Below are positions 1 to 63,705 of a stretch of 63,705 nucleotides of DNA, piece by piece (position 1 is the stretch's first letter; every line of letters starts with the position of its first letter). A program made the position numbers and the translations under genes. This stretch comes from Candidatus Shapirobacteria bacterium CG_4_10_14_0_8_um_filter_39_15. GTDB lineage: Bacteria > Patescibacteriota > Microgenomatia > UM-FILTER-39-15. Location of the stretch: positions 1 through 63,705 of the forward strand of contig PFLE01000008.1 in NCBI GenBank assembly GCA_002784465.1. Direction: 5' to 3'. Under the pieces are notes generated by a model. That model was not told where the DNA came from, ran no database searches, and was given only the letters and a program-made list of their open reading frames with translations.

Positions 1-86
1 GCCCTTTTTATTGACAATAAACCAAGAATATGTTATTCTAAAAATAGATCGGTTTGATCGCTGACCTCCAGGTAATCAGTCCTGAG

Positions 87-506
87 TTAAGCGGTCTTCA
101 GCCGATTTTTTGATTTTAAAAGCAGAGCCCCAATTTCTTCTAATCTAATATTCATATCTGCTTTAATTTTTCTATTACCGACCTTTCTTGCTAAATTATG
201 AGCCTTGGAAGTTTTACCAATATGACCGAATTGGATTGATGGCAGATTATTTATTTTTAAATCTTCGAGAGTCTTGTTTATTCTTTCAGCAATAAATTTT
301 TCGTGACCAAGATATTCATTATCAATTATTACTTTGTGTTTGATTCCTGCCTTTTTAATGATAAGAGCAATTAATATCGAAAATACCAATCTTCTTTTAT
401 TAGTTTTATTAAAAATTAGAGCGTATTGATTACTATTAGTAATTGCAATAACCGTATCAATACTTGTTTGTTCTATTTTCCCTGATTGATCAATTTCATA
501 AGTCAT
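87..506 (-). CDS. hypothetical protein, paralog of 17446..17994
   Basis: 139-aa ORF. N-terminus MTYEIDQSGKIEQT matches VYEIDQSGKIEQT of the ORF at 17446..17994. Family not recognised. Confidence 0.6.
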   Translation of the reverse strand: MTYEIDQSGKIEQTSIDTVIAITNSNQYALIFNKTNKRRLVFSILIALIIKKAGIKHKVIIDNEYLGHEKFIAERINKTLEDLKINNLPSIQFGHIGKTSKAHNLARKVGNRKIKADMNIRLEEIGALLLKSKNRLKTA

Positions 507-1016
507 TATTGAAGTATATCAATATTTTTTATTTGTTTTTAATTTGAAATCTGTTACAATCGCTTCGAAACAACTATCCAGAACATTGATTTACAGAAGG
601 TGTCAAGCTAGGACACCCTAAGGGTGTCCAATAAGAAGGGGGGAGAAATGATGTATTTGGAGTTAGCCAGCTGGATGGAATGTCGCCCAATACCAATCTG
701 TTTGTTTCATTGCATGTTTTTGGGACCGGTATGGTAGTGGTATTGCCATTTCCAATGAATGAATACCGCATTGATGAAAGTCGTTCTGTTTTTGACTACT
801 GTACGCAAAAGAAAATAGTAAGGAGGTGGACGTTTCCTGTTCGATTAATTTATTGTTTCGGTCCATCGTATGTTTTCTCTTTGGTTTCCTCAGAACTATT
901 CGACTCTGACATTACCAGGAAAAAGCTCAAAGCTTGCACTTGCTCATTGGCAAAAAAGGTACGAAAAACTCTATGTCGAAAGCGGGTTAAGTTGGAAAAA
1001 AGGATAACCTGTTGGT

Positions 1017-1056
1017 GGGGGAATTACTAGTTTTTAGTAAAACCCCCGCTTTTTCT
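1017..1056 (+). terminator. rho-independent terminator-like hairpin
   Basis: GGGGGAATTACTAG...AGTAAAACCCCC stem followed by GCTTTTT. It closes the ORF-poor region 540-1016. Confidence 0.5.
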
Positions 1057-1059
1057 CTC

Positions 1060-1087
1060 TTGACAACCCCCTGGGGGAGGGTATAAA
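1060..1087 (+). promoter_or_regulatory. sigma70-type promoter overlapping a CsoR-type operator
   Basis: TTGACA (1060-1065), 16-nt spacer, TATAAA (1082-1087). The spacer holds the GC palindrome CCCCCTGGGGG (1067-1077), directly upstream of csoR. Confidence 0.6.
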
Positions 1088-1113
1088 CTAATTTGAAATT
1101 TACAATTTGAAAT

Positions 1114-1389
1114 TTGAAAACTCCAATGGAAGACAATAAAGTTAAGAACCGGATGAATTATTTGATTGGCCATTTAAAGGCTAATGAGAAAATGGTGGAA
1201 GAGGGAAGATATTGTATTGATATTATTAGACAAAACCAGGCGGTGATTTCCGCGCTTCAAAAAGTAAATGAACTTATTTTGGATAATCATTTGCACAGTT
1301 GTGTTACTGATGCGATTAGAAGTAAAAACGAAAAAGAGAGGGCGCGGGTTTTGAAAGAGATAATGGAAGTTTTTGAAGAGAAAAAGTGA
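1114..1389 (+). CDS. csoR: CsoR/RcnR-family metal-sensing transcriptional repressor
   Basis: 91 aa. Carries the C...H-x3-C ligand pattern (RYCID ... NHLHSC) and sits upstream of the copper ATPase module. Confidence 0.85.
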   Translation: MKTPMEDNKVKNRMNYLIGHLKANEKMVEEGRYCIDIIRQNQAVISALQKVNELILDNHLHSCVTDAIRSKNEKERARVLKEIMEVFEEKK

Positions 1390-1525
1390 CCCGCAGGTCA
1401 TCCTCGCGAAAGCGGGGAACTATACAAACAATAGGATTATTTATATTGATTCCCGATAGCGAATCGAAGATTCGATATATCAGTTCTTCGAACTGCTATC
1501 AGGTCGGGAATGACAACTAAACCAA

Positions 1526-2992
1526 ATGCAAAAAACAACATACAAAGTCCAGGGAATGCATTGTGGTTCATGCGAATTGCTGATTGAGGAAAAACTTATT
1601 GCTTTGCCGGGGGTAAAACAAGCAAAAGCCTCAACCCCTAAAGGAGAAGTGGAGTTGATTGGGGAAAGTAATCTACCTTCGGAAAAACAAGTGAATGATA
1701 TATTAAAAGAAATGGGTTATTCGTGTCAAATCGGGGGAAACCCCCCTGAACCTGAAAGCAATAATCAGGAAAAGATTACTTCCATTGCGATTGCGGGTTT
1801 GGTTTTTGCAATCTTTCTTCTGTTAAATCAATTAGGTTTTTCCAGTTTGGTAAATGTTTCTTCTTCTTCGGCCTTGCCAGCCTTCTTTCTTTTTGGTTTA
1901 CTGGCCGGTTTTTCAACCTGCGCTGCTTTAACAGGGGGAATTGTCCTTTCGATGTCTCAATCGTGGCAAGGCAAATCAATGACCCCTCATTTGCTTTTTA
2001 ATTTGGGGCGTTTGGGGGCTTATGGGGTTTTGGGGGCTTTATTAGGAATCGTTGGTAACCAGCTTCAAATGTCTCCGCTTTTTAATGCTTTACTGGTGAT
2101 TGGAGTCTCTGTTTTTATGATTTTAAATGGCTTAAAAATGTTTGGTGTGAAGGCTTTAAGCGGTTTCCAAATTGGTTTGCCAAAATCTTTAACCAAAAAT
2201 GCGATGAATCAGCGAATGCCCTTAATTATGGGGGCGCTGACGATTTTATTGCCTTGCGGATTTACGATTACTACGGAAAGCTTAGCATTAATTTCAAAAA
2301 ATCCGGTTCAGGGTGCATTAATTATGGCCTTATTTGCCTTAGGAACAGCGCCGGGATTATTAGCAATTGGCTATTCGTCAGTCAAAATGGGTAATTCTTC
2401 AAACGCAGTTGTATTTTCAAAAGTTGCTGGGGCTTTGGTATTGATGTTTGCACTATTCAACATCAATAATCAATTAAATGTATTAGGAGTTACTGTTCCT
2501 GCAGGAATTAATATTAATACAGGGGCTAATGGGCAAGTGCAGTCCGCCGCCGCGGTTGAGGGTTTGGCTCCGGTAGTAAACGGAAAACAATTATTAAAAA
2601 TGAATGCCAGCTCAACTGGATACACCCCGAATAAATTTGTAGTAAAGGCTGGAGTTCCTGTCCACTGGGAAATTACCGATACCGGAACCAGCGGCTGCAC
2701 GAATGCGATTATTTCCAACAGCCTATTTGAAGGGTCAATTCCTTTAACCAATGGTCAAGTGAGCGTTAAGGAGTTTACGCCGACAAAAGCAGGAAAATTC
2801 CGATTCAGCTGTTGGATGGGGATGGTCTCGGGGGTGATAGAAGTAGTTGATGTATCGGGGAATTCGGGGTCTTCTGGAAAATCAGGAACTTCGGCTAATA
2901 ATGTTGCTGCCGCGGCGGCGGAAATTCCTTCGGGGGCAAAAGGCTGCGGATGTGGAGGAGGCGGTGGGTCAAGCTGTGGAGGAAGTAGATAA
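1526..2992 (+). CDS. HMA domain / DsbD_2 (TauE-SafE-like) membrane domain / cupredoxin-like domain protein with a Cys-Gly tail
   Basis: N-terminal [12 protein letters not shown] metal-binding motif, multi-TM core with GFSTCA and LPCG, C-terminal cupredoxin-like segment, and a tail [14 protein letters not shown]. Confidence 0.7.
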
Positions 2993-5375
2993 TGGAAAAT
3001 ATAAAATTAAATATTACCGGTATGCATTGTGCTTCATGCGCGCTGCTCATAGAAAGATCCTTAAAAAAAGTAGAAGGGGTAAAAGAAGCGAGTGTTAATT
3101 ATGCGGCTGAAAAAGCCCTTGTCAATGCTAGAGAGGGGGTTTTGGCAGAAGCCCTTATTCAAGCAGTCAAAAATGCCGGTTATTCCGCGACTGTTTTTGA
3201 TGAAAAAAATACCCAATTTGAAAGCCAAAAGCGGCAAGAAGAAATAAACGCCCTTTGGAATAAGTTTAGGATAAGCCTCATTTTTAGTTCTCCGATGATT
3301 TATTTTATGCTTTTTGATTTTTTCCCTGGTTTAATCGGCGCGAAATCGTTATTACCGTTCGTAGGAATAGTCTCCTTAATTCTTGCCACCCCGGTACAGT
3401 TTATTATTGGAAAAGATTTTTATAAAGGAATGTGGTCGGCTTTGCGGATGAGAACTTTTAATATGGATTCATTAATTGCGATCGGTACATCCGTGGCTTA
3501 TTTTTACAGCATTATAAATTATGGAGCATATTATATCGCAAACAAGACTTTAATCGGTTTAATGGGGCAAAAAATTCCCGAGCTCTATTTTGAAACCGCC
3601 GCCTTTTTAATTACGTTCGTGGTTCTGGGAAAATTCCTTGAGGCGAAAGCAAAAGGAAGGACTTCGGAAGCAATAAAAAAACTGATGGGGCTTCAGGCGA
3701 AAACCGCAAGGGTAATTGGGGGTGATAAGGGAAATAAGGGAGATATTCCAATCGATCAGGTTGAGAAGGGAGATATTATTTTGGTAAGACCGGGAGAAAA
3801 AGTTCCGGTTGATGGAATAATAAAGAAGGGTTCCTCGGCGGTTGATGAGTCAATGATTACCGGAGAAAGTATGCCGGTGGAAAAAACCGTTGACAGCCGG
3901 GTTATCGGGGGAACGATAAATAAAAATGGCAGTTTTGAATTTATGGCCGATCGGGTTGGTGGAGAAACGACTCTTGCCCAGATCATTCGCTTAGTCGAAG
4001 AAGCCCAAGGATCAAAAGCACCGATTCAGGGAGTGGCCGACAGAATATCTGCCTACTTTGTGCCTGCTGTTATTGGTATAGCCATTTTAACCTTTGGAAT
4101 TTGGTATTTTGCGCTTGGTGCTTCATTGTCTTTCGCCCTAATGGCTTTTACTTCGGTAATCGTCATCGCTTGTCCGTGTGCTTTAGGGTTAGCAACTCCT
4201 ACTGCAATTATGGTTGGAACCGGTAAGGGCGCGGAAAACGGGATTCTAATCAAAGGGGGGGAACCATTGAAATGGCCGGGAAAATTGACACGATTATTTT
4301 TGATAAAACGGGAACGTTAACTAATGGTAAACCAGTTGTTACAGATGTTATTCCCGTAGAAGATTCTTCGCCTTCGGCTCAGAATGACATTCTACAGTTT
4401 GCCGCCAGTTTGGAAAAACAATCGGAACATCCGCTGGCGGAGGCGATTTATAACTATGCCAAAGAAGAAGGAATCAAATTTGAGGAAGTTAAAGATTTCA
4501 AGGCGATTCCCGGAAAGGGCGTGTCAGGAAAGATGGGGAAAATCAGGGTTGATTTGGGAAACAGAGAAATGATGAAAGGGAATGGAATTACGATCGGGAA
4601 AGAAACAGAGTTAGAGATGGAAAAATTAGAAAATCAGGGGAAGACGGTAATGATGATTGCTGTCGATAAAAAACTGGCTGGTTTAATTGCGGTTGCCGAT
4701 ACAATTAAGGAAACAACGCGGGAAGCGATTGAAAGATTGGAAAGAAAGGGAATTGATCTGTACATGATAACCGGTGACAATCAGCGGACCGCGAAGGCAA
4801 TTGCCTCGCAAGTCGGAATAGAGGCGGATCATGTATTTGCAGAAGTACTTCCAGAGGGGAAATCAGAAATAATTAAAAATTTAAAATTAAAAATTAAAAA
4901 TTCCCATCGAAGATGGGTTGCCATGGTTGGTGATGGGATAAACGATGCTCCGGCATTGGCTCAAGCGGATTTGGGAATTGCCATGGGATCGGGAACGGAT
5001 GTGGCCCTGGAAACCGGCGGGATTGTGATTATGAAGAATGATTTAAGGGATGTTAATCACGCGATCCAGCTGGCGAAAGAAACCATGGGAAAGATTAAAC
5101 AGAATATGTTTTTTGCTCTTTTTTATAACGTGATGGGGATTCCGATTGCGGCGCGGGTTTTCTCCGGTGTTGGAATTATTTTACGGCCGGAGTTGGCAGG
5201 TTTGGCCATGGCCTTAAGCTCAATTTCTGTTGTCAGCAACTCCTTATTGCTGCGCAATTACCGACACGGTAAGGTTAACTATCTTTCGGCGGTTGCACCG
5301 GCAGCGATGATCCTTATTTTTTCTTTGTTGTTTTTCCAATTTGCCCGTTTAAGCTCGACAACGATACGAAAGTGA
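2992..5375 (+). pseudogene. copA: copper-translocating P-type ATPase CopA, split into ORFs 2992..4320 and 4272..5375 by a -1 frame change at a G7 run
   Basis: HMA motif [14 protein letters not shown] motif ([11 protein letters not shown]), DKTGTLT in the second ORF, and GDGINDAPAL. The frames join if the G7 run at 4255-4261 is read as G8. Confidence 0.85.
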
Positions 5376-5568
5376 TCATGACATTAATATTACTATTTTA
5401 ACCACGATCGTGGTAATAATTGCAACATATGCTAGCTAGATTGATAATTGTTGATTGCTGGGGAAACGGAGGTTGAGGATATTAGGGATTTTGGGGAGAA
5501 AAGAAAAAAGGGGTAAGGCGAGTCCGTCTCATTGCGATGAGCCGAGATTCATTCTTGCCCCAGATAGT

Positions 5569-5871
5569 CTAGATCGGTGAGGTGCGGAAATGAGCTTCGC
5601 TTGCCATCATCTTGTACGGTTCCATCAGTTCGTCAATAGCATCAAGCAACGCTGTTGTCGCCGTTACTTGTTGGTTAAATGATCCGCGTTGGTTTGTGAC
5701 AATCGCCACAATGAAAGTGTGCCGGTCGATTTTGCCTTGGACATAGTCGGTATAAACATCGCCCAGGTTTTTGCCGTATTTATTTATTGCTTCTGTTCTT
5801 TGTGCTGCTTGTTTCCGTTCCTTAGCTTCCTGTTTCTGCTTTTCCTCAAACTTCGTTTTTGCCCACGCCAT
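5569..5871 (-). CDS. hypothetical protein
   Basis: 100-aa ORF, Lys/Glu-rich N-terminus, locally higher GC. No recognisable family. Confidence 0.45.
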   Translation of the reverse strand: MAWAKTKFEEKQKQEAKERKQAAQRTEAINKYGKNLGDVYTDYVQGKIDRHTFIVAIVTNQRGSFNQQVTATTALLDAIDELMEPYKMMASEAHFRTSPI

Positions 5872-6023
5872 CTTTTTCCTCCTTATTAATCAACGTTCTG
5901 AACACAATTTTGTTCAACTGGGAGGGAGTATAGGACAAATTAAGTAATTAGTAAAGAGTAATTAGTAATTAGGAATTGCTTGCCCTGAGATTTTCGAAGG
6001 GTTAGATTGTTACGATTATATAT

Positions 6024-6141
6024 GAAGTAAAACAGTAGATCAGTTTATCGGGTTAAGTAAATCAGAGAACAGAGTATCAGCAAAAAACTGGTTTCAGATC
6101 TCTGATCTCTTATCCTGATTTTACTGATTAATTGATAATCT
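6024..6141. repeat. CAGTAAATCAG-word imperfect palindrome (family P1)
   Basis: The left arm (GTTAAGTAAATCAGAGAACAGAGTATCAG) is mirrored by the right arm (CTGATCTCTTATCCTGATTTTACTGAT). Confidence 0.7.
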
Positions 6142-6166
6142 CGTTTGTATTCTGGTAGAATAAGGT

Positions 6167-7024
6167 ATGTCTGCTCAAATTAGGGTAATGAATGCTGCCG
6201 GAGAATATGAACCGTATGAGGAAGAAAAAGTCAGAAGCTCTTTGGCGCGGGCGGAAGCGGATGGGGTTTTTCAAGATAGAATAGTTGAGCATTTGCGGAC
6301 AAAACTTTACGACGGCATTCCCACGAAAGTTGTTTATAAAGAAATTCTTCATCTGCTTAAAAAATTAAAGTCGTCCTTGGCCTCGCGCTATCATTTAAAG
6401 CAGGCAATTATGGAATTGGGACCGACCGGTTTTCCTTTTGAAAAATATTTTGCCGGAGTATTGGAATCTTACGGATATAAAACGGTTACTAATGATTATA
6501 TTCGTGGAAAATGTGTCACTCATGAGATTGATATAGTTGCATGGAAAGAAGATTGCCACGTCGCTGCGGCTCCTCGCAATGACATTGCCGCGCTCGGGAT
6601 GACTTCGTCAAAAATAATGATTGAGTGCAAGTTTCATCACGAACCCGGGGTCCGGTCGGATATTAAAGACGGTCTTTATACCTATGCCAGATTTTTAGAT
6701 ATTAAAGAAAACGGGTTTGATGAAATTTGGCTGGTGACGAACACTAAAGCGACTTCGGAATTGGTTGCCTACGGCAACTGCGCCGGCTTAAAAGTAATCA
6801 GCTGGAATTATCCGGAGGATTTTAGCTTGCGACTGCTGGTTAGTCAAAAGAAGCTTCACCCGATTACGGTTTTAAATTCTTTATCTTCAGTTGATAAACA
6901 AATTCTTTTGGCTAACAATATTATTTTTTGTTACGAATTATTAAATCCTAAAGTTAATTGTTTGCCAAAAGATGCCTTGATAAAGGCGCAAAATGAGGCA
7001 AGGTTGGTGATAGGAACCAATTAA
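6167..7024 (+). CDS. ATP-cone domain fused to a Mrr-like PD-(D/E)xK restriction endonuclease-like domain
   Basis: N-terminal ATP-cone-like 90 aa. Nuclease motifs HEIDIVA ... IECK. An in-frame repeat-derived segment CHVAAAPRNDIAALGMTSS lies at about 6545-6610. Confidence 0.65.
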   Translation: MSAQIRVMNAAGEYEPYEEEKVRSSLARAEADGVFQDRIVEHLRTKLYDGIPTKVVYKEILHLLKKLKSSLASRYHLKQAIMELGPTGFPFEKYFAGVLESYGYKTVTNDYIRGKCVTHEIDIVAWKEDCHVAAAPRNDIAALGMTSSKIMIECKFHHEPGVRSDIKDGLYTYARFLDIKENGFDEIWLVTNTKATSELVAYGNCAGLKVISWNYPEDFSLRLLVSQKKLHPITVLNSLSSVDKQILLANNIIFCYELLNPKVNCLPKDALIKAQNEARLVIGTN

Positions 7025-7133
7025 GATTATCAGTTGATCAGATTATCAGGATAAGAAATCAGAGATCGGAGATCAGTAATATTTTACTGATATTCTGTTC
7101 TCGGGTTTACTTAACCAGATTTTCTGATGCACT
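7025..7133. repeat. family P1 imperfect palindrome
   Basis: CAGTTGATCAGATTATCAGGATAAGAAATCAGAGATCGG ... CTGATATTCTGTTCTCGGGTTTACTTAACCAGATTTTCTGATG. Confidence 0.7.
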
Positions 7134-7165
7134 GCCTTACTATTGAAGGGAGGTGAACAATATTT

Positions 7166-7927
7166 ATGTTTGATTTAACAGGAAAAAAAGCATTAGTGAC
7201 GGGTGGATCCCGGGGAATTGGCCGGGGAATTGCGATCTGCTTGGCAAAGCAGGGGGCTGACGTGGCCATTAATTATCATTCCAAAAAAGACGAAGCCGAA
7301 GTGGTCGCGGCTAAAATTAAAGCCATGGGACGCGAAGCATTTACGGTTCAGGCTGATGTTTCTAAAACAGAGGACGTCGTTAGAATGTTTGCTGAAGTAA
7401 TGGCAAAATGGGGAAAGCTTGATATTTTGGCAAACAATGCAGGAATCGCACCAGTAGCAACCTCGATTGATCAGACGACTGACGAACAGTGGGACTCGAT
7501 AATTAACATAAATCTAAAAGGTCAATTTCTTTGCGCCAGGGAGGCGGTGAAAGTGATGAAGCCCGGTTCAAAAATTATTAATACGGCCTCGATCGCCTCC
7601 GGAGGAGTCGGCGGCGGTTTTGGAGGATTAGCCAGTTACGTTGCTTCCAAAGGAGGAGTAGTGGGGTTAACAGAGGATTTGGCCGTTGATTGCGGATCAA
7701 AAGGAATTAATGTCAATGCCGTGGCTCCCGGAATAATTGAAACGGACATGACCAAAGAATTCATTGGTAATCCGGATGTTGCCAAAGGCTTTATTGCCCA
7801 TATCCCTAAAGGAAGATTCGGCAAACCGGAAGATATTGGGGCAGCAGTAGCCTTTTTAGCATCCGACGAAGCGGATTACATTACCGGGGCGGTAATTTAT
7901 GTTGACGGGGGATGGTTGGCGGCATAA
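7166..7927 (+). CDS. SDR-family oxidoreductase (FabG / glucose dehydrogenase-like)
   Basis: TGGSRGIGRGIA Rossmann motif, NNAGI, and the YxxxK motif (YVASKGG). Confidence 0.9.
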   Translation: MFDLTGKKALVTGGSRGIGRGIAICLAKQGADVAINYHSKKDEAEVVAAKIKAMGREAFTVQADVSKTEDVVRMFAEVMAKWGKLDILANNAGIAPVATSIDQTTDEQWDSIININLKGQFLCAREAVKVMKPGSKIINTASIASGGVGGGFGGLASYVASKGGVVGLTEDLAVDCGSKGINVNAVAPGIIETDMTKEFIGNPDVAKGFIAHIPKGRFGKPEDIGAAVAFLASDEADYITGAVIYVDGGWLAA

Positions 7928-8091
7928 TTACCAAAAACAATTGTTAGATTGTTATATTGCTATATTGTTAGCCTGACGGCAGAATTTTTTCCCAAAAAAA
8001 ACGCGCGGCTTTGCTCTTGATTCACCTTTCGGTAAGTCAAAAACTAGTTTCGCGCGTCGTAGTGCATTTGTGATGCGGATGGTGGAAAGGT

Positions 8092-8671
8092 TTAGCGCGG
8101 GTCGGCGCAGGATTCCCAGATGCCGGCTGCGTTCTTCTTCTGCCAGTGATGGTGGGTTTCAAAGATGCCGTCGCCGTCTGCCCAGAAAGAAAGGAATTTG
8201 TCGTCTTTGTGCGAGACCCGTGGATATTGCCGACGCAATTGCTCGAGATCGTCTCCCTCCCATTCGACTTTTCCTTCACTTTCCGGTTCGCCGACGTTGT
8301 TCATTGTTGCAAGAACTCGGTATGTGACGGGTGCGAGGCGGTTGGCGATGATTTCGACGAACTTGTCGTAGCGGGACTTGAAGTCCCAGGGACAGGCTTT
8401 GTCGCCCTTCAAGTCCGTCCGCCCTTTCGAACACGATCAGATCGTCCTGCTTGGGATCGCCCATACGGTAGGTTTTACCCTGCGAGACAACAGTCGCCTT
8501 ATCGGAAAACTTAGGCTGAGTTTTGCCCGCGATAAGGAACTGTCCATCGTTGTAATGGAAGAACAACTGTTCGGTTCCACCGTCAACGAGGATAAACCCA
8601 TAACGCTTGTCTGGCCGGGTGTCAAAGAACTTTACCTTACCCGTTTCCATCGTTTTCTCCTTTTCACTCAC
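8092..8671 (-). pseudogene. cold-shock-domain-like protein, apparently frameshifted (ORFs 8276..8671 and 8092..8412)
   Basis: The N-terminal GKVKFFDTRPDKRYGFI is CSD-like. After about 8410 the protein-like sequence continues in another frame (KGDKACPWDFKSRYDKFVEII). The region is clearly GC-richer than its surroundings. Confidence 0.45.
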
Positions 8672-8888
8672 TCACTCTTTACTCACCCTAGTTCGGTGCC
8701 TAGCTGCTTACCAAAGATTGATAAACAATTAGCCACCTAACTTTGGGAGTAATTAATCCGTAATCATTTAAAGTGCAAATCTAATTAACCATATAAATGG
8801 TAGCATAAAAGAGGCCAAAAGTCAAGAGTTATAGGACTTTGGAAATTGTTATATTGCTAGATTGCTATATTGCTAGAATGCCTCGAAA

Positions 8889-8955
8889 GTAAAACAGAAA
8901 ACAGATTATCGGTTTTACTGATCTCTTGTCCGGATATTCTGATTTACTGATACTC
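8889..8955. repeat. family P1 element (short copy)
   Basis: AAAACAGAAAACAGATTATCGG ... CCGGATATTCTGATTTACTGATAC. Confidence 0.55.
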
Positions 8956-8981
8956 TTTATTTAACGCAAACGCCTGGCAGA

Positions 8982-9254
8982 TTAAGCCTTGCTTGTTTGA
9001 AGTTTTTCCATGAGCCAGATTCTTGCTAGGGAAGAGACGCTTAAACCCTTGCTTTTAGCAACTTTTTCCAGTTTATTTTTAACCTCTTTTTGAAGGCGTA
9101 AAATTAAAGTTTCTTGTTTAGGTTTTTGAAGATCAAATACAATATCAACATCCTTAAACTCGTCCCAATAATCAGAAAGGCTGTGAGTGTCCCAAAATTT
9201 AGCCTCTTCTTCTATTGTCTTAAATTTTGGAATTCTACTTTTTCTCTTGGTCAT
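8982..9254 (-). CDS. BrnA/CopG-like antitoxin
   Basis: MTKRKSRIPKFKTIEEEAKFWDTHSLSDYWDEF followed by a C-terminal ribbon-helix-helix-like segment. The ORF track extends it to 9284, but the ATG at 9254 overlaps the upstream toxin ORF. Confidence 0.65.
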   Translation of the reverse strand: MTKRKSRIPKFKTIEEEAKFWDTHSLSDYWDEFKDVDIVFDLQKPKQETLILRLQKEVKNKLEKVAKSKGLSVSSLARIWLMEKLQTSKA

Positions 9255-9513
9255 ATAATATTTTCCTTTCTTTTTTATCCGCATCTCTAGTTGTTATTAT
9301 ATAGTATTTATTCGACTCTTCTTTGGCAACAACCATTGATTAAATTCTGTTTCCACTTCTACCAATCAGTACAATTCTACCCTTATATCCTTTTCGATGC
9401 GCGTGAACTTTTTCAATAGATTCCTCAACTTCCTGTTTCTCCACCTTGTGTTTTTTAAGGTGTTCGATATTCCATTCGTCCCAAATTAACTGGCTTATTT
9501 TTATCCTAGTCAT
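9235..9513 (-). pseudogene. BrnT/DUF497-like toxin with an in-frame TAA
   Basis: Reads MTRIKISQLIWDEWNIEHLKKHKV...GRSGNRI, then stop, then SMVVAKEESNKYYIITTRDADKKERK, all in one frame. The stop is at 9340-9342. The 3' end overlaps the antitoxin start. Confidence 0.55.
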
Positions 9514-9624
9514 ATTGTATTACATATGTATTACAATTGTCAAGATCCTTTTCGAGATTATTTGTAGATAAATCTTACCATAAAATTAAGGACTAGTAAT
9601 TAGTGGTTAGGATTTGGTAAAATA

Positions 9625-9951
9625 TTGCTTGTGGAACAAACATTTACCGATGCAAATTTTGATACAGAGGTTTTGAAATCCGATTTGCCGGTTTTAGTCG
9701 ACGCATGGGCAAGTTGGTGTGGCCCTTGTTTGATGTTAGCCCCCATTATTGAGGAATTGGCAAAAGAGCTTGAAGGTAAAGTAAAAGTGGGGAAGATGAA
9801 TGTGGATGAAAATCCGGAAACGCCGAGTAAATTCGGTATTATGAGTATTCCGACCGTGATCTTATTTAAAGAGGGGAAAGAGGTTGGAAGACAAGTGGGG
9901 TTTGGAGGAAAAGAAGTATACCTTAAACTTTTGGAAGAAGTTAAAATTTAA
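9625..9951 (+). CDS. trxA: thioredoxin
   Basis: WCGPC active site, 108 aa. Confidence 0.9.
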   Translation: MLVEQTFTDANFDTEVLKSDLPVLVDAWASWCGPCLMLAPIIEELAKELEGKVKVGKMNVDENPETPSKFGIMSIPTVILFKEGKEVGRQVGFGGKEVYLKLLEEVKI

Positions 9952-10009
9952 AAGTTAAAAGTCAAAATTTCAAGTCAAAATTAAAAAGTTTAGAACCTCC
10001 TTTTGATTT

Positions 10010-11011
10010 TTGAATTATCAAAACATGTATGATTTAATTATTATTGGTCTTGGGCCTGCCGGTCTTACGGCTGGAATATATGCTTCCCGGTATCGGCTGA
10101 AGAATCTTATTATTGGGAAGGAATTGGGGGGGACAATTACTTTAGCCCATGCTGTCGAAAATTATCCGGGATTTGAATCGGTTTCGGGGGTTGAATGGTC
10201 GCAAAAAACCCTGGAGCAGACAAAGAAGCTGGGAAGTGAAATTGTCTATGGATTAGTGGAAAAAATAGAAAGGTTGGATGTTGGATATAAAGTTATCTTA
10301 AGAGACGGGCAGAAGCAAGAAGCGAGAAGCGTGATAATTGCGACCGGGTCCGAAAGAAGAAAATTAAATGTCCCGGGTGAGACTGAATATCTTGGTCGTG
10401 GAATATCCTACTGTACCACCTGCGATATACCCTTTTATAAAGAGAAAACGGTAGCCATGATTGGAGGAGGAGACGCTGCTGTTTCAGGAGCAATTCATGG
10501 TGCGGAATTTGCCGACAAAGTTTATATCATTTACCGGAAAGATAAGTTAAGAGCCGAACCGATTTGGACGGAAGAGGCATTGCAAAATAAAAAGATTGAA
10601 GTGATCTATAATACAAATGTCATCAAGATCTTGGGAACAGAAGAAATAAAAGACACAGATGAAAAATCAAAAATTGACCAAAATCAGGATAAGGTTGGAG
10701 GGGTGGAGTTGGATAAACCATATAATGGCAGCAACATTTTACCCGTTGATGGAGTGTTTATTGAGATTGGGGCGGTGCCGGGAACCAGTTTGGCGCAAAA
10801 CCTGGGAGTGGCTTTGGATGAAGTGAATTATATTCTGGTCGGTGAGGATATGAGCACCAACCTGCCGGGAGTTTTTGGGGCCGGGGATTTGACGGATAAT
10901 TCAAAAAACTTTGCCCAGATGATTGGCGCTTGCGCTCAAGGGGCGATTGCGGCGGCTTCAGCATACAAATACCTGAAAGGGGAAAAAGCACCACGTATTC
11001 TCGGAGCGTGA
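10010..11011 (+). CDS. trxB: thioredoxin-disulfide reductase
   Basis: GLGPAGLTAG FAD motif and a CTTC redox pair. The likely start is the ATG at 10025. Contains the word-repeat segment GQKQEARS. Confidence 0.85.
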   Translation: MNYQNMYDLIIIGLGPAGLTAGIYASRYRLKNLIIGKELGGTITLAHAVENYPGFESVSGVEWSQKTLEQTKKLGSEIVYGLVEKIERLDVGYKVILRDGQKQEARSVIIATGSERRKLNVPGETEYLGRGISYCTTCDIPFYKEKTVAMIGGGDAAVSGAIHGAEFADKVYIIYRKDKLRAEPIWTEEALQNKKIEVIYNTNVIKILGTEEIKDTDEKSKIDQNQDKVGGVELDKPYNGSNILPVDGVFIEIGAVPGTSLAQNLGVALDEVNYILVGEDMSTNLPGVFGAGDLTDNSKNFAQMIGACAQGAIAAASAYKYLKGEKAPRILGA

Positions 11012-11183
11012 GTAAGGATGGGGGTGAGTTGTGAGTTATGAGTCGAGTTATGGGGATGAGGATTGAAAGACAGAATTACTATACTTTTTTTATGCCGATA
11101 GACACTAAAAACATATAGTAAGTATAAAAAAAGATTCAAGCGCCCATGGATATTTGCTTTCAATGTTATAATTATGGGGTTAA

Positions 11184-11792
11184 TTGGGAGTTGGGATTTG
11201 GAAACAATATAGGATTACGATAAGGAGGAAGGAAATGACTGACTTGGAAGAGCTGAAAGAAAAAGTTGCCGGGCTTTGGCCAGACTGGAAAGTCATGTCT
11301 GGAGGACCGGAGGGGATGGTTGTTTTGGCAGCCAACGAAAACGGCAGGCTGGGGATGCTTATCTCCGACGTAAATATCCTGCCGAGGAAAATCCAGCTGA
11401 GATTAGAAACACAGTATTCCGGGGGAGTGAGGGAATGGACGATTGATTGGAAAGGAACAAAAGGGGTTTATCAAAGCGAGTTCCCTTACGAAAGACCCCC
11501 GAAAGAGAAAGGGTATTGTTATGGACTTGGTTTCTTGAGACAAGGACAATATACCCTTCTTAGGAGGGGCGGTCGCAGAAGTTTTTGTCTTTATAACAGC
11601 TCGGCACCCGATGAGTATCGGCAATGGACAGGATTACTGATTCGGGATTGGTTGGATGAAATGTTCGATGTGCGTGATTTTCTTTACTGGGTAAGCATGT
11701 TCTCGGGAGTGCGATATTCAGAAAAAGAATTACGAGCGAGGCTGCTCAAAGAAGTGCTCGTACGCATTGATCTGGATTCTGCCAACGCCTAG
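11184..11792 (+). CDS. hypothetical protein
   Basis: 202-aa ORF (ATG at 11235 more likely), higher GC, followed by a terminator. Confidence 0.45.
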   Translation: MGVGIWKQYRITIRRKEMTDLEELKEKVAGLWPDWKVMSGGPEGMVVLAANENGRLGMLISDVNILPRKIQLRLETQYSGGVREWTIDWKGTKGVYQSEFPYERPPKEKGYCYGLGFLRQGQYTLLRRGGRRSFCLYNSSAPDEYRQWTGLLIRDWLDEMFDVRDFLYWVSMFSGVRYSEKELRARLLKEVLVRIDLDSANA

Positions 11793-11799
11793 GGTTCGA

Positions 11800-11835
11800 G
11801 ACCCCAAGAAAATAATATTTCGCGGGGTCTTTTTC
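11800..11835 (+). terminator. rho-independent terminator
   Basis: GACCCC ... GGGGTC stem followed by TTTTT. Confidence 0.5.
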
Positions 11836-11924
11836 TTAAGAATAGATTGCTTCTCCCTCGGTAAACTCGGGATCGCAATGACATTTTCGGGGAAGATCCT
11901 TCACTTTGTTCAGGATGACGAGGG

Positions 11925-11953
11925 TTGACAGAAGGAATCAATTAAGATATTAT
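11925..11953 (+). promoter_or_regulatory. sigma70-type promoter of the ferredoxin gene
   Basis: TTGACA, 17-nt spacer, TATTAT. Confidence 0.5.
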
Positions 11954-11963
11954 TATTTCCACA

Positions 11964-12155
11964 ATGAAAACTCCAGTTGTTGATAAAGATAAATGCATCG
12001 GATGCGGGACGTGCACCGTTCTGGTTGGTAAAACTTTTAAATTAAGAGCTGACGGAAAAGCAGAAGTAATTGTCCCAGCGGGTGATGAGGAAAAAACCAT
12101 TCAGGAAGCAATTGACAGCTGTCCGGTACAAGCGATAACCTGGAAGGAAAGTTAA
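11964..12155 (+). CDS. small 4Fe-4S ferredoxin
   Basis: CIGCGTC ... DSCP cluster ligands, 63 aa. Confidence 0.8.
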   Translation: MKTPVVDKDKCIGCGTCTVLVGKTFKLRADGKAEVIVPAGDEEKTIQEAIDSCPVQAITWKES

Positions 12156-12176
12156 AATAAATCTTAAAATCCAAAT

Positions 12177-12245
12177 AAGTAAATCAGTAAAATATTGCCG
12201 GTTTCCGATCTCTTATCCCGATATTCTGATCAACTGATAATCTTG
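12177..12245. repeat. family P1 element (short copy)
   Basis: AAGTAAATCAGTAAAATATTGCCGG ... CCGATATTCTGATCAACTGATAATC. Confidence 0.55.
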
Positions 12246-12304
12246 TATTATAGATTCCGGATCACTTTCAGCGTAAACAAGTTTGGGATGACAGGAAAGA
12301 AATT

Positions 12305-13081
12305 ATGAATCAAAAAACTTTCCCAATTATTATTATTTTAGTCGCGATTGCTTCATTTCTTTTAGGAATAACGGTCAATGAAAAAATGGGGAAAACAGGG
12401 CAATCGCCCTTCGATAATACTCAGGGTAAAGGGATTTCACCAACAGCGGGGGCATCTTCATCTCCTTTGTCAATTGATAATCTTAAAAAATATGCGGCTG
12501 ATTTAGGATTGGATACCCAAAAATTTAATCAATGTTTGGATAATGGGGAACAAGCGAATAATGTTAAGCAAGATTTGGACCAAGCCACTTCTTTACAGCT
12601 GCCAGGCACCCCCTCCCTTTTTGTTAACGGTCGGTTTATGTGGGGCGTTTTTCCGTTAAATTTATTTAAGGAAGTGATTGATAAAGAACTGGCCGGAACT
12701 GGTTCGAATAACGTGAGTGCCTATTCTGCCGATCTGCAAAACGCGGCCAAGTCGCAAGGATCCCAACCGGCATCTTTTAATCCCAAACAGGTGAAAATTG
12801 ATATTTATTCGACTGATCCTCAAAAAGGTCCAGCTAACGCGAAAGTGACCTTGGTTAAGTTTTCTGATTTTCAATGCCCGGCTTGTTTAGCGGCTTATCC
12901 GGTAATCGAACAGATTCTTCAGGCCTATCCGAATCAAATCCGTTTTGTCTATAAACAATTTCCTTTAACGAGTATTCATCCTTATGCTCAAAAAGCCGCG
13001 GAAGCCTCGCTTTGCGCTAACGCCCAGGGAAAGTTTTGGGAATATTATGATAAGGTTTTTAATCTTGAATCGGGTCAATAA
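12305..13081 (+). CDS. DsbA-family thiol-disulfide oxidoreductase, membrane anchored
   Basis: N-terminal TM segment, FQCPAC CxxC motif, and a duplicated DsbA-like fold. The C-terminus looks short. Confidence 0.7.
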   Translation: MNQKTFPIIIILVAIASFLLGITVNEKMGKTGQSPFDNTQGKGISPTAGASSSPLSIDNLKKYAADLGLDTQKFNQCLDNGEQANNVKQDLDQATSLQLPGTPSLFVNGRFMWGVFPLNLFKEVIDKELAGTGSNNVSAYSADLQNAAKSQGSQPASFNPKQVKIDIYSTDPQKGPANAKVTLVKFSDFQCPACLAAYPVIEQILQAYPNQIRFVYKQFPLTSIHPYAQKAAEASLCANAQGKFWEYYDKVFNLESGQ

Positions 13082-13274
13082 AATATAAAGGTAAAAACCT
13101 TGATTCTCGCTAATCGCTCGAAATAAAGTCTTCACTCTGGAATCTTCAGGAAACTAAATTGCGATAAATTGCTATAATGTTATATTGCTAGAATGTTAGA
13201 TTGAGGTTTCTAGTCTTCTTTATACGGCAAGCATTATAACAATATAGCATTGTAACATTCTAACATTTTTACTT

Positions 13275-13874
13275 ATGCTTAAACTTAACGCTAAAGAACT
13301 TCGGACAACGATTGCTACTGAAGAGCAAAAAAAATCTATTAAAAAGAACCCAATTTATATTATTTTGGACAATGTTTTGGATACTTATAATGTGGGATCA
13401 ATTTTCCGGCTGGCTGACGCTGTTGCTGCCGAGAAAGTTTTTTTATGCGGGGAAACTCTGACGCCGCCGAATACCAGAATAAAAAAAGCATCGATTAATA
13501 CGACTGAATGGGTCGAATGGGAGTATTGTAAAACAGCGGGGGAAGCGATTGAAAAATTGAAGACATGTCATTCCGAACGGAGTGAGGAATCTAGCGAAGT
13601 GCATAAAGAAGATCCTTCCCTGCCTACGGCAGATCAGGATGACACGATCAAAGTTATTGCCGTTGAGTTGGATGAAAGAAGCGTGCCTTATGATAAAGTG
13701 GAATACAAATTTCCCTTGGCAATAGTCGTAGGGAATGAGACATATGGGGTGAGTAAAGAAGTTTTGGAGATGGCGGATGAGATTGTGGAATTACCGATGT
13801 TTGGGGTAAATAAAAGTTTAAATGTGATGGTTTCGGTAGGAATTATTCTTTACAAACTGACGGAGAAATTGTAA
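13275..13874 (+). CDS. TrmH/SpoU-family RNA 2'-O-methyltransferase with an in-frame repeat insertion
   Basis: Motifs YNVGSIFRLADA, VVGNETYGVS and LNVMVSVGIILY. The element at about 13567-13642 encodes HSERSEESSEVHKEDPSLPTADQDD. Confidence 0.8.
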   Translation: MLKLNAKELRTTIATEEQKKSIKKNPIYIILDNVLDTYNVGSIFRLADAVAAEKVFLCGETLTPPNTRIKKASINTTEWVEWEYCKTAGEAIEKLKTCHSERSEESSEVHKEDPSLPTADQDDTIKVIAVELDERSVPYDKVEYKFPLAIVVGNETYGVSKEVLEMADEIVELPMFGVNKSLNVMVSVGIILYKLTEKL

Positions 13875-13886
13875 AATATAACCATA

Positions 13887-14243
13887 ATGGGGATTACTCA
13901 AGTTTTATTAAAAGTTAAAAATCCGGCGGATCCGAAAAAGATTTTTGAAGGAAAATTTTTAGTTGATTCCGGTGCCAGTTATACGGTGGTACCCACAGAA
14001 ATTCTGAAAAAACTAGGTATTCAACCGCAGGGAGAAGAAGAATTTTCTTTAGCTGATGGTAAACTCATTAAAAGAAAAGTTGGCAGCGCTCTTTATGAGG
14101 TAGAAGGAGTGGAACGGGCGGCACCAGTTATGTTTGGTCAAAAAGGCGATTCTTTACTTTTAGGAGTTTTCACTTTAGAGGCTTTGGGTTTAAGCTTTAA
14201 CCCCTTAACCAGAAAACTTTATAAAGCGTTTTTAAGAATGTAA
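13887..14243 (+). CDS. retropepsin-like (clan AA) aspartic protease
   Basis: FLVDSGASYTVVP active-site motif, 118 aa. Confidence 0.7.
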   Translation: MGITQVLLKVKNPADPKKIFEGKFLVDSGASYTVVPTEILKKLGIQPQGEEEFSLADGKLIKRKVGSALYEVEGVERAAPVMFGQKGDSLLLGVFTLEALGLSFNPLTRKLYKAFLRM

Positions 14244-14311
14244 AACCTTATTTGTTCTTCGACTTTGTTTGAAACATGTAAAGGAGAGTCTTTGATAGGT
14301 AATTAGAAATA

Positions 14312-14410
14312 GCGGATGAGATTGTGGAATTACCAATGTTTGGGGTAAATAAAAGTTTAAATGTGATGGTGTCATTAGGAATAGTTTTGTACCAGATAAC
14401 AAATAAATGC
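14312..14410 (+). pseudogene. displaced duplicate of the trmH-like 3' end
   Basis: 14312-14370 matches 13773-13831 with one mismatch, then diverges. It would encode ADEIVELPMFGVNKSLNVMVSLGIVLYQITNK. Confidence 0.7.
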
Positions 14411-14600
14411 TTGCCCTGAGGAGTGAAACGACGAAGGGGTGAGTTTGGGAATAGTTCTTTTCGAGGCGGTAAAACACTTACCCCGAGAATAAGTTTTAAA
14501 GGGGAGTTAGAGGATTTTTAGAGGAGAATATGGGAAATTAGGGGAACAAGAGAGAGAATGGGCAATTGACTAAGGGGAACGAGGATGAAATAATAAAAAT

Positions 14601-16091
14601 ATGGATTCGGAAATAACACCAACTACGCCAGTAACTTCTGAAAACATTCCAGTTTCACCCACTCCTGTTTCTTCCAGAAAACCAAAAGCAATCGGGATTT
14701 TAATTATTTTTATTTTGCTGGTTTTAGTTTTTATTCAGTATTTTCAATTTCGAAATTCGACAGACTCGAGTTGCGGGGGAGATTGGAGCTATAATGTTAA
14801 ATGTTCGGTTGGAAGTTACTGCAAATCCTCAAATCAAGGTCCTTTCGTTGGTGGGGTTTGTACCCAATATTTGTCCGAGGTATTTTCTTTTCTGCACTTA
14901 GAACGCAATCCGAAAGACATAAAACAAACGGAAATAAAGCCGTCCCCGATTATTCAAAATCAAACGCCTACACCCTCCTTAAAAATTGACGAAGTTTTTA
15001 CTAATAATTCTTACACAAACTATACGTATGGTTTTTCTTTTAAACATCCTGGATTAATTCAGTGTTGTGCGATTGGTGGTCCGATGGGTGATTCAGTTGG
15101 AATTATCACGATGGCGGTTGAATCAACGAGAATGTCTGGAGGCGCTCCTTTTGATGGATTGGCGGTGTATGTCGTTCCTAATGAAAACATGATGTCTTTT
15201 TCTGCTTATATAGAAAATCAAAAATACACATTGGTTGAAAGGTATGTTGAGGTTAGCGGGGGTCAGAAGCCATATAACTCTTAAGCCTTAAGTCAAACAA
15301 TCGCCGGTCAACCGGCATATGTTCTTAAAAATTATGATCCATGGGCGGGAAATATTGAGTTTTATTATATTTTGTATCCCGATAAGCAAAGAATTTTAGA
15401 AATTTCAAAAATAAACGCATCTAAAGGAAGTTTTGATAACGCCTTTAGTCAAATTCTCTCCAGCCTAAAATTTCTCGAGCAAACGCAAGCCGGTCAAATG
15501 ATAAATTGGAAAACATATTCTGCTACCGGTGTATACGAAATACGTTATCCTGAAAATCTATATTCCGTAAGAAGCGGGACGGCATCTTTAAAAGCGGAAT
15601 GGCCCGGAATAATTATAATTTATCCAAAGGATTCTTTTAATAACAAGTCTCCATTATCTGTAACTTATAAAATTAGTATTGTAATTTCAGACAATTCCGC
15701 TAATTTGTCTATGGATCAACCATCAAAACTTTTCGGGAATGGGATATTAATACAATATCCTTCATTGTATGCGGATACAAATAAAGTTAAAGAAACAACA
15801 CTCGATGGTTTAAAAGCATATAGACTTGATAATCTTCCGGTAGGACCAGCCGGTATTACCACCGATATAATGACGATTAAAAATAACAAAATTTATGAAA
15901 TATTGGTTGAACCGGTTCAAGGTACGGGCGATTCGGAAGTCAATAAGCAAATAATCGAGCAGATTATTTCCACCTTTAAATTATTAAGTCAGTCTGCCAA
16001 TCAATCAACACCAACACCAATACCGACTTCAATAAATCCAGAATTGTCAATTAGATGGAAATTATCCGGATGCAGGCGGGAAATGTGTTAA
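14601..16091 (+). pseudogene. secreted/membrane-anchored hypothetical protein read through one in-frame TAA (ORFs 14601..15284 and 15372..16091 share a frame)
   Basis: There is no other stop between 15285 and 15371 in the same frame. The TAA lies at 15282-15284. N-terminal TM anchor. Confidence 0.5.
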
Positions 16092-16136
16092 AAATTGGTT
16101 CTTGACAAATCCCCCCCCGATTCTTATTATTAAATT

Positions 16137-17282
16137 GTGAGTAAAAAATCTAATAAACGGGGAAGTTTATTCTCTCTCCCTTTTTTGGCACTCTTGGTTT
16201 TAGTCATCGGACTACTGGTTGTTTTTTTCAATTCTTCAGAGAAAATTCTGTTTAAACCAAAAGCAAAGGGCACTCCAAAATTAACCATTAGCTCTATCGA
16301 CCAGTTGCAATCTTATGTTTTAGGGATTCCTGCGGGGAGTAATTTTGAGATTGAGGTTCCGGCGGCTACTTATTCCTTAATTTTTACGAACGCAGTTCAA
16401 GCCTATTGTAATGTTTCCAGAAAATGTGGAATACCAATCAGCGCCAGTTTGGTAGGACAACAAGATATAGCAAGTACGATCGGTTATGGTACAGCAGCCC
16501 CTAGAATTCCAATCATCATTCATTATTACTTTTCGGTTGCTAATGCCAAAATCCAAGCGAACATTACCAGCTGCGTATATTCTACTCGAGCTTGCAAAAA
16601 CGTAGAGGAAAATTCTATCCAAACAATTATGAACCAGATATTAGATCAAACTTTTAATAAATATAGTCAATATATGGAACCAGTTATGATAAAAGTCTAC
16701 CCGGATAGCATAAAAGCAATTTTTATGTCTAAAGTACCGCTTCCGATTGATCCAGGGAATTTTAATTTTAATTCATGCCAATACAAAATTACAATAAATG
16801 ATTACTACTTAAATCAACCGCCATTCTTTTCATTCACGGCACCTAATGACGTGATTGTACCTTGGCCGGCAAGACAAGAGGTTTATGTTATGAGAGATAA
16901 TATATCGAATAAAATATCGGTCGGACCCTTTAATTGGAATCCTGAATATGATACCGGTTGGAGTTTTTTAAAACAATATGATAATTCAAATAAACCGTAT
17001 TATGTTGCTATGGGAATTGTTGCTTGGGATAATATGGCCAAACAGCTACGGATTGCTTGCGGAGTATGGGAAGCTAATCCCAGACCAACTAGTACTTTGG
17101 TTCCTACGGCAACACCAATAAAAAGCAAACCACTTCCAACTAAATATTTGACACCGACTCCGGGTCCTTGTCCAAATTACGAGAGAAATTGTGTGAATAT
17201 TACAAAAAGTTGTCCTGAAAATAGTACCTTATATTCTCAAGGACAATGCGGTGCCGGTTTCCGCTGTTGTGTTCCTCAATAA
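16137..17282 (+). CDS. hypothetical secreted protein with a Cys-rich C-terminus
   Basis: 381-aa ORF with signal-anchor LFSLPFLALLVLVIGLLVVFF and C-terminal CPNYERNC...CGAGFRCC. Confidence 0.6.
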   Translation: MSKKSNKRGSLFSLPFLALLVLVIGLLVVFFNSSEKILFKPKAKGTPKLTISSIDQLQSYVLGIPAGSNFEIEVPAATYSLIFTNAVQAYCNVSRKCGIPISASLVGQQDIASTIGYGTAAPRIPIIIHYYFSVANAKIQANITSCVYSTRACKNVEENSIQTIMNQILDQTFNKYSQYMEPVMIKVYPDSIKAIFMSKVPLPIDPGNFNFNSCQYKITINDYYLNQPPFFSFTAPNDVIVPWPARQEVYVMRDNISNKISVGPFNWNPEYDTGWSFLKQYDNSNKPYYVAMGIVAWDNMAKQLRIACGVWEANPRPTSTLVPTATPIKSKPLPTKYLTPTPGPCPNYERNCVNITKSCPENSTLYSQGQCGAGFRCCVPQ

Positions 17283-17445
17283 TTCTCCAATAAAACATTG
17301 CTTCATTGTTCCATTGCTACGATTGTTATATTGTTAGATTGTTTGCTGCGGCAGGTTTTTCTCACAAAAAACAACTTTATATGTTAATCTAGAGACGGAT
17401 CGGTGAGATCGCTGATCGCCAGGTAACCATTCCTGAGTTAAGCGG

Positions 17446-17994
17446 TCATGAGCCGATCTTTTGATATCTTGACTTTTTCGTCTTTTGTGATATTATCTTT
17501 TTATAAGCCGGGGCTGAGTGCCGATTCTCTCGTAAAGTCGTAGAGTTTAAGCACCCACCGGCTATTTTTATGGCCTTTGGCCAGATTTCTTCATAAGTTA
17601 GTCGTTTATTCGCTCGTTGTTTTCCTTTAAAAGTTTTGTAGGCCAGTTCATGAGCTAAAGATTTCTTGCCAATTGTTTTCCAGGTAATGGTGATTTTTTC
17701 ATCAAGATTCTTAATCATCTTTTCAATAATTTTTGTTTGACCAGAATACTCTTTGTCAATAATGACGTTTTTACTGGCTAGTAATTTAATTAATTTGGTC
17801 AGAATGGCAGCAAAAACGGCATAAATAAAAATTTCTGGCTTTCCGGCAAGGCGAAAGCTTTCCTGAAGACGGCGTTTGTCTTTGGCAATAACAATAACTG
17901 AATATTCTTTACTGTTGACGGCGGCCAAAACCGTATCTCTTTCGGTCTGTTCAATTTTTCCTGATTGATCAATTTCGTAAACCATTGATGACAT
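17446..17994 (-). CDS. hypothetical protein, paralog of 87..506
   Basis: 182 aa. Shares the N-terminus and a conserved non-coding 3' flank with the first ORF of the window. Confidence 0.6.
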   Translation of the reverse strand: MSSMVYEIDQSGKIEQTERDTVLAAVNSKEYSVIVIAKDKRRLQESFRLAGKPEIFIYAVFAAILTKLIKLLASKNVIIDKEYSGQTKIIEKMIKNLDEKITITWKTIGKKSLAHELAYKTFKGKQRANKRLTYEEIWPKAIKIAGGCLNSTTLRENRHSAPAYKKIISQKTKKSRYQKIGS

Positions 17995-18107
17995 TATATT
18001 CTAATTTTTTCCACAAAAAACGCGCGAATTGGCTTGGTTTTAGAGGATAGTTAGAGGATGTTTAAAGGAGGGTAAGGGTGAGCTGGGAAAGTAGGGATTA
18101 GGGGAAT

Positions 18108-18635
18108 TTGGGGGTTGTGGGGGAGGTGAGGAAAGAGAGAGGGAAGAGAAGGACTAGAAGGATTAGGGGTTTGATTTTAGCCTCAATTTTAGGTTGGAAT
18201 TGGCAGGAGGGATTGGTAAAACTGAAACAAGCCGGGGGCTATAAACAATCAACAACTGTTTTTCCTAAACAGGCAGAAATAACCCAAGCAGTTGACGGTG
18301 ATACGGTAGAAATTAATAACGGACAGACAATAAGAATGTTGGGAATTAATGCGCCGGAACGGGGAGAAGCCGGTTTTGAAGAAGCCAAAAATTATATGGA
18401 AGATATTTTTGACGGAAAATCGGTTTCTTTGGAATACGATACGTATCAGGACGATAAATACGGCAGAGTGTTGGCTTATATTTGGGAAGATTGTCAATCT
18501 GCCATGGGTTGCAATAACGGTAAAAGAATGCTTAATTGGTTAATGGTTAAAAGGGGATTGGCGAAAGTGGTTGTTTACGAAGACAGAAGGAAATTAAAAT
18601 ATGAGGAATTACTAAAAGAGGCTGAAATTAATTAA
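18108..18635 (+). CDS. thermonuclease (SNase-like) family protein
   Basis: VDGDTVEI ... IRMLGINAPE ... YGRVLAYIW. The start is probably downstream of 18108. Confidence 0.75.
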   Translation: MGVVGEVRKERGKRRTRRIRGLILASILGWNWQEGLVKLKQAGGYKQSTTVFPKQAEITQAVDGDTVEINNGQTIRMLGINAPERGEAGFEEAKNYMEDIFDGKSVSLEYDTYQDDKYGRVLAYIWEDCQSAMGCNNGKRMLNWLMVKRGLAKVVVYEDRRKLKYEELLKEAEIN

Positions 18636-18718
18636 TTTCGTTGGGGATTGCTTCGGGACGTACCGTTTGGTACATCCCTCGCAATGACACCAACTTCGCG
18701 ATAACAAAATCCTTCTCA

Positions 18719-18747
18719 TTGACAAACCTATTAATCTTTGGTATCCT
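18719..18747 (+). promoter_or_regulatory. candidate rRNA operon promoter
   Basis: TTGACA, 17-nt spacer, TATCCT, about 270 nt upstream of the 16S. Confidence 0.4.
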
Positions 18748-18996
18748 ACCCAAAGTATGAACTGAAAGTTTTGCCAATTGATAAAGGCTTTGGGCCCCGA
18801 TTGGCGGGGCTTTTCATTTTTAAAGAGTTCTATCGCCCTTTAAAAGTTAAATAGATATCTAAAATGTATTTATCCGAGCTTTTGCTCGGTATTCAAAATG
18901 TGAAGGGAAGTCCCGCTATTATGCCGATTTCATCGGCATCAGCGGGATCCCGACGGTTCGAGCCGCAAGGCGAGAATAATGTCGGGATAATTTTTT

Positions 18997-19039
<43 letters not shown>

Positions 19040-19482
19040 TAAGCATGCAAGTGGAACGCCCGCGCAAATCTCGCAAGAGATTTGTTCGGGAGTCGCAGAC
19101 GGGTGAGTAATAGGTAGGAATCTACCTCGAAGCGGGGAATACCTATCCGAAAGGATAGCTAATACCCCATATGGTCCCGCACCATACGGTGCAGGAGCAA
19201 AGGATGTAACTGTCCGCTTTGAGATGAGCCTACTTCCTATCAGCTAGTTGGTGAGGTAATGGCTTACCAAGGCTTTGACGGGTAGGGGGCGTGAGAGCGC
19301 AATCCCCCACAAGGGCACTGAGACACGGGCCCTACTTCTACGGAAGGCAGCAACTGGGAATTTTGCACAATGGACGAAAGTCTGATGCAGCAACGCCGCG
19401 TGAAGGATGAAGGTTTTCGGATCGTAAACTTCTTTTGCCAAGGTTGAGAGACTTTGGCGAATAAGCACCCGCTAACTACGTG

Positions 19483-20337
19483 AGGTTTTGAAAGAAAAAC
19501 GTCGGCACGTAGGTTATCAATCTGGCTATATGCTGGAACACTTGGTTAATATTTGACTACTAAAGCAAACCTTGCTACAGTGAAAATGTCGAATAAACCC
19601 GAAAAAATGACCGCAGATCATATATGGGTATCAAGCTATCAGCAGGCAACCCCCCGTCTGACGGGGGAGAGTCCTCAGAGACTATACGCCAGAGTCCGAT
19701 GTTAATATCGGACAAGATATAGTCCAAGAAGAAAAATGGAATATCTCTTGAAACAAATTCTTATTGGTTCACTACTCGGGGATGGACATCTAACACCATT
19801 AAATAAGAAAGGTTTGTCTCAATTATACTTAAAGTATGATGATAAAACTCTTTCTTATCTGGAATGGTTACACAAGATGTTTATTCCGATTAAGACTAAT
19901 GAGATTAAAGAGAGATCAAAAGGTGGTTATCATCAACACTACTTTACTACATTGCCAAGTTTGGAACTGGGTTATTATCGGAAATTGTTTTATCCGTTGG
20001 GTAAGAAATCAGTACCGGAAAACATCTCCAAATTATTAACTCATCCTATTGCTTTGGCAATATGGTATATGGATGATGGAACGTTGGATTTCCGCAAGAA
20101 ATACCATCGTAATGCCTCTTTTGCAACATTTTGTTTTAGCTTCAAAGAATGTGAGTACCTGCAAAAAATGCTAGAGAGAAATTTCTCTATTCGGGTAGGT
20201 ATTCACAAAACCACAATGAGGGAAAAGCTATATTTTCGTTTATATGTCAGATCAGAAAGCATGGATTGTTTTCTGTGTTTGATTGGAAAATATATTCATC
20301 CCGTTTTTAAATATAAGGTTCTAATAGCTAAAACTCA
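19483..20337 (+). mobile_element. 16S intron 1 (group I-like core), inserted between GCTAACTACGTG and CCAGCAGC (about E. coli 517/518)
   Basis: Core TCAGAGACTATACG ... GATATAGTCC at 19676-19724. The boundaries lack the canonical terminal G. Confidence 0.7.
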
Positions 20338-20353
20338 CCAGCAGCTGCGGTAA
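19736..20353 (+). CDS. LAGLIDADG homing endonuclease (double motif)
   Basis: LLGDGHL and WYMDDGTL motifs. The ORF runs 16 nt into the downstream 16S exon. Confidence 0.85.
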   Translation: MEYLLKQILIGSLLGDGHLTPLNKKGLSQLYLKYDDKTLSYLEWLHKMFIPIKTNEIKERSKGGYHQHYFTTLPSLELGYYRKLFYPLGKKSVPENISKLLTHPIALAIWYMDDGTLDFRKKYHRNASFATFCFSFKECEYLQKMLERNFSIRVGIHKTTMREKLYFRLYVRSESMDCFLCLIGKYIHPVFKYKVLIAKTHQQLR

Positions 20354-20609
20354 TACGTAGGGTGCAAGCGTTATCCGGATTTATTGGGCGTAAAGCGTTT
20401 CGTAGGTGGTTTAATAAGTCATATCTTAAAGACCAAGGCTTAACCTTGGAAATGGGTCTGATACTGTTAGACTAGAATTTTGTTGGGGATGCTGGAATTC
20501 CCGGTGGAGCAGTGAAATGCGTTGATCTCGGGAGGAACACCAATGGCGTAGGCAGGCATCTGGGCAATGATTGACACTGATGAACGAAAGTTAGGGGAGC
20601 GAAAGGGAT

Positions 20610-21417
20610 TAATTTTAGTCCCCCTAGGTAGCAATATCTAGGAAAAAACTGGCTATATCGGTGAAACTCCTTGTTGTTTCGGGTATTATTTGGTATTATG
20701 GAAACAATGAGGACAATACCGAGGGAAGTCGGTTATTTTGAGGGTAGACGATAGAGGTTAGAAGTTGGAATTTGAAGCCTGCCTGCCGGCAGGCAGGTTA
20801 GAAAATAGAAGAAAAATTGATAAAATAAAAATGTGATAAAAACATTTCGTGATTTAGAGGTATACACGGAGTCTTACCAGTTAATGTTAATTGTACATGA
20901 AGGAGTTAAAAAATTCCCTGTGTATGAAAGGACAGATTTGGCTCCGCAAATGAGAAGATGTTCGAAATCACCTCCGGCAAATATCGCCGAAGGTTGGGCG
21001 AAGAGAAATTTTGAAAAAGAATTCAAAAAACATTTAGGGACGGCAATTGGTTCCTGCAACGAAATGGAAGTTCACATTGAAACAGCACGAGATTTAGGTT
21101 ACTGGGATAAAGAATTTTGTCAATCTCTTCTTAAAAGATACCAAAATGTAGGAGGTAAATTAAATAACCTCCGAGAAAATTGGAAAACATACTAACTTCA
21201 ACTTTCTACCATCATAATCTAATTTCTAGTTTCTATTGTCTATCTTCAATTTAATCTGACCCCGTAGAGACTGTACGCCGGTCCCGAGCTTAGCTCGGGA
21301 ATGATACAGTCCGAACTATACAGTAATGTATAGATCTCTAAAGAAATTTAGAGGCGCCCCGCACCGTATGGTGCAGGGTTAGTATCCCGATTTGTGTCGG
21401 GAGAAAGTAACAAAATG
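20610..21417 (+). mobile_element. 16S intron 2, group I, at GGGAT|TAGAGACC (about E. coli 788/789)
   Basis: The 5' exon ends in U and the intron ends in G. Core GTAGAGACTGTACG ... GATACAGTCC. Confidence 0.8.
20833..21195 (+). CDS. four-helix-bundle protein (23S rRNA intervening-sequence protein / Avd-like family)
   Basis: LEVY...SYQL ... QMRRCSKSPPANIAEGWAKR ... GSCNEMEVHIETARDLGY pattern. Confidence 0.8.
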   Translation: MIKTFRDLEVYTESYQLMLIVHEGVKKFPVYERTDLAPQMRRCSKSPPANIAEGWAKRNFEKEFKKHLGTAIGSCNEMEVHIETARDLGYWDKEFCQSLLKRYQNVGGKLNNLRENWKTY

Positions 21418-21504
21418 TAGAGACCCCTGTAGTCCTAACTGTAAACGATGCTCGCTAGATGGCCCCGTCTGACGGGGTTGTCGTAAGCTAACGCGTTAAG
21501 CGAG

Positions 21505-21537
<33 letters not shown>

Positions 21538-21680
21538 TAAAGGAATTGACGGGGAGGCGCACAACCAGGGGAGCGTGTGGTTTAATTCGAGACTAAACGA
21601 AGGACCTTACCTAGGTTTGACATGCTAGAAGTAGCTTCCGGAAACGGATAGTCACCCGTTAAGTCGGGGACTAGCACAGC

Positions 21681-21717
<37 letters not shown>

Positions 21718-21784
21718 CGGCTTTAGTGCCGGAACGAGCGCAACCCCTACTATCTGTTAAATATTCAGATAGGACAGCCCCGTC

Positions 21785-21914
21785 TCTTTTTCGCATCAGC
21801 TAACAGAATAAGATTTGAAATAAAGATTTATTTTGTTAGAAGATCGCGACGCTAGCCCGAATAGGGCTGGGCTATTCGCCCACGCGTCGCGGTATGAGAT
21901 TGGCGCGAAAAAGT
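21785..21914 (+). other. 130-nt expansion segment in the 16S (tip of the helix before GGAGGAAGG)
   Basis: Flanked by CCCCGTC / GACGGGG. Its ends are self-complementary (CTTTTTCGC / GCGAAAAAG). No intron core motifs. Confidence 0.7.
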
Positions 21915-22142
21915 GACGGGGAGGAAGGAGGGGACGACGTCAAGTCAGCACGGCGCTTATGTCTAGGGCAACACACACACTACAATGGATCGGACAACGA
22001 GTTGCGAGCGCGCAAGCGTAAGCTAATCTCTTAAACCGATCCTCAGTTGGGATTGCGGGCTGTAACTCGCCCGCATGAACCCGGACTTGGTAGTAATCGC
22101 GGGTCAGCAAACCGCGGTGAATACGTTCTCGCCTCTTGTACA

Positions 22143-23038
22143 AAATAAATGCGCTTGGCAGTTTAGAAAACTAAGTGGTGAAAATCCACTTTTATAGAGA
22201 AATCATACTTAGAAATTAGATTAAGGATATGATTTTTATATATCTGTCACAAATGTTGTGACAGCTATAGTTGCGGACAGTCTTGAGGGGTAACCCGAAG
22301 GATGAAGGGTCCTATATACAAAGAGCAGTCCTCTTTTCAAAAGGGCAATAACGATCTGATTATGTGTACAGCAGAGAAGTTATTTTAAAAACCCAGAGGA
22401 ATGTTTGAAAAAGTTTTTTAAATGACCCAAGGAGATCCTGTGTGCATCAGAACTATAATCGGCCACAGGAAGTCAGCTGAGTCCATAGTAAGTAAAACTT
22501 GACAGGTCTATAAATAGTATCTAAATTAGAGATAGACCCGAAGCTTTACCGAAGGGACGAACTATATGTTAAATCCTCATTATATTGTCGGATTTGTTGA
22601 TGGCGAAGGATGCTTTAGTGTGTCCATAAGCCGAAAACGATTTCGAATACCTGAGGTTAGACTCAAATTTGAAATTGAGCTTAAAGGGGATGACGAACCA
22701 ATTCTGAAAGAGATCTAAAAATTTCTAGGTTGCGGATCAATCTACCATTTGGAATATAAAAAATACAAATGGGGACCGCATGCGAAATTTATGGTTGGTT
22801 TACAGAAAGATCTTATTAATAAAATAATACCTTTCTTTAAAAAATATCCTCTTCAGGCAAAAAAGAGAAAACAATTTGAGTTTTTCTGTAAGGTCGAAAA
22901 CATGATTCTTAAAGGGGAACATAGAAATCTTGAAGGAATTGAGAAGATAAGATTAATGAGAGAAAAACAACATATAGACTCGCTGGATGCGCTAGACGCG
23001 CACGTCCAGTGGGGCGTGGAATAGTTCTTAACCATGAT
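22143..23038 (+). mobile_element. 16S intron 3, between TTGTACA and CACCGCCCGTC (about E. coli 1396/1397)
   Basis: Joining the flanks restores the universal TGTACACACCGCCCGTC. The intron class is uncertain (no terminal G). Confidence 0.65.
22566..23024 (+). pseudogene. LAGLIDADG homing endonuclease (single-motif type) with an in-frame TAA
   Basis: MLNPHYIVGFVDGEGCFSV...ILKEI, then a stop at 22716-22718, then KFLGCGSIYH... in the same frame. The ORF track shows only 22749..23024. Confidence 0.7.
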
Positions 23039-23127
23039 CACCGCCCGTCAAATGAGCAAAGTCGGGGGTGCCTGAAGCTCCTGCTTAGCAGGAATGAAGG
23101 TAAACTCGGCGATGAGCATTAAGTCGT

Positions 23128-23836
23128 AAACTTGTTGCGACCTGCAATCGTAAGAATGCAGGAAAATCTAACTGTATCGGTGAAGCCTAAATCCGCCAGC
23201 TGGCGGATACGGTAATACCGAGGGAAGCTTGTTTCGGTAAAACAGTTGAACAGTTAAACAGTAAGACAGTAATCAGTGTAACGGTAATATGTTAGACTTA
23301 GTTAATGGCAACTATTTGGAGTGTTAAGCAACTTAGGGTATATCAGCGGCCATTGAAACTTTTGCCGCAATTGTATGATCTTGCTTATTCACTTCCAGTG
23401 ATTCGCCAAAAATTAAGAAAACAGATCATTAATTGCGGGGAAGGAATAGCCCCGTTGATTGCGGAAGGATTTGCTAAAAGAAGAAATGAAGCGGAAGTAA
23501 AAAGATTCTTCGAAATGGCAATGGGAGAGAGTGATGAATTAGCTACTCACCTAGAGCAAGTCAAAATTCTGGCAAATCGGTTTAAGAGTGTTAGAGTTGA
23601 ATTGTGTCAAAAGTTAATTGAAGAATACACAATCGAATCAAAAGAACTCTATAACCTTATTAAAAATTGGAATAATCATCCAACAAAATGATTTACCGTT
23701 TTACTGACTACTGTTTTACTGCAATACTGTTTAACAGATTTACAGATTCATAGCCCCGTAGAGACTACACGTTGGCCCCAGCTCAGCTGGGTGAAGATAT
23801 AGTCCATGCCTCGATGAAAATCGAGGAACACCAATG
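23128..23836 (+). mobile_element. 16S intron 4, group I, at AAGTCGT|AACAAGG (about E. coli 1498/1499)
   Basis: The 5' exon ends in U and the intron ends in G. Core GTAGAGACTACACG ... GATATAGTCC. Confidence 0.8.
23305..23691 (+). CDS. four-helix-bundle protein (IVS-protein / Avd-like family)
   Basis: LRVYQRPLKL ... INCGEGIAPLIAEGFAKR ... GESDELATHLEQ pattern, inside 16S intron 4. Confidence 0.8.
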   Translation: MATIWSVKQLRVYQRPLKLLPQLYDLAYSLPVIRQKLRKQIINCGEGIAPLIAEGFAKRRNEAEVKRFFEMAMGESDELATHLEQVKILANRFKSVRVELCQKLIEEYTIESKELYNLIKNWNNHPTK

Positions 23837-24007
23837 AACAAGGTATCCGTTCTGGAAGGAGCGGATGGATCACCTCCTTTCTAAGGAGATGTTTCACGAA
23901 CCTGTACTATTATGGTATAGGGAAAGGTATACACCCAAGCTTTTTTGGTTTGCTTGTAAAAGTTAACCATCACCTTCCCTTCACATTTTGGATATCAAAC
24001 AAAAAAA

Positions 24008-24033
24008 ATCCTGGTATTTGCCAGGATTTTTTG
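24008..24033 (+). terminator. terminator-like hairpin between the 16S and the tRNA cluster
   Basis: A-run, ATCCTGG / CCAGGAT stem, T-run. Confidence 0.35.
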
Positions 24034-24202
24034 GTTGTGATAAAATTCTACGCAAGGGCTGCTGGTTCCCTAAAAACACTTCGGTGTTTTGAGGGTAAAC
24101 ATCGGCTTGCACTAAAAATTTGTTTCGACAAATTTTCAGTGCAGAACGCTTTCCTGATGACGGTTGAATTTATTAACCGATATATAAGTTGCGAATAAAA
24201 AG

Positions 24203-24411
24203 GGGTCGCTAGCTCAGTTGGTTAGAGCGCATTCCTGATAGCTAGCGCTTTGCGCTAGATATATCAGATGTAATTTATGGGCTACTAGTTCATCGGTAGA
24301 ACGCTTACCTGATAAGTAAGAAGTACATGGTTCGATTCCATGGTAGCCCACAAATAAATTACATCTGTTATAAGAATGAGGTCTCAGGTTCGAATCCTGA
24401 GCGACCCACCA
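24203..24411 (+). tRNA. tRNA-Ile(GAU) (A), canonical sequence with encoded CCA but split after position 37 by a 132-nt insert (24241-24372)
   Basis: The exons GGGTCGCTAGCTCAGTTGGTTAGAGCGCATTCCTGATA and AGAATGAGGTCTCAGGTTCGAATCCTGAGCGACCCACCA fold into a perfect cloverleaf. Confidence 0.75.
24279..24350 (+). tRNA. tRNA-Ile(GAU) (B), uninterrupted, innermost
   Basis: 72 nt: GGGCTAC TA GTTC ATCGGTA GAAC G CTTAC CTGATAA GTAAG AAGTA CATGG TTCGATT CCATG GTAGCCC A. Confidence 0.85.
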
Positions 24412-24495
24412 TAGAAATTCGCAACTTCTATAAGAAAGAAGTACCAGGTCCGACTCCTGGGCAGCCCACCCTGGTTTGTTTGGTATTTTTACAAG

Positions 24496-24696
24496 ATGAA
24501 AAGAATTTATACTATCTTAATAGTTCTATTTATTTTATCCGGAATATTGTTACTTCTGTCCTTGCTTGGCGTCCCGCCGCTTTCGGGAAGAAACGGTTTG
24601 CTTCGGGTGTGCAGGTTTAATGAGCAAACAGCCAAAAATGATGTTTGCCGTTGGGTTTGGGACAAAACTTTGAATCAGCCCTCAATTTATTTTTAA
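24496..24696 (+). CDS. small membrane/secreted hypothetical protein
   Basis: 66 aa with hydrophobic N-terminus ILIVLFILSGILLLLSLLG. Confidence 0.4.
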   Translation: MKRIYTILIVLFILSGILLLLSLLGVPPLSGRNGLLRVCRFNEQTAKNDVCRWVWDKTLNQPSIYF

Positions 24697-24846
24697 TAAA
24701 GCTAAATGCAAAACCTAATTCTTCCCGGATTTTCCGAAAAAAATAAAGACTGAGCGGAGGAGACAAAAAGACAACTTGATAAATTTTCTGAATCAAAAGT
24801 AATTTATTGATATGCAAAGGACTCTCCTTGATATGTCGATATACAG

Positions 24847-25176
24847 ATGAAACACAAATTGTTTTTTACCAAACCTCCTGAACTAATTACTCTTGAACCA
24901 AGAATTAAAAAGCTTTTGGAAAAATATCATTTGGATCAATATTATTCGGTTGAGGATTTGGAGTTAATGATTTATGAATGTTTACCAGAGAACGAATTTA
25001 ATGTTTTTGATCCGGTAATTGAGCATCTTGTTTTGGCAGAGGATAAGGCAGACTTTCTGATTTTTCTGAACAATGAACTTTGGAATGCGACTCCTTTAAA
25101 AATGTTAGGCGGTATATCACCAATACAAAGCATGAATTCTGATCGGTTAAAAGAAAAAAGGGAAGTGATGGATTAG
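24847..25176 (+). CDS. hypothetical protein
   Basis: 109-aa ORF. The C-terminal WNATPLKMLGGISP is reminiscent of DUF2384-type antitoxin C-termini, but this is weak. Confidence 0.5.
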   Translation: MKHKLFFTKPPELITLEPRIKKLLEKYHLDQYYSVEDLELMIYECLPENEFNVFDPVIEHLVLAEDKADFLIFLNNELWNATPLKMLGGISPIQSMNSDRLKEKREVMD

Positions 25177-25186
25177 GGTTAGATGA

Positions 25187-25214
25187 TTGACAAAAACTAT
25201 TATTTTGGTATAAT
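25187..25214 (+). promoter_or_regulatory. near-consensus sigma70 promoter
   Basis: TTGACA, 16-nt spacer, TATAAT. It is followed by the hairpin CCTGCAA...TTGCAGG plus a T-run at 25231-25264. Confidence 0.5.
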
Positions 25215-25280
25215 TTAGTTACTTAAATCTCCTGCAACACCGCAAGGTCTTTGCAGGATTTTTTATGCTATAATTTAATT

Positions 25281-25811
25281 GTGAAGCGTTGCCTTATTCT
25301 AATTGACGGAAGTAATTTTTATTTCAAATTAAAAGATCTTCAACTCCAAAATCTTCTTGAGTTTGATTTTTCTGGATTTACAAAGTTTTTAGTTAGTAAA
25401 AATAAACTTATCAAAGCTACTTATTATGTTGGGGCAATGCGAACCGATGGAACTGAAAGAGCCCAAAGATTGTTTAACGATCAGCGCAAGCTTTTATCCC
25501 ATTTAACAAAACAGGGTTTAAAATATTCTCTTGGATATTTATTAAAATCAAAAAATAAATTTCACGAAAAAGGGGTTGATGTTAATATAGCGGTAGATAT
25601 TCTTGTGGCCGTTTATGAAAACCAATGCGATCATCTTATTTTAGTTTCGTCGGATACTGATCTTTTACCGGAAATCAAAAAAGCTAAAGAAAAAGGCAAA
25701 ACGATTGAATATATTGGTTTTTCCCATCAACCAAGTTTAGCCATGGTTGCTAATTGTACGGAATCAAAATTACTTAAAAAAGAAGAAATTACCCCATTTG
25801 TTAAAAAATAA
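25281..25811 (+). CDS. NYN-domain (LabA/DUF88-like) predicted RNase
   Basis: LILIDGSNFY ... GVDVNIAVDIL ... LVSSDTDLLP. The GTG start at 25281 is preferred over the TTG at 25251. Confidence 0.75.
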   Translation: MKRCLILIDGSNFYFKLKDLQLQNLLEFDFSGFTKFLVSKNKLIKATYYVGAMRTDGTERAQRLFNDQRKLLSHLTKQGLKYSLGYLLKSKNKFHEKGVDVNIAVDILVAVYENQCDHLILVSSDTDLLPEIKKAKEKGKTIEYIGFSHQPSLAMVANCTESKLLKKEEITPFVKK

Positions 25812-25964
25812 CCCTAAAATCGTAACTATTTTCTGCCGACCGGTACAAAAGATTAACGTACTGGAGCAGAAAAAAAATAGGGAAATACCAAGGGTGTCAA
25901 TAGCAATTCACCTCTAAGGGGTACTTAAACAGAATATTATTTTGATTTAGTTTATAATTAATTT

Positions 25965-26528
25965 ATGGAAAACGAAGCTCCTGATAAATCGATTGAACAA
26001 GCTGAAAGAAGAAAAATAGGTTTATATAATAATGGTTATTCTATCGCTGCCCATGAAATCGGTCATGCATTAGTTGTTGACTCAATTTTTAAAGAACGAA
26101 GACATTATGAATTTAAGGTTGAGGTTATACCGGTAGTTAATTGGCGTAATCCAAAAGACCAAATGGGTTTTTATGGTGGAAACTCAAGAATAAGATTAAT
26201 AACCTTGTCGGATCAACTTCCAGTTAACGAAGAACAAGAAAAATTATTTGCGTCCTCAGGTGTTGCCGTCTGTAGGGTTATCGGAAGAAACGAAAATTTC
26301 CAACCACAAGCGCCTGGTAATGATGAAAAAGTTTTTACCCATAAAGGAAAATTTGATTCAGAAGAAGCAGAAAGATACGTAGCCTTGGCAACAAAAATAT
26401 TAGAACCAAATAAGGAGATAATTGACACTGCTGCTAAAAAGATTGCCAAGCAAATTTCCGAAACAACAAAACCTTTTATTCTTGACGAACAGAGGTTAAG
26501 AGAATTCTTAAGGCCAGAAATGGGATAA
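25965..26528 (+). CDS. hypothetical protein with an HExxH zinc-peptidase-like motif
   Basis: AAHEIGHALV motif, 187 aa. Confidence 0.5.
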   Translation: MENEAPDKSIEQAERRKIGLYNNGYSIAAHEIGHALVVDSIFKERRHYEFKVEVIPVVNWRNPKDQMGFYGGNSRIRLITLSDQLPVNEEQEKLFASSGVAVCRVIGRNENFQPQAPGNDEKVFTHKGKFDSEEAERYVALATKILEPNKEIIDTAAKKIAKQISETTKPFILDEQRLREFLRPEMG

Positions 26529-26547
26529 CTTCTCGATAAACCAACCC

Positions 26548-26577
26548 TTGACTTCCCCTAATCTCTTTTGTTATAAT
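26548..26577 (+). promoter_or_regulatory. candidate promoter upstream of tRNA-Ala/23S
   Basis: TTGACT, 18-nt spacer, TATAAT. Confidence 0.4.
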
Positions 26578-26743
26578 GCGGTTCACTGGGGAGCCAGAAA
26601 TTAGTAATGAAAATTCTTAAACAAATAATCCAAAACCTTAGGCGATTTTTGCGTGCGTAAATAGGAATTTTCAGTATCTTTTGAAGCTCCATTGGGAGCT
26701 CTATTTGTTTTTGCACATTATTTAATGGAACTCAAGGACAGAC

Positions 26744-26955
26744 GGGCCAATGGCTCAGTTGGCTCGCACTGAAAAATTGCGAACAATTTTTTAGTGTAAA
26801 TGCCTCGTTTGTTTAGCCCGTAAGGGCTGTTAGCTTAGCTGGTAGAGCGTCGCGTTTGCAACGCGAAGGTCGCCAGTTCGAATCTGGCACAGTCCACCAG
26901 TGAGGCCCTTTACGGGCCATCGAGGAGGTTAGGAGTTCGAGTCTCCTTGGGTCCA
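26744..26955 (+). pseudogene. outer tRNA-Ala-like shell, interrupted in the D region and anticodon loop
   Basis: Cloverleaf parts:
- acceptor GGGCCAA / TGGGTCC with G3:U70
- TGGCTCAGTTGG D-arm start
- anticodon stem CCTCG / CGAGG with loop TTTG...CAT (TGC if joined)
- intact T arm AGGAG TTCGAGT CTCCT. Confidence 0.55.
26824..26899 (+). tRNA. tRNA-Ala(UGC), uninterrupted, CCA encoded
   Basis: GGGCTGT...ACAGTCC acceptor with G3:U70, anticodon loop TTTGCAA, T loop TTCGAAT. Confidence 0.9.
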
Positions 26956-26964
26956 CTGGGGCTA

Positions 26965-27067
26965 GTCATTCTGAACGAAGTGAAGAATCTAGCGGGATGT
27001 ACCAGACGGTACGTCCCGAAGCGAATTGCGCTGCGGCTAGATCCTTCGGCCGATGCCTCAGGATGAC
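26965..27067. repeat. GTCATTC...GAATGAC composite palindromic element (family P3)
   Basis: GTCATTCTGAACGAAGTGAAGAATCTAGC ... GGGATGTACCAGACGGTACGTCCC ... GCTAGATCCTTCGGCCGATGCCTCAGGATGAC. Confidence 0.75.
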
Positions 27068-27684
27068 GATTAATTTTTGCGGTTGACGATTATTTTTTAA
27101 AATAGAAATTAATCGTCAGCTGAAAAAAGCTGGATGGTACCTTAAAAAGTGAAGAGAAAATATATAAGTAGGCCCTCCGATGCAAATCGGAGGAAAAGGT
27201 CTTAAACAGCTTAGTTTTTATTAAAGCAAGTGGTGGATGCCTTGGTAACAAGAGCCGAAGAAGGACGCAGTCGGCAGCGATATTCGTCGGGGAGGAGTCT
27301 AACATCCTTTGATCCGGCGGTTTCCGAATAGAGTAATCTCCTCGTAAGAGGGACTTGCACCATACGGTGCGAGTAGGGAACTGGGCGAACCGAAACATCC
27401 AAGTAGCCCAAGGAAAAGAAAATAATAATGATTCCGTCAGTAGCGGAGAGCGAAAGCGGAACAGCCTAAACCCGAACAAATCTCGCAAGAGATTTGCGCG
27501 GGTGTTGTAGGGTCTCATTATGGGAGTATTAAGAATAGTCAAACGGTGTGGAATTGCCGACCATAGAGAGTGAAAGTCTCGTAGACGAAATTCAAGATAC
27601 CTCTAGAGATACCTAAGTAACTCGAAGCACATACTTTGAGCGAATCTGGGGCAACCATGCTCCAAGGCTAAATACTCTTGTTGT

Positions 27685-27726
<42 letters not shown>

Positions 27727-27785
27727 CCGGTGAGGGGAGTGAAATAGAACCTGAAACCATTTGCTAACAAACAGTAAGAGCATCT

Positions 27786-27918
27786 CGTTTCCACTCGATG
27801 CTTAAGTCAAAAGTAAAAAGTTAAAAATCAAAAGTACAAGTAAAAATTAAAAATATACAATTGAAATTTTGACTTTTGCATTTTGAATTTTGCATTTGAA
27901 CACCGAGTGGAGGCGAGG
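27786..27918 (+). other. IVS/expansion at the helix-25 site of the 23S
   Basis: An AT-rich palindrome made of AAAAGTCAAAAG words replaces the short helix between AGTAAGAGC and GTGATTACGTGCC. Confidence 0.65.
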
Positions 27919-28486
27919 TGTGATTACGTGCCTATTGAAGAATGAACCGGCGAGTTCTCAATTACTGCATTAGTTTAAGCCGCTAATTACGGCTCAAGCG
28001 TAGCGAAAGCAAGTCTGAATAGGGCGTAATAAGCAGTTGTTGGGAGACCCGAAACCTGGCGAGCTAACCATGAACAGGGTGAGCCCCGATGAAAGTCGGG
28101 GGGAAGCCCGAACTCGTTGTCGTTGCAATGACATGAGATGATTTGCGGTTAGGGGTAATATGCCTAACGAGCCAGGAGATAGCTGGTTCTCCCCGAAATA
28201 TATATAGGTATAGCGTCCGTTAAACTTTTCCGGAGGTAGAGCACTGAATGGGTGTGGTAACGCAAGTTATTATACTCAATCAAACTCCGAATGCCGGAAA
28301 AAGATTTACGGGCAGTCAGAACGGTGGGTCTAAGCTCATCGCTCTAAAGGGAAACAACCCAGATTTCCATCTAAGGTCTCTAAATTTCTGTTAAGTGTTA
28401 AAGGAAGTGTTTTTCCTCAGACACCCAGGAGGTTGGCTCAGAAGCAGCCATCCTTGAAAGAAAGCGTAACAGCTCACTGGACGACA

Positions 28487-28605
28487 GCTCTCCTTCGCTT
28501 TTTGCTCCGAAAAAGCTACGGGACGAGCACCCTCTCTAATTAACAAAGGAGAGCGAGTGCCCTTCCGAAGCTTCGAACGAAGTAAGAAGCGGAGGAGGGT
28601 GGAGA
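28487..28605 (+). other. IVS/expansion at the helix-45 site of the 23S
   Basis: An extra segment of about 120 nt after AGCTCACTGGACGA and before TGCGCCTAAAACG. Confidence 0.6.
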
Positions 28606-29487
28606 AATGCGCCTAAAACGTATCGAGGCTAAAACAGAATACCGAAGATGAAGAACTTGTGTAAAGCACAAGGAATTCAAAAGTCAAAAGTTTTATTCTG
28701 AAGGTTTATTAATTTTGAATTTCTCATGCTTTGCATGAGTTGGTAGGGGAGCGTTGATACTGCAGTGAAGCCGAGCTGTAAGGCAAGGTGGAGCGGTATC
28801 AAGTGAGTATGCCGGTATAAGTAGCGAGATCCCGGTGAGAAACCGGGACGCCGAATACCCGAGGTTTCTCCGACAATGCTAATCAGTCGGAGGTTAGTCG
28901 ACCCTTAGGTGAGTCCGAGCTTAGCTCGGAGTAGCCGATGGATAAACTGTTAATATTCAGTTACAGAGAGTGAATCGTTACCAACTGGGGATTGACAGGG
29001 ATGGATAGCCAAACCCGCCGCAAGGCGAGCTTAAATCACAAGGCAGTTTTTGTAGGAAAACCCGCAAAAACGTTTACACTGCAAAGTGTCTAACCGAATG
29101 ATGAATAAGAGTCTAAGCCGCAAGGCAAGGACAATTTGGTAATTTCAACCCTCAAGAAAAGATTCGCAGTGAGATTCATTTTTTATCGTACCGAAAACCG
29201 ACACAGGTGGGTTGGTAGAGTATACCAAGGCGGACGAGAGAAGGAAGTTCAAGGAACTCGGCAAAAAAGCTGGGCGTAAGTTATGCAAGATGCCCTACTC
29301 CGATTTATCGGAGTTCAACAAAAGATTTTCAAGCGACTGTTTAACTAAAACACAGGTCTCTGCAAACCCGCAAGGGTAAGTATAGGGGCTGAAGCCTGCC
29401 CAGTGCCGGAAGGTTATGGGGAGGAGTGAGTCGCCGTAAGGCGACAGGCTCTGAACTTAAGCCCCGGTGAACGGCAGCAGTAACTAT

Positions 29488-29968
29488 GAATCGAAAGGTG
29501 TTGTAGTTGTTAAACTTAGCTATATGCTGGAATAACTCGTGTATCCGACAGTACCCCGTTACCATACGGTACAGGGTGACAATCTGTTCGGTGGAGTCAA
29601 TCAGCAGGAAAGGCTTTGGTAAATTAAAATCAATGTCATTCCCACGTTTACCCTGTAAGGGAAAGTGGGAATCTATATCAAAAAAGGAGTAAAACAGTAA
29701 ATCAGATAATCAGGTTAAGTAAATCTGAGAACAGAATATCAGTAGTAAAAACTGATCCCTGTTTTCTAATCTCTTTTCCCGATACTCTGATCAACTGATA
29801 ATCTTAATTGTGTTATATAGATTCCGGCTCGTAGGCCGGAATGACAAAATAAAAATTATCAAAGAATCCTCAGAGACTATACGCTGAGACCGAGCTTAGC
29901 TCGGGATGATATAGTCCGACCTTCAGTGCGAACTGAAGAACCGTAAAATCGGTCTAGTAACAAAGGTG
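29488..29968 (+). mobile_element. 23S intron 1, ORF-less group I, at AACTAT|AAC in helix 69 (about E. coli 1917)
   Basis: The 5' exon ends in U and the intron ends in G. Core TCAGAGACTATACG ... GATATAGTCC. It carries a P1 and a P3 repeat internally. Confidence 0.8.
29689..29806. repeat. family P1 palindrome nested inside 23S intron 1
   Basis: AAAACAGTAAATCAGATAATCAGGTTAAGTAAATCTGAGAACAGAATATCAG ... CTGATCCCTGTTTTCTAATCTCTTTTCCCGATACTCTGATCAACTGAT. Confidence 0.7.
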
Positions 29969-30488
29969 AACTGTTCGATGGTAGCGAAGTCCCTCGCCAG
30001 GTAAGTTCTGGCCCGCATGAAAGGCTTCACGACTTGAAAACTGTCTCGAACTTCCACTCGGCGAAATTGAAATGGCTGTGAAGATGCGGCCTACGCATTC
30101 TTGGACAAAAAGACCCCGTGGAGCTTTACTATAGCTTGGTGTTGGAATGATGTTTGAAATTGTGCAGTGCAGGAGGGAGTCTCGACGCAAGTCGGACGCC
30201 AATGTAACACCTCTCTTTTTAAACCTCAAACCTTACCTGTGAGTTCTGGAAACGAACTCGGGGAACGCGCCAGGTGGGTAGTTTGACTGGGGCAGTCGCT
30301 TGCTAAAGAGTAACGCGAGTGCACAAAGGTTGGCTAGTCTCGAACGGAAATCGAGATGATAGTGTAAAGGCAAAAGCCAGCTTGACTGTGAGGCCGACGG
30401 GCCAAGCAGAGTCGAAAGACGGTCTTAGTGATCCTCCAACTCGTCGTGGGACGGTTGGGGCTTAACGGATAAAAGCTACCCCGGGGAT

Positions 30489-30782
30489 ACAACTGTGTCC
30501 CGTCTTGGTGAATATAAAAATACCAGGACTTGTATGCAACTAATAACGGTGGAACCCGCAACTGGAGAGTTTTAAGTAAAAGTCTTCTCTCGCGAGGCAG
30601 CCAAGGGTAATACCGTGGGAAGTCCGGCTTTGCCGGACCCCGTAACGACTGATTCCGAAAGGATGAGATATAAATTACTTCCCAAAAGGGAAAATCTACA
30701 ATTTATATCATACGTTGCCTCCCATAAAATTTTATATGGGATGAAGATATAGTCTGCGCTTACAGAAATGTAGGATTTTGTG
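30489..30782 (+). mobile_element. 23S intron 2, ORF-less group I, at GGGGAT|AACAGG (about E. coli 2449, peptidyl-transferase ring)
   Basis: The 5' exon ends in U and the intron ends in G. Elements ATAACGGTGGA, AATACCGTGGGAAGTC, CCCGTAACGACTG, GAAGATATAGTCT. Confidence 0.8.
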
Positions 30783-30844
30783 AACAGGCTGATCTGATCC
30801 GAAAGTCCATATTGACGATCAGGTTTGGCACCTCGATGTCGGCT

Positions 30845-31650
30845 CAATTTTAGGGTCGCTACCCGAGTAATCGAGTAGATTAATACGAGCTCATAACGGT
30901 GGACTCCAATTGCGATATAATTATCGTAAATGGACAATACCGTGGGAAGTCGACAAAGAGATATTATTTTTGGAATGCTATTAGGTGACGGATTTTTAGA
31001 ACGCAATGGAAAATATGTCAGATTGGTAACTGACCATAGCGGAAAACAAGAAACTTATGTTAATTGGTTAGCAAGCCAATTAACTAACTTAAATCCGAAA
31101 TTAGTTTTTAAGAAAAGAATTGATCGAAGAAACCTGAAAGTTTACGATCATTGTATTTTAAGAACCAACACTTCATCTAAGTTGGAAAAATTCTTTTCCT
31201 TATTTTATGAAGGTAAAAGAAAAAGAATTCCACCTTGTTTAAGTAAAATAATATCTCCAATGGTGTTAGCGGTTTGGATAATGGATGATGGATACAAAAG
31301 AAATGATTGTCGGGCAATGAGAATAAATACCCAAAGTTATACCTTGGAAGAACAGAAAATTATCAGACAATCGTTTCTTCGTATCGGTATCAAAGTTAAT
31401 ATCCATAAACAAAAACAGCACTATTTGGTTTATATTCCATCTTCTTATATGAAGAAATTTATAGGAATGATTAAACCCTATATTATTCCTTCTATGGAAT
31501 ATAAAATTTGTTTGACCCCGTAACGACTGATTCCGAAAGGATGAGATATGAGATTTATCTTGTATCACACGCTCGTCCCCGCGCAAATTTCTGAAGAAAT
31601 TTGTTCGGGTGAAGGTATAGTCTGCACCATTAGTAATAATGGATTATGTG
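30845..31650 (+). mobile_element. 23S intron 3, group I with a LAGLIDADG ORF, at GTCGGCT|CATC (about E. coli 2511)
   Basis: The 5' exon ends in U and the intron ends in G. It has the same core word set as introns 2 and 4. Confidence 0.8.
30930..31523 (+). CDS. LAGLIDADG homing endonuclease (double motif)
   Basis: MLLGDGFLE and WIMDDGYK motifs. Confidence 0.85.
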   Translation: MDNTVGSRQRDIIFGMLLGDGFLERNGKYVRLVTDHSGKQETYVNWLASQLTNLNPKLVFKKRIDRRNLKVYDHCILRTNTSSKLEKFFSLFYEGKRKRIPPCLSKIISPMVLAVWIMDDGYKRNDCRAMRINTQSYTLEEQKIIRQSFLRIGIKVNIHKQKQHYLVYIPSSYMKKFIGMIKPYIIPSMEYKICLTP

Positions 31651-31795
31651 CATCGCATCCTGGGGGGGTAGCCCCTCCCAAGGGTTGGACTGTTCGCCCA
31701 TTAAAGCGGTACGTGAGCTGGGTTCAGAACGATGTAAATCAGTTCGGACTCTATCCAGAATGTGCGTTGGATTCTTGAGGGAAGTTCTCCTCAGT

Positions 31796-32278
31796 AAACC
31801 CATATTAGGGTTTTGCTGCTTCCGAAGCAATTCGGAATGAAAATTCGGCTTATAACGGTGGAGTCTTAATAACGAAGATAATACCGTGGGAAGTCGGTTT
31901 GGAGGACGGATGACAGAATACGGAAGACGGATAAGCAAAGCTTGATGCTTCGCAATAGCAGATAGAACAGATTTGACAGATTATTCCCTGTCATTCTGAA
32001 CTTGATTCAGAATCTATATAAATTATTGTATAGATTCCTGGTCAAGCCAGGAATGACATAGTAATTTTCTGTTTTTCTGTCTTTCTGCAATCTGTTTTCT
32101 GTTATCTGTCATCTGGCTTCTAGACTTGACCCCGTAACGACTGTATCCTTGTACTATTTAGTACAGGATCGACTTAAATCTACTTGATTTAGGTAACACG
32201 CCGACCCCGTTTAAATTTCAAAAGAAATTTGTTCGGGTGAAGATATAGTCTACACTTCTAGTGATAGAAGATAATGTG
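31796..32278 (+). mobile_element. 23S intron 4, ORF-less group I, at CTCAGT|ACGAGAGGACC (sarcin-ricin loop, about E. coli 2656)
   Basis: The 5' exon ends in U and the intron ends in G. Same core words as introns 2 and 3. It contains nested word palindromes and a P3 element at 31985-32060. Confidence 0.8.
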
Positions 32279-32725
32279 ACGAGAGGACCAGGAGAAGGGG
32301 ATCCCTGGTGTGCCAGTTGTCCGAGCTTAGCTCGGGCATCGCTGGGTAGCTACATCCTCTGGGGATAACTGCTGAAAGCATCTAAGCAGGAAGCTCCGCC
32401 CAAGATTAGGAATCCTTCCGAGCTTAGCTCGGTGAAGACCCCAGGTAGACTACCTGGTTGATTACGCCGCAAGGCGTAGTCGTTCGCGCGCAAGCGCGAA
32501 GATAGGCTGGGAGTGTATGCTTACCAGTACTAATTGGTCAAAAAGAATTAAGCTGTTTGAGATGAACCTGCGCGCGGAGCGCGTAATTTCTCTTCACTTT
32601 TCAAGGTGTCATCAGACACCGCAGACCCGCCAGAAATCGCTCTTCAAGTCGTGTTCGAATAGAACTGAAAAGACTTGAAGTAAGATTCGGCGGGTAAATA
32701 CTTTAACATTTTTGCCTTAAAGCCT

Positions 32726-32797
32726 TTCGGTCTTTGGAGCGGAGCGGAACTACTCTTTTCCCGTCTCGACTCGGTCGAGCCGAGGCGGGCCATTCCG
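32726..32797 (+). pseudogene. 5' fragment of a second, disrupted 5S-like copy
   Basis: A 46-nt stretch ACTCTTTTCCCGTCTCGACTCGGTCGAGCCGAGGCGGGCCATTCCG is identical to the intact 5S. The matching 3' piece CCGAACAAGATAGTAAAAC lies at 33060-33078. Confidence 0.55.
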
Positions 32798-32864
32798 TCG
32801 CGTAAAATCGCTGAAGCGATTAACGCGACTGGCACGTTGATTTGAGAACTCGTAAAATCTAGAA

Positions 32865-33017
32865 GTGTCTCGGTGACTAGAGCGGACTGGTACCACTCTT
32901 TTCCCGTCTCGACTCGGTCGAGCCGAGGCGGGCCATTCCGAACAAGATAGTTAAACGGTCTAGCGTCGACGATAGTAGAGCCTTGTGTTCTGCGAAAATA
33001 GATCGTTGCCGAGACAC
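32865..33017 (+). rRNA. 5S rRNA with a 30-nt hairpin inserted in loop C
   Basis: Helix I GTCTCGG / CCGAGAC, then CCATTCCGAACAAGATAGTTAAAC, GCGTCGACGATAGTAG and TGCGAAAATAGA. The extra hairpin lies at 32903-32932. Confidence 0.8.
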
Positions 33018-33188
33018 TTCTGTTCTCAAATCTTTACGTGGAACGTTTGACGTTCCGTGCCGAACAAGATAGTAAAACACTCTTATGTATCCTCTAATTT
33101 TCTCTAACATCCTCTAAAATCCCGATTGTTTTTTCTTTCAAAAAGTAGTATTATGTTTCCATTCACAAAAGAAAGGCGGTTATGATTA

Positions 33189-34364
33189 GTGCCAAGCAAA
33201 CAAGTACCACGAGAATCTAAAGTACCACAAGTATCACGAGCAATTAAAACCCGTGGTACCCGTGATACCCGTTCTCCCCTTGATACTTCTTCCAAGAATC
33301 CCCAGACCATGGAGGAGCTTCTGGCGCAGACCGGCTACCAAGTTCACGGATTAAAAAGAGACCAGCAAATTGAAGGAACGGTTACTAATGTCACTTCCCG
33401 GACCATCTTTTTTGATGTTGGCGCAAAGGCCGAAGGCATTGTGGTTGACCGGGAATTTGAGGCGGCCAAAGATTATATTAAGGCTTTAAAAATCGGCGAT
33501 AAAGTCAGTTTACGGGTTCTTTATCCGGAAAATGAGACCGGCCAGGTGGTTCTGTCGCTTAAGGGTGAAGCCCTTTCTTCCGCTTGGAAACATTTGCTGA
33601 AAGCAAAAGATGCCGGTGAAGAAATTTCCGTGGTTGTTAAAGAAACCGTTAAAGGCGGTTTTTTGGTCAATTCTTTCGGGGTGGTTGGGTTTCTGCCGAC
33701 TTCCCAATTGGGTGAAGCGCTTCAGAAAAAACAAAGCGATTTGGAAGGGAAAAATCTTAAAGTTAAAGTTATTGAAGTTGATAAAACTCAAAACCGGGTG
33801 GTTTTTTCCGAAAAAGCCGTGTCCGAAAAAGAAAAACTGGAAAAAATTAAAGGTTTGATTGCTAAAGTTAAAGAAGGGGAGATTTATGAAGCGGAAATCA
33901 CCGGTACCATGCCTTTTGGTGCCTTTGCCAAAATTAAAGTTGATAATCATGACGTTGAGGGATTGATCCATGTTTCGGAAATGTCCTGGGAAAAGATTGA
34001 TAATCCCGAGGGTTTTTATCGGATCGGCGATAAAGTTAAAATTAAAGTCATTAGTAAGGATGAATCCCAATCCCGTTTGTCTTTTTCCATCAGGCAGTTG
34101 ACCGAAGATCCTTGGAAAAATCTGATTGGTAAATATCAAGTTGATCTGCATGTGGTCGGCAAGGTTTCCCGATTAGTCGCTTCCGGTGCTTTTTTAGAAC
34201 TTGAACCGGGACTTGAAGGTTTTATCCATATTTCCAAAATTCCGGTGGAAAAACAGATTAAAGTGGGTGATAGTTTGGATTGTTTTGTGGAAGCAATTGA
34301 ACCGGAAAAAAGAAGAATATCATTAGGGTTGGTATTAACAGAAAAACCAGTAGGATATAAGTAA
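33189..34364 (+). CDS. rpsA: 30S ribosomal protein S1
   Basis: Four S1-domain repeats. The first 40 codons are a GTACCACGAG-type palindromic repeat, so the ATG at 33309 is a plausible true start. Confidence 0.85.
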   Translation: MPSKQVPRESKVPQVSRAIKTRGTRDTRSPLDTSSKNPQTMEELLAQTGYQVHGLKRDQQIEGTVTNVTSRTIFFDVGAKAEGIVVDREFEAAKDYIKALKIGDKVSLRVLYPENETGQVVLSLKGEALSSAWKHLLKAKDAGEEISVVVKETVKGGFLVNSFGVVGFLPTSQLGEALQKKQSDLEGKNLKVKVIEVDKTQNRVVFSEKAVSEKEKLEKIKGLIAKVKEGEIYEAEITGTMPFGAFAKIKVDNHDVEGLIHVSEMSWEKIDNPEGFYRIGDKVKIKVISKDESQSRLSFSIRQLTEDPWKNLIGKYQVDLHVVGKVSRLVASGAFLELEPGLEGFIHISKIPVEKQIKVGDSLDCFVEAIEPEKRRISLGLVLTEKPVGYK

Positions 34365-34779
34365 ATTTGAAATTTGAAATTTTACTGTCATCAGACAGGC
34401 TCGTATTTTGAAATCACATGTAACCGAAGTTACAGTGTAAACAAAAGATGCGAATTTTAAATGTTTAAATTTTTAAACATTGAATCATTGAAAATTGATA
34501 GCGAATCAGAGATTCGATATATCAGAACTTTGTTCTGCTCTGAAAATTTGGTTACTGTAATTGCTGAATTGTTTTTACTACTCCCACCCACCCTCATCAC
34601 CCCCAATTTTCCGCCATCTGTCAAGGATACTCCTTTCCCCTTATCACTTTCCTGGTTGTGCTTCTGCTCGTGATGGACGGGAGTCTGATAACAAGGGATC
34701 AAAATCAGATAGCGGTAACGATCATGTTTATGGAACTTTTTAGTGGTAAACGATCGGACCAGTAAGGCTGAAAGAATGA

Positions 34780-35250
34780 TTGCCGGTAGAACAAGGATGG
34801 TATAATATAAATATGGGCAGAATAGAGGCTTTAGGTGATTCTTCTGTTGTTGAGGAAGTTTCTCCGGGTGGCGGGCAAGAAAAAGTCGTAAGTCAGGAAG
34901 AATGGAGAAAACGAGCAGAGGAGACGATAAGGCAGATTGGAAAAGACTGGAGAAATGATGATATAAGCGGGGGTCAGGAGGCCGAAAAGGTATTAGGTCG
35001 TTTGCCTGAAGAAACGGTTGAATGGTTGGAGGAACCGGTTGGAAGAGGAAGCAAGGAAAGGAGACTTACCAGGATTCTTGTTTTTCTGGGTGACGGACAG
35101 TTGCCGGAAGATAACAAAAAAGTTATTTTTGAGCAAAGACCGGCCGGAGAGGAAAAAAGAGAAAGAGAGAGACTGTCGGCAGGAATGAGAAAGCATATAA
35201 GACGACAAAAAGCGGGGCAGAAAGAATGGGGGAAGATTATCCTTGGATAA
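34780..35250 (+). CDS. hypothetical Glu/Arg-rich protein
   Basis: 156-aa ORF inside a segment flanked by a 17-bp direct repeat. Confidence 0.4.
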   Translation: MPVEQGWYNINMGRIEALGDSSVVEEVSPGGGQEKVVSQEEWRKRAEETIRQIGKDWRNDDISGGQEAEKVLGRLPEETVEWLEEPVGRGSKERRLTRILVFLGDGQLPEDNKKVIFEQRPAGEEKRERERLSAGMRKHIRRQKAGQKEWGKIILG

Positions 35251-35889
35251 GATCCTCATATAAGAAAAATTAAGACATGCCAAATAAACCTGCCCAAATA
35301 AACCCGTCAAGGATACTCCTTTACATATCATTTTTATAGCTTCGTTGTAGTCTAGTATATTTAGTATACTAAACCTTAATTTCTATTTTTAGCAATTTAA
35401 CAATCGTAATAATATAACAATGGTTTTCTCAGTGAAAAAGGGGAAACCAATTTGCCGCATATTGATTTCCTCCTGGAACTTTGGTACTTAGTACAGAGAG
35501 CCAGTCGTCATTCAACCGATGGTTGGATTATAGATCGACACCTCTCTTTAGATCTGTTACTTAATAGCTTTTAGGGATGATGATAGAGTTGCAGGAATGA
35601 CAGCCCTTAACCTTTTAAAGCGGGGTTGAGGCCTTTACAAGCGTTGGGATCGTTCCCAAGTCTACAGTCGGTTACTTCTACCGTCAAACTCATACGTTGG
35701 GATAAAGGAATCTTTCTTTTCTTTCCATGTATACACCAATCGCAATTGTTCACTTCTCCCTCCTTTACCCTGAATCAGAGAATTATAATTTTTTTCTTCG
35801 CATGAGCTTCTTAATGATCTTATTTTCAATCTAACAATTTAGCAATCTAACAATATAACAATCGTAATTTTTAATGTTATAATCTGTCT

Positions 35890-37299
35890 GTGCCAAAGTC
35901 TCACACTATTTTTGTCTGTCAGCAGTGTGGATACGAGAGTTCCCAGTGGATGGGAAAGTGTCCGAGCTGTGGAACCTGGAATAGTTTGGTGGAAACCCTC
36001 GTGGGAGGGGAAGCGAGAAGCGGGAAGCGCGAGGCGGGAAGCGGGACAGCCAAGCTCCAAAAACTTTCGGAAATTAAAGAAATCGGGAGTTCCAGAATTT
36101 CAACCGGAATGGAGGAATTTGACCGGGTGCTCGGAGGCGGAATTGTGGCTGGATCAGTGACTTTATTAGCAGGAGAACCGGGAATTGGGAAAAGCACCTT
36201 GTTATTGCAGGCAGCGGCGAACATTGCGCAAGAAGTATCACAGGTAGCACGAGTACCACAAGTACCACGAGCAAAAGATTCCCGTGATACTCGTGATACT
36301 TCAAATTCCCGTGGTACTTCTGTCGTATACGTTTCCGGTGAAGAATCTCCTTCTCAAATCAAAATCCGTGCCCAGAGATTGGGAATTAAATCAGAAAATT
36401 TGTTATTTTTAAATGAAACCGATGCTGATTCCATAATTGATACCATTCAAAATCAGAAGCGAGATCCCGCATCTACACTCGTTGTGGTTGATTCGATCCA
36501 GACCCTAACCACCGAAGATCTTACTGGTACTGCAGGCTCGGTCGGTCAAGTCAGAGAATGCACCAATCGTCTACTCAATATGGCCAAATCGCAAGATATT
36601 CCTTTGTTTTTGGTTGGTCATGTAACCAAGGAAGGGTCAATTGCCGGGCCAATGGTTTTATCCCACATGGTGGACACCGTTTTATTTTTTGAAGGAGAAA
36701 GATTTGCATCCTTAAGAATGCTCCGGTCAATGAAAAATCGTTTTGGCCCGACCGATGAAGTCGGGGTTTTTGAAATGATTGAAAAGGGGTTGAATGAAAT
36801 TGATAACCCATCGGAAATTTTTCTAGGAGAAAGAACAAAAGAAGTATCGGGGAGTGTGATTACTTGTCTTATGGAAGGAACAAGACCGCTTTTAGTGGAG
36901 ATTCAGGCTTTGGCATCCCAAACCCAGCTTCCAATCCCGCGCCGCGTTGGTCAGGGGATAGATAATAACCGCCTTCAGCTGTTAGTGGCCGTCTTGTCGC
37001 GTCGTATCGGTTTGCCCACCGGCGGGTTTGATTTATTCGTTAATGTGGCCGGCGGAATTAAAATCAGCGAACCGGGAGCTGATTTAGCTATTTGTTTGGC
37101 GTTAGCATCGGCGATTATGGATAAACCATTAAGTCAAAAACTTTGCGCCATCGGCGAAATCGGTTTGTTAGGAGAAATCAGACGGGTAGGGGGATTGGAA
37201 AAAAGAATTAAAGAAAGCAAAAGGTTGGGATTTACTAAAGTTGTCAGCGCCAATGATTCTTCAAGTCTTCGGGAAACGGTTAGGGAATTGTTAAAATAA
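35890..37299 (+). CDS. radA: DNA repair protein RadA/Sms
   Basis: CxxC...CPSC zinc finger, GEPGIGKSTLLLQ, KNRFG, and a Lon-like C-terminal domain. Two in-frame repeat insertions. Confidence 0.92.
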   Translation: MPKSHTIFVCQQCGYESSQWMGKCPSCGTWNSLVETLVGGEARSGKREAGSGTAKLQKLSEIKEIGSSRISTGMEEFDRVLGGGIVAGSVTLLAGEPGIGKSTLLLQAAANIAQEVSQVARVPQVPRAKDSRDTRDTSNSRGTSVVYVSGEESPSQIKIRAQRLGIKSENLLFLNETDADSIIDTIQNQKRDPASTLVVVDSIQTLTTEDLTGTAGSVGQVRECTNRLLNMAKSQDIPLFLVGHVTKEGSIAGPMVLSHMVDTVLFFEGERFASLRMLRSMKNRFGPTDEVGVFEMIEKGLNEIDNPSEIFLGERTKEVSGSVITCLMEGTRPLLVEIQALASQTQLPIPRRVGQGIDNNRLQLLVAVLSRRIGLPTGGFDLFVNVAGGIKISEPGADLAICLALASAIMDKPLSQKLCAIGEIGLLGEIRRVGGLEKRIKESKRLGFTKVVSANDSSSLRETVRELLK

Positions 37300-37345
37300 T
37301 TTCTTCTGTCATTCCCGCATAAGCGGGAATCTATATAAATAAGGT

Positions 37346-37464
37346 AAAGAATATCAGTTGATCAGATCATCAGGGTAAGAAATCAGAGATCAGAAACCAG
37401 TAATATTTACTGATATACCGGTCTCTATTCTCTTAACCCGATCAGCTGATCTACTGATTTACTT
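37346..37464. repeat. family P1 palindrome
   Basis: ATATCAGTTGATCAGATCATCAGGGTAAGAAATCAGAGATCAG ... CTGATATACCGGTCTCTATTCTCTTAACCCGATCAGCTGATCTACTGAT. Confidence 0.7.
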
Positions 37465-37917
37465 TTCCCCGAGTTATCAACAATTCCCCAAACGAGTTAA
37501 TTTTAATCGGAATTGGCTTCATTTACCTGGAGTATCTAATTATAAGATATAGGTTTTTTTCAGTGACTTTTATTATAGGTTTGACATACTTGACAGGTTG
37601 TGGTATATTGGAAACATCAATGAGTAAGCGTTTTTTATCCAACTTTTTCAAACGAAGATTAAGCCTTAAGGTTTCCGGAACTAGGGCCAGTTCAGCGTGG
37701 GGGAAAGAACAAATAAAGAAAATTGGAAGTTTAGGTCAATCGCTCATTGTCATGCAGGTTGGTTGAAGAATTACAAAAGAGCATCGCTAGCGCTACTCTC
37801 TTTTAGATCAGGGTACGCATAGTAATGCTCTTTAAACGGTTCCGTTTGGACAGAGAACTAGAACCATTTTGACATTAACATTAAAAAAAATAGTTGTCAA
37901 GACCCGTTGATAATAAT

Positions 37918-38036
37918 AAGAATATCAGTAAATCAGAATAACTGGGTAAGAGATCCGAGAACAGAAATCAGTTAATATTACCGAGATTCCGTTCTCTGTT
38001 TTACTTAACCTGATTTTCTGATCTACAGATTTACTA
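37918..38036. repeat. family P1 palindrome
   Basis: AATATCAGTAAATCAGAATAACTGGGTAAGAGATCCGAGAACAG ... CGTTCTCTGTTTTACTTAACCTGATTTTCTGATCTACAGATTTACT. Confidence 0.7.
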
Positions 38037-38420
38037 TTGTGTTTCTCTTTAAGTGAGGAGTGGTATGCTCGCACTAAAAAATCGTCGACACGATTTTTCA
38101 GTGTAAAGGCAGGTTTAGCCCGTAAATCGCGAATTATAACTTCGGCTTTAACGGGGAGGGTGGTGTGTAGGGCAGGCGCACTACCTTCCACATTGAAGCA
38201 GAGTGCGATTTTACGGGCCGTGTTGCCTCTCACCTAGAGACAAACAAAGTCAGGGCTTGACCCCAGTAGAACACTTACTTGCTCCCAAATACTACGTGTT
38301 TGCGTCGCAAGAGCGTGTCTACGGGGCTGCGCAAAGAAGTCGGGACTTGACAACATAGGTTAACTCTTGTTAAATAAGGTTAGTTAGTTTTCCTTCGTTT
38401 CCATGATTCTTAATTTTCCT
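38037..38420 (+). ncRNA. ORF-free structured region upstream of rho (leader or unidentified ncRNA)
   Basis: It contains the same hairpin-TAAA module and the TTTAGCCCGTAA...TTACGGGCC clamp found in the tRNA-Ala nest. I found no RNase P or tmRNA signature motifs. Confidence 0.35.
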
Positions 38421-38429
38421 TTTATTTAA

Positions 38430-39656
38430 ATGGTCGTCAAAGCAAAAAATACAGATACTCCTACGGTGGAAGAAATTACCGGCAATCCCGTTCCCGCGGG
38501 TTTTAATGGTGTGGTGGACAACCGGATTATTCCGGATGCCGATTTACCGACCGAATATGTTGAAGGCATTTTAAGCATTGCCGATGAGGGTCATGGCTAT
38601 TTAAGACCCAAATTTATTCCCGGTTTTAATGATGTTTATATTTCTTCTTCCCAAATCCGCCGTTTTGGTTTGCGGGTGGGTGATTTAGTGGGGGGACAGG
38701 CAAGACAACCGAAAGACAATGAAAGATATTTTGGTTTATTAAAAGTCGAAAAAGTTAACGGCGAGCCGATTGATTCGGAATTGATAACCAAAAGACCGTA
38801 TTTTGACGATCTTCTGCCGATTTTTCCTCAACCGCAAATAAAACTGGAGACCGAGAAAGATGTCTTAACGACCAGAATGATGGATTTAATATCACCAATT
38901 GGGAATGGTCAAAGAGGGTTGATTGTTTCACCGCCAAAAGCCGGGAAAACCTGGCTTTTAAAAGATATCGCCGCCGCGGTTTCCAAAAATTATCCCAAAA
39001 TGCATTTAATGGCAATTTTGATTGGGGAAAGGCCGGAAGAAGTGACCGATTTGGGCCGTTTTGCCAAAGGCGAAGTGGTGGCTTCCAATTTTGACGAAGC
39101 GCCGGAGAATCAGACCAGAACTGCCAATATCGCTTTGGAAAGGGCCAAAAGACTGGTGGAAATGGGGAAAGACGTGTTTATTATTTTGGATTCGATTACC
39201 CGCTTGGCCCGGGCTTACAATTTGGCGATGCCTACCTCTGGCCGAACTTTAACCGGCGGTTTTGATCCGGCGGCGTTATTTCCGGCCAAGCATTTTTTTG
39301 GCGCCGGAAGAAAAATTGAGAACGCGGGAAGCTTGACAATTATCGGTACTTGTTTAATTGATACCGGTTCAAGAATGGATGATTTGGTTTATGAAGAATT
39401 TAAAGGAACCGGCAATATGGAACTTCATTTAGACCGCCGGATGGCCGAACGCCGGATCTTTCCGGCCATTGATATCCAAAGATCGGGAACAAGGCAGGAA
39501 GAGCTCTTGTATGACCCGAAAATCTATCCCAGAATCGTCACCATCAGACGGGCGATTGACGCGGCCGATGCCGAAAATAGAACGGAAGATTTCATTAATA
39601 GTTTAAAAAAGAGCGAAACAAATGAAGAATTTTTAGCGGGTTTAGGAAAAGGGTGA
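38430..39656 (+). CDS. rho: transcription termination factor Rho
   Basis: Rho RNA-binding domain, Walker A PPKAGKT, and typical C-terminal RAIDAADA-type tail. Confidence 0.92.
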   Translation: MVVKAKNTDTPTVEEITGNPVPAGFNGVVDNRIIPDADLPTEYVEGILSIADEGHGYLRPKFIPGFNDVYISSSQIRRFGLRVGDLVGGQARQPKDNERYFGLLKVEKVNGEPIDSELITKRPYFDDLLPIFPQPQIKLETEKDVLTTRMMDLISPIGNGQRGLIVSPPKAGKTWLLKDIAAAVSKNYPKMHLMAILIGERPEEVTDLGRFAKGEVVASNFDEAPENQTRTANIALERAKRLVEMGKDVFIILDSITRLARAYNLAMPTSGRTLTGGFDPAALFPAKHFFGAGRKIENAGSLTIIGTCLIDTGSRMDDLVYEEFKGTGNMELHLDRRMAERRIFPAIDIQRSGTRQEELLYDPKIYPRIVTIRRAIDAADAENRTEDFINSLKKSETNEEFLAGLGKG

Positions 39657-39681
39657 CTTCCTAACATCCTCTAACAATCCT

Positions 39682-40362
39682 CTAATGTCCCTTAAACTTA
39701 TCGGCAATTCTGGCTTGTTCCACTTGGTAATACTTTTGGTCCTCCGCCAACTTTTTCTCCAAAGATTGGACCAAAACTCTTAAGAGATAGTCTGTTTTAT
39801 TAATAAGTTCTATAAAAATCTCGTAAGTTAGGTTTTCTGCCTTAATCTGAGTTAGAGGAGGGTAGAGGATGGTTAAAGGACGATAGAGGAATTTACCATT
39901 CTCTAAATTTCCTTTAACCTCCTTTAAGGCCGTGTTTAGATCTTTTAGATTGATCCCAATTCCTGCTAAACTTGATTCTGGCTTACTTGGTAAAAATCCA
40001 TCCTCCGCCAGTTCTCGAACGTCTCCTTTGATTTCTTCCAGGCTTCCCGGAGAAAATCCTACAAACTCGATGTATTCCGAGGTGGTGCTTCTCTTGAAAC
40101 CTTCTTCTTGATTTCTGACATTAGATCTACCGGCATCATCTAATTGCGCTTTTCTTCGATACTCTGATTTTGGTAACGAGATCGTATAAAGCCTTATAAA
40201 ATGTCTTAGTAAGACAGAGTTTGACCAGGAAGTTAGATATCTATATCCTTCCGGATCTTTCCAAACTCTTGAACTTTGAACCGGTTTTTTAGGAGTATTT
40301 AGTTCTCTCATCGTTTTTTCCACTAGTTCCTGAATTATTTCCTGTTGAGTTTTGTCTGGCAT
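39682..40362 (-). CDS. four-helix-bundle family protein with an N-terminal extension
   Basis: QLDDAGRSNVRNQEEGFKRSTTSEYIEFVGFSPGSLEEI fits the Q..A.RS...NI.EG..R ... GS..E pattern. Flanked by CCTCTAA-word repeats. Confidence 0.6.
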   Translation of the reverse strand: MPDKTQQEIIQELVEKTMRELNTPKKPVQSSRVWKDPEGYRYLTSWSNSVLLRHFIRLYTISLPKSEYRRKAQLDDAGRSNVRNQEEGFKRSTTSEYIEFVGFSPGSLEEIKGDVRELAEDGFLPSKPESSLAGIGINLKDLNTALKEVKGNLENGKFLYRPLTILYPPLTQIKAENLTYEIFIELINKTDYLLRVLVQSLEKKLAEDQKYYQVEQARIADKFKGH

Positions 40363-41162
40363 ATTTCTATATTATCATTTTTTCCTTTACGATCCTCTAT
40401 CGTCCTTTAGCGTCCCCTATCTCTCTTGGTCTTGCTATCCCATAATATGTGTTATAATTCCTCCAGTTTGGGAGCAATCCCAACTGGCAGTCTTAACATG
40501 TCGGGTTCTACTATCCAAAACGGGCCAAAAGTCAAAAAGTGAAATGTAAATCTCGAAAACGGACTGCGGCCAAAAAGTTCGACGCCTAAGGAGGGCGAAG
40601 ATGGATAAGAAAGTAGAGAAAGGTGTCCCTGGGTGGATGATGGTGGTGGTGCTTGCGGCACTGGCTCTTTGGGCAGCAACGTTGATAGTCTTGGTGCCTG
40701 ATGAACTACGCGCAACCGTGTTCAATGCCTGGATGACCGTTACTATATGGTCATCATCGGCGGGGCAACATGCTTTGCCCTCGTGGTTGCCGCGATGGAC
40801 AATCTCCGGTCATGAATGCGATTCAGGATTCAAAGAGACTGAACGAAGCGCTTTAAAACGCGTTTTTCATTCTTCGTTTTGTGGATCCTGCGGGAGTAGC
40901 CGAGTTAGTTAAAAATACCCGGTATAACTTCCGTAACGCTGCGATAGGGGCAGGTTCGAAGCGAACCTTGCTCAAAGGGGCTGAGAATCTTCCCCCGGAA
41001 ATCCTTTTGCAGAAGATTGAGCTAGGTTGGTTGTACCTACCTGATCAGAAGTAGTAACAAGCCTGATTAAAGACTGCCAACTGGCGGAGGAGTGTCAACT
41101 CATGTAACAATGTTTATGAGAAGATGCCCTCCGCCTTTTTGGTGGAAAAAAATACATCATTA

Positions 41163-41290
41163 ACAGTAAATCAGTAAAAATCAGAAAATCAGGTTAAGAT
41201 AATCAGAGAACAGAATATCTGTAACAAAATTACTGATTTTACTGATCTCTGTTTTCTTTTCCCGATATAACCGATATTCTGATTTACTTC
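41163..41290. repeat. family P1 palindrome
   Basis: ACAGTAAATCAGTAAAAATCAGAAAATCAGGTTAAGATAATCAGAGAACAG ... CTGATCTCTGTTTTCTTTTCCCGATATAACCGATATTCTGATTTAC. Confidence 0.7.
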
Positions 41291-41364
41291 TTTTGTGATC
41301 TCTTTTGATATATTTCGATTTGTTTACATTTATGACTAATTCTGATACTGTTTAACAATCTAAA

Positions 41365-42450
41365 ATGAAGAACCTGCGCAAGGATCTGTTGGCTTTCTTT
41401 CGTCTCTGGTATTTTTATTTCTACAAAAGATTGCGGATTGCTTTTTTGCGGTTTGAAACCGGCAAAAATTCTTTGGTTGAAAAACTAATCTTTGGCCGGG
41501 GAAAGATGGTCCGGCCTTTTATTCACACCGGTATGGTTGGATTGGTCATTTTGGGTGTTCTTTTGGCGCCGATTGTCGCCTCGACTTTTCCCGGATTTGC
41601 CCAGGAGAATTGGCATGAAACCCCGCCGCCTTCGGCGGTTTTATCCGCCGTGACCACCGAGGATTCAGCCACGACTACCTTGATTTCTACCAAGCCTCGA
41701 TCCGAAGTTGTTGATTATAAAGTTGAATCCGGCGACACCCTTTCTTTGATCGGCCAGAAATTCGGGATTTCCATTGACACGCTCCGCTGGGCTAATAATT
41801 TGGATACGATTTCGTCAATCAAGCCCGGCCAAACATTAAAGATTCTGCCGGTGACCGGCGTAGTTCATAAAGTGAAGAAAGGGGAGACGGTTTATTCAAT
41901 TGCCAAATATTACAATACCGATACCCAGGGGATTGTTGATTTTCCTTTTAATACTTTTGCCGATGATGAAAATTTTACCTTAATTGCCGGTCAGGATTTA
42001 GTTGTTCCCGATGGGGTGATGCCGAAAGTAACGCTTTGGTCGCCAACCTATGTGGCGCAAAAAACCCCGAACGCCGGTTCAGTAACTGCGACCGGGTTAT
42101 TTGTCTGGCCGGTATCGGGAACGATTTCCCAAAGATTCAGCTGGTATCACAAAGCGATTGATATTGCTAATAATAGCTATCCGCCGATTTTGGCCGCCGA
42201 TTCCGGAGTGGTTTCGGTACCGCCGTATATGGCTGGAGGATATGGCAATTACGTGATGATTGATCACGGCAACGGTTTTGTCACTCTTTACGGCCACCTG
42301 TCAAAAATCCTGGTGACGAACGGCCAGACGGTCAAGCGGGGAGACCAAATCGGGATTGTCGGTTCATCCGGCCGGTCAACCGGTCCTCATCTTCATTTCG
42401 AAATCCGCCGCAACGGCGTCGGTGTTGATCCAATGGCATATTTGAAGTAA
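41365..42450 (+). CDS. M23-family metallopeptidase with two LysM domains
   Basis: LysM motifs YKVESGDTLSLIG and HKVKKGETVYSIA. M23 motifs HKAIDI, YGHLS and GPHLHFEI. Confidence 0.9.
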   Translation: MKNLRKDLLAFFRLWYFYFYKRLRIAFLRFETGKNSLVEKLIFGRGKMVRPFIHTGMVGLVILGVLLAPIVASTFPGFAQENWHETPPPSAVLSAVTTEDSATTTLISTKPRSEVVDYKVESGDTLSLIGQKFGISIDTLRWANNLDTISSIKPGQTLKILPVTGVVHKVKKGETVYSIAKYYNTDTQGIVDFPFNTFADDENFTLIAGQDLVVPDGVMPKVTLWSPTYVAQKTPNAGSVTATGLFVWPVSGTISQRFSWYHKAIDIANNSYPPILAADSGVVSVPPYMAGGYGNYVMIDHGNGFVTLYGHLSKILVTNGQTVKRGDQIGIVGSSGRSTGPHLHFEIRRNGVGVDPMAYLK

Positions 42451-42548
42451 AATACTACCAGAAGACAGAGGATAGACGACGGATGACAGATTTCAGACAA
42501 TACAGACTTGACAGATTTTTCTGTCTTCTGTTTTCTGTTATCCGACAG

Positions 42549-42621
42549 GGGCCGTTAGCACAGTTGGTAATGCGCCGCATTCGCATTGCGGAGATCGGCG
42601 GTTCGACTCCGCCACGGTCCA
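42549..42621 (+). tRNA. tRNA-Ala(CGC)
   Basis: GGGCCGT / ACGGTCC acceptor with G3:U70, anticodon loop TTCGCAT, T loop TTCGACT. Confidence 0.85.
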
Positions 42622-42656
42622 CTTCACCGGATTAATTTATTTGATATACTAGTTAT

Positions 42657-43317
42657 ATGGCCGGAGAATTTGGGGATGTATTAGGTAACGTTCAAGATAA
42701 ATTATCAGATTCTGGTTTAAAAAGAATCCCAGATATGGTTTTAACTGTTGTTACTGATGAATTAGAAATTGCACCGAAGAGAACACTTCAGAAAATTACT
42801 ATTAAAAGATTACCCGAACAACGATTAAGTATTTCTATTGGAAATGAAGAGCAACTGGATCTTGGTACGATGTTGCCTAATGGTGTCGATTTCGTCGCCG
42901 GTAGTGATTTTATTTTTAATAAAGGACTGGGCAGATTAACCATCCCTACAGATAAAGAGTCTGTTTCTCGGGGGTTATGGTTTAGAATGTCTTTGGCTCA
43001 CGAAATTGGCCACGGATTAGATAGTGAATATGATAAATTAGATTTACAAAGTCGGGAAGAGGGAGATTCTTTTGCAGTTCAGATCAGGAAAGAAAATGCA
43101 CTTTTAAAAATGGAAGTTAATGCCTGGAATTCTGGAAAAGCGATCGCAGACATTATGGGTATTGATGAAATTAAAAAGGTTCAAATTTATAACCCCCATT
43201 ACACAAGGTGTTGAAAATATTTCTGTTAAAGAATTACGAGAAAGGATTGACCAATTATATGAAGATAATAAAATATTTACTGCAATGGATGAACTTAAAA
43301 GAGTTGCTTCTAAATAG
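42657..43317 (+). pseudogene. HExxH-motif hypothetical protein, probable frameshift near 43190-43205 (ORFs 42657..43214 and 43120..43317)
   Basis: LAHEIGHGLD motif. The protein-like sequence continues in another frame after AACCCCCA. Confidence 0.45.
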
Positions 43318-43366
43318 AACGATAAATAAATTTGACTAATTAGCCTAATTAGACTAATTTGGTAAT

Positions 43367-43918
43367 ATGGCTGGTTATGAAAGTCTTCTTGTTTATCGTT
43401 TAGCTGTTACAATTTTCGATTTTGGTAATATTTTTTGTCAAGAATTCTTAAAAGATTTAAAATATCGAAGAACAGTAGAACAAATGGAGCAGGCGAATCG
43501 TTCTGGAAAACAGAACATTGTTGAAGCTTCTCTCGAAAAGAGCATGGAAGGGAATATTAAATTAACTGGTGTTTCTCGGGCAAGCTACGGGGAACTAATG
43601 GAAGATTTTAAAGACGATCTTAGATTAAGAAACCTGCCGATTTGGGATAAAAATGATCCTCGAGTATTAAAAATTCGATCATTTAAGGAATCTGTAGAAA
43701 ATCCTACTAATTTGACAAATTTGTCAAATTGGACCAATTTGGATTTTACTAATCCTGAGAATTTTGCTAATATGATGATCTGTCTAATTTATAAACAGAA
43801 TTATCTTTTGGATCAGCTTTTACGCAGTCAGGAAGAAAAGTTTGTTAAAGAAGGTGGTTTCAGAGAAAACTTATTTAGAAAAAGAAGAGAATATTTAAAA
43901 AACAATTCGGGCCCGTAG
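43367..43918 (+). CDS. four-helix-bundle protein with a suffix domain
   Basis: LLVYRLAVTIFDF ... EQANRSGKQNIVEAS ... SRASYGELMEDF, with C-terminal KFVKEGGFRENLF. The stop codon lies inside the first 10 nt of tRNA-Ala(GGC). Confidence 0.7.
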   Translation: MAGYESLLVYRLAVTIFDFGNIFCQEFLKDLKYRRTVEQMEQANRSGKQNIVEASLEKSMEGNIKLTGVSRASYGELMEDFKDDLRLRNLPIWDKNDPRVLKIRSFKESVENPTNLTNLSNWTNLDFTNPENFANMMICLIYKQNYLLDQLLRSQEEKFVKEGGFRENLFRKRREYLKNNSGP

Positions 43919-43979
43919 TACACCGGTAATACGTCGCAATGGCATTGCGAAATAGGGAGTTCGATTCTCCCCGGGTCCA
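43909..43979 (+). tRNA. tRNA-Ala(GGC)
   Basis: GGGCCCG / CGGGTCC acceptor with G3:U70, anticodon loop ATGGCAT, T loop TTCGATT. Confidence 0.8.
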
Positions 43980-44208
43980 CTTGAAATTTTCTGATGAAAA
44001 TTTTAAGTGCAAGCACTTCTTTTTGCATTTGACTTAAAAGGTTGATATAATATTTCTTAGACCCAAGGAAATTACGGTGGTAGGTACCATTCGATACCTG
44101 CCTACCGTGTGCCGACTGGTACGCGGTGTTCACCATGACTCTGGTTAACCCAGGTGTTTTGGAAGAAACGAAAACCTGGGGAAATCAGATTGGAGGTGAA
44201 TATATAAA

Positions 44209-44505
44209 ATGGCTTTTGCAGATCAAAATTTAAAGTGCCGCGATTGCGGTGCTGACTTCGTTTGGACCGCTTCCGAGCAGGAATTCTATCAACAGAAAGG
44301 ATTCACGAATGCTCCGGTGCGTTGTCCAGCCTGCAGGCAGGCAAAAAAGCAGGAAAGAATGACGGATCGAAAAATGTATCCGATCACTTGCGCGCAATGC
44401 GGCAAGACTGATGAGGTTCCTTTCGAACCGAGAGGCGATAGGCCGGTTCTTTGTAAGGATTGTTTCAAGAAAAGCAAAGAAACGGGTGGGCCTGCGGCAG
44501 CGTAA
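44209..44505 (+). CDS. CxxC-x17-CxxC zinc-ribbon protein
   Basis: CRDCG...CPAC and CAQCG...CKDC pairs, 98 aa. Confidence 0.75.
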   Translation: MAFADQNLKCRDCGADFVWTASEQEFYQQKGFTNAPVRCPACRQAKKQERMTDRKMYPITCAQCGKTDEVPFEPRGDRPVLCKDCFKKSKETGGPAAA

Positions 44506-44540
44506 TTTTCAAAACGACGTCGTTTTTGAAACCCAAAAAA

Positions 44541-44563
44541 GCCGAGCTCAGCTCGGTTTTTTG
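44541..44563. terminator. bidirectional terminator hairpin
   Basis: A-run, GCCGAGCTCAGCTCGGT, T-run, between convergent genes. Confidence 0.6.
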
Positions 44564-44574
44564 GTGGGATAACT

Positions 44575-44695
44575 AGTAGAATATCAGTTGATCAGTAAAT
44601 CGGGGAAAGATGACTTGAGAACAGAATATCTGTAAGAGGGACTGATTTCGGATCCCTGTTTTACTTTACCCGATATTCTGATTTACTGATTTACT
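44575..44695. repeat. family P1 palindrome
   Basis: AGAATATCAGTTGATCAGTAAATCGGGGAAAGATGACTTGAGAACAG ... CCCTGTTTTACTTTACCCGATATTCTGATTTACTGATTTAC. Confidence 0.7.
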
Positions 44696-44742
44696 TGTTT
44701 CAAATTGATTTCAAATTTAAAATTGTAAATTAAAAAATTATC

Positions 44743-46746
44743 TTATGGAGTAGTAGTTGGAATCGGGGTTGGTTCTGCCGTTGGCACTGGACTGATGGCT
44801 GGTGCTGATTCGGTTGGCAGAGTTAACGGCGGCTTGATGCCGGTTGGCGCCGGTTGCGGCGGTTTTAAGGTTTCACTGGGTTTGACGCCTTCTTTTTTGG
44901 CAGTTTCGGCTAATTTCTTTTGTAAGGCTTCCAATTCATTTTGGGCTTTTTGATAATCCTGGGAATCAGTCGGAACAAGCGTTAAAGTTGTTTGCATTTC
45001 CGCGACCGCCTTATTAAATTTTGCTTGTTCTCGATAAGTAGCTGAAAGGTTGTAATGGGCGTTGGCAAAATTCGGTTTTAACTGAACCGCGATTTCAAAT
45101 TGCCTTTGGGCATCATCCCAATTTTTTAAAGAGAAATAAACACCGCCTAAGGCTACTCGCAGGTTTGGGTTAAGCGGGTCAAGAGTTAAAGTTTGTTGAT
45201 AAGAAGCCACCGTCCAGTTTTCCGCGTCTTGGGCAAAATTTATCAGTCCCCGATAAATGAGTGCTAAATTTTCCCAAGCAGTCACATTTTGGGGATCTAA
45301 AGAAACGGCTATTTTAGCCTCGCGGATTGCTTGCTGAATTAAGGTTGAGATATTCTGGCGATCCTGATCCGTCAAGTCTTTTTTACCGGCCAAGGCGTTA
45401 GCAAGCGCTAAATTGGTTTGCGAATAGGCGACGTGATAACTGAAACTGTATGGGGCTTGAGCAATGGCCTTAATTTGCCAATTATAAGTATCAAGACCGT
45501 TGTTTTGGGAATAAGCCACCAGCGATTTATGGAAATAATAATCGGCCAGCCAATTTTTGCCGAAAAGATATAAACCGCCCAGAGAAAAAATCAAAATCGG
45601 AATAAATAACAACCAGGGTAGAGGAGTGGATTTTTCTTCCAGTTCGGTCGCCGGGGATTCAACCGCTAAAACCGCCACTAATAAATATAAGGTAAATAGG
45701 AGAATGAAATTCGGCGGCAGAATCGCCAGCAAAACGAAAACCGCAACCAAGGCGGCTTTGTTTTTAAGCAGGGTTAATCCACCTTTAAACGATCGTTTGA
45801 TCAACCAAAGAAACATGACCAGACCGAACAATCCGGTGGTGGTAAAGAGTTGAAAATACCAATTTGAAGAAATGCCAAAACGAATTGACCAAAGATTGGT
45901 ATTGTTATAAGCCAAAGAATGGAAGCGGGTGAAAGCGGTAATGAAATTATCCGGACCGATTCCCCAAAACGGGGACTGCTTAAGAGTTTCGATGGCAATC
46001 ACCCAACCTTCATTAATTGATAATAAAATTGGTCGGGAAAGGTATAGCTGGCGCAGGCCAAGCGCCAAAGCAGCGGTCATAATCAAAACCGATAATCCCG
46101 ACAGGAGGAGCAGCGGTTTTTTAGTAGTTTTAATTTTAGACGCCAACAAAGAGACGCTGATAATTATTGCCGGAATTAAGATGGTGATCAAAGACAGAAT
46201 TGCGCCGGTTGGGGTAAAATTGACGCTTTTGAGCCAATCGGTTAGCGGCAAGAAGCTGGTAAGTTTTAAAAATTCAGTTAGGCTGATCAATGCCAGTAAA
46301 GTAATGCTAACAATATAACAATATAACAACCCGTCTCCACTCGGCGGTCGAACCGAGGCGGATCCAGCAATGTCTTCCTTCCCAAAGTGATTAGTAATTA
46401 AAAAGAATAACAGAGTGAAGGCGATAATTGTTCCCGTTGAATTGACGGACAAAAGAGTTTCTAACTTATTTGGTGATATCGCTAGACTCGAGATAATAAA
46501 TGCGGCGGCAATCCCCAGAATCGGTAAATCAAATACCGTGTGCCGGAAAGTAACGGTTTTATTAATAACCATTTTAACCATCCATAATAAGGTAAGGAAA
46601 ATGACCGCAAAAACCAGCAGAACATTTTTATTAAATTCAAAAAAATCATAAGTAAGAGGAAGAAAGAATAAGGGAAGAATAAAGACCAGACCGGCAATCT
46701 TTAATAAAATTAGGCGATTAATAATTTTGGTTAATTTTTCAAGCAT
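44743..46746 (-). CDS. O-antigen-ligase-like (Wzy_C) polytopic membrane protein with C-terminal TPR repeats
   Basis: Many TM segments and TPR-like AWENLALIYR / ANAHYNLSATY. An in-frame repeat segment GSASVRPPSGDGLLYCYIV lies at about 46295-46375. Confidence 0.7.
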   Translation of the reverse strand: MLEKLTKIINRLILLKIAGLVFILPLFFLPLTYDFFEFNKNVLLVFAVIFLTLLWMVKMVINKTVTFRHTVFDLPILGIAAAFIISSLAISPNKLETLLSVNSTGTIIAFTLLFFLITNHFGKEDIAGSASVRPPSGDGLLYCYIVSITLLALISLTEFLKLTSFLPLTDWLKSVNFTPTGAILSLITILIPAIIISVSLLASKIKTTKKPLLLLSGLSVLIMTAALALGLRQLYLSRPILLSINEGWVIAIETLKQSPFWGIGPDNFITAFTRFHSLAYNNTNLWSIRFGISSNWYFQLFTTTGLFGLVMFLWLIKRSFKGGLTLLKNKAALVAVFVLLAILPPNFILLFTLYLLVAVLAVESPATELEEKSTPLPWLLFIPILIFSLGGLYLFGKNWLADYYFHKSLVAYSQNNGLDTYNWQIKAIAQAPYSFSYHVAYSQTNLALANALAGKKDLTDQDRQNISTLIQQAIREAKIAVSLDPQNVTAWENLALIYRGLINFAQDAENWTVASYQQTLTLDPLNPNLRVALGGVYFSLKNWDDAQRQFEIAVQLKPNFANAHYNLSATYREQAKFNKAVAEMQTTLTLVPTDSQDYQKAQNELEALQKKLAETAKKEGVKPSETLKPPQPAPTGIKPPLTLPTESAPAISPVPTAEPTPIPTTTP

Positions 46747-47173
46747 ACAAATATATATGATTCCATAAAAAAAATATCAAGTCAAGACCCCAATTTTATT
46801 TTGAAAGATGCATTTTGTTTTCATAAAGTTTTCATTAATCAATTACCGCAAAGATGGCCAGAATAAATATCCGATCAGAAGATATCTAAATATAACAACA
46901 CTGCGGTAATAAATCAATTACCGCAATGATGCATTAAGAGATAGTTGATTATATGCGTTGGTAAAATTAAGAGGTTAAGGTGAGGAAGTTGGTTTTAGAA
47001 AGGGTTATGGTTAGGATGAAGCAGTTAGTTTGGGTAAAGGTTAAGGGGAAGTGGTCCACCTGACCTTAACCGCCAGACTTAACTAACTGCCTAGCCCTTA
47101 CCTTAACCAGTTCCAATTTGGCAAACAGAAAAACGTAGTGCTAGCAATAACTTTAGAGGTAAACGAGAGGATA

Positions 47174-47803
47174 TTACTTCTCAAAGTATTCTTTGAGACG
47201 TTCTCCCGTCTTAAGAAGCTCCTTGGTATTTCGGTGAATCTTTTCCAAATTCTCTTTTTGAAATGGCGTTAGTTTTGAAATATCGGCTAATAAATTTGAT
47301 GTTGAATCAAGGATTTCTTCCGCACGATTTCGGAAAGTCAGGTTAAGCCAGAGAAAAACATTCTCTTCTTCCTTACCCGATTCCTTTTCCAAAGCCGTTT
47401 TCTTACGGTTGATGGTCTTTATTCTTTCTTTGTCTTGCTGAACTTCCAAATACTCGTGGCCGAAATAGATTGCTATTGGGGTAATAATTACCAATCCGAG
47501 AATTTGGAGCAAGTCATTAAGGTTAATTACTTGCTGGAAAAAAATAACCGCAAAAAGCAAGGCTAAAGCCGATGTGATTAAAGGACCAAAGATTAAAGAT
47601 AAGCCAAACAATAAAACATAAAGCAAGTAAAAAAGCGGGGAGCGCAAGCCGCCGGTTTGAAAAATTAAAAGTAAAGAGACGCTGGTAAAAATCAGGCCGT
47701 CAAGAATGGTCACCAAATTGATTTTTTTAAAGAACATTATCCGGCTTAAGAAATAAGCTAAAGTCAAAACACCAACCAATTGTATTGTCATTTGGGCAGA
47801 CAT
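47174..47803 (-). CDS. hypothetical membrane protein
   Basis: 209 aa, five hydrophobic segments, helical C-terminus. Confidence 0.55.
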   Translation of the reverse strand: MSAQMTIQLVGVLTLAYFLSRIMFFKKINLVTILDGLIFTSVSLLLIFQTGGLRSPLFYLLYVLLFGLSLIFGPLITSALALLFAVIFFQQVINLNDLLQILGLVIITPIAIYFGHEYLEVQQDKERIKTINRKKTALEKESGKEEENVFLWLNLTFRNRAEEILDSTSNLLADISKLTPFQKENLEKIHRNTKELLKTGERLKEYFEK

Positions 47804-47956
47804 GGTTTAATCATAGTTGGCGAGTAGGTATTTGTAAAGTCCATATCCTAATCGTCGAATCACTAATTGTTACGAATATACGAATTCGTATATTAGTTAC
47901 AAATTCGTAATTCGTTGATAATTGATAAAACGATGAGATTCAATTAGAATTAGTCT

Positions 47957-50542
47957 ATGGAAAAATATAATCCTTCAGAATTTGAATCCAAATGGGTTAA
48001 GGTCTGGGACGAGGCCGGAATTTACAAGGCAAAAGATTTTGATTCCAAGCCCAAGAAATACATTTTATTTGAGTTTCCATATCCTTCTGGAGAGCGTCTT
48101 CATGTTGGTCACGGCCGGAGTTATACCGCTTTGGACGCCATGGCCAGAAAATACCGGATGCAGGGATATAATGTTTTGCTGCCGATTGGTTGGGATGCTT
48201 TCGGTTTGCCGGCGGAAAATTACGCGATCAAAATGGGCGTCAATCCGGCAGTGACAACTAAGGAAAACGTTGCCAATGCCAAAGCCCAGGTAAAAAGTTG
48301 GGGAGTCTCAATCGATTGGGACAGAGAAATCAATACGACTGATCCAAAGTATTATAAATGGACTCAATGGATCTTTTTAAAGCTTCTGGAAAAAGGATTG
48401 GCATATCAATCCGAAGTCGCGGTCAACTGGTGTCCGTTTTGCAAGACAAACCTGGCTGATGAAGAGGTTTTAGCCGACGGAACTCACGAGCGCTGTAGTA
48501 ATCAAACCGAGCGGCGGATGCAAAAACAATGGGTTTTAAAAATTACTGCGTATGCCGAACGTTTGCTTGAGGACTTAAAAACAGTTAATTACTTGCCCAA
48601 AATCCGGATTCAGCAGGAGAACTGGATTGGAAAAAGTGAAGGAGTTCACCTAAAATTCGAATTAAAGGGTCATCCTGAACGCAGTGAAGGATCTTCTCTT
48701 ACTGTTTTTACCACAGCCATAGATACCGTTTTTGGCGCAACCTTTATGGTAATTGCGCCGGAATATGCCCAAAATTTGCATGAATTAATTCCCGCAAATT
48801 CCCAAAAAACCGTAACAGAATATATCAAAAATGCTCTTAAGAAATCAGAATTAGAAAGACAAACGCAAGATAAAACAAAGACAGGAGTTGATACCGGAAT
48901 AAAAGTTATCAATCCATTGAGTGGTAAAGAGATACCTGTTTTTGTCGCGGATTATGTTTTAAGCAATTATGGAACCGGGGCGGTGATGGGAGTACCGGGA
49001 CACGATACCCGGGATTTTGAATTTGCCCAAAAATACAGCTTGCCCGTAATTATAGTGATCAAGCCGGAAGAAAACGAAGTAATAGACTTTTGGGATTATA
49101 ATAAAATCAAGGAATATCGCGGCAAATCAATCTTAATAAATTCTGGCAAATATGATGGGATGACTGCTAAAGAGGCAAAAGAAAAGCTGGTTAATGAACT
49201 TGTGGAAAAAGGAATTGGCGAAAAAACCGTTAATTTCCATTTGCGTGATTGGGTTTTTTCCCGCCAGCATTACTGGGGCGAACCAATACCGGTTCTTCAT
49301 TGTCCGAAATGCGGTATTGTCCCGATTCCTGAAGATCAGTTGCCGGTTAAATTACCTTACGTTGAAAAATATCAGCCAACCGGAACCGGAGAATCGCCAT
49401 TGGCCCAAATGACGGACTGGGTAAATACGACCTGCCCGAAATGCGGTGGTCCTGCCAAGAGAGAAACCGACACGATGCCAAACTGGGCCGGATCCAATTG
49501 GTACTTTCTCGGTTATTTAATTACGGGTCATCCTGAACGGAGTGAAGGATCTAGCAGCGGCGTTTCGGGACGTACCGTCTGGTACATCCCATCGCTAGAT
49601 TCTTCGGTTTCGCCTCAGAATGACATCTTTAGTGAAAATAAAGACATATTTGAATACTGGATGCCGGTGGATTTGTATAACGGGGGAATGGAACACACCA
49701 CTTTGCATTTATTGTATTCCAGATTTATTTATAAATTCTTATATGATATTGGTGTGGTTCCGACTTCCGAACCTTATGCCCGCCGGACATCTCACGGAAT
49801 GGTTTTAGGGCCGAATGGCGAAAAGATGAGCAAGTCGCGGGGGAATGTGATTAATCCTGATGAAACAATTAAAGCTTATGGTTCCGATACCTTCAGGTTA
49901 TACGAGTCTTTTATGGGGCCTTTTGATCAAACTATTGCCTGGAGTGAGGAAGGGGTTGAGGGTTGCTACCGGTTTTTGAGGCGAGTATGGGTATTAGCTT
50001 CGCAAGGGGACGCCTTGCGAAATCAAACCTCTCAATCTTTAAAAAGAGCTTTGGCGAAGACAATTAAAAAAGTGGGGGAGGATATAGATAAGATGAAGTT
50101 TAATACGGCCGTGGCCGCCATGATGGAGTTGGTGAATGCTTGGACTGCTGACAAAAACGGTTTGAGTAATGAGGATTTGAAAAAGTTTTTACTGATTTTA
50201 GCGCCATTTGCCCCGTTTATAACAGAGGAGCTCTGGCAGCGAGATGTTGAATCTTTGAATTCTGGAAATCTTGATGTCAAAAATTCCAACAGATGGTCTA
50301 TCCATCAGCAGTCTTGGCCGAAGTTTGATCCGAAATTAATCGAGGATGAGGAAACGATAATCGTGATTCAGGTGAATGGAAAAGTGAGAAGCCAGATTCG
50401 AGCGGGAAGCAAGATGCGGGAGGCGAGAAGCGAGATAGAAGCGTTGGCAAAGTCTAATGACAGAGTGTTAAAATACCTTGAGGGAAAAGAAATTAAAAAA
50501 GTGATTTTTGTGCCTGGAAAACTGATAAACTTCGTGATCTAA
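47957..50542 (+). CDS. leuS: leucine--tRNA ligase
   Basis: HVGH and KMSKS motifs, 861 aa. In-frame P3 repeat insertions at 48668-48697 and 49527-49624. Confidence 0.95.
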   Translation: MEKYNPSEFESKWVKVWDEAGIYKAKDFDSKPKKYILFEFPYPSGERLHVGHGRSYTALDAMARKYRMQGYNVLLPIGWDAFGLPAENYAIKMGVNPAVTTKENVANAKAQVKSWGVSIDWDREINTTDPKYYKWTQWIFLKLLEKGLAYQSEVAVNWCPFCKTNLADEEVLADGTHERCSNQTERRMQKQWVLKITAYAERLLEDLKTVNYLPKIRIQQENWIGKSEGVHLKFELKGHPERSEGSSLTVFTTAIDTVFGATFMVIAPEYAQNLHELIPANSQKTVTEYIKNALKKSELERQTQDKTKTGVDTGIKVINPLSGKEIPVFVADYVLSNYGTGAVMGVPGHDTRDFEFAQKYSLPVIIVIKPEENEVIDFWDYNKIKEYRGKSILINSGKYDGMTAKEAKEKLVNELVEKGIGEKTVNFHLRDWVFSRQHYWGEPIPVLHCPKCGIVPIPEDQLPVKLPYVEKYQPTGTGESPLAQMTDWVNTTCPKCGGPAKRETDTMPNWAGSNWYFLGYLITGHPERSEGSSSGVSGRTVWYIPSLDSSVSPQNDIFSENKDIFEYWMPVDLYNGGMEHTTLHLLYSRFIYKFLYDIGVVPTSEPYARRTSHGMVLGPNGEKMSKSRGNVINPDETIKAYGSDTFRLYESFMGPFDQTIAWSEEGVEGCYRFLRRVWVLASQGDALRNQTSQSLKRALAKTIKKVGEDIDKMKFNTAVAAMMELVNAWTADKNGLSNEDLKKFLLILAPFAPFITEELWQRDVESLNSGNLDVKNSNRWSIHQQSWPKFDPKLIEDEETIIVIQVNGKVRSQIRAGSKMREARSEIEALAKSNDRVLKYLEGKEIKKVIFVPGKLINFVI

Positions 50543-50630
50543 CGCGTCATTCTGAACGGAGTGAAGGATCTTCTTTAACAATTTAATTTTCAGCCCATCT
50601 TTATTCCGCCAAATTCTATTATTTACGTTT

Positions 50631-50668
50631 GTTACAGTTCAGTATACAAAAGTATACCGTACTGTAAC
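50631..50668. promoter_or_regulatory. 38-nt palindrome (candidate operator) upstream of the yerC-like gene
   Basis: GTTACAGTTCAGTATACAAAAGTATACCGTACTGTAAC. Confidence 0.4.
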
Positions 50669-51163
50669 TTGACAACGAAAATAAATAAGTTTAGAGTTTG
50701 GTTAATGCCTAGAGTTTCGAAAAAGCGAGAAGTAGACAAAGAAAAACAAAAGCTTTTTATTGATGATTTCTATTCCGCTGTCACTTCGCTTAAAGATAAA
50801 GATGAAGTTCGGGAATTCTTCGAAGATCTTTTAACCACAGAAGAAAAATTAATGCTAGCCAAGCGATTTCAGGCGGCAATGATGTTGAACTTGGATTATT
50901 TATGGGATGAAATTGACGAGAGAATAAAAGTGACTCGTTCAACAATTGCTGGGGTTTATCAGAATACTAAATTTGGATTTGGTGGTTTAGGAAGAGTGGC
51001 CGGAAGGATTGTTGAACTAAAGAAAAAGAAAAAAGCGGAGATCGTAAAACGATTTGAAAAAGTTCAAAAGGGGAATCTGGCTCCAACTCTGGTTCAGGCG
51101 GGAATAGGATTATTAATTCAGGAAAAAAGACGGTTAAGAAAGCAAAAATCCGTGACTTCATAG
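50669..51163 (+). CDS. TrpR-like YerC/YecD-family DNA-binding protein
   Basis: FFEDLLTTEEKLMLAKRFQAAMML ... STIAGV. The likely start is the ATG at 50706. Confidence 0.65.
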   Translation: MTTKINKFRVWLMPRVSKKREVDKEKQKLFIDDFYSAVTSLKDKDEVREFFEDLLTTEEKLMLAKRFQAAMMLNLDYLWDEIDERIKVTRSTIAGVYQNTKFGFGGLGRVAGRIVELKKKKKAEIVKRFEKVQKGNLAPTLVQAGIGLLIQEKRRLRKQKSVTS

Positions 51164-51168
51164 CCTTA

Positions 51169-51204
51169 TTACAGTCTGGTATACTAAATATACTGTACCG
51201 TAAT
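51169..51204. promoter_or_regulatory. second copy of the palindrome, upstream of comEA
   Basis: ATTACAGTCTGGTATACTAAATATACTGTACCGTAAT. Confidence 0.4.
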
Positions 51205-51218
51205 GAATGTAAAAGTAT

Positions 51219-51932
51219 ATGGTAGAGATAGAAGAAACAAAAGAAATTGATTTGAAACTCAATAGCAAAGATCCAGAGAAAGACGAGAAAGTAAATCTTT
51301 GGGGCGGGCTTGATGCCGCCTCAATTTTAGAAAAACATAAAATTCCTTTGGTAATAGGCCTATCGGGTTTAGTCTTAATCCTGGGCGGGATTTTTTTAAT
51401 ACTTAAATCCAATCAATCTGAAGATAAAATTGAAATTATTCCGGCCGGTTCGGAAACTACAACCAGTCAAAAAATTAAAGCGGATATCGAAGGGGCAGTG
51501 ATTAAGCCGGGCGTGTATGAACTTGATTCTAGCAGCAGGGTTAACGATCTGCTAATTATGGCTGGTGGGCTTTCGGCGCAGGCTGATCGGGACTGGGTGC
51601 AGATGACTTTGAATCTGGCCCAGAAAGTGACGGACGGAACCAAGATTTTTATTCCGGATAAAAAAGAAGTGGGAAGCACTTCGACTTCGCTCAGTGTAAA
51701 TGGGAAGGTGGAAGCTGGAAATGGGACGGTAAACGGACAGCAAACAACCACGTTGATAAACATTAACACCGCTTCGGCCACCGAACTGGATACGCTTTGG
51801 GGAGTAGGACCGGCAACCGCCCAAAAGATTATTGATAACCGGCCGTATCAATCAATTGATGATTTGGTTAATAAAAAAGTGGTGAACAAGAGCGTGTTTG
51901 AGAGAATTAAGGGCTTGATAACTGTTTATTAA
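51219..51932 (+). CDS. comEA: ComEA-family DNA-binding competence protein
   Basis: TM anchor, SLBB-like middle, C-terminal helix-hairpin-helix INTASATELDTLWGVGPATAQKII. Confidence 0.85.
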   Translation: MVEIEETKEIDLKLNSKDPEKDEKVNLWGGLDAASILEKHKIPLVIGLSGLVLILGGIFLILKSNQSEDKIEIIPAGSETTTSQKIKADIEGAVIKPGVYELDSSSRVNDLLIMAGGLSAQADRDWVQMTLNLAQKVTDGTKIFIPDKKEVGSTSTSLSVNGKVEAGNGTVNGQQTTTLININTASATELDTLWGVGPATAQKIIDNRPYQSIDDLVNKKVVNKSVFERIKGLITVY

Positions 51933-51994
51933 AACTAAAGTCATTCGGAGGCGTAGCCGAAGAATCTAGTGAAAGATCCTTCGTTTCACTCAGG

Positions 51995-53131
51995 ATGACA
52001 CCCCAAAGAATGAGACACTTTGTCATCTTATTACTCCTATTGATATTGTTTTTCTGGCGGTTTTCAACGATTAAAACTCCAAATTACTCTAACGGAACAC
52101 AAATAAGAATTACTGCCACTTTGAAAACAGCACCTCAAGTTTCCGGAGGGACCCAAAAATTTTCTCTGTCTGGCATCAAAATCACTACCTGGAAATATCC
52201 GGAATATCAATATGGAGACCGGTTGATTGTTTCAGGAGTTGTGAAGAATAATAGTTTAGAGATGCCTGGAATAGAGAAGCGGGAGGCGGGAAGCCCTTAC
52301 AGGGTAAACGAGATGCGAGATGCGGGAAACGGGATATCAGATATTGGATATTTGATATTCGAGTTAAGAAATCAGATAGATAAAAAATTTCGGAAAAATT
52401 TACCGGAACCGGAGGCTAGTTTATTGTCCGGAATTACTCTGGGATTAAAATCAAATCTGCCAAAAGATTTTTATTACAACCTGCAAAAAACCGGAACCAT
52501 GCATATTATCGTTGCCTCGGGGATGAATGTGGCGTTGGTTTCCGGAACAATCACGACTTTTTTATTGTGGTTTTTTTCCAGGAAAAAAGCGGTAATACTT
52601 TCAATTATTTTGATCTGGTTTTATGTAGAGTTAGCGGGTGGCGATGTTCCCGTGGTTCGGGCGGGGATAATGGGGTCGGTTGTCCTTCTGGCCCAATTTT
52701 TCGGCCGGGAACCGGATGTTCTTAATGCCCTGGGGGTTGCTGTGGCGATAATTGTTTTTATCAACCCTGCCAGCTTAAATGATATAGGCTTTCAATTGTC
52801 GTTTGCTGCGACCTTAGGTATCGTAATGCTTTCAAAAAAGTTGAGCAGTTTGCTCTCAAGACTGCCAGAAAGAGTTAGAAACGATCTTGGACAAACTTTA
52901 TCAGCCCAACTTTTTACTTTACCGATCATGCTTTTAAACTTTGGTTATTATTCCTGGATTTCCGTTCCGGTTAATTTGCTGGTTGCCTGGCCATTGGTTT
53001 GGATATTAAGATTGGGATTAGTAGCGGGATTTGTCGGAATATTGTTTGCGCCCTTGGGTTATCTGATTTGCCTTTTTATATTGCCGTTGTTAAGCTATTT
53101 TGTTAGAGTGGTGGAGTTATTTGGAAAATAA
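51995..53131 (+). CDS. comEC: ComEC/Rec2 membrane channel part (DUF4131 plus Competence domain)
   Basis: Typical ComEC TM core. The start codon lies inside a P3 repeat (CAGGATGAC). In-frame word insertion at 52274-52334. Confidence 0.8.
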   Translation: MTPQRMRHFVILLLLLILFFWRFSTIKTPNYSNGTQIRITATLKTAPQVSGGTQKFSLSGIKITTWKYPEYQYGDRLIVSGVVKNNSLEMPGIEKREAGSPYRVNEMRDAGNGISDIGYLIFELRNQIDKKFRKNLPEPEASLLSGITLGLKSNLPKDFYYNLQKTGTMHIIVASGMNVALVSGTITTFLLWFFSRKKAVILSIILIWFYVELAGGDVPVVRAGIMGSVVLLAQFFGREPDVLNALGVAVAIIVFINPASLNDIGFQLSFAATLGIVMLSKKLSSLLSRLPERVRNDLGQTLSAQLFTLPIMLLNFGYYSWISVPVNLLVAWPLVWILRLGLVAGFVGILFAPLGYLICLFILPLLSYFVRVVELFGK

Positions 53132-53136
53132 AAAAC

Positions 53137-53251
53137 TAGTAAACCAGAAAATCAGAAGATCGGGTTAAGTAAATCTGAGAGCAGAATATCAGCCGCTACT
53201 GATTCCCGCTCTCTGTTCTCTTGCTCTGATATACTGATTAACTGATAATCT
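53137..53251. repeat. family P1 palindrome separating the two comEC parts
   Basis: AGTAAACCAGAAAATCAGAAGATCGGGTTAAGTAAATCTGAGAGCAG ... CGCTCTCTGTTCTCTTGCTCTGATATACTGATTAACTGAT. Confidence 0.7.
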
Positions 53252-53257
53252 TATATT

Positions 53258-54187
53258 ATGGATTTTAAACTAAAATATTTCATTTCCAGCCTGACTTTAC
53301 TATTGGTGCTTCTGGTTTGGGGGATTATTTCCTTTCCTGACCAAAAGCTTCATCTTATTTTTTGTGATGTGGGCCAAGGAGACGCGATTTTGGCGATAAA
53401 AGGGGACACGCAGATTCTAATTGATGGCGGTCCGAATGATAAAGTGCTGGGATGTTTATCTAAACATATACCCTTTTGGGACAGAACAATTGAAATGATA
53501 ATTTCGACTCACCCGGACAGCGACCATCTGTCGGGACTGGTTTCTGTTATACAAAGATACAATGTGAGCCAGATATTGGCTAATTCATTGGTGACCAATA
53601 CCGGGGTCTTTGGCAAATTCCGGTCCGAAGTGATAGCGAAAAAAATTCCGGTTTTCAGCCCGAAATCTGGGGATGAAATTAAGATTTCGAACCTGGATTT
53701 TAAAATTTTATTTCCGGAAGAAAAATTAGGGAACGAAACATTGTGGCACACTTCGGCTTCGCTCAGTGCAAGTGATTTGAAGGTATTGGGAATTTCCGCT
53801 TATACCGGGGAAATTAACGCCACCATGATCGTTTCCGAGCTGGAATACGGGAATTTTAAAGCTCTACTGACGGGAGATATTGGGGTTGACCAGGAAACCC
53901 TCCTTCGCTCCTCGGTTGACCTCGGAGCTACGGAAGGGCAAGGAGGCATTGATATTCTAAAAGTAGCGCATCACGGAAGTAAATATTCCAGTTCTCAAGA
54001 ATTTCTGGACCTGATTCGGCCCAAACTGGCAATAATCTCCGTTGGTGCCAATAACAACTATGGTCATCCTACAAGCGAAGTGCTTGATCGTCTAAAAACC
54101 ATCGGCGCCAAGATTTTGAGGACGGATATCAATGGAGAGATTGAAGTAATGACCAATGGTGTAGGATGGAAAGTAAAAAATAATTGA
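53258..54187 (+). CDS. comEC: ComEC C-terminal metallo-beta-lactamase-fold domain as a separate ORF
   Basis: VGQGDA ... THPDSDHLSG ... VAHHGS motifs. Confidence 0.8.
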   Translation: MDFKLKYFISSLTLLLVLLVWGIISFPDQKLHLIFCDVGQGDAILAIKGDTQILIDGGPNDKVLGCLSKHIPFWDRTIEMIISTHPDSDHLSGLVSVIQRYNVSQILANSLVTNTGVFGKFRSEVIAKKIPVFSPKSGDEIKISNLDFKILFPEEKLGNETLWHTSASLSASDLKVLGISAYTGEINATMIVSELEYGNFKALLTGDIGVDQETLLRSSVDLGATEGQGGIDILKVAHHGSKYSSSQEFLDLIRPKLAIISVGANNNYGHPTSEVLDRLKTIGAKILRTDINGEIEVMTNGVGWKVKNN

Positions 54188-54241
54188 CTATTGTGTTATT
54201 GAAAGCTTCAAGAAAACCAAGGGCTTTAGCCCGCGGATGAA

Positions 54242-54610
54242 TTGAAGCTGACAAAACATCTTCCCTTAAAGGCAGAATACCCTGGACTTTATTGCAAAGC
54301 ATCAAGCCTTGCTTATTCCAGGGAAGATGTTATACTTTTATATAGAATGTCACCGTCGTTAAAACAATTAAGGGGTAAGGATGGTTGGAATGTCCACCTG
54401 GAAGACGTTTGGTTTATCGGTTCCGGTAAGAGTGGAACAGAAGCTGGAGCAAAATATACTCTTTTAAATGCCAATCTGGATTCAGGAACAGTTAGGCTAC
54501 GAGATCAAATGGACCAGACGGTAGAAATCCATCCTAATACAGATGCCTTCTTGAGAATGGAAAATATTAATCGTGGTCCTCGGGGTGGGGTAGAAAGACA
54601 AGGCGGGTAA
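54242..54610 (+). CDS. hypothetical protein
   Basis: 122-aa ORF in a GC-richer island. The start is uncertain. Confidence 0.4.
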   Translation: MKLTKHLPLKAEYPGLYCKASSLAYSREDVILLYRMSPSLKQLRGKDGWNVHLEDVWFIGSGKSGTEAGAKYTLLNANLDSGTVRLRDQMDQTVEIHPNTDAFLRMENINRGPRGGVERQGG

Positions 54611-54768
54611 GGATACACTAAGGATACTCTTGACGTATTATCAAACCCCTGAACTTCAAAAAGCCCCATAATATTTGATGTTTGTGCTATAATTTAGATA
54701 TCTGAATTCGAAGGTACATTAACAACCTAGGACAAAAGCAACCAAAATCTGGAAAAAGGAGGAGAAAA

Positions 54769-55732
54769 ATGGACGACGAAATCGACGTCTTTGATTCTTG
54801 GGGGAAATATCTTGGAAGGTTCATCTCCGCAGGTGGAGGGGGTACCGGATGCTTTTTTACGATTTTGCTCGTACTGCTTGCCTTCACGATTTTTCTTCCA
54901 ATCTGGCTTTTTAAAAAGGGAATAGATCGCTGGAGGGAAGGAAAAAAGGAGGTTGCTCTTGCTTACTGGTCGGCATTACTGATCCTCATTGGACTTCTAT
55001 CCTTTAACTACGTACACGACAGAGTTCAGGAGGCGAATGCAGACACTGCAAGACAGCAAGCGTATCAGCGAACAGAACAGCAAGCAAAACAAACAGAGCA
55101 GGTTCAACAGCAACACCTCCAAAAGGCTCGAGAAGCTGCAGAAAGAATTCCCCAAAATGTATCCATCGACGAAGTAGAAGTAACACGGTTGGATATAAAG
55201 TTCACTGTCACAAATCACGGAGAGTATCCACTTAATATCTCCAATAACTGTCGCGAAAAGGTCGTAGCAAGGCTTCGGCTGGATCAAAAATGGGTAGATG
55301 AGACCTGCACAACGATATTAGGACCTCAATACGGTCTTCTTTCACCCAATTCCTCCGCACGATACACGCTAGGCCGAGTCGCTACCTATGGGATCGACAT
55401 CCCTATAACAGCAATCTGTGTTCCTGCCTGGATTTGGCTCATGGACAAGGGAAAAGTATTGCCCGAGAAAAATCCACCATTTGTCTGCAAAGAACTCACA
55501 AAGCCCGCAGGGCAGCAAACAGCAATTCCTGCCCCGAGGGCAACAACTATCGTTAAGCCTGCCCCCGTGGCAACACCAATCGTTTACGTTGTTCAACCGG
55601 GAGATACGCTCGGGAAAATCGCCGCTCAATATAGAGTCTCAATCGGGTCGATTGCCAGGACTCAACAATATCCAAAATGTCGACTTGATCGTGGTTGGCC
55701 AGCGATTGACTATTCCGACACCATCTCCTTGA
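54769..55732 (+). pseudogene. membrane protein with a C-terminal LysM domain, frameshift near 55655
   Basis: The LysM begins YVVQPGDTLGKIAAQYRVSIGSIA in ORF 54769..55851. It finishes LNNIQNVDLIVVGQRLTIP in ORF 55418..55732. Confidence 0.55.
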
Positions 55733-56028
55733 GTTTGTTATATCCGCCCCGGTTGGGTTTTAAGAAAGACGATTTTTGTCAATCTTTACTCACCCGGGGC
55801 GTTTTCGTTCTAAGTATACCCTTCCAGCTGAGGTTAAGAGATATCTTATAATGTTGACATTTGATAAAAACAGTGATTTAATATTATATGGTTTAACATA
55901 TATAGACTGCTTTTCTGTCGTCTTAAAAATTGCTTTAAGAAGGGCAGGAAAGAATATTGCTCTTTAAAAGTCAAAGCAGGAAAAAGAAAGTTTGCTTGAG
56001 AGTAGCACTCTGGGTATTAGATTGCTAA

Positions 56029-56787
56029 GTGCTTAGAGAGTTGCTTTTCAAGCAAAGAAGGACAAAAGGAAAGGAGGAACAAATGACATTACAAGCATTG
56101 ACATGCCCTCAGTGCGGTTCTCGAGATTTCGAAGATACGGCTTGGAATACCCGAAGATGTCAGCATTGCGGTACTGTCTCGAGGCTTTCGGATGATCGTC
56201 TCCGGCTTGAGATACTCGTATGGGCTTGTCCAAAATGTGGCTTCAACAACGAAAGAGAAGTTAGGTTTTGTGCCAAATGTGGGCAAGCTCTCCTGCGTAA
56301 TTGCCCTGTTTGTGCCACTGAAACAAGGAGTGCCGCCGAGTTCTGTGAGAATTGCGGGGTCAATTTCGATGAGGTTCCCCTAATCGTTGAGTGGCTTCAG
56401 CACATCAAGGGGATACTAGGCCAATATGGAGCTTCCCCATCAATGGTAGGAACAATAGCGCAGGGCTCATTTCCAGCGGTCTTCGATACTCTGGTGAGAC
56501 TAGTAGGAAGCCTGAAGATAAGGTTCTACCTAAGTCACTCTCCCTGCAGGGTTAAGAGTGCCAATACGCAAACGGGTGAAATCGTTGGCATGATGGGTTC
56601 CGCTTGGCAGATCAAGTGGCCAATAAGGGTGCTCATTCAATCTAACACCAGCAAGCACCGGGGTGTCGCTGTTATCTGCACCGGGCCTATTTTCGCGGCA
56701 AAGGCAGAGACACTTAGCATCGCACAGCAAATTCTCCAGGCCATATCTGCAGCGATGAAAACGATTCCAATAACCCACCTTATGTAG
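56029..56787 (+). CDS. multi-zinc-ribbon hypothetical protein
   Basis: Cys pairs CPQCG...CQHCG, CPKCG...CAKCG and CPVC...CENCG. Confidence 0.55.
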   Translation: MLRELLFKQRRTKGKEEQMTLQALTCPQCGSRDFEDTAWNTRRCQHCGTVSRLSDDRLRLEILVWACPKCGFNNEREVRFCAKCGQALLRNCPVCATETRSAAEFCENCGVNFDEVPLIVEWLQHIKGILGQYGASPSMVGTIAQGSFPAVFDTLVRLVGSLKIRFYLSHSPCRVKSANTQTGEIVGMMGSAWQIKWPIRVLIQSNTSKHRGVAVICTGPIFAAKAETLSIAQQILQAISAAMKTIPITHLM

Positions 56788-56933
56788 AGGTGTATGCCGA
56801 AGAGTGTTTCCTGCTTTGAGTTTGTTATATCCGCCCCGGGGGGTTAGAAAGACTAATAAGTCAATCTTATCCGCCGGGTTTTTGTTTTAAGCATAGATTT
56901 TGTATATCCTACTTGACAAAATAAGTATCTATT

Positions 56934-58109
56934 TTGTATACTATACCCATGGAATATATACCAAGGTTCGCGGAAACAAGATTGAGAAAAATGCTGGAAA
57001 GCCGAAAGGTGATTATGGTTTTGGGCGCTCGTCAGGTAGGTAAGACGACTTTAGTTAAACATGTTCTGGAAGGCAAAAATATCTTTTTTTTGAATTTGGA
57101 TATTGAGGTTGAAAAACAAAGATTATTGGCCGCTTCTAATCTTTCACCAAAAGAGGCCATTTTAAGTCTGGGTGCACCCTCAATTTTAATTATTGACGAA
57201 GCTCAACGTTTATCTGAAACCGGCAGAATTATTAAAGGGTGGTATGATGCCGAAGTTGCCACAAAAATTATTTTATTAGGGTCTTCCAGCCTGAATTTAT
57301 TAGATCAGTCGGCTGAAAGTTTGACTGGCCGCAACTTAAAACTTTTTTTAACTCCTTTACTTTTTGAGGAAATTATTTCAACCCAATCGTGGTATTCCAT
57401 AATATTTTCCAAGGAACAAATAGAAAAAGATTTCCAACCCCAAATTAAAACGTTATTAATGCAAACAATGGTCTTCGGTAACTATCCGGAGGTTGTTACT
57501 AGCCCGAATAAAACCGAGCTTTTAACAAACTTAGTCTCCGATTATCTGCTAAAAGATATTTTACAGTCAGGTCTTCTTAAGAATCCTGATCTTATCAGAA
57601 GGCTGCTAATGCTTTTGGCTCATCAGGTTGGCAGCGAAGTTTCCGTGAATGAGTTAGCGGTAAATTTAGGAATATCAAGAGTGACAATTGAAAGTTATTT
57701 AGATTTATTAGAACGGACGTTTGTTATTTTTAGGTTGCCGGCATTTAGCACTAATGCGCGAAAAGAAATCGCTAAAAGTAAAAAAATATATTTCTGGGAT
57801 TTGGGTATCCGCAATGCGATTCTTAACGAATTTAGCATTAATCCATTACGTTCTGATATTGGTAAATTATGGGAAAATTGGGTAATTGCCGAAATTGCCA
57901 AAAAGAATTTACAGGAAGGGGGAACAAAAAGTTTATATTTTTGGCGTTCCCGAGGCGGAGGAGAGGTTGATTTGGTAATCAAAGACGGAGAGAAAATTGC
58001 CGGTTACGAAATGAAATGGTCAGGAGGCAAGGCTGGTTCTCGTGTTTTTTCAGAGCTTTATAAAACACCAGTAAACATTATTGAGAGTTTTCACCCCCTC
58101 TTTTTTTAA
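56934..58109 (+). CDS. AAA-family ATPase with a DUF4143-type C-terminus
   Basis: GARQVGKTTL Walker A, IIDEAQ Walker B, about 390 aa. The likely start is the ATG at 56950. Confidence 0.75.
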   Translation: MYTIPMEYIPRFAETRLRKMLESRKVIMVLGARQVGKTTLVKHVLEGKNIFFLNLDIEVEKQRLLAASNLSPKEAILSLGAPSILIIDEAQRLSETGRIIKGWYDAEVATKIILLGSSSLNLLDQSAESLTGRNLKLFLTPLLFEEIISTQSWYSIIFSKEQIEKDFQPQIKTLLMQTMVFGNYPEVVTSPNKTELLTNLVSDYLLKDILQSGLLKNPDLIRRLLMLLAHQVGSEVSVNELAVNLGISRVTIESYLDLLERTFVIFRLPAFSTNARKEIAKSKKIYFWDLGIRNAILNEFSINPLRSDIGKLWENWVIAEIAKKNLQEGGTKSLYFWRSRGGGEVDLVIKDGEKIAGYEMKWSGGKAGSRVFSELYKTPVNIIESFHPLFF

Positions 58110-58120
58110 ATCAATCCGAT

Positions 58121-59409
58121 TCACTTCTGATTCAAAAGTTGTTTTACCACTGTTGTTAATTTCGGATAATGGAAATAATTGTAAAGCTGGGTTTCCCAAT
58201 CTTTATCTTTGATATTAATTGTTGGAAGGACGCCATTGCCTTCAATCGGTTGGCCGTCTTCTCTTAACGTTAAACTATGTACCAAAAAGATCGAGTATTT
58301 TTCAGATTGACCAGCCTCGCCGCTAGGCGGGTCTATTTGTTTGGTTAAAGGAAAAACTTTTTCAATTGTGCCCCAGCCCTTGGAAGGCGTGCCGACAACC
58401 ACGCCGACGTTATACTTCTTGTGATCACCGCGGCCATCAACTCGGCAGTAGATTGTGTTTGGTTATTGATTAGAACCACCATTCTTTTGTATCTTATTAA
58501 TCCCGGCATTCAGCCGATACGGGTTTTAAAATCTGTTTTTTCACCCTGATGAAAAAATTGATAAGCATATTGGTCAGGGCCAATGAAAGGACCAAGAAGG
58601 TAGGGAAGCAAGTCAACTGAACCGCCGATATTATTTTGTAAATCTAAAATTAAGACTGTTGGTCCACCAGGAATGTCATATTTCTTGGTGATCCGGTCCA
58701 ATTCATCCAAAGTCGTTGGGGAAAATTTGGTTTGGTGAATGTATAAAAAGTCAGTTCCAATAAACCGGTAATCCATAGTCGGTTCAACTCCGGACTGATC
58801 ATAGACTTGTTTGGCGCCAGCGTCCGATAAAGTTTTGTAAGCCTTTTCCACTTGAACCAATTCCTGCTGGGCTTCCGGTTTTTTTTCGTTATATGCTTGG
58901 GCGATGGCAGAGGAGCGGGCTTCTTTTGGAACGCCAAGAGTTTGATAATCATTGACCTCCGGATTAATATTGTTGACGTTGTTTGATAGAGATTGTTCTT
59001 GTTTTTGGGTATATAATCGGGAACGGTTAAAAGGTTTTAAATTAGAAAGAACCAGATCTGCCAGTTGAGTTGTAAATTCTTTTTTCTTGTCCTGATTAAC
59101 ATTTTTTAAATCTTTATCAAGCATTTTTTCAAAATCCTGTTTGGTTTTATAAGTTCCACCTAAAGGCTGGCCGGTTAATTTTTCTGTACCTAATTGAAAA
59201 AGATTAACTAATTGTTCATCGGACATTTTATCCCAATAATTGGTTTGAATGGTGGAATAAACTTCATTTAAAAATGCAGCATAAGGATTTGCGTTTTTGT
59301 TCTGGGCGTAGTCGAAGGAAAGATTCCTTTTTTGATATAAATCACGCCCCAACCAGCCGAGGCCAAAAACCAAGAGAATAAGGGGAATTAGGAAAAGCAG
59401 TTTTTTCAT
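58121..59409 (-). pseudogene. S41-family C-terminal processing peptidase, disrupted by an in-frame TGA (58510-58512) and a frameshift near 58430
   Basis: ILDLQNNIGGSV, then TGA followed in frame by MPGLIRYKRMVVLINNQTQSTAELMAA, then DHKKYNVGVVVGTPSKGWGT in another frame. Confidence 0.65.
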
Positions 59410-59559
59410 TGTTTAAAGATAGTATCAGAAATAACAAGCAATTAAAAGATTGTTTTTATGAGGGTAGTGAGGGTAGTGAAATAGATGAGGGAATGATATA
59501 CTGGAATTATGGTAGAGGGAGAAACAAAACAGGCAGGCTATAAATATCTGTTGTTTCTG

Positions 59560-59740
59560 CCGGGAAGAGAATTACTGCGCTAAAGAGATCAAACATATTC
59601 CTCATGATCCCGAACTCGCGGCTAATCTTTTAATAATGCTTTTGTCAGCGGGCGAACTATCTTCTAGAAAAACAAACAGAATCCTTAAGAAAAAAGTTTG
59701 TTAAAGAAGGTGGCTTTCGGGAAAATCTTTTTAAGGAAAG
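59560..59740 (+). pseudogene. decayed remnant of a four-helix-bundle suffix-domain gene
   Basis: 59691-59738 is about 85 percent identical to 43838-43885 (KFVKEGGFRENLF). Upstream there are stops and a frame change. Confidence 0.6.
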
Positions 59741-59741
59741 A

Positions 59742-60128
59742 ATGGCAGAAAAAAATAAAAAGATAGCGCCAAAATCAGAATTCTGCTATACTCCAGCCAT
59801 GAACTCTATTACTCTTGATGATTTTACCAAATTAGATCTTCGTGTTGGCCAGATTGTTTCGGCTAAGAAACCCGAATGGAGTGAAAAACTGGTTAAACTT
59901 CAAGTTGACTTTGGGGAAATGGGAATTAAACAGGTATTCTCAAGGATTGCCAAATGGTATACCCCTGAAGATTTAGTTGGTAAACAAGCCGTATTTCTGG
60001 TTAATTTACCGCCAAGAATAATTCACGAAGAAAAATCAGAAGCGATGATCTTGACCGCTCAAAACAATGATTCATATAGTATCGTAATACCTCAAAAAGA
60101 GGCTACTAATGGAAGCAGGATATGCTAG
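59742..60128 (+). CDS. CsaA-like tRNA-binding domain protein
   Basis: ITLDDFTKLDLRVGQIVSAKK ... LVNLPPR. The true start is probably the ATG at 59799, because the first 19 codons are the tail of the upstream remnant. Confidence 0.75.
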   Translation: MAEKNKKIAPKSEFCYTPAMNSITLDDFTKLDLRVGQIVSAKKPEWSEKLVKLQVDFGEMGIKQVFSRIAKWYTPEDLVGKQAVFLVNLPPRIIHEEKSEAMILTAQNNDSYSIVIPQKEATNGSRIC

Positions 60129-60142
60129 TAAATTCGAAAATA

Positions 60143-60261
60143 ATAGTAAATCAGTTAATCAGATTATCTGGAAAAGTAAAACAGAGATCGGTATATCGGT
60201 AAAATAACTGATTTCTGCTCTCTGATCTCTTTCCCTGGTATTCTGATTTACTGATATTCTA
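60143..60261. repeat. family P1 palindrome
   Basis: ATAGTAAATCAGTTAATCAGATTATCTGGAAAAGTAAAACAGAGATCGG ... CTGATTTCTGCTCTCTGATCTCTTTCCCTGGTATTCTGATTTACTGAT. Confidence 0.7.
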
Positions 60262-60266
60262 TCTTT

Positions 60267-62024
60267 ATGAAATCCGAATTACAAAAACTAATTTATAAAA
60301 ACACAGGAAAAAAAGCAATTATTGAGCATCCAGTGGATATGGAACATGGTGATTATTCAACCAATGTAGCGTTGAAAACAAGAAGCGAGAAGTCCTTCGA
60401 CTCTGCTCAAGGTAAACAAGAAGCGAGAAGCGGGAATCCAATGGAACTGGCGAATGAGATTGTCAACAAGATTCGATCTGCCGGAATGCCGGAATATATT
60501 TCTAAAATTGAAGTTGTTCAGCCCGGATTTATTAATTTTTGGTTGAGTCAGGAATATTTAGCAAACCAATTAGAAGGAGTGCTAAAGGATAAAGATGGAT
60601 TCGGTAAGCTCACGATTGGTAAAGGGAAAACGGTGGTGATTGATTATTCTTCGCCCAACATCGCCAAGCCCTTTGGTATTGGCCATCTTCGGTCAACCGT
60701 GATTGGTCAGGCAATTTATAATCTGTATAATTTCTGCGGCTGGAAAACAATTGGGGATAATCATTTGGGCGATTGGGGGACGCAGTTTGGTAAATTAATT
60801 TACCAAATTCAAAATTCAAAAGTCAAAATTCCCTTACAGGGTAAACAAAATTTGACGATAGAAAAACTGGAAAAGCTTTATGTTGATTTCCATAAAAAGG
60901 TAGAAAAACATCCGGAAATCGAGGACGAAGCGAGAAAATATTTCCAGATGCTGGAAGCGGGAGATAAGGAAGTAAGACGGATATGGCAAGCCTGTGTTGA
61001 TTTGTCTTTGAAGGAATTTAACCGGATATACGATTTGCTTGGAATAAAAATCGATTACGCTTTTGGCGAGAGTTTTTATGAAGATAAGATGGCCGAAGTA
61101 ATTGTGGATGCCAAGCGGAAAAAGTTAGCAGTCGAGAGTCAAGGAGCGCTGATTATATCCTTTGATGAATTAAATATCCCGCCGGGAATTCTTTTAAAAA
61201 GTGACGGGGCAACGATGTATTTTACCCGCGATTTAGCCTGCGTTCTATACCGCCAGCGCAGATGGAATCCGGATTTATATATTTACGAAGTAGGTTCAGA
61301 CCAGAAACTCCATTTTCAGCAGGTTTTTGCCGGTGCGGTAAAACTTCATTATGGAAAAATGAATCAGTTCGTTCATGTGGCGCATGGTCTGATACGGTTT
61401 CCGGAGGGAAAAATGAGTACCCGGGCGGGTAAGACCGTTCACCTTGATACGGTTTTGGATGAGGCGATTAAGCGGGCAACAAAGATTATTAAGAAATCTT
61501 CGACCGGCCGGGGAATGACGGTAAAACAACAGGAACAGATAGCCAAGGCAGTAGGAATCGGGGCAGTAAAGTATTTTGATTTAAAGCATCAGCCGGAAAC
61601 CGATATTATTTATGATTGGGAAAAGATGTTCCAGCTGGAAGGGGATTCGGGACCTTATTTGCAGTATACCTTCGCTCGGACACGAAGTGTTCTTAATAAA
61701 ATAAAAAATAAAATATTAAATATAAAAAATACAGATCAAATATTAAAAATAAAAAACACTCTCAATTCTGAAGAACTTGGATTATTACGAACGATTTACA
61801 GATTTCCTGAAGTTATTGAGTTAGCTGCCGAAAATTATTCTCCTAATCTTATCTGTAATTTCCTATTCGATCTGGCCCAAAAATATAATAATTTCTACAA
61901 TATCCATCGGATACTTGGGGGCGGCGATTCGGAAGAATTCAGACTGGCCTTAACCGCAGCGACCGGGCAGGTTCTTAAAAACGGATTGAGTTTGCTGGGG
62001 ATTGATACACCCGAACGAATGTGA
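60267..62024 (+). CDS. argS: arginine--tRNA ligase
   Basis: SSPNIAKPFGIGHLRS class I motif and a DALR-type C-terminus. In-frame word insertions at 60379-60436 and about 61690-61760. Confidence 0.92.
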   Translation: MKSELQKLIYKNTGKKAIIEHPVDMEHGDYSTNVALKTRSEKSFDSAQGKQEARSGNPMELANEIVNKIRSAGMPEYISKIEVVQPGFINFWLSQEYLANQLEGVLKDKDGFGKLTIGKGKTVVIDYSSPNIAKPFGIGHLRSTVIGQAIYNLYNFCGWKTIGDNHLGDWGTQFGKLIYQIQNSKVKIPLQGKQNLTIEKLEKLYVDFHKKVEKHPEIEDEARKYFQMLEAGDKEVRRIWQACVDLSLKEFNRIYDLLGIKIDYAFGESFYEDKMAEVIVDAKRKKLAVESQGALIISFDELNIPPGILLKSDGATMYFTRDLACVLYRQRRWNPDLYIYEVGSDQKLHFQQVFAGAVKLHYGKMNQFVHVAHGLIRFPEGKMSTRAGKTVHLDTVLDEAIKRATKIIKKSSTGRGMTVKQQEQIAKAVGIGAVKYFDLKHQPETDIIYDWEKMFQLEGDSGPYLQYTFARTRSVLNKIKNKILNIKNTDQILKIKNTLNSEELGLLRTIYRFPEVIELAAENYSPNLICNFLFDLAQKYNNFYNIHRILGGGDSEEFRLALTAATGQVLKNGLSLLGIDTPERM

Positions 62025-62048
62025 CTCTAAGTGTTATCTTGAAGAGAG

Positions 62049-62158
62049 TATTAGTTGATCAGAATATCAGGATAAGAAATCAGAGAGCAGGAAACAGTTA
62101 TTACTGATATTCTGTTCTCAGATTTGCTTGACCCGATAATCTGATTTACCGATTTACT
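62049..62158. repeat. family P1 palindrome
   Basis: TATTAGTTGATCAGAATATCAGGATAAGAAATCAGAGAGCAGG ... CTGATATTCTGTTCTCAGATTTGCTTGACCCGATAATCTGATTTACCGAT. Confidence 0.7.
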
Positions 62159-62170
62159 ATTATATTTACA

Positions 62171-63705
62171 ATGAAAAGAATCTTTTTATTATTTTTTTCG
62201 ATAATTCTTGCTCTTACTCTACTGCTAAGCAGCAAGCTTTGTTTATCTCTAGCCCCTATTGTTTATGCCAAAGACTATTCTATTCTTTCAGCCGACTTTC
62301 AAGTTCAGCTTGATTCCGATGGATCTGCTGATGTAATCGAAAAGAGAACTTATAATTTTAACGGGAGCTATTCTTGGGTGGATGAATGGATTCCTCTAAA
62401 ATCTCGGATCTCGGATATCGGATATTAGATTTTCAGCTTTGGGAAGGAAATCAGAAGTACCTTGAATCGGCGACAAATACACCGGGAACTTATCAAACCA
62501 CAATCACGACTGATAAATTCTATGTCAAAATATATTATTCGGCATATAACGAATCAAAAACATTTATCCTAAAATACAAAATTTTAAATGCGATTACGGC
62601 TCAACAGGATATTGGTGAATTTTATTGGCAATTAATTGGGGATCAATGGGCGAAATCTACCGGCCAGGTGACCGCTGCTGTTTTATTGCCTGAACCAGCT
62701 CCAAACGATCAAATTTGGGCTTACGGACACGGTCCGCTTAACGGTCAGATTAAAATTGCCACCAATCAACAGATAAACTTTACGGCAGCTAATCTGCCGG
62801 CCTACAAGTTTTTTGAGGTCAGAGTTTTGTTTCCAAAAGCACAACTTTCTTCTGTAACAGCAATCAGCGACAAAACTCTGGCACAAATTATGGCTGAAGA
62901 AAAAGGATTCGGTGAGCAGACTGATAAAGCAAAAAAACCAGGACCAATAAATTGGTTTTTGGTGATTTTACTTTCTTTACCCCTGGTTGGCTTGATTCTT
63001 TTTGGTTTGAAGCAAATTATATATTGGTCGATGCAATGGTATAAAGTCGGCCGGGATAATCCCTTGCCAGAGGTTAATTTAGCTGGTACTCTTCACGAAC
63101 CGCCTTCGGATCTGGATCCCTCTTTGGTTGAAGCCTTGATGAATGGTAATCTAAAGCCAACGGGCAAGTCGATAGTGGCAACCGTTCTTAGTCTTTGCCG
63201 GAAAAAAGCCGTTAAAATTGAAACTCAATCTCGAGAGGCGCTGTTGGGAATTTTTAACCGCGGTCCGGAGAGTTTTTTGACATTAATTAATAAAGAAGGA
63301 TTATCAGTTCGAGAAACAAAGCTGGTGAATTTTCTTTTTCGAGGGAACGATAGGACCATTGGTTTTAGTGAAATTAAGGATTACGGGAGAGAACATCCAT
63401 ATAAAACCCGATCGTTTTGGGAGGATTGGCAAAATACTGCGGCCGAAGAGTTGATAGACGACGGAATTATGGATAAAACCGCTCATATAAGGGAAATTTA
63501 GAATTAGCATCTTGGCGGGCTTTCAAAAAGTATTTGACTGATTACAGCGTAACTAAAAATTATCCTTTGGATTCAGTTATTTTGTGGGAAAAATATTTGG
63601 TTTACGGGGCGGCTCTAGGGATTTCTTTAAAAGCCTTATCGCAGTTGCCAATAGATTATTCTAAAGCGCAATCCTCAGGATCTGGTCTGCTTATCTATTC
63701 TTATG
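62171..63705 (+). pseudogene. DUF2207-like membrane protein, two frame changes (near 62400 and near 63495), runs off the window
   Basis: Signal peptide and N-terminal beta-rich part, then TM segments. After 63501 the typical WRAFKKYLTDYSV...ILWEKYLVYGAALGI continues in another frame. Confidence 0.55.

Follow-up and report, generated by a model that had tools for sequence, protein, structure and literature searches.

Concentrically nested tRNA-Ile genes in the rRNA spacer of a Candidatus Shapirobacteria genome, and similar layouts in other CPR bacteria

The intron of archaeal tRNA-Trp contains a box C/D RNA. Genomic islands and prophages in tRNA genes reportedly replace the part that they displace, a subject attributed to Williams in 2002, and Ponchon and Dardel are said to have engineered tRNA scaffolds for recombinant RNA expression. 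Archaeal and eukaryal tRNA introns are recognized by a splicing endonuclease at a bulge-helix-bulge, may occur several to a tRNA, and have been transposed among the tRNAs of Thermoproteales (PMC4090602, PMC10714607). Nanoarchaeum and Caldivirga have split and tri-split tRNAs, the halves of which are held together by long complementary sequences beside them (PMC10714607). Genomic islands and prophages integrate in tRNA genes and bring a replacement for the displaced part (PMC9897764).

We analysed a 63,705-nt stretch of DNA from Candidatus Shapirobacteria bacterium CG_4_10_14_0_8_um_filter_39_15, hereafter called the window, in which three tRNA-Ile genes are placed one inside another. The author of the preliminary description of this DNA was not aware of a described precedent, and our full-text literature search likewise found no account of nested tRNA genes. 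The nest represents either a self-replacing insertion or a bacterial tRNA intron, and in both cases one of a new kind.

Anatomy and setting of the tRNA-Ile nest

The 3' end of the 16S rRNA gene was located at about 23882 and the start of the 23S rRNA gene at 27210, by Rfam matches and sequence reading. The nest (24056-24468) is therefore contained in a 3.3-kb spacer, which also harbours ORFs beside it. One spacer gene encodes an NYN-domain protein (25251-25811) and is about 70% conserved in Microgenomates. A synteny search through this gene found it placed elsewhere in relatives (L006-L009; L numbers denote compared loci) and recovered no orthologous spacers. A terminator-like hairpin, bidirectional by consensus match (24003-24032), follows the 16S 3' end and precedes the nest: the consensus scan detected 12 pairs followed by a T-run on the minus strand, and reading of the sequence found a T-run on the plus strand as well. 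Directly upstream of the nest, the consensus scan identified a plus-strand promoter-like site (24018-24046; TTGCCA, 17-nt spacing, TAAAAT and an upstream TG), which agrees with 10 of 12 consensus positions, has an extended -10 and a predicted start at about 24053. The nest may thus have a transcription start of its own.

All parts of the nest are on the plus strand. The innermost gene, B (24279-24350), is an uninterrupted tRNA-Ile(GAU) without encoded CCA, called by ARAGORN and scored at 66.1 bits by the Rfam tRNA model. It is enclosed by the middle gene, A, with a 5' exon through position 37 (24203-24240) and a 3' exon with an encoded CCA (24373-24411). When the two exons were joined, ARAGORN called a 77-nt tRNA-Ile(GAT) with CCA, in agreement with the earlier claim that A is canonical; its tRNA sequence is flawless. 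Shuffled A exons were called as tRNA in 0 of 2000 cases, the only call among 9070 joins of the same geometry across the window was the real A join, and ARAGORN in intron mode called 24203-24411 once B had been peeled out.

The outer gene, C, comprises a 5' part (24056-24158; acceptor GGGCTGC, D-stem GTTC/GAAC, anticodon stem CTTTC, loop CTGAT) whose stems pair with the 3' part (24432-24468; T-loop TCCGACT), the latter placed by sequence reading and the joined-exon call. The preliminary description had C split only once; joined in that form, its exons gave no tRNA call with ARAGORN, because the 5' part contains about 70 extra nt. Two D-loop hairpins had been overlooked: a UUCG-capped hairpin followed by TAAAC (24069-24095; sequence and minimum-free-energy fold), and a 16-bp UUCG hairpin just past the D-loop GG at 24104-24105 (24108-24143; inverted-repeat search). 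The latter belongs to a family with only two copies in the window, the second being in the D-loop of the tRNA-Ala shell described below. With all three inserts removed, both hairpins included, C was called as tRNA-Ile(GAT), so that joined-exon calling succeeded for A as defined and for C only after this correction. The stem pairs of C are Watson-Crick at 21 of 21 positions, and with its D-loop restored its whole length is 90% identical to the tRNA-Ile genes of L370, L306 and L413, which are uninterrupted. We rejected the T-loop TCCGACT (U55C) as a sign of decay: L370 and L306 have the same loop in genes without any interruption, and C55 is therefore native to C-type tRNA and no defect.

The insert in C is 273 nt long and carries A, and the insert in A is 132 nt long and carries B. 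Their arms were delimited by sequence, fold and repeats. In the C insert, the 5' arm (24159-24202) consists of a hairpin (24161-24179), ATATAT (24180-24185), a clamp strand (24186-24196) and a linker, and the 3' arm (24412-24431) of a linker, the second clamp strand (24417-24427) and the tail CTAT. In the A insert, a hairpin (24242-24258), ATATAT (24259-24264) and a clamp strand (24265-24278) make up the 5' arm (24241-24278), and the linker CAA, the second clamp strand (24354-24367) and the tail TTAT(A) make up the 3' arm (24351-24372). The clamps, found by inverted-repeat search, are AAGTTGCGAAT/ATTCGCAACTT in the C insert and CAGATGTAATTTAT/ATAAATTACATCTG in the A insert. The repeated architecture claimed for these two inserts turned out to be a feature of the whole family: the border pattern CTGAT(A)/G-hairpin-ATAT ... 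YTAT/AA (slashes at the borders) occurs at L359, L300, L387 and L334. The last three have the border type of the C insert, and the layout of the A insert is homologous to that of the L359 insert. The ATAT and YTAT motifs are common to the window and L359, whose 23S rRNA genes are 75-79% identical. In the family, clamps are helices of 8-17 bp that emerge from a loop.

The region 24040-24480 has a concentric triple cloverleaf as its minimum-free-energy fold (-156 kcal/mol, z = -8.6). Together with the tRNA calls, this fold confirmed the anatomy of three nested tRNA-Ile genes that had been proposed, and the coordinates of all nest elements held when checked against the sequence.

Nested tRNA genes in the window and in other CPR bacteria

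The nest had initially been presented as the sole oddity. This overlooked a tRNA-Ala nest 2.4 kb downstream and the fact that nesting is widespread in CPR bacteria. In the tRNA-Ala nest, also on the plus strand, an intact tRNA-Ala(UGC) (26824-26899; ARAGORN, Rfam 70.7 bits) is surrounded by the clamp GCCCGTAA/TTACGGGC (26816-26823 and 26910-26917, spanning 26816-26917; inverted-repeat search) and by a decayed outer tRNA-Ala shell, which was assigned by sequence reading. The 5' part of the shell (26744-26811) has a D-loop hairpin (26766-26796) and an anticodon loop broken after TTTG; the 3' part (26918-26955) consists of CAT, CGAGG, the T-arm, TGGGTCC and A. The shell retains G3:U70 but has lost the 3' D-stem strand and has one acceptor-stem mismatch.

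About 35 loci, nested or relic and of the isotypes Ile, Val, Cys and Ala, were recovered from other CPR genomes and from metagenomes. A scan of a genome collection revealed clamped Ile-in-Ile nests at L254, L275, L280, L285, L291, L293 and L296, in Parcubacteria, Saccharibacteria, Paceibacterota and other Patescibacteria. A metagenome scan that was blind to nesting found an orphan upstream 5' half at 15 of 112 tRNA-Ile loci, along with more decayed cases. At every readable shell anticodon loop among these roughly 35 loci, in all four isotypes, the shell and the inner tRNA are isoacceptors: Ile in Ile, Val in Val (L355, L371), Cys in Cys (L341, L315) and Ala in Ala (the window), with shells that have no readable anticodon loop being typed by the tRNA they enclose (Val L414 and L277, Cys L323 and several Ile shells). 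The split is at position 34/35, 35/36 or 36-38, inside the anticodon loop every time. At most loci an inverted-repeat clamp flanks the inner tRNA, the insert borders group into recurring classes, and multi-level nests occur. The enclosed tRNA is intact at all loci, both scans having pre-selected an intact anticodon arm, and copies were seen in tRNA genes only.

Two search patterns were discarded. At least 120 matches to CTGATNB after a canonical D-arm proved to be normal tRNAs with C38 or U38, and a search for pairs of T-loops closer together than the length of a tRNA was swamped by phage and att repeats. All seven matches of the class-1 border in viral contigs were chance occurrences in coding sequence. 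The preliminary description had suggested a comparison of empty and filled sites: filled loci exist in other CPR bacteria, and no empty site was found in a close relative, the nest flanks matching 0 of about 160 compared loci.

Could the nest be debris of an integrase att site at a tRNA gene, or an assembly chimera? Att-type partial tRNA-Ile copies do occur beside tRNA-Ile genes in other genomes, for instance at L257, L259, L260 and L263, and as 5'-half arrays in Clostridia. In the nest, however, the halves are concentric rather than tandem as expected from att duplication, they surround inserts of 132 and 273 nt that contain inverted-repeat clamps, and no integrase is encoded in the window. 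The 640-nt nest region was recovered at 100% identity from five independently assembled ENA metagenomes, which excludes a one-off chimera and bears on the earlier concern about misassembly. The layout also recurs in unrelated datasets. Both explanations are close to refuted.

Insertion, splicing and the state of the shells

The explanation we favour, with confidence that is evenly balanced, is a serial insertion of clamp-flanked tRNA-Ile cassettes into the anticodon loop of the resident isoacceptor, B being the working gene and A and C unspliced shells. The anatomy of the nests, their recurrence, the isoacceptor match, the range of shell decay and the lack of known intron or ribozyme signatures are observations; the insertion origin, the processing route and the absence of splicing are what we infer from the evidence below. 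C would be the native tRNA-Ile gene of the lineage, split after U36 by the 273-nt insert with A, and A would have been split after position 36/37 by the 132-nt insert with B; alternatively, the A-around-B unit may have entered C in one piece. Since every insert recreates an intact target, nesting is repeatable. The isoacceptor match would follow from survival, as a hit in a probably single-copy essential tRNA gene needs a working copy in the insert. Transcription from the promoter-like site at 24018-24046 would produce a precursor of about 415 nt with three concentric cloverleaves, in which the clamps, 11 and 14 bp long and each accompanied by a short UAUA helix, would keep the levels in register despite near-identical halves. 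B alone, with uninterrupted loops, would be released by the ordinary end-processing enzymes and then receive its CCA, and A and C would never be spliced to decoding tRNAs but would stay as folded precursor context, in slow decay.

An isoacceptor-targeting cassette had been suggested from the outset. The isoacceptor matches, the mostly decayed shells and the multi-level nests fit this suggestion; against it stand the failure to find an insertion enzyme and the apparent selection on the shell of L339/L393, discussed below. Neither an insertion enzyme nor a target-site duplication was found, and Pfam scans detected no RtcB, EndA, transposase or integrase among the 39 ORFs of the 63.7-kb window. 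Insertion after CTGA/CTGAT, a left-end hairpin and no clear duplication would fit an IS200/IS605-type or miniature inverted-repeat element, which would also need a transposase in the genome; none was seen among the window ORFs. An intervening sequence of the rRNA type would be an extended helix in place of a hairpin loop, cut out by RNase III without religation. RNase III is reportedly retained in CPR bacteria (PMC12641178), but a tRNA nicked within its anticodon loop could not decode.

As the main alternative, the inserts may be true introns of an undescribed bacterial kind. An endonuclease, or the RNA itself, would cut where the insert helix begins, and the exons would be rejoined by a ligase, so that each transcript would give rise to B and A as two tRNA-Ile molecules, and to a third if the D-loop hairpins of C were excised. 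We regard this as a tentative possibility, on the doubtful side. The fuller proposal, a CPR tRNA splicing that is neither group I nor bulge-helix-bulge, with clamp-closed introns that carry an isoacceptor tRNA and a precursor giving two to three tRNAs, is in our estimate unlikely.

The absence of known intron types speaks against splicing. An Rfam scan of 22100-27300 (E<=10) gave a single Intron_gpI match, at 23574-23826 within the 16S rRNA gene, and none in 24056-24468; no group I core was found in the class-1 nests L384 and L393 either. Group I introns follow end rules (U or C at -1 of the 5' exon in a wobble pair, a terminal intron G), and the inserts of the window have the termini ..TTAT(A) and ..CTAT; class-1 inserts do have a terminal G, but after A35. 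The P1/P10 logic of group I introns was rejected. A bulge-helix-bulge (two 3-nt bulges on opposite strands, 4 bp apart, each with a splice site) is absent from the window junctions, both in folds and when drawn by hand: the 5' junction is in a 7-nt single strand, and the 4-bp UAUA helix either contains the 3' junction or ends at it. In class-1 nests a UUU bulge lies beside a short helix, away from the junctions. Two statements of the preliminary description, that the inserts have no group I core and no bulge-helix-bulge, are thus upheld. No known ribozyme was found in the inserts. A hammerhead-like CUGAUGA with a hairpin is present in C, L300, L334 and L387, but a hammerhead ribozyme was rejected, as AUAU, ACAU or GAU stands where GAAA is needed, the cleavage triplet is out of register and Rfam gives no match. 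An integron attC site was also rejected. No splicing enzyme was seen among the 39 window ORFs, and Bacteria have, to our knowledge, no described case of protein-dependent tRNA splicing.

Other observations argue for splicing. When the insert is excised in silico, all intact shells regain a perfect anticodon loop of 7 nt, and the excision gives canonical tRNAs for A of the window and for seven other loci (L293, L299, L339, L384, L393, L359 and the Cys locus L341). The splits are always within the anticodon loop, and the insert ends pair together right at the junctions. Five class-1 nests show the same covariation in their outer helices as in their inner ones (18 two-sided changes, 0 one-sided), and their borders CCTGCCCGCCGAACAAA (5' end) and CGGCTTTGGCAGGCGGG (3' end) are invariant; insert-border conservation in general is far above neutral expectation. 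At the orthologous loci L339 and L393, identity is 71% in the flanks and just 49% at four-fold degenerate sites, yet the outer exons are identical at 65 of 72 positions, have zero stem mismatches and retain features that the inner tRNA does not have (GCTC/GAGC, A26, GGGTC). This conservation means that the shell is under purifying selection or that the nest was recently transferred as a unit. Such selection would keep in play the splicing or processing route of an unfamiliar kind that the preliminary description had named as its alternative.

Most shells give a different picture. By our own classification from sequence reading, about 8 of the roughly 35 are fully intact, about 7 have kept their stems with extra loop inserts or no anticodon loop, and about 20 have stem mismatches or a missing half. 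Among loci that share an upstream gene, shells are intact in L299, L339 and L393 and truncated in L374 and L405. L408, which is close to L414, has no 3' shell in the 46 nt up to the contig end. The inner tRNAs of L300 and L387 are identical and their 5' insert arms 92% identical, with shells that have diverged and decayed. At L414, the outer 3' exon is a copy of the inner one and no longer matches the outer 5' strand, a sign of gene conversion in a shell that is not under selection. Decay in more than half of the shells, and the loss of the anticodon loop from the Val shell of L414 and from that of L402, are difficult to reconcile with splicing. Working splicing would also need no isoacceptor cargo, yet the match is present at every readable loop, and C of the window would require three excisions.

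The same shells bear on a further alternative, in which they serve as a non-decoding, tRNA-shaped scaffold: the outer acceptor, T- and D-arms and the clamp would present and stabilize the inner pre-tRNA for processing, in the manner of engineered tRNA scaffolds, and the fold, but not the anticodon, would be selected. In the Val shell of L414 and in L402, stems and encoded CCA are kept (L402 with one acceptor mismatch) and the anticodon stem leads directly into the clamp. Inserts in C of the window, L352 and L336 are mostly in loops, with perfect stems, and extra shell inserts overall are nearly all in D-, anticodon or T-loops, which suggests that the fold matters. The covarying clamps and the possible selection on the L339/L393 shell agree with this as well. 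However, some shells have T-loop inserts that would be expected to disrupt the tRNA elbow, and an intact shell is missing at L374, L405, L408, L334 and about 80% of un-nested loci, so that a scaffold would be dispensable. We consider this explanation improbable, and serial cassette insertion is retained as our preferred one.

Comparison with known systems

If the shells are spliced, they represent an undescribed bacterial tRNA splicing system in which the intron itself supplies another tRNA. If they are not, the nests represent a new route for DNA into an essential single-copy gene, in which the insert carries a spare and recreates its target. In either case, standard tRNA finders call the innermost gene only and miss the shells, which affects tRNA censuses and rRNA operon annotation in CPR bacteria. 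For studies of how stable RNAs are processed in these reduced bacteria, concrete RNA substrates are available in the clamps, the hairpins of the D- and T-loops and the conserved borders.

Like bacterial group I tRNA introns, the inserts break a tRNA gene inside the anticodon loop, in a host rich in rRNA introns with homing endonucleases. Unlike them, they have no detected catalytic core, omega-G or U-1 rule, and their cargo is a tRNA rather than a ribozyme or an endonuclease gene, the non-tRNA part amounting to about 60 nt per insert. With archaeal and eukaryal introns they share breaks at or near 37/38 and in the D- and T-loops, the capacity of an intron to hold a functional RNA, and recurrence in families; they differ in being bacterial, in having no bulge-helix-bulge at the junctions, in carrying a complete isoacceptor tRNA and in the decay of many host genes. 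As in split tRNAs, the clamps would hold the halves together once B was cut out, but here the halves are on one transcript around another tRNA, and no joining machinery is known. The interrupter supplies its own replacement, as islands and prophages do, with the same preference for the anticodon loop and the T-loop; in the nests, however, the replacement is a whole gene, the order is concentric, and the element is about 130-270 nt in size and without an integrase. Finally, as with engineered tRNA scaffolds and rRNA intervening sequences, a structured RNA enters the anticodon arm through a closing helix and the tRNA body still folds and is processed, but the nest is natural and its guest is itself a tRNA. 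This "Russian-doll" tRNA layout is undescribed in the literature that we searched.

Anatomy of the tRNA-Ile nest

Re-reading the 16S-23S spacer reproduced exactly the anatomy of the preliminary description, in which three tRNA-Ile(GAU) genes are nested at 24056-24468, B within A and A within C. The innermost gene, B (24279-24350), is an uninterrupted tRNA-Ile(GAU), which ARAGORN recognizes and the Rfam tRNA model scores at 66.1 bits; we read it as functional. The same description took A and C for interrupted tRNA genes. For A, the joined exons (24203-24240 and 24373-24411) were indeed called as a 77-nt tRNA-Ile(GAT) with an encoded CCA. Since none of 2000 shuffled versions of these exons was called a tRNA, and only one of 9070 joins of the same geometry across the window (namely the real A), this call is not due to chance. 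C, joined from the exons originally proposed, received no call, because its D-loop still contains two further inserts; these are hairpins with UUCG caps (24069-24095 and 24108-24143), one on each side of a retained ATCGG. When both hairpins were removed as well, C was called tRNA-Ile(GAT), and all 21 pairs of its stems are Watson-Crick. Folding of 24040-24480 predicts, as the minimum-free-energy structure, a concentric triple cloverleaf (-156 kcal/mol, z = -8.6) in which both clamps (the inverted repeats bracketing the inner tRNAs) are formed and each insert has a basal 4-bp UAUA/UAUA helix.

We take C, now interrupted three times, to be the native gene; it shares 90% identity with the uninterrupted genes at three comparison loci from other genomes and metagenomes (L370, L306 and L413). 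In its T-loop, TCCGACT, position 55 is C instead of the almost universal U. The same T-loop is present in the uninterrupted tRNA-Ile of L370 and L306, and for this reason seems to be native to C-type tRNA-Ile. C is most likely no more than a shell, the term used here for an outer interrupted gene around an inner tRNA; A may be only a shell or a working gene as well.

The rRNA operon and a second nest

The nest lies in a 3.3-kb spacer with ORFs, between the end of 16S near 23882 and the start of 23S at 27210. A region of 640 nt containing it shows zero differences in five independently assembled metagenomes. A terminator-like hairpin (24003-24032) and, directly upstream of C, a promoter-like site (TTGCCA-17-TAAAAT with TG, 24018-24046) precede it. 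The 16S gene itself (18999-23882) is split by inserts into at least four pieces; the inserts contain LAGLIDADG ORFs (19736-20353, 22749-23024) and intervening-sequence-protein ORFs (20833-21195, 23305-23691), as well as a sub-threshold group I match (23574-23826). Another LAGLIDADG ORF is found in the 23S region (30930-31523).

The same spacer holds an Ala-in-Ala nest, which the preliminary description did not mention. An intact tRNA-Ala(UGC) (26824-26899), with the clamp GCCCGTAA/TTACGGGC on either side, is enclosed by a decayed tRNA-Ala shell (26744-26811 and 26918-26955). The shell retains G3:U70, the anticodon stem CCTCG/CGAGG and the T-arm; the anticodon loop breaks off behind TTTG, and the 3' strand of the D-stem is gone. 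Its D-loop hairpin (26766-26796) belongs to the same family as the second hairpin of C; this family (GCACTRAAAAWTT..) has only two copies in 63.7 kb, each directly 3' of the GG in the D-loop of an outer shell.

Between the Ile and Ala nests lies a gene for an NYN-domain (LabA/DUF88) nuclease-like protein (25251-25811). The protein is ~70% conserved across Microgenomates, with homologues labelled by source as Daviesbacteria, Gottesmanbacteria and Microgenomates; as the gene sits elsewhere in relatives, its place in this spacer may be chance. Elsewhere in the window, a heavy-metal P-type ATPase appears to be divided over two overlapping ORFs (2992-4320, HMA and E1-E2 ATPase; 4272-5375, hydrolase domain), pointing to a split gene or a frameshift. 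Competence genes resembling ComEA and ComEC lie at 51219-53131; DNA uptake would be a route for moving nested alleles between relatives.

Nests and insert borders in other genomes

When one genome per species was scanned for pairs of tRNA-Ile 5' halves with a spacing of 45-75 nt, 44 loci were obtained, seven of them true clamped nests (L254, L275, L280, L285, L291, L293, L296). Their hosts are Parcubacteria, Saccharibacteria, Paceibacterota and other Patescibacteria, and 16S adjoins several of them. The remaining loci are tandem genes, att-type partial copies, Clostridia 5'-half arrays and CRISPR arrays. In Clostridia/Bacillota MAGs (L267-L272, L278, L279, L283, L288), repeated tRNA-Ile 5' halves joined to unrelated 3' parts are arrayed upstream of an intact gene; their order being tandem and not nested, they are probably a different, integrase-type phenomenon.

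The metagenome scan targeted uninterrupted B-type tRNA-Ile genes and was thus blind to nesting. Of the 119 loci it gave, 112 had enough upstream sequence, and in 15 of these 112 an orphan 5' half lies immediately upstream; five further nests, decayed or insert-laden, were recognized (L413, L306, L352, L336, L374). An isotype-blind search, using outer acceptor, anticodon and T-arm pairs, revealed Val-in-Val (L355, L371, L414) and Cys-in-Cys (L341, L323, L315) nests, and by sequence reading a Val 5' half abuts the intact tRNA-Val of L277 on its upstream side. Outer and inner tRNA are the same isoacceptor in every shell with a readable anticodon loop. The inner tRNA usually lies within an 8-17 bp inverted repeat of locus-specific sequence.

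The insert borders (marked here by a slash) fall into classes. Both window inserts, L359, L300, L387 and L334 share CTGAT(A)/G-hairpin-ATAT(AT)-clamp ... clamp-YTAT/AA; L359 is in an rRNA spacer whose host 23S is only 75-79% identical to that of the window. A second class, CCTGA/CCTGCCCGCCGAACAAA-clamp ... clamp-NCGGCTTTGGCAGGCGGG/TAAG, defines the class-1 nests and occurs in L299, L339/L348, L393, L384, L414 and L408, with looser forms in L327 and L331. A third, simpler class, CTGA/CCCTG ... CGGGG/TAA, is found in L336, and its 5' part in L405.

Hairpin inserts in shells are almost always located in loops. Shells of other genomes have D- or T-loop hairpins of their own, such as TCCGACAAAGGTCGGAG, of which L414 has three copies, and perfect palindromes placed within the T-loop in L254 and L257. 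L414 (~327-470 and 955-1130) also contains a partial duplicate of the 5' side of its nest, with D-loop hairpins, and a Val shell. In this Val shell the anticodon stem passes directly into the clamp, without an anticodon loop, as also in L402 (2135-2295).

Decay, maintenance and origin of the shells

By our own reading of the sequences, ~8 of ~35 shells are intact throughout (window A, L293, L299, L339, L384, L393, L359, Cys L341), ~7 keep their stems with extra loop inserts or without a regular anticodon loop (window C, L352, L336, Val L355/L371, Val L414, L402), and ~20 are mismatched or truncated. The inner tRNA is intact at all loci, both scans having selected for an intact anticodon arm. 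Among loci with a common upstream small membrane-protein gene, shells are intact (L299, L339, L393) or truncated (L374, L405). In L408, a close relative of L414, no 3' shell is seen up to the contig end; L300 and L387 have identical inner tRNAs and decayed shells; and the outer 3' exon of L414 is a copy of the inner one, mismatched to its own 5' strand. We would read these cases as evidence against live shells.

Comparative evidence also points to at least some shells being live. In a comparison of five class-1 nests, pairing holds in 96.5% of cells, with two-sided changes in 18 pairs and one-sided changes in none, and outer helices vary as inner helices do. Between the orthologous L339 and L393, flanks are 71% and four-fold degenerate sites 49% identical, whereas the outer exons agree at 65 of 72 positions without a stem mismatch, retaining outer-specific features that differ from the inner tRNA. 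The insert borders do not vary among class-1 loci. Because of this apparent selection, covariation and border conservation, two readings are kept in play: a genuine splicing route for the shells, which we regard as rather unlikely, and a selected scaffold role, which seems improbable.

Regarding removal, no group I core or known ribozyme was detected in the window nest or class-1 nests (Rfam, E<=10), no bulge-helix-bulge with junctions in 3-nt bulges in the folds of the nests examined, and no RtcB, EndA, integrase or transposase among the 39 window ORFs. A hammerhead was rejected, as CUGAUGA followed by a hairpin is present in C and in three relatives but GAAA and the cleavage triplet are absent. 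Duplication of att sites is ruled out by the concentric order of the halves and the tiny inserts. Given isoacceptor matching, the spectrum of shell decay, multi-level nesting and the lack of a removal signal, we favour serial insertion, to which we give an even chance: a clamp-flanked tRNA cassette would enter a gene of its own kind, repeatedly, the innermost tRNA being the working gene and the shells unspliced precursor context. [quoted passage not shown]

Follow-up and report, generated by a model that had tools for sequence, protein, structure and literature searches.

This work describes a tRNA gene nested within a second tRNA gene in Candidatus Shapirobacteria bacterium CG_4_10_14_0_8_um_filter_39_15. 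The window, i.e., the whole stretch of DNA analysed here, comprises 63,705 nt of the forward strand of contig PFLE01000008.1 (assembly GCA_002784465.1). Within it, a 106-nt insertion (26812-26917) containing an intact tRNA-Ala(UGC) splits an older, degenerate tRNA-Ala(UGC), referred to here as the shell; the insertion separates anticodon base 35 of the shell from base 36, with TTTG on one side and CAT on the other. This Ala nest is probably the ORF-less relic of a nuclease-associated mobile element that brought in a replacement tRNA, with the shell as a dead remnant. Related elements are common in Patescibacteria (candidate phyla radiation, CPR). A mobile element of this kind is apparently undescribed; searches of the literature accessible without a journal subscription gave no description of tRNA-in-tRNA nests or of cassettes combining a GIY-YIG gene with a tRNA.

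Architecture of the Ala nest

The first-pass annotation had reported an intact tRNA-Ala(UGC), a clamp of complementary flanks, the stems of a second tRNA, and a hairpin, and all of these are present where it had placed them. The parts of the nest, together with a putative promoter upstream, are as follows.

26548-26577, + strand: sigma-70-like promoter, near consensus (TTGACT, 18 nt, TATAAT), predicted by consensus match
26744-26811, + strand: shell 5' half, from a defunct tRNA-Ala(UGC) (identity from sequence and from the ARAGORN call after excision of insertion and hairpin)
26767-26796, + strand: 30-nt hairpin (13 bp, CGAA loop) at the place of the 3' D stem of the shell
26812-26823, + strand: element 5' end, TTTA followed by clamp strand GCCCGTAA (26816-26823), with no gap before base 1 of the inner tRNA
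26824-26899, + strand: inner tRNA-Ala(UGC), with G3:U70 and an encoded CCA (Rfam tRNA model, 70.7 bits; ARAGORN call)
26900-26917, + strand: element 3' end, GTGAGGCCCT plus clamp strand TTACGGGC (26910-26917)
26918-26955, + strand: 3' half of the shell (5'-truncated match to the Rfam tRNA model)

The 5' half of the shell consists of the acceptor strand GGGCCAA, the start of the D arm GCTCAGTTGG, the hairpin (which folds perfectly), the anticodon-stem strand CCTCG, and TTTG (positions 32 to 35). The 3' half resumes with CAT (positions 36 to 38) and continues through CGAGG, the variable loop AGGTT, the T arm, the acceptor strand TGGGTCC, and the discriminator A, and it ends without CCA. Hairpins resembling that at 26767-26796 also occur in the outermost shell of the tRNA-Ile locus and at 38072-38105, and shells at other loci carry comparable hairpin insertions in the D loop or T loop.

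A clamped insertion within the anticodon loop had likewise been proposed in the first-pass annotation; the exact site of this insertion is the 35/36 position. The clamp is formed by AGCCCGTAA (26815-26823) and TTACGGGC (26910-26917), giving eight Watson-Crick pairs (GCCCGTAA/TTACGGGC) and leaving the leading A unpaired. For the element 3' end (26900-26917), an alternative local hairpin, GGCCC-TTTAC-GGGCC, is possible. The inner tRNA is presumed to be the cargo and the working gene. The putative promoter, which has TG before its second hexamer, is located some 165 nt upstream of the nest.

The nest is present in ten independent assemblies, exactly in six and with one SNP in four, and an assembly artefact is therefore ruled out. 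A SNP in the population, 26913 C>T, converts a G-C pair of the clamp into G.U.

The shell as a former tRNA-Ala

With the insertion removed, the shell has an anticodon arm of CCTCG-TTTGCAT-CGAGG, i.e., a 5-bp stem and a 7-nt loop with the anticodon TGC. The acceptor stem GGGCCAA/TGGGTCC forms six of seven pairs, including G3:U70, with an A6.G67 mismatch, and the T arm AGGAG-TTCGAGT-CTCCT is perfect, with a conserved loop. In the D arm, GCTC-AGTTGG is present, and the 3' stem strand is missing, its place being taken by the 30-nt hairpin.

When both 26812-26917 and the hairpin were deleted, ARAGORN at default thresholds called tRNA-Ala(tgc) from 26744; with the insertion deleted and the hairpin retained, it called none. 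Among random splice constructs from the window, a junction-spanning call was obtained in 5 of 20,000. In intron mode on the native sequence, ARAGORN reported the inner tRNAs alone. Because ARAGORN accepts many variants, exhaustive splicing of cut pairs is too permissive for placing junctions, and the junctions of the nests were instead placed by reading the sequences.

Covariance-model analysis was performed with Rfam. In a search of 26918-26975, nucleotides 26918-26955 matched positions 35 to 71 of the tRNA model (19.5 bits, E value of 0.022; below the gathering score of 29), and this match to the 3' half begins exactly at the junction. The 5' half alone gave no covariance-model match, as it is too degenerate to score on its own. 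Together, the ARAGORN call after excision, the splice controls, and the truncated Rfam match bear out the earlier proposal of a degenerate shell with the same amino-acid identity as the inner tRNA. As read from its sequence, the shell is decaying and appears no longer able to make a tRNA: the D stem has been lost, a hairpin has been inserted, and the acceptor stem carries a mismatch.

The insertion itself contains no ORF. In an Rfam search of 26650-27050 at E values up to 10, the tRNA model was the sole match, with no intron found, and no known Rfam family was detected in the Ala insertion or in a paralogous module at 38 kb.

A three-level nest at the tRNA-Ile locus

The tRNA-Ile locus near the Ala nest, in the same operon, had been described as a nest of similar logic. 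The nest is real, and it has three levels rather than two:

24056-24157, + strand: 5' half of the outermost shell, degenerate, with two D-loop hairpin insertions, ending ...CTTTC-CTGA (A35)
24203-24238, + strand: 5' half of the middle shell, ending CATTC-CTGA (A35)
24279-24351, + strand: intact tRNA-Ile(GAU) at the core of the nest, enclosed by a clamp of 14 bp (CAGATGTAATTTAT/ATAAATTACATCTG)
24371-24411, + strand: 3' half of the middle shell, including CCA
24431-24470, + strand: 3' half of the outermost shell, with the T loop mutated to TCCGACT

A second clamp, of 11 bp (AAGTTGCGAAT/ATTCGCAACTT), lies just inside the outermost 3' half. When 24056-24470 was folded, the minimum-free-energy structure reproduced the complete nest (z = -9.1). 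In the Ile nests of the window, the insertion site is compatible with a position between A35 and T36. The ends of the Ile nests are unrelated, and none of the Ile nests found contains an ORF.

Recurrence in genomes and metagenomes

An Ala-specific metagenome scan retrieved at least 120 loci. An inner tRNA is present in at least 86 of these, at least 80 of which are tRNA-Ala, and at least 26 loci are compact nests with a complete outer acceptor stem (7/7 pairs). A two-T-loop genome scan, in which the majority of matches are due to chance, retrieved nests in Patescibacteria and Saccharibacteria (L076, L094, and L087). Viral contigs scanned with the 3' flank returned unrelated GC hairpins only. 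Multilevel nests occur, and their outer levels are more decayed than the inner ones. The same architecture is thus found in the Ile gene, in syntenic relatives, and at more than 100 public loci, in agreement with the first-pass suggestion of a mechanism rather than a single accident.

Gain and decay in syntenic relatives

A 187-aa ORF lies upstream of the nest; no relatives of it were found outside the same population, and it was therefore unusable for locating orthologous spacers. Syntenic relatives were found through homologues of the S1 protein instead. At one of these loci, L254, the element ends are identical to those of the window at 12 of 12 positions (5' end) and 14 of 18 positions (3' end). 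The inner tRNA is identical at 64 of 76 positions, with compensatory changes, and the 5' end of the element is thus more conserved than the tRNA that it flanks. The 5' half of the shell is identical at 21 of 38 positions, and L254 has no 3' half, although the insertion is retained. A promoter-like motif similar to that of the window is also found upstream.

The state of the Ala position differs among the window, L253, and L254. At the tRNA-Ile position, L254 has a plain gene, L253 a half-nested one, and the window a triple nest; L253 carries nests of different build at both its Ile and Ala positions. The syntenic relatives therefore show gain and decay of elements. Because they are distant (S1 protein, 51 to 55% identical), they do not provide a clean empty/occupied pair, and no closely related empty and occupied alleles were recovered among the loci compared.

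A nuclease-bearing family of nests

In the best-sampled family of elements, the insertion also lies at the 35/36 position (between TTYG and CAW), the inverted ends TCCCGAT...ATCGGGA are conserved, and a leader-trailer helix adjoins the cargo tRNA. Insertion lengths are bimodal (126 to 140 nt versus 392 to 459 nt), corresponding to a form of about 130 nt without an ORF and a form of about 400 nt with one. In the long form, the 5' shell half is followed by an ORF for a GIY-YIG nuclease of 80 to 100 aa and then by the cargo tRNA. Such ORFs (Pfam PF01541, E values of 1e-14 to 1e-18) were found within the insertions of L243, L136, L144, L145, L216, L132, L222, and L206, the last of which is a Val nest. 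The protein encoded in L243 has 85 aa.

A pHMM built from the nest GIY-YIG ORFs matched 16 times across 671 kb of nest loci, whereas 833 kb of control loci yielded no match. Each of the 16 has the same orientation as the tRNA, and 9 are located no more than 450 nt upstream of the inner tRNA. When nuclease homologues were chosen by protein similarity alone, five of five were in the nest arrangement, i.e., 5' half-TTYG/TCCCGAT-ORF-hairpin-tRNA-...ATCGGGA/CAW-3' half.

The same pHMM detected no GIY-YIG ORF in the 63.7-kb window, and the ends of the window element (TTTAGCCCGTAA...TTACGGGC) differ from those of the nuclease-bearing family. The window copy would thus be linked to the nuclease by analogy, through the shared insertion site and similar CCCG/CGGG ends. 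The GIY-YIG domain of 80 to 100 aa comes without an obvious DNA-binding domain, so site-specific cleavage is putative. The ends are more conserved than the cargo, so the nuclease may act on the ends in a transposon-like fashion rather than by classical homing. Homology-driven homing does not need conserved ends, which may instead reflect a role in RNA processing or a transposon-like mechanism. As a separate observation, the same ends flank a structured RNA other than tRNA at 38060-38230; from this, the elements may also invade other RNA genes.

Alternative explanations

Four other accounts of the nests were considered. The first is local duplication or rearrangement through slippage, unequal recombination, or gene conversion, with no mobile element involved and with the nuclease ORFs as passengers. 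This account draws on L134, L140, and L258, in which the shell halves match the inner tRNA almost perfectly, and on L164, in which four 5' halves are stacked against a single 3' half. In the window, however, most stems of the shell are not the same as those of the inner tRNA, and the precise 35/36 junction and the conserved ends recur at loci that are related neither in tRNA sequence nor in gene neighbourhood. The nest arrangement of all five nuclease homologues also speaks against it, and we consider local duplication unlikely.

The second account supposes a working shell: the outer tRNA-Ala would be matured by removal of the insertion, either through an archaeal-type splicing endonuclease or by ligation once the inner tRNA has been released, and one transcript would yield two tRNAs. 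The middle Ile shell fits this, because its halves (24203-24238 and 24371-24411) form, once joined, a flawless tRNA-Ile(GAU) with CCA, as called by ARAGORN. Many shells elsewhere also keep perfect stems that differ between loci, and the clamp and anticodon stem would hold the two halves together. Against this stand the Ala shell itself, with its missing D stem, 30-nt hairpin, and acceptor mismatch, and the further insertions in the D, T, or variable loops of shells at other loci. The 35/36 site falls inside the anticodon, parts of the clamp would stay behind in the anticodon loop after excision of the inner tRNA, and L254 retains the insertion after loss of its 3' half. Moreover, the segment joining the anticodon stem to the clamp, where 8 nucleotides of the 5' strand and 3 of the 3' strand are unpaired, does not allow a bulge-helix-bulge to be drawn. 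A working shell is accordingly quite improbable. The frequent perfect acceptor and T arms of shells are compatible with some residual role.

Two intron types and one further reading were rejected. An intron of the bulge-helix-bulge type would have two 3-nt bulges and a 4-bp central helix, which are not drawable at the junctions. For a group I intron, no group I core was found and no Rfam intron match was obtained at E values up to 10; the insertion, at 106 nt, is also too short. The shell had further been considered a conserved RNA, on the basis of covarying shell stems across loci, and this reading was dropped because relatives had lost shell halves and nuclease ORFs had appeared.

In the third account, an element with a tyrosine or serine recombinase would have integrated into the tRNA gene and left the flanking halves as attachment-site duplications. 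At five scanned loci (L164, L201, L208, L229, and L238), a large serine recombinase gene does adjoin a tRNA followed by a 3' half, and in L057 a tRNA-Pro is followed by a 3' half only. Integration of this type duplicates one side, whereas the window has both 5' and 3' halves around a complete gene. The 106-nt insertion has no recombinase in it or adjoining it, and the junctions lack the repeated core of site-specific recombination. We judge this account very unlikely for the nest of the window. Finally, a chance likeness in spacer DNA, to which the missing covariance-model match of the isolated 5' half might point, is effectively refuted by the rarity of calls among the splice controls, the shared amino-acid identity and anticodon of shell and inner tRNA, the covariance match starting exactly at the junction, and the recurrence in relatives and at more than 100 loci.

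Proposed course of invasion

On the preferred reading, that of a mobile element carrying a replacement tRNA, a small element would have entered a resident tRNA-Ala(UGC) gene between TTTG and CAT, bringing a complete tRNA-Ala(UGC) between complementary ends, the present clamp. The nuclease would cleave uninterrupted tRNA genes at the anticodon or close to it, after which repair would copy the cassette in, as in homing; alternatively, the nuclease would act on the conserved ends. The insertion would be tolerated only because the element supplies a replacement for the gene that it destroys. Since the cargo tRNA retains the target sequence, re-invasion would be possible and would account for Russian-doll arrays, among them the Ile nest with its three levels and the four stacked 5' halves of L164. 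The window copy, without an ORF, would be an immobile relic. The nest is presumably transcribed together with the 23S rRNA; the clamp and shell stems would draw the ends together, ordinary tRNA end-processing enzymes would free the inner tRNA, and the shell halves would be discarded.

More broadly, we lean slightly towards seeing in the nests the fossil traces of a so far undescribed type of selfish element in Patescibacteria, defined by a minimal GIY-YIG gene, a replacement tRNA, and conserved inverted ends. Such an element would invade tRNA genes at the anticodon, survive by replacing the broken gene, and re-invade its own cargo.

Comparison with known systems

GIY-YIG homing endonucleases are either intron-borne, as is I-TevI, or free-standing, as are the Seg proteins of phage T4, among which SegB is located in the T4 tRNA gene region. 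SegB is the subject of a recent paper (PMC13096335). Like the nests, these homing genes comprise a small nuclease gene in or beside conserved genes, with a tRNA neighbourhood, a presence that varies among relatives, and coexisting forms with and without the ORF. Unlike them, the nest element does without a self-splicing intron or intein that would repair the host gene; it destroys that tRNA gene while containing an entire substitute. Its nuclease is an 80- to 100-aa catalytic domain only, its ends are conserved inverted repeats, and self-invasion leads to nested arrays.

In fungal mitochondria, mobile endonuclease ORFs insert into a protein-coding gene, whose 3' end they supply anew, as in the atp6 gene of Allomyces. 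There, as in the nests, a copy of the displaced part is carried and the original is left as a pseudogene fragment. In the Allomyces case only the 3' part is replaced, by in-frame fusion, whereas the nest element carries a complete RNA gene and both old halves remain.

Integrative elements in tRNA genes restore the 3' half, and a model of tRNA disruption has been put forward for archaea (Sugahara et al. 2012, PMC3293823). These elements share with the nests a favoured crossover in the anticodon loop and the tRNA fragments left behind. They differ in spanning kilobases, encoding a recombinase, and duplicating one side, in contrast to the 106 nt, absence of a recombinase, and two shell halves seen in the window.

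The introns of archaeal and eukaryotic tRNAs resemble the nest in their anticodon-loop position, in the helix formed by the flanks, and in the pairing of anticodon bases with the insertion. However, these introns and split tRNAs have a bulge-helix-bulge and a 37/38 junction, while the nest has no such motif and a 35/36 junction; furthermore, the nest occurs in a bacterium, has a full tRNA inside, and has a degenerate outer gene. Group I introns in bacterial tRNAs likewise share the anticodon-loop location and mobility. The rRNA genes of CPR bacteria contain insertions with homing endonucleases (PMC11270868); judging by term counts, that paper makes no mention of tRNA. These insertions occur in the same organisms and the same operon as the nest, and in the window the 16S gene and the 23S-5S spacer contain LAGLIDADG ORFs. 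They differ from the nest in their location, which is rRNA, and in being excised or tolerated at the RNA level.

Implications

Mobile endonuclease genes persist in essential genes within self-splicing introns or inteins. The nests would seem to represent a third route to tolerance of an insertion, in which a full spare copy of the destroyed gene is carried along. The short GIY-YIG proteins would be candidates for a very compact nuclease with sequence or structure specificity.

Gene finders report the inner copy only and miss the shells, so annotation and tRNA counts for these loci could mislead. Alanine synthetase recognises the acceptor stem only, and intact Ala shells might therefore still be charged; such charging would be a selective cost and could explain the disabling insertions in shells. 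Each level of a nest would be one invasion on record, and the nests could thus provide a relative chronology of invasions and decay. If the proposed reading is true, it would explain the tRNA halves and hairpins that are strewn over the tRNA loci of these bacteria.

Anatomy and genomic setting of the nests

The window contains an rRNA operon of a bacterium of the Patescibacteria (candidate phyla radiation, CPR), arranged as follows.

Features of the rRNA operon, the nests, and the module at 38 kb (positions in the window)
18999-22192: 16S gene, interrupted by 1.8 kb with a LAGLIDADG_2 ORF and a 23S-rRNA-intervening-sequence-protein ORF
16S-23S spacer, 5 kb: tRNA-Ile(GAU), several ORFs, tRNA-Ala(UGC)
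22749-23691: spacer ORFs, a LAGLIDADG_1 fragment and a second intervening-sequence protein
24056-24157 and 24431-24470: outermost Ile shell, its D loop holding two hairpins and its T loop mutated
24203-24238 and 24371-24411: middle Ile shell, when joined a flawless tRNA-Ile(GAU) with CCA
24279-24351: innermost tRNA-Ile
25251-25811, 24847-25176, and 25965-26528: ORFs between the Ile and Ala nests, one NYN-domain (RNase-like) and two without a family match
26767-26796: 30-nt hairpin in the D loop of the Ala shell
26812-26917: 106-nt insertion in the Ala shell
27210-30529: 23S gene, followed by a LAGLIDADG_2 ORF in the 23S-5S spacer (30930-31523) and then 5S
38060-38230: paralogous copy of the Ala nest flanks, surrounding an 85-nt, highly structured non-tRNA core

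The Ala nest consists of an intact inner tRNA-Ala(UGC) (the cargo, 26824-26899) within a split, degenerate tRNA-Ala(UGC) shell (26744-26811 and 26918-26955), and every feature listed for it in the first-pass annotation was found in place. The locus is the same in ten independent assemblies (NCBI, ENA, JGI, and Logan), six with an exact copy of the nest and four with a copy one SNP apart, which excludes an assembly error. This SNP (26913 C>T; C in the window, T in the four other assemblies) lies in the 3' strand of the clamp, the complementary ends of the insertion, and converts a G-C pair to G.U, a small hint that clamp pairing matters.

With the insertion and the hairpin removed, ARAGORN (default settings) calls tRNA-Ala(tgc) from 26744, in agreement with the earlier reading of the flanks as a second tRNA-Ala; random splice constructs from the window gave such a call in 5 of 20,000 cases. 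The joined shell retains G3:U70, an anticodon stem of 5 bp with the loop TTTGCAT, and a T arm that is perfect, but its D stem is ruined and A6.G67 is mismatched. Under a covariance model, only the 3' half gave a hit, the 5' half being too degenerate to score: with the Rfam tRNA model on 26918-26975 alone, 26918-26955 aligned as a truncated tRNA to model positions 35-71, at 19.5 bits (E 0.022) against a gathering score of 29. This alignment starts exactly at the insertion junction and, together with the spliced-shell call, places the insertion between anticodon bases 35 and 36.

The same logic had been proposed for an Ile nest. That locus is nested as well, with three levels. The levels have a perfect clamp each (14 bp and 11 bp), and both junctions are compatible with A35/T36. 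Folded as one piece, the 415-nt locus adopts the full nested structure at minimum free energy (z = -9.1). The outer level is more decayed, as expected if levels are added from the inside.

At 38060-38230, a hairpin (CACTAAAAAATCG...CGATTTTTCAGTG) resembling that of the Ala shell D loop is followed by GGCAGG-TTTAGCCCGTAA, the 85-nt core, and TTTACGGGCC. The ends around the core are those of the window element (GCCCGTAA and TTACGGGC), and the module matched no Rfam family at E up to 10.

The whole rRNA operon is dense with mobile insertions. The 5S rRNA match (32869-33014) spans 146 nt against a 120-position model, and this gene may hold a small insertion too. The 187-aa ORF directly upstream of the Ala nest was found only in Candidatus Shapirobacteria bacterium CG08_land, with no homologues found outside the host population. 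By eye, an ORF at 43368-43900, between tRNA-Ala(CGC) and tRNA-Ala(GGC), resembles a 23S-rRNA-intervening-sequence (four-helix-bundle) protein, and a similar-looking ORF ends ~100 nt upstream of an Ile nest in the saccharibacterial locus L087.

Syntenic relatives

Two syntenic relatives, L253 and L254, were reached through homologues of protein S1. Both have the gene order 16S, tRNA-Ile, tRNA-Ala(UGC), 23S, 5S, S1, RadA, Rho, LysM peptidase, tRNA-Ala(CGC), and tRNA-Ala(GGC). At the Ala position of L254, the element ends match those of the window (5' flank, 12/12 identical; 3' flank, 14/18). The inner tRNA there shares 64/76 positions, its stem changes being compensatory, against only 21/38 for the 5' shell half. 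The Ile position of L254 holds a plain tRNA-Ile with promoter-like sequence upstream. Between radA and rho, L254 has the module of 38060-38230 in the same place (about 13270-13400), and L253 has a different helix. In L253, nests occupy both the Ile and Ala positions (1575-1700 and 4040-4270), both built differently, along with one further outer 5' half. There, the Ile and Ala shells both have a clamp (GCCCGCCAAAA.../...GGCGGG) in place of their whole anticodon arm, the junctions falling after position 26 and before 44; this sequence pattern suggests another element family with a different insertion mode.

Distribution among relatives is patchy, and decay increases outward. Taken together, the lineages retain the insertion with its ends but lose the shell bit by bit, each in its own way, which argues against a shell function and for gain followed by decay. 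Splicing of the shell into a working tRNA is unlikely, given that no bulge-helix-bulge can be drawn, the insertion site lies inside the anticodon, the Ala shell has no D stem, and half of the shell is gone in L254, where no 3' half is present at the Ala position.

Recurrence and conserved ends

A general scan (two T loops 38-58 nt apart, one genome per species) returned at least 120 matches, mostly chance; clear nests among the matches listed are L076 (Patescibacteria, Ala in Ala), L094 (Saccharibacteria, Ala), and L087 (Ile-UAU). An Ala-specific scan of metagenomes also gave at least 120 matches, among them at least 86 with an inner tRNA (at least 80 of them Ala), at least 76 with a candidate outer 5' acceptor strand under a lenient criterion, and at least 26 compact nests, with a 7/7 outer acceptor stem followed by D-arm sequence. 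Several metagenome loci have three T arms in succession. In a brute-force search around 71 tRNAs of the window and control loci, a same-identity shell was found only at known nests.

The analysis shows the anatomy of the nests, a precise common insertion site, and conserved ends; at the junctions, sequence conservation exceeds that of the adjoining tRNAs. Two families named from their end sequences account for most metagenome nests. Family B reads acStem-TTYG/TCCCGAT ... ATCGGGA/CAW-acStem. Internally it has the hairpin TCGRGGATCCNCGA, and its leader, CGATAAnnnTGGT, pairs with the cargo tRNA's trailer. Family A (...CCCCGTTAGAAAT-tRNA-ATTTCTAACGGGG-CAAG...) looks, from its sequence, as if inserted after position 37. 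Ends starting CCCG and finishing CGGG are seen repeatedly in different families, and the window has them too.

Duplication of an integrase attachment site does occur in some scanned loci, in which serine recombinase genes adjoin a tRNA and then a 3' half, but it does not fit the window, where the insertion is 106 nt and both halves flank it. A purely local duplication, with no mobile element involved, leaves unexplained why junctions and ends are identical where neither the tRNAs nor their contexts are related. Chance resemblance of the shell to a tRNA is excluded.

Several further arrangements were observed. Nested tRNA-Ala(CGC) genes lie downstream of a CCA-adding enzyme gene at nine loci (L134, L136, L166, L176, L204, L207, L225, L245, and L246); these enzymes are 47-68% identical between loci, and the insertion end family varies. 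On the minus strand of L164, a run of four tRNA-Ala 5' halves lies ahead of a single intact tRNA, ~370 nt upstream of this inner gene. Each half ends TTTG/TCCCGAT, with the ORF-less element after it. Beyond the intact tRNA there is just one 3' half, with a serine recombinase gene immediately downstream. Extra hairpin insertions are frequent in the D, T, or variable loop of dead shells (L134, L150, L176, L257, L258, and L260). Some have family-B ends (TCCCGAT...ATCGGGA) with neither ORF nor tRNA, as if miniature derivatives keep targeting tRNA-like sequence. Outside Patescibacteria, an intact tRNA in L128 (Phycisphaeraceae; 1020-1260) is surrounded by a run of interrupted tRNA-like pieces, possibly a planctomycete counterpart of the nests.

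A GIY-YIG nuclease in the nests

Clustering of ORFs around nests yielded a group of 80-100 aa proteins whose genes separate the outer 5' half from the inner tRNA. Pfam matches (E 1e-14 to 1e-18) identify them as GIY-YIG catalytic domains. The arrangement is clean in L243, which reads, in order, intact shell 5' half ending TTCG, TCCCGAT, GIY-YIG ORF, hairpin, cargo tRNA, ATCGGGA, CAT, and intact shell 3' half; in L206, a valine tRNA holds this cassette. An HMM made from these nuclease ORFs matched 16 ORFs across the nest loci (671 kb) and none in 833 kb of control loci or in the window. All 16 lie on the tRNA strand, 9 of them ≤450 nt upstream of the inner tRNA. As an independent test, one of these ORFs was compared with a protein database, and the matches carried the names Yanofskybacteria, Microgenomates, and Patescibacteria. 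Five homologues, chosen by protein similarity alone and differing in genomic context, all proved to lie in exactly the L243-type architecture.

The element occurs with and without the ORF and is tightly associated with the nuclease. Insertion length in family B is bimodal, 126-140 nt in ORF-less copies and 392-459 nt in those with the ORF, the pattern expected if an endonuclease gene invades and later degenerates. Among the loci examined, the window's end family has no ORF-bearing copy, and the ends of the Ile nests are unrelated. The window's own copies, which lack the ORF, are probably relics. The 80-100 aa domain has no evident means of specific DNA site recognition.

Proposed mechanism

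In full-text literature with coverage outside subscription journals, no tRNA-in-tRNA genes or GIY-YIG and tRNA cassettes were found; an earlier description may exist. The nearest works concern homing endonucleases in CPR rRNA insertions, a paper whose term counts show no mention of tRNA (PMC11270868), and a model for archaea in which an integrating element disrupts a tRNA gene (PMC3293823).

In L134, L140, and L258, shell and cargo have almost the same sequence, consistent with cargo re-invasion; in the window and L243 the two clearly differ, consistent with a foreign cassette invading a resident gene. At the RNA level, ordinary tRNA end-processing enzymes would free the inner tRNA, and the clamp would keep it folding apart from similar shell sequences. 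At the DNA level, we propose that the nuclease cuts intact tRNA genes and that the cassette is copied in. The insertion would be viable because a replacement tRNA is on board, and nests would grow because the cargo stays a target.

Follow-up and report, generated by a model that had tools for sequence, protein, structure and literature searches.

In 2002 Williams reportedly sorted the integrative elements that target tRNA and tmRNA genes into sublocation classes. Homing group I introns occur in the anticodon loops of bacterial tRNA genes, that of Azoarcus tRNA-Ile being an example. Among ribosomal RNAs, the IVS of 23S rRNA is removed by RNase III without religation of the ends, and the 5S rRNA of Halococcus has a 108-nt insert. 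Small hairpin elements of the IS200/IS605 kind move by a transposition for which 3-bp duplications are atypical. Published accounts describe further systems: archaeal and eukaryal tRNA introns at position 37/38, together with split or permuted archaeal tRNA genes (PMC4090602); co-conversion of flanking exon sequence by homing introns (PMC7315562); and engineered home-and-rescue gene drives, in which cleavage of an essential gene is coupled with delivery of a functional substitute for it (PMC7968924).

Here we analysed a locus of a groundwater Patescibacteria (CPR) bacterium in which one 5S rRNA gene lies nested within the split remains of another. Positions refer to the window, that is, to the whole stretch of DNA analysed (63,705 nucleotides), and all features placed below lie on its + strand; L-numbers designate related CPR loci or lineages used for comparison. 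A 262-nt insert (32798-33059) divides an outer 5S sequence into a 78-nt 5′ piece (32720-32797) and a 24-nt 3′ piece (33060-33083), and harbours an intact 5S gene. Two direct repeats were found, one between 32720-32797 and 32863-32940 (86% match, the final 46 nt being identical) and one between 32933-32961 and 33055-33083 (83% match). The reading that we favour, and consider probable, is that an essential RNA gene was overwritten here by inserted cassettes carrying a replacement gene, the old gene decaying afterwards and layers building up by repetition. Small RNA genes with signs of such overwriting are found repeatedly in this bacterium and in related ones, a pattern that, as far as we found, is undescribed so far; our search of the literature retrieved no account of nesting among tRNA or 5S genes, in CPR or any other bacteria.

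Since rRNA operons are notorious for mis-assembly in metagenomes, the nest might be an artefact in which two 5S alleles of co-existing strains were collapsed or joined into a chimera. One related locus (L014) resembles the window at only about 70-80% upstream of position 31651, which suggests a chimeric contig there. Nevertheless, an artefact is extremely improbable as an explanation of the nest itself. The arrangement is identical across six independent assemblies, from different samples and two studies, which over 32600-33190 (591 nt) share 99.7-100% identity with 0-2 SNPs. These are all short-read assemblies, made with k-mers of 127-141 that exceed the 46-nt repeat. Two Logan contigs break within this repeat, as contigs are expected to do at a true repeat. 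Furthermore, the same architecture is seen at two tRNA genes of the window and in unrelated contigs of other projects. By the S1 protein, the nearest relatives are L018 and L021; a scan of the genome collection with this protein gave a closest match of 44% identity. A promoter and terminator scan of the 5S locus yielded nothing exceeding the shuffled expectation.

The inner gene, which an earlier note on this DNA had recognised as intact at 32865-33017, aligns with the full length of the RF00001 model (positions 1-120; match at 32869-33014) with a score of 58 bits, the gathering score being 38. It belongs to a sequence type (type 1) native to L018 and L021. Its helix I is lengthened by GTGT/ACAC, and its loop C holds 35 nt where the model has 5, the extra 30 nt forming a hairpin (32903-32932). 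The gene is embraced by the extended stem that the same note had described, whose 5′ arm (GATTTGAGAAC, an 11-nt bulge, then AGAA; 32839-32864) and 3′ arm (TTCT GTTCTCAAATC; 33018-33032) pair in both predicted folds. The 30-nt flank duplex has a predicted energy of -22.5 kcal/mol and ranks sixth among 57 5S genes. That such clamp stems mark the nests was confirmed for the tRNA genes discussed below, where nested copies hold nine of the ten top places among 70 tRNAs for strength of flank pairing, but not for the 5S gene. The un-nested 5S genes of L018 and L021 are also flanked by extended stems, as are type-2 5S genes; the clamp is the extended helix-I stem usual for 5S genes of the clade and nothing special to nesting. 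Likewise, the loop-C hairpin is present in both copies of the nest but is less unusual than it had seemed: it is a recurrent expansion of CPR 5S genes, un-nested ones included, and no peculiarity of the nest. The un-nested 5S of L073 is of the inner type and carries a homologous hairpin at the same position as well as an extended stem, and the site is shared by several lineages in which the sequences differ and the hairpin form is kept. A third window copy of the hairpin family (GTCTCCACTCGGCGGTCGAACCGAGGCGG) lies outside the rRNA operon at 46333-46361; 100 shuffles gave 0 matches.

The outer 5S is of another type. Its 5′ piece runs from the 5′ strand of helix I through loop C and ends with CATTCCG. 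The first 32 nt match the type-2 5S of L089, L038, L030 and L028 at 29 positions, against 21 of 32 for the inner gene, while the last 46 nt (32752-32797), in which the 30-nt hairpin occurs once more (32760-32789), agree with the inner gene at every position, just as had been observed. The 3′ piece (CCGAACAAGATAGTAAAACACTC), recognised by the repeats, by its type-2 tail and by a clade-specific HMM, is present at the place first given for it, but extends to 33083 instead of 33078; its first 14 nt are those of the inner gene and its tail AAAACACTC is that of type 2. Thus a tract of 57 nt (46 + 11) across the break is identical to the inner gene, with type-2 sequence on both sides. The two pieces abut exactly in 5S coordinates (CATTCCG, then (CCG)AACAAG) and, once joined, read as a single 5S through helix III and loop C, placing the break in loop C, between CATTCCG and AACAAG, where it had been located. 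The trinucleotide CCG is common to the end of the 5′ piece and the start of the 3′ piece and may be a 3-bp target duplication.

Only model positions 2-61, approximately, of RF00001 are covered by the outer 5S, and no further 5S fragment that could be its 3′ half exists anywhere in the window. The Rfam search that the earlier note had called for recovered the inner copy, but gave no match to the outer 5′ piece (32690-33110, E<=10). The clade-specific 5S HMM did find both the 5′ piece (E=2e-5) and the 3′ piece (E=0.008). All five helices, with both strands of helix I and helices II, IV and V, are required of a functional 5S, and the outer copy does not have this set. The nesting reading stands, but the surrounding sequence is not simply a second copy of the same gene: to judge from its sequence, it is the shell, dead because truncated, of a 5S type unlike the inner one and at home in other CPR lineages. 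These lineages are more distant than those having the inner type, so that the presence of this shell here needs either a patchy history of replacement or import of the whole locus. The 57-nt donor-type tract would be a co-conversion tract left by homing-like recombination, although it could equally be the product of later gene conversion between the two copies. A simple tandem duplication was rejected, the intervening stretch not being repeated upstream and the outer 5′ end being of the other type. One-sided homologous recombination importing only the upstream part was also rejected, as the 3′ piece starts exactly where the 5′ piece ends.

Folding of the insert (32798-33059) gave a minimum free energy of -109.4 kcal/mol (z = -7.2). 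The predicted structure holds the extension stem and a hairpin at each end. The left-end hairpin (TCGCGTAAAATCGC TGAA GCGATTAACGCGA; 32798-32828) appears in both predicted folds and corresponds to the small hairpin already seen to follow the break. The right-end hairpin (CGTGGAACGT TTG ACGTTCCGTG; 33037-33059) terminates in TTCCGTG followed by CCG, a mimic of the target TTCCG. The pairing once suggested between the insert ends (CTGGCACG with CGTGCC) was recovered in the larger-context minimum-energy fold only, and competes with the local 3′ hairpin. The outer 5S is preceded by a long-hairpin spacer element (32608-32719), a member of a repeat family that many CPR loci carry on one strand or the other (nhmmer matches in >15 loci). 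At its 3′ end the element runs into the 5′ strand of the extended helix-I stem belonging to the outer gene itself (TTTTTGCCTTAAAG), and a similar element precedes the native type-2 5S of L097.

As the earlier note had maintained, three RNA genes of the operon are nested: excision of the inserts yields sequences that ARAGORN identifies as tRNA-Ile(GAT) and tRNA-Ala(TGC). The tRNA-Ile nest (24056-24470) has three layers. The outermost shell is spread over four segments (24056-24068, 24101-24105, 24143-24158 and 24432-24470), bears two hairpin inserts in the D loop and has C55. The middle shell comprises 24203-24239 and 24372-24411, and the inner gene (24279-24351) is flanked by 19-nt arms. After in-silico removal of the inserts, all three layers are recognised as tRNA-Ile(GAT), each with a valid cloverleaf. 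The layers differ by compensatory stem changes, which indicates that they diverged as working genes; successive layers always differ in anticodon-stem sequence and alternate between two tRNA-Ile types. The tRNA-Ala nest (26744-26955) has two layers. Its shell (26744-26762, 26797-26811 and 26918-26955) carries a hairpin insert in the D loop (26763-26796), and a 106-nt cassette (26812-26917) with the inner gene (26824-26899) sits inside the anticodon (between TTTG and CAT). This shell is recognised as tRNA-Ala(TGC) after insert removal and has a decayed D stem and an A6.G67 mismatch. Placing the break of the tRNA-Ala shell in the D loop was rejected: the hairpin found there is an insert in its own right, distinct from the cassette in the anticodon.

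The constant difference in anticodon-stem sequence between successive tRNA-Ile layers could be taken to mean that shells are kept in the service of the inner gene, as an additional processing scaffold or an insulator within the operon transcript, or as decoys for nucleases that recognise anticodon loops or loop C. The same might be said of the minimum-energy fold of 32720-33090, in which the outer helix-III strands pair across the insert. That fold has an ensemble frequency of 0.0006, however, and the centroid is different. Moreover, some relatives do without shells, and shells degrade with depth. A function of this sort therefore strikes us as very unlikely.

The comparison with related genomes that had been proposed revealed nests in other lineages too. 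Nested tRNA-Ile genes were found in at least five more lineages (L028, L031, the L050 group, L068 and L086), a nested tRNA-Ala homologous to that of the window in L025, and a second nested 5S, with an L064-like shell, in L044/L050. Displaced 5S 3′ ends were seen in L085, L092 and L097. Half of the immediate tRNA-Ile shells are visibly degenerate (L050, L068 and L086); those of L028, L031 and the middle layer of the window are perfect cloverleaves. A filled and an empty site could be compared directly: the joined L028 shell is identical at 73 of 73 positions to the intact tRNA-Ile of L033, the 23S of which is about 92% identical, and this pair pins the insertion to the A37/A38 region. The inner tRNA of L028 is unlike its own shell. 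In L068, shell and inner tRNA-Ile have nearly the same sequence, making it a true case of self-in-self.

Insertion of the tRNA-Ile cassettes at the canonical 37/38 intron position, perfect cloverleaves among the immediate shells, and a long arm helix that would hold the two exon ends together are all features to be expected if the inserts were functional introns of a new bacterial kind, with the outer halves rejoined or paired once RNase P, RNase Z or RNase III had freed the inner gene. Yet the outer 5S is without its entire 3′ half, the tRNA-Ala shell and the outermost tRNA-Ile shell have D-loop inserts, stem mismatches and C55, and the shells of L050, L068 and L086 are degenerate. An intron of the archaeal kind would show a bulge-helix-bulge (BHB) motif at its junctions, in which a 4-bp helix separates two 3-nt bulges on opposite strands. 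In the predicted folds and at the junctions, the arm helix is uninterrupted apart from a single 4-nt bulge next to the inner acceptor stem, and no BHB motif was evident. Searches with Rfam intron and ribozyme models gave no match in the 5S insert (32690-33110, E<=10) or in the tRNA nests (E<=1). The operon is rich in group-I-like introns with LAGLIDADG genes, and RF00028 (group I intron) matches elsewhere in it; within the same regions and thresholds it has none. Finally, the compensatory change in the window's middle tRNA-Ile cassette keeps the arm-arm pairing and loses the pairing to the exon. Taken together, these data make an intron highly improbable, although the perfect shells of L028, L031 and the window's middle layer may still function by some splicing route. 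A hammerhead ribozyme at the tRNA-Ile junction was considered and discarded, CUGAUAG differing from the hammerhead core CUGAnGA; a group I or other ribozyme at the junctions was set aside as lacking Rfam support.

No ORF is present in any of the cassettes (inserts of 106-262 nt), and the ITS ORFs, one of which encodes an NYN-domain protein, have no recombinase domain. Five tRNA-Ile cassettes from four lineages share end motifs, with arms that differ in sequence and stay complementary (one C-G to A-T compensatory change was found among them). These conserved ends bear on whether local duplication, with no mobile cassette, could account for the nests, template switching during replication or repair, at RNA genes that are highly transcribed and strongly structured, having copied a gene with its flanks into its own loop as a harmless mutational by-product. 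Such a process would fit the near identity of shell and inner gene in L068, the 46 + 11 nt shared by outer and inner 5S, and the location of breaks next to stable hairpins. It does not fit the shared ends, the alternation of layers between two tRNA-Ile types, or the L028 nest, where the inner tRNA departs from a shell orthologous to the L033 gene. Nor does it fit the 5S nest, where the two genes differ in type outside the central tract and the sequence from the outer 5′ piece to the inner gene does not duplicate what lies upstream of that piece. The un-nested inner-type 5S of L073 and the solo copies of cassette ends described below also tell in part against it. Local duplication is thus an unlikely explanation.

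The ends of the tRNA-Ile cassettes make up a two-hairpin module that also occurs without cargo. One such copy (GATA GCGAATC-GAA-GATTCGA TATATCAG TTC-TTC-GAA CTGCTAT; 1455-1503) has a CsoR-like repressor gene on one side and a copper-transport operon on the other, and a second (GATA GCGAATC-AGA-GATTCGA TATATCAG AAC-TTT-GTT CTGCT; 34497-34541) is found downstream of the S1 gene. The window therefore holds two cargo-bearing and two cargo-less copies; cargo-bearing copies are also present in L028, L031 and the L050 group. An extra 10 kb beyond the window contained no further solo modules. Multiple dispersed copies with conserved ends, the hallmark of MITE-like elements, were thus found for the tRNA-Ile cassette module and not for the ends of the 5S cassette, which had no solo copies among the sequences searched (the window and related loci). 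ATA..ATA (or ATG) flanks the five tRNA-Ile cassettes and CCG..CCG the 5S cassette, though these junctions can also be read without a duplication; the 3-bp duplication is absent at the solo module 34497-34541 and at the tRNA-Ala cassette. Viral contigs were scanned for the tRNA-Ile junction and for the solo module; two strict patterns gave no match, and a loose pattern gave matches without tRNA context that look like chance. A tblastn search for Y1_Tnp, a RAYT-like Y1 transposase, detected none in the 64-kb window and homologues in seven related loci. The dispersed module and its apparent 3-bp duplication point to a non-autonomous, transposon-like element that would be mobilised in trans.

Under the overwriting model that we favour, a 262-nt cassette, bounded by a hairpin on either side, would have entered loop C of a resident 5S of different sequence type, bringing a complete 5S gene that already had the loop-C hairpin, and the extended helix-I processing stem that goes with this gene. 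The inner gene would now supply the 5S rRNA, presumably released from the operon transcript through its extended stem as in un-nested genes of the clade, and the split resident would be a non-functional shell that has lost its 3′ half since the insertion. The wider process suggested by the nests is one in which exposed loops are invaded (the anticodon loop for tRNA-Ile(GAT) and tRNA-Ala, loop C for 5S) by short, protein-less cassettes carrying a working copy of the gene that they interrupt. With target genes that are essential and present only once, an insertion can persist only if it supplies a replacement; and since an intact target then exists only in the innermost copy, repeated events would build Russian-doll layers, the outer shells decaying. 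Spread of cassettes between lineages would probably occur by homing-like recombination through the conserved halves of the shells. A bolder proposal, which we advance tentatively and think rather less than probable, is that CPR bacteria harbour undescribed protein-less, selfish, self-targeting home-and-rescue cassettes in the exposed loops of single-copy essential RNA genes. Each of these would comprise a full replacement copy clamped by its own stem, would be mobilised in trans via the conserved hairpin ends, and would overwrite its gene repeatedly, leaving a readable stratigraphy of past alleles.

If the overwriting model is right, the most conserved small RNA genes of these tiny genomes are not just mutated but replaced wholesale and repeatedly, each replacement leaving a dated fossil around the new gene, and the nests document directly how 5S and tRNA alleles have been exchanged horizontally within an uncultured radiation. 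Each element would bring along a spare of the very gene that it disrupts, an idea reached independently in synthetic gene drives, and this would be a third solution to living in an essential gene, beside self-splicing and restoration of part of the gene. The nests also mislead annotation: run in intron mode, ARAGORN predicts hybrid tRNAs or tRNAs with introns at these genes, some 5S genes stand out by their length, and assemblies built with short k-mers are interrupted at the repeats. The loop-C hairpin, present in nested and un-nested genes, suggests that an expansion is tolerated or used in CPR 5S rRNA where the molecule contacts the large subunit.

Several known systems resemble these nests in part. 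The prophages and islands that target tRNA and tmRNA genes likewise insert in the anticodon or T loop, restore gene function with incoming DNA and leave a displaced fragment of the old gene as a fossil, comparable with the displaced 5S 3′ ends of L085, L092 and L097. They are, however, kilobases long and encode an integrase, and the only portion of the gene that they carry is the one 3′ of the crossover, generating a hybrid gene and one fragment; the cassettes described here measure 106-262 nt and bring a whole gene, with both halves of the old one left outside. Neither a recombinase gene within the insert nor a partial displaced gene, the signs of an integrase island, was found at them. The 30-nt loop-C hairpin behaves like the IVS and expansion segments of rRNA, whereas the nest holds a second complete gene and so is no expansion. 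Archaeal and eukaryal tRNA introns have in common with the tRNA-Ile inserts the 37/38 position and a long helix joining the exon ends; here the host is a bacterium, no BHB is evident, the intron would contain a whole tRNA and the shells decay. REP/RAYT and IS200/IS605 elements are also dispersed small hairpin modules with orientation- and site-specific insertion, and the Y1_Tnp genes of related loci add to the likeness; the apparent 3-bp duplications at the cassettes would set these apart from IS200/IS605. Homing group I introns, too, occupy conserved loops of essential RNA genes, with filled and empty sites and a donor-type flanking tract, but they splice, whereas the cassettes have no ribozyme core that Rfam recognises (5S insert, E<=10; tRNA nests, E<=1) and the interrupted gene would be abandoned and replaced by the cargo. 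Home-and-rescue drives are synthetic, nuclease-encoding and eukaryotic, and the likeness is one of logic. That logic is the same: an element lodged in an essential gene bears the rescue copy, and because this copy sits within the element, loss of the element or imprecise alleles would be lethal.

A whole gene lies inside a split one at three places in one rRNA operon, the single operon of the window (+ strand), and in several other lineages. The window is chromosomal DNA of a groundwater member of the Patescibacteria (CPR). Its S1, RadA, Rho, LeuRS and ArgRS genes are all bacterial, and the best named relatives of S1 belong to Beckwithbacteria/Microgenomates-type genomes (~48-55% identity). 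Relatives were ~80 related CPR loci recovered around S1 homologues (L numbers denote these loci and strain assemblies of the window), a survey anchored on the S1 gene and thus biased toward loci with 23S-5S-S1 order. In all, ~75 kb of the window's genome and ~0.8 Mb of related loci were examined, throughout from short-read metagenome assemblies. The 23S gene stops near 32545; the Rfam 5S match spans 32869-33014, and S1 is called from 33189. Since most S1 homologues align only from ~residue 30-38, the true S1 start may be downstream, and 33195-33275, where the inverted repeats GTACCACGAG / CCCGTGGTAC and GTATCACGAG / CCGTGATAC lie within the called 5′ end, may be a leader structure.

Both 16S and 23S are interrupted by group-I-like introns and other inserts with LAGLIDADG and 23S_rRNA_IVP reading frames. 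Compared with loci L060 and L049, the 16S is in six pieces (18991-19482, 20338-20611, 21407-21764, 21917-22142, 23039-23129, 23837-23890); within its inserts lie a LAGLIDADG gene (19736-20353) and a pair of 23S_rRNA_IVP genes (20833-21195, 23305-23691). A further insert, of 896 nt, gives a weak group II D1-D4 match at 22450-22557. The 3′ part of the 23S (30539-32300) carries three related group-I-like repeats (~30606-30783, 31507-31651, 32126-32279), one with a LAGLIDADG gene inside (30930-31523) that is called as two genes in strain assembly L008. Three reading frames occupy the 16S-23S spacer between tRNA-Ile and tRNA-Ala (24847-26528); one (25251-25811) encodes an NYN-domain (PIN-like RNase) protein that might act in processing of its own rRNA operon, and the other two have no Pfam match.

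The earlier note had described an intact 5S gene inside a split one, and the anatomy bears this out. Direct repeats pair 32720-32797 with 32863-32940 (86%, the final 46 nt identical, as had been reported for the end of the outer 5′ piece) and 32933-32961 with 33055-33083 (83%). A search with the Rfam 5S model, which the note had proposed, matched the inner gene over its full length (58 bits vs a gathering score of 38), with 35 nt in loop C vs 5 in the model. CATTCCG closes the outer 5′ piece and (CCG)AACAAG opens the 3′ piece; once joined, the two pieces give continuous 5S sequence through helix III and loop C, which puts the break inside loop C as claimed. The 262-nt insert (32798-33059) has a predicted fold of -109.4 kcal/mol (z = -7.2 vs shuffles), with a long helix I extension around the inner gene and a hairpin at either end, including the small one said to follow the break. 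Pairing of the insert ends (CTGGCACG/CGTGCC), also claimed, is seen in a single minimum-energy fold only, and the 3′ hairpin competes with it. That the nest is a product of mis-assembly, a concern of the note, is extremely improbable: a 591-nt stretch is common, with 0-2 SNPs, to six independent and concordant assemblies made with k-mers longer than the repeat, and the same architecture recurs elsewhere. Two short-k contigs end inside the repeat. Elsewhere, L014 1-4037 and L011 1-231 differ from the window; the former is 23S-like at only ~70-80% identity, the remainder of its contig being >99.7% identical. These stretches probably reflect either chimeric joins within the operon or an intron content that varies among strains.

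The 5S genes of related loci fall into two recognisable types. The inner gene has that of the nearest relatives, L018 and L021 (type 1), and the outer pieces that of L028, L030, L038, L089, L092 and L097 (type 2). Over its first 32 nt the outer copy matches type 2 at 29/32 positions vs 21/32 for the inner gene, and its last 9 nt (AAAACACTC) are again type 2. Flanking the break, 46 nt on the left and 11 nt on the right are identical to the inner gene, and the joined pieces hold a contiguous 57-nt inner-type tract centred on the insertion site. This may be a co-conversion tract; later gene conversion would give the same look. Nothing 5S-like follows 33083 and no further 5S fragment occurs anywhere in the window; thus, the outer gene cannot make 5S rRNA. 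Upstream of it, the 5′ strand of its type's extended stem is still present, and the hairpin element preceding it also precedes the native 5S of L097.

This long-hairpin element (window 32608-32719; ~80-110 nt; ..CCGCCAGAAATCGC..TTCGAATAGAAyTGAAAAG..TAAGATTCGGCGGG..) occurs on both strands in many CPR loci, upstream of 5S genes, between radA and rho and, in L050, within 23S domain VI. Other copies lie in L062 (14638-14720), L031 (7793-7870, 7984-8060), L019 (3703-3782), L050 (9146-9221, 3914-3992) and L097 (3262-3338). It has no Rfam match and looks like a dispersed mobile hairpin or a novel structured RNA. Displaced 5S 3′ ends, the classic signature of insertions bringing a replacement 3′ end, are found 25-340 nt downstream of intact 5S genes in L085 (1073-1098, of another 5S type), L092 (6353-6379) and L097 (3493-3515).

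Two features that had been linked to the nest proved real but more widespread. The extended stem around the inner 5S exists; however, 5S genes that are not nested, in L018, L021 and L073, also have long complementary arms, as do most type 2 genes, and the flank pairing of the inner 5S ranks 6/57. The clamp is thus the clade's ordinary pre-5S stem, imported with the gene. Likewise, the unusual loop-C hairpin of both copies belongs to the inner gene type and not to the nest: hairpins occur at the same position in several other lineages, with homologous sequence in L073, different sequences in L044/L050 and L039/41/42/47, and longer inserts in L053, L023 and L024. A third copy of the window's hairpin family lies outside the operon (46333-46361), and L042 has the hairpin of its 5S again in its 23S-5S spacer. 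Loop C is therefore a recurrent insertion site for small hairpins.

As the note had stated, three small RNA genes of the operon are nested, the others being tRNA-Ile and tRNA-Ala. The tRNA-Ile(GAT) nest has three layers, each called tRNA-Ile(GAT) by ARAGORN after in-silico removal of the inserts. Compensatory changes between the layers, in acceptor, anticodon and T stems, show that they separated while each was a working tRNA, so none is a fresh copy of another. The middle one forms a perfect cloverleaf and has its CCA encoded; the outermost has two additional D-loop hairpins and C at position 55. The tRNA-Ala(TGC) break, formerly placed in the D loop, is inside the anticodon (TTTG|..|CAT), where the 106-nt cassette sits; the hairpin in the D loop (26763-26796) is an insert of its own. 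Once both inserts are taken out, ARAGORN calls the shell tRNA-Ala(TGC); its D stem is decayed and A6.G67 is mismatched. The D-loop hairpin is related to one at 24106-24142 (shared pattern CTyGCACTrAAAAtTTG-loop-CAAaTTTTyAGTG), both having inserted after the D-loop GG of dead shells, the outer tRNA-Ala and the outermost tRNA-Ile; the latter's D loop holds a further hairpin at 24069-24100.

Comparison with related genomes, also proposed earlier, revealed nests in several other lineages. Among ~20 non-redundant loci having tRNA-Ile(GAT), it is nested in six lineages (the window, L028, L031, L068, L086 and the L050 group, the last with four layers). Immediate shells are intact in three of these and visibly degenerate in three. 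That the inserts are functional introns, the outer halves being rejoined, is improbable; the outer 5S, the outer tRNA-Ala and the outermost tRNA-Ile layer rule this out for themselves, and only for intact shells could it hold in principle. Service of the shells as scaffold or decoy, which has no positive support, is equally hard to credit. In L025 tRNA-Ala(TGC) is nested too, its arms being homologous to those in the window, and fragments surround two other tRNA-Ala genes. L044/L050 carry a second, independent 5S nest, in which an L064-like shell broken just before loop C holds a 142-nt inner 5S with its own arms. A filled/empty pair is provided by L028 and L033 (23S genes ~92% identical): the joined L028 shell halves match the intact L033 tRNA-Ile at 73/73 positions, and the 181-nt insert adjoins A37. 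In flank pairing among 70 tRNAs, nested inner copies are nine of the ten strongest. In L060 (2909-3100), tRNA-Ile is followed by tandemly repeated tRNA-like units of 93 nt, each with the T arm and acceptor 3′ strand retained and the anticodon arm replaced. Neither full-text literature searches nor a paper on CPR ribosome biogenesis yielded any description of tRNA or 5S genes in nested form.

Five tRNA-Ile cassettes (two in the window, one each in L028, L031 and L050) share end motifs, GCG-hairpin-CGA then (T/C)ATAT(C/A)AG at the 5′ end and CT(G/T)YTAT(A/G) at the 3′ end. The arms beside the tRNA differ in sequence in every lineage and keep their complementarity. The paired TATATCAG and CTGYTATA of the other cassettes are TATATAAG and CTTCTATA in the window's middle one, a compensatory change that leaves the arms paired with each other at the cost of complementarity to the anticodon loop. 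The two-hairpin module forming these ends also occurs cargo-less, with a 3-nt loop in place of the tRNA, at 1455-1503 and 34497-34541, the first-hairpin stem being identical in both. The anticodon loop of tRNA-Ile(GAT), CTGATAA, includes the GATA that precedes every module copy. Junctions can be read, not uniquely, as 3-bp duplications (ATA at tRNA-Ile sites, CCG at 5S); neither the tRNA-Ala cassette nor one of the solo modules shows them. For the ends of the 5S cassette, no solo copies were found in the sequence examined. The module at 1455-1503 occupies the loop of an 8-bp palindrome (ATTCCCGA / TCGGGAAT, 1446-1512). With a CsoR-type repressor gene on one side and a copper-transport operon on the other, it may have split the repressor's operator. 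A RAYT-like Y1 transposase gene, absent from the window, is present in seven related loci; these IS200/IS605-type Y1_Tnp genes (~210-228 aa; L019 6936-7622, L051, L092, L064, L039, L089, L079) are candidates for mobilising hairpin elements.

Local template-switch duplication would account for the likeness of shell and inner gene in L068, yet it is unlikely overall given the differing shell and inner types, the conserved cassette ends and the L028/L033 pair. Sequence comparison shows that shells and inner genes differ in type and that shell decay increases with depth; one empty site exists, and inner genes bring their own pairing arms. We propose instead that the inserts are short cassettes, each bringing a working substitute for the essential gene it breaks, the inner genes presumably being the functional copies. 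Layers would arise by repeated hits on the sole intact target, cassettes could move between lineages by recombination via conserved shell halves, and the tRNA-Ile vehicle may be a small dispersed hairpin module mobilised in trans. One point does not fit neatly: the nearest S1 relatives natively have the inner 5S type, and the older shell type is that of more distant lineages, which requires a patchy replacement history or import of the locus.

The nearest known logic is that of integrative elements targeting tRNA genes, followed by homing introns in rRNA and tRNA genes. The former restore the displaced part of their target, whereas the nests differ in size, have no recombinase gene and carry the whole gene. 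Unlike homing introns, they have no ribozyme, and the host gene is abandoned instead of repaired. In design, their closest analogue is the engineered home-and-rescue gene drive (PMC7968924).
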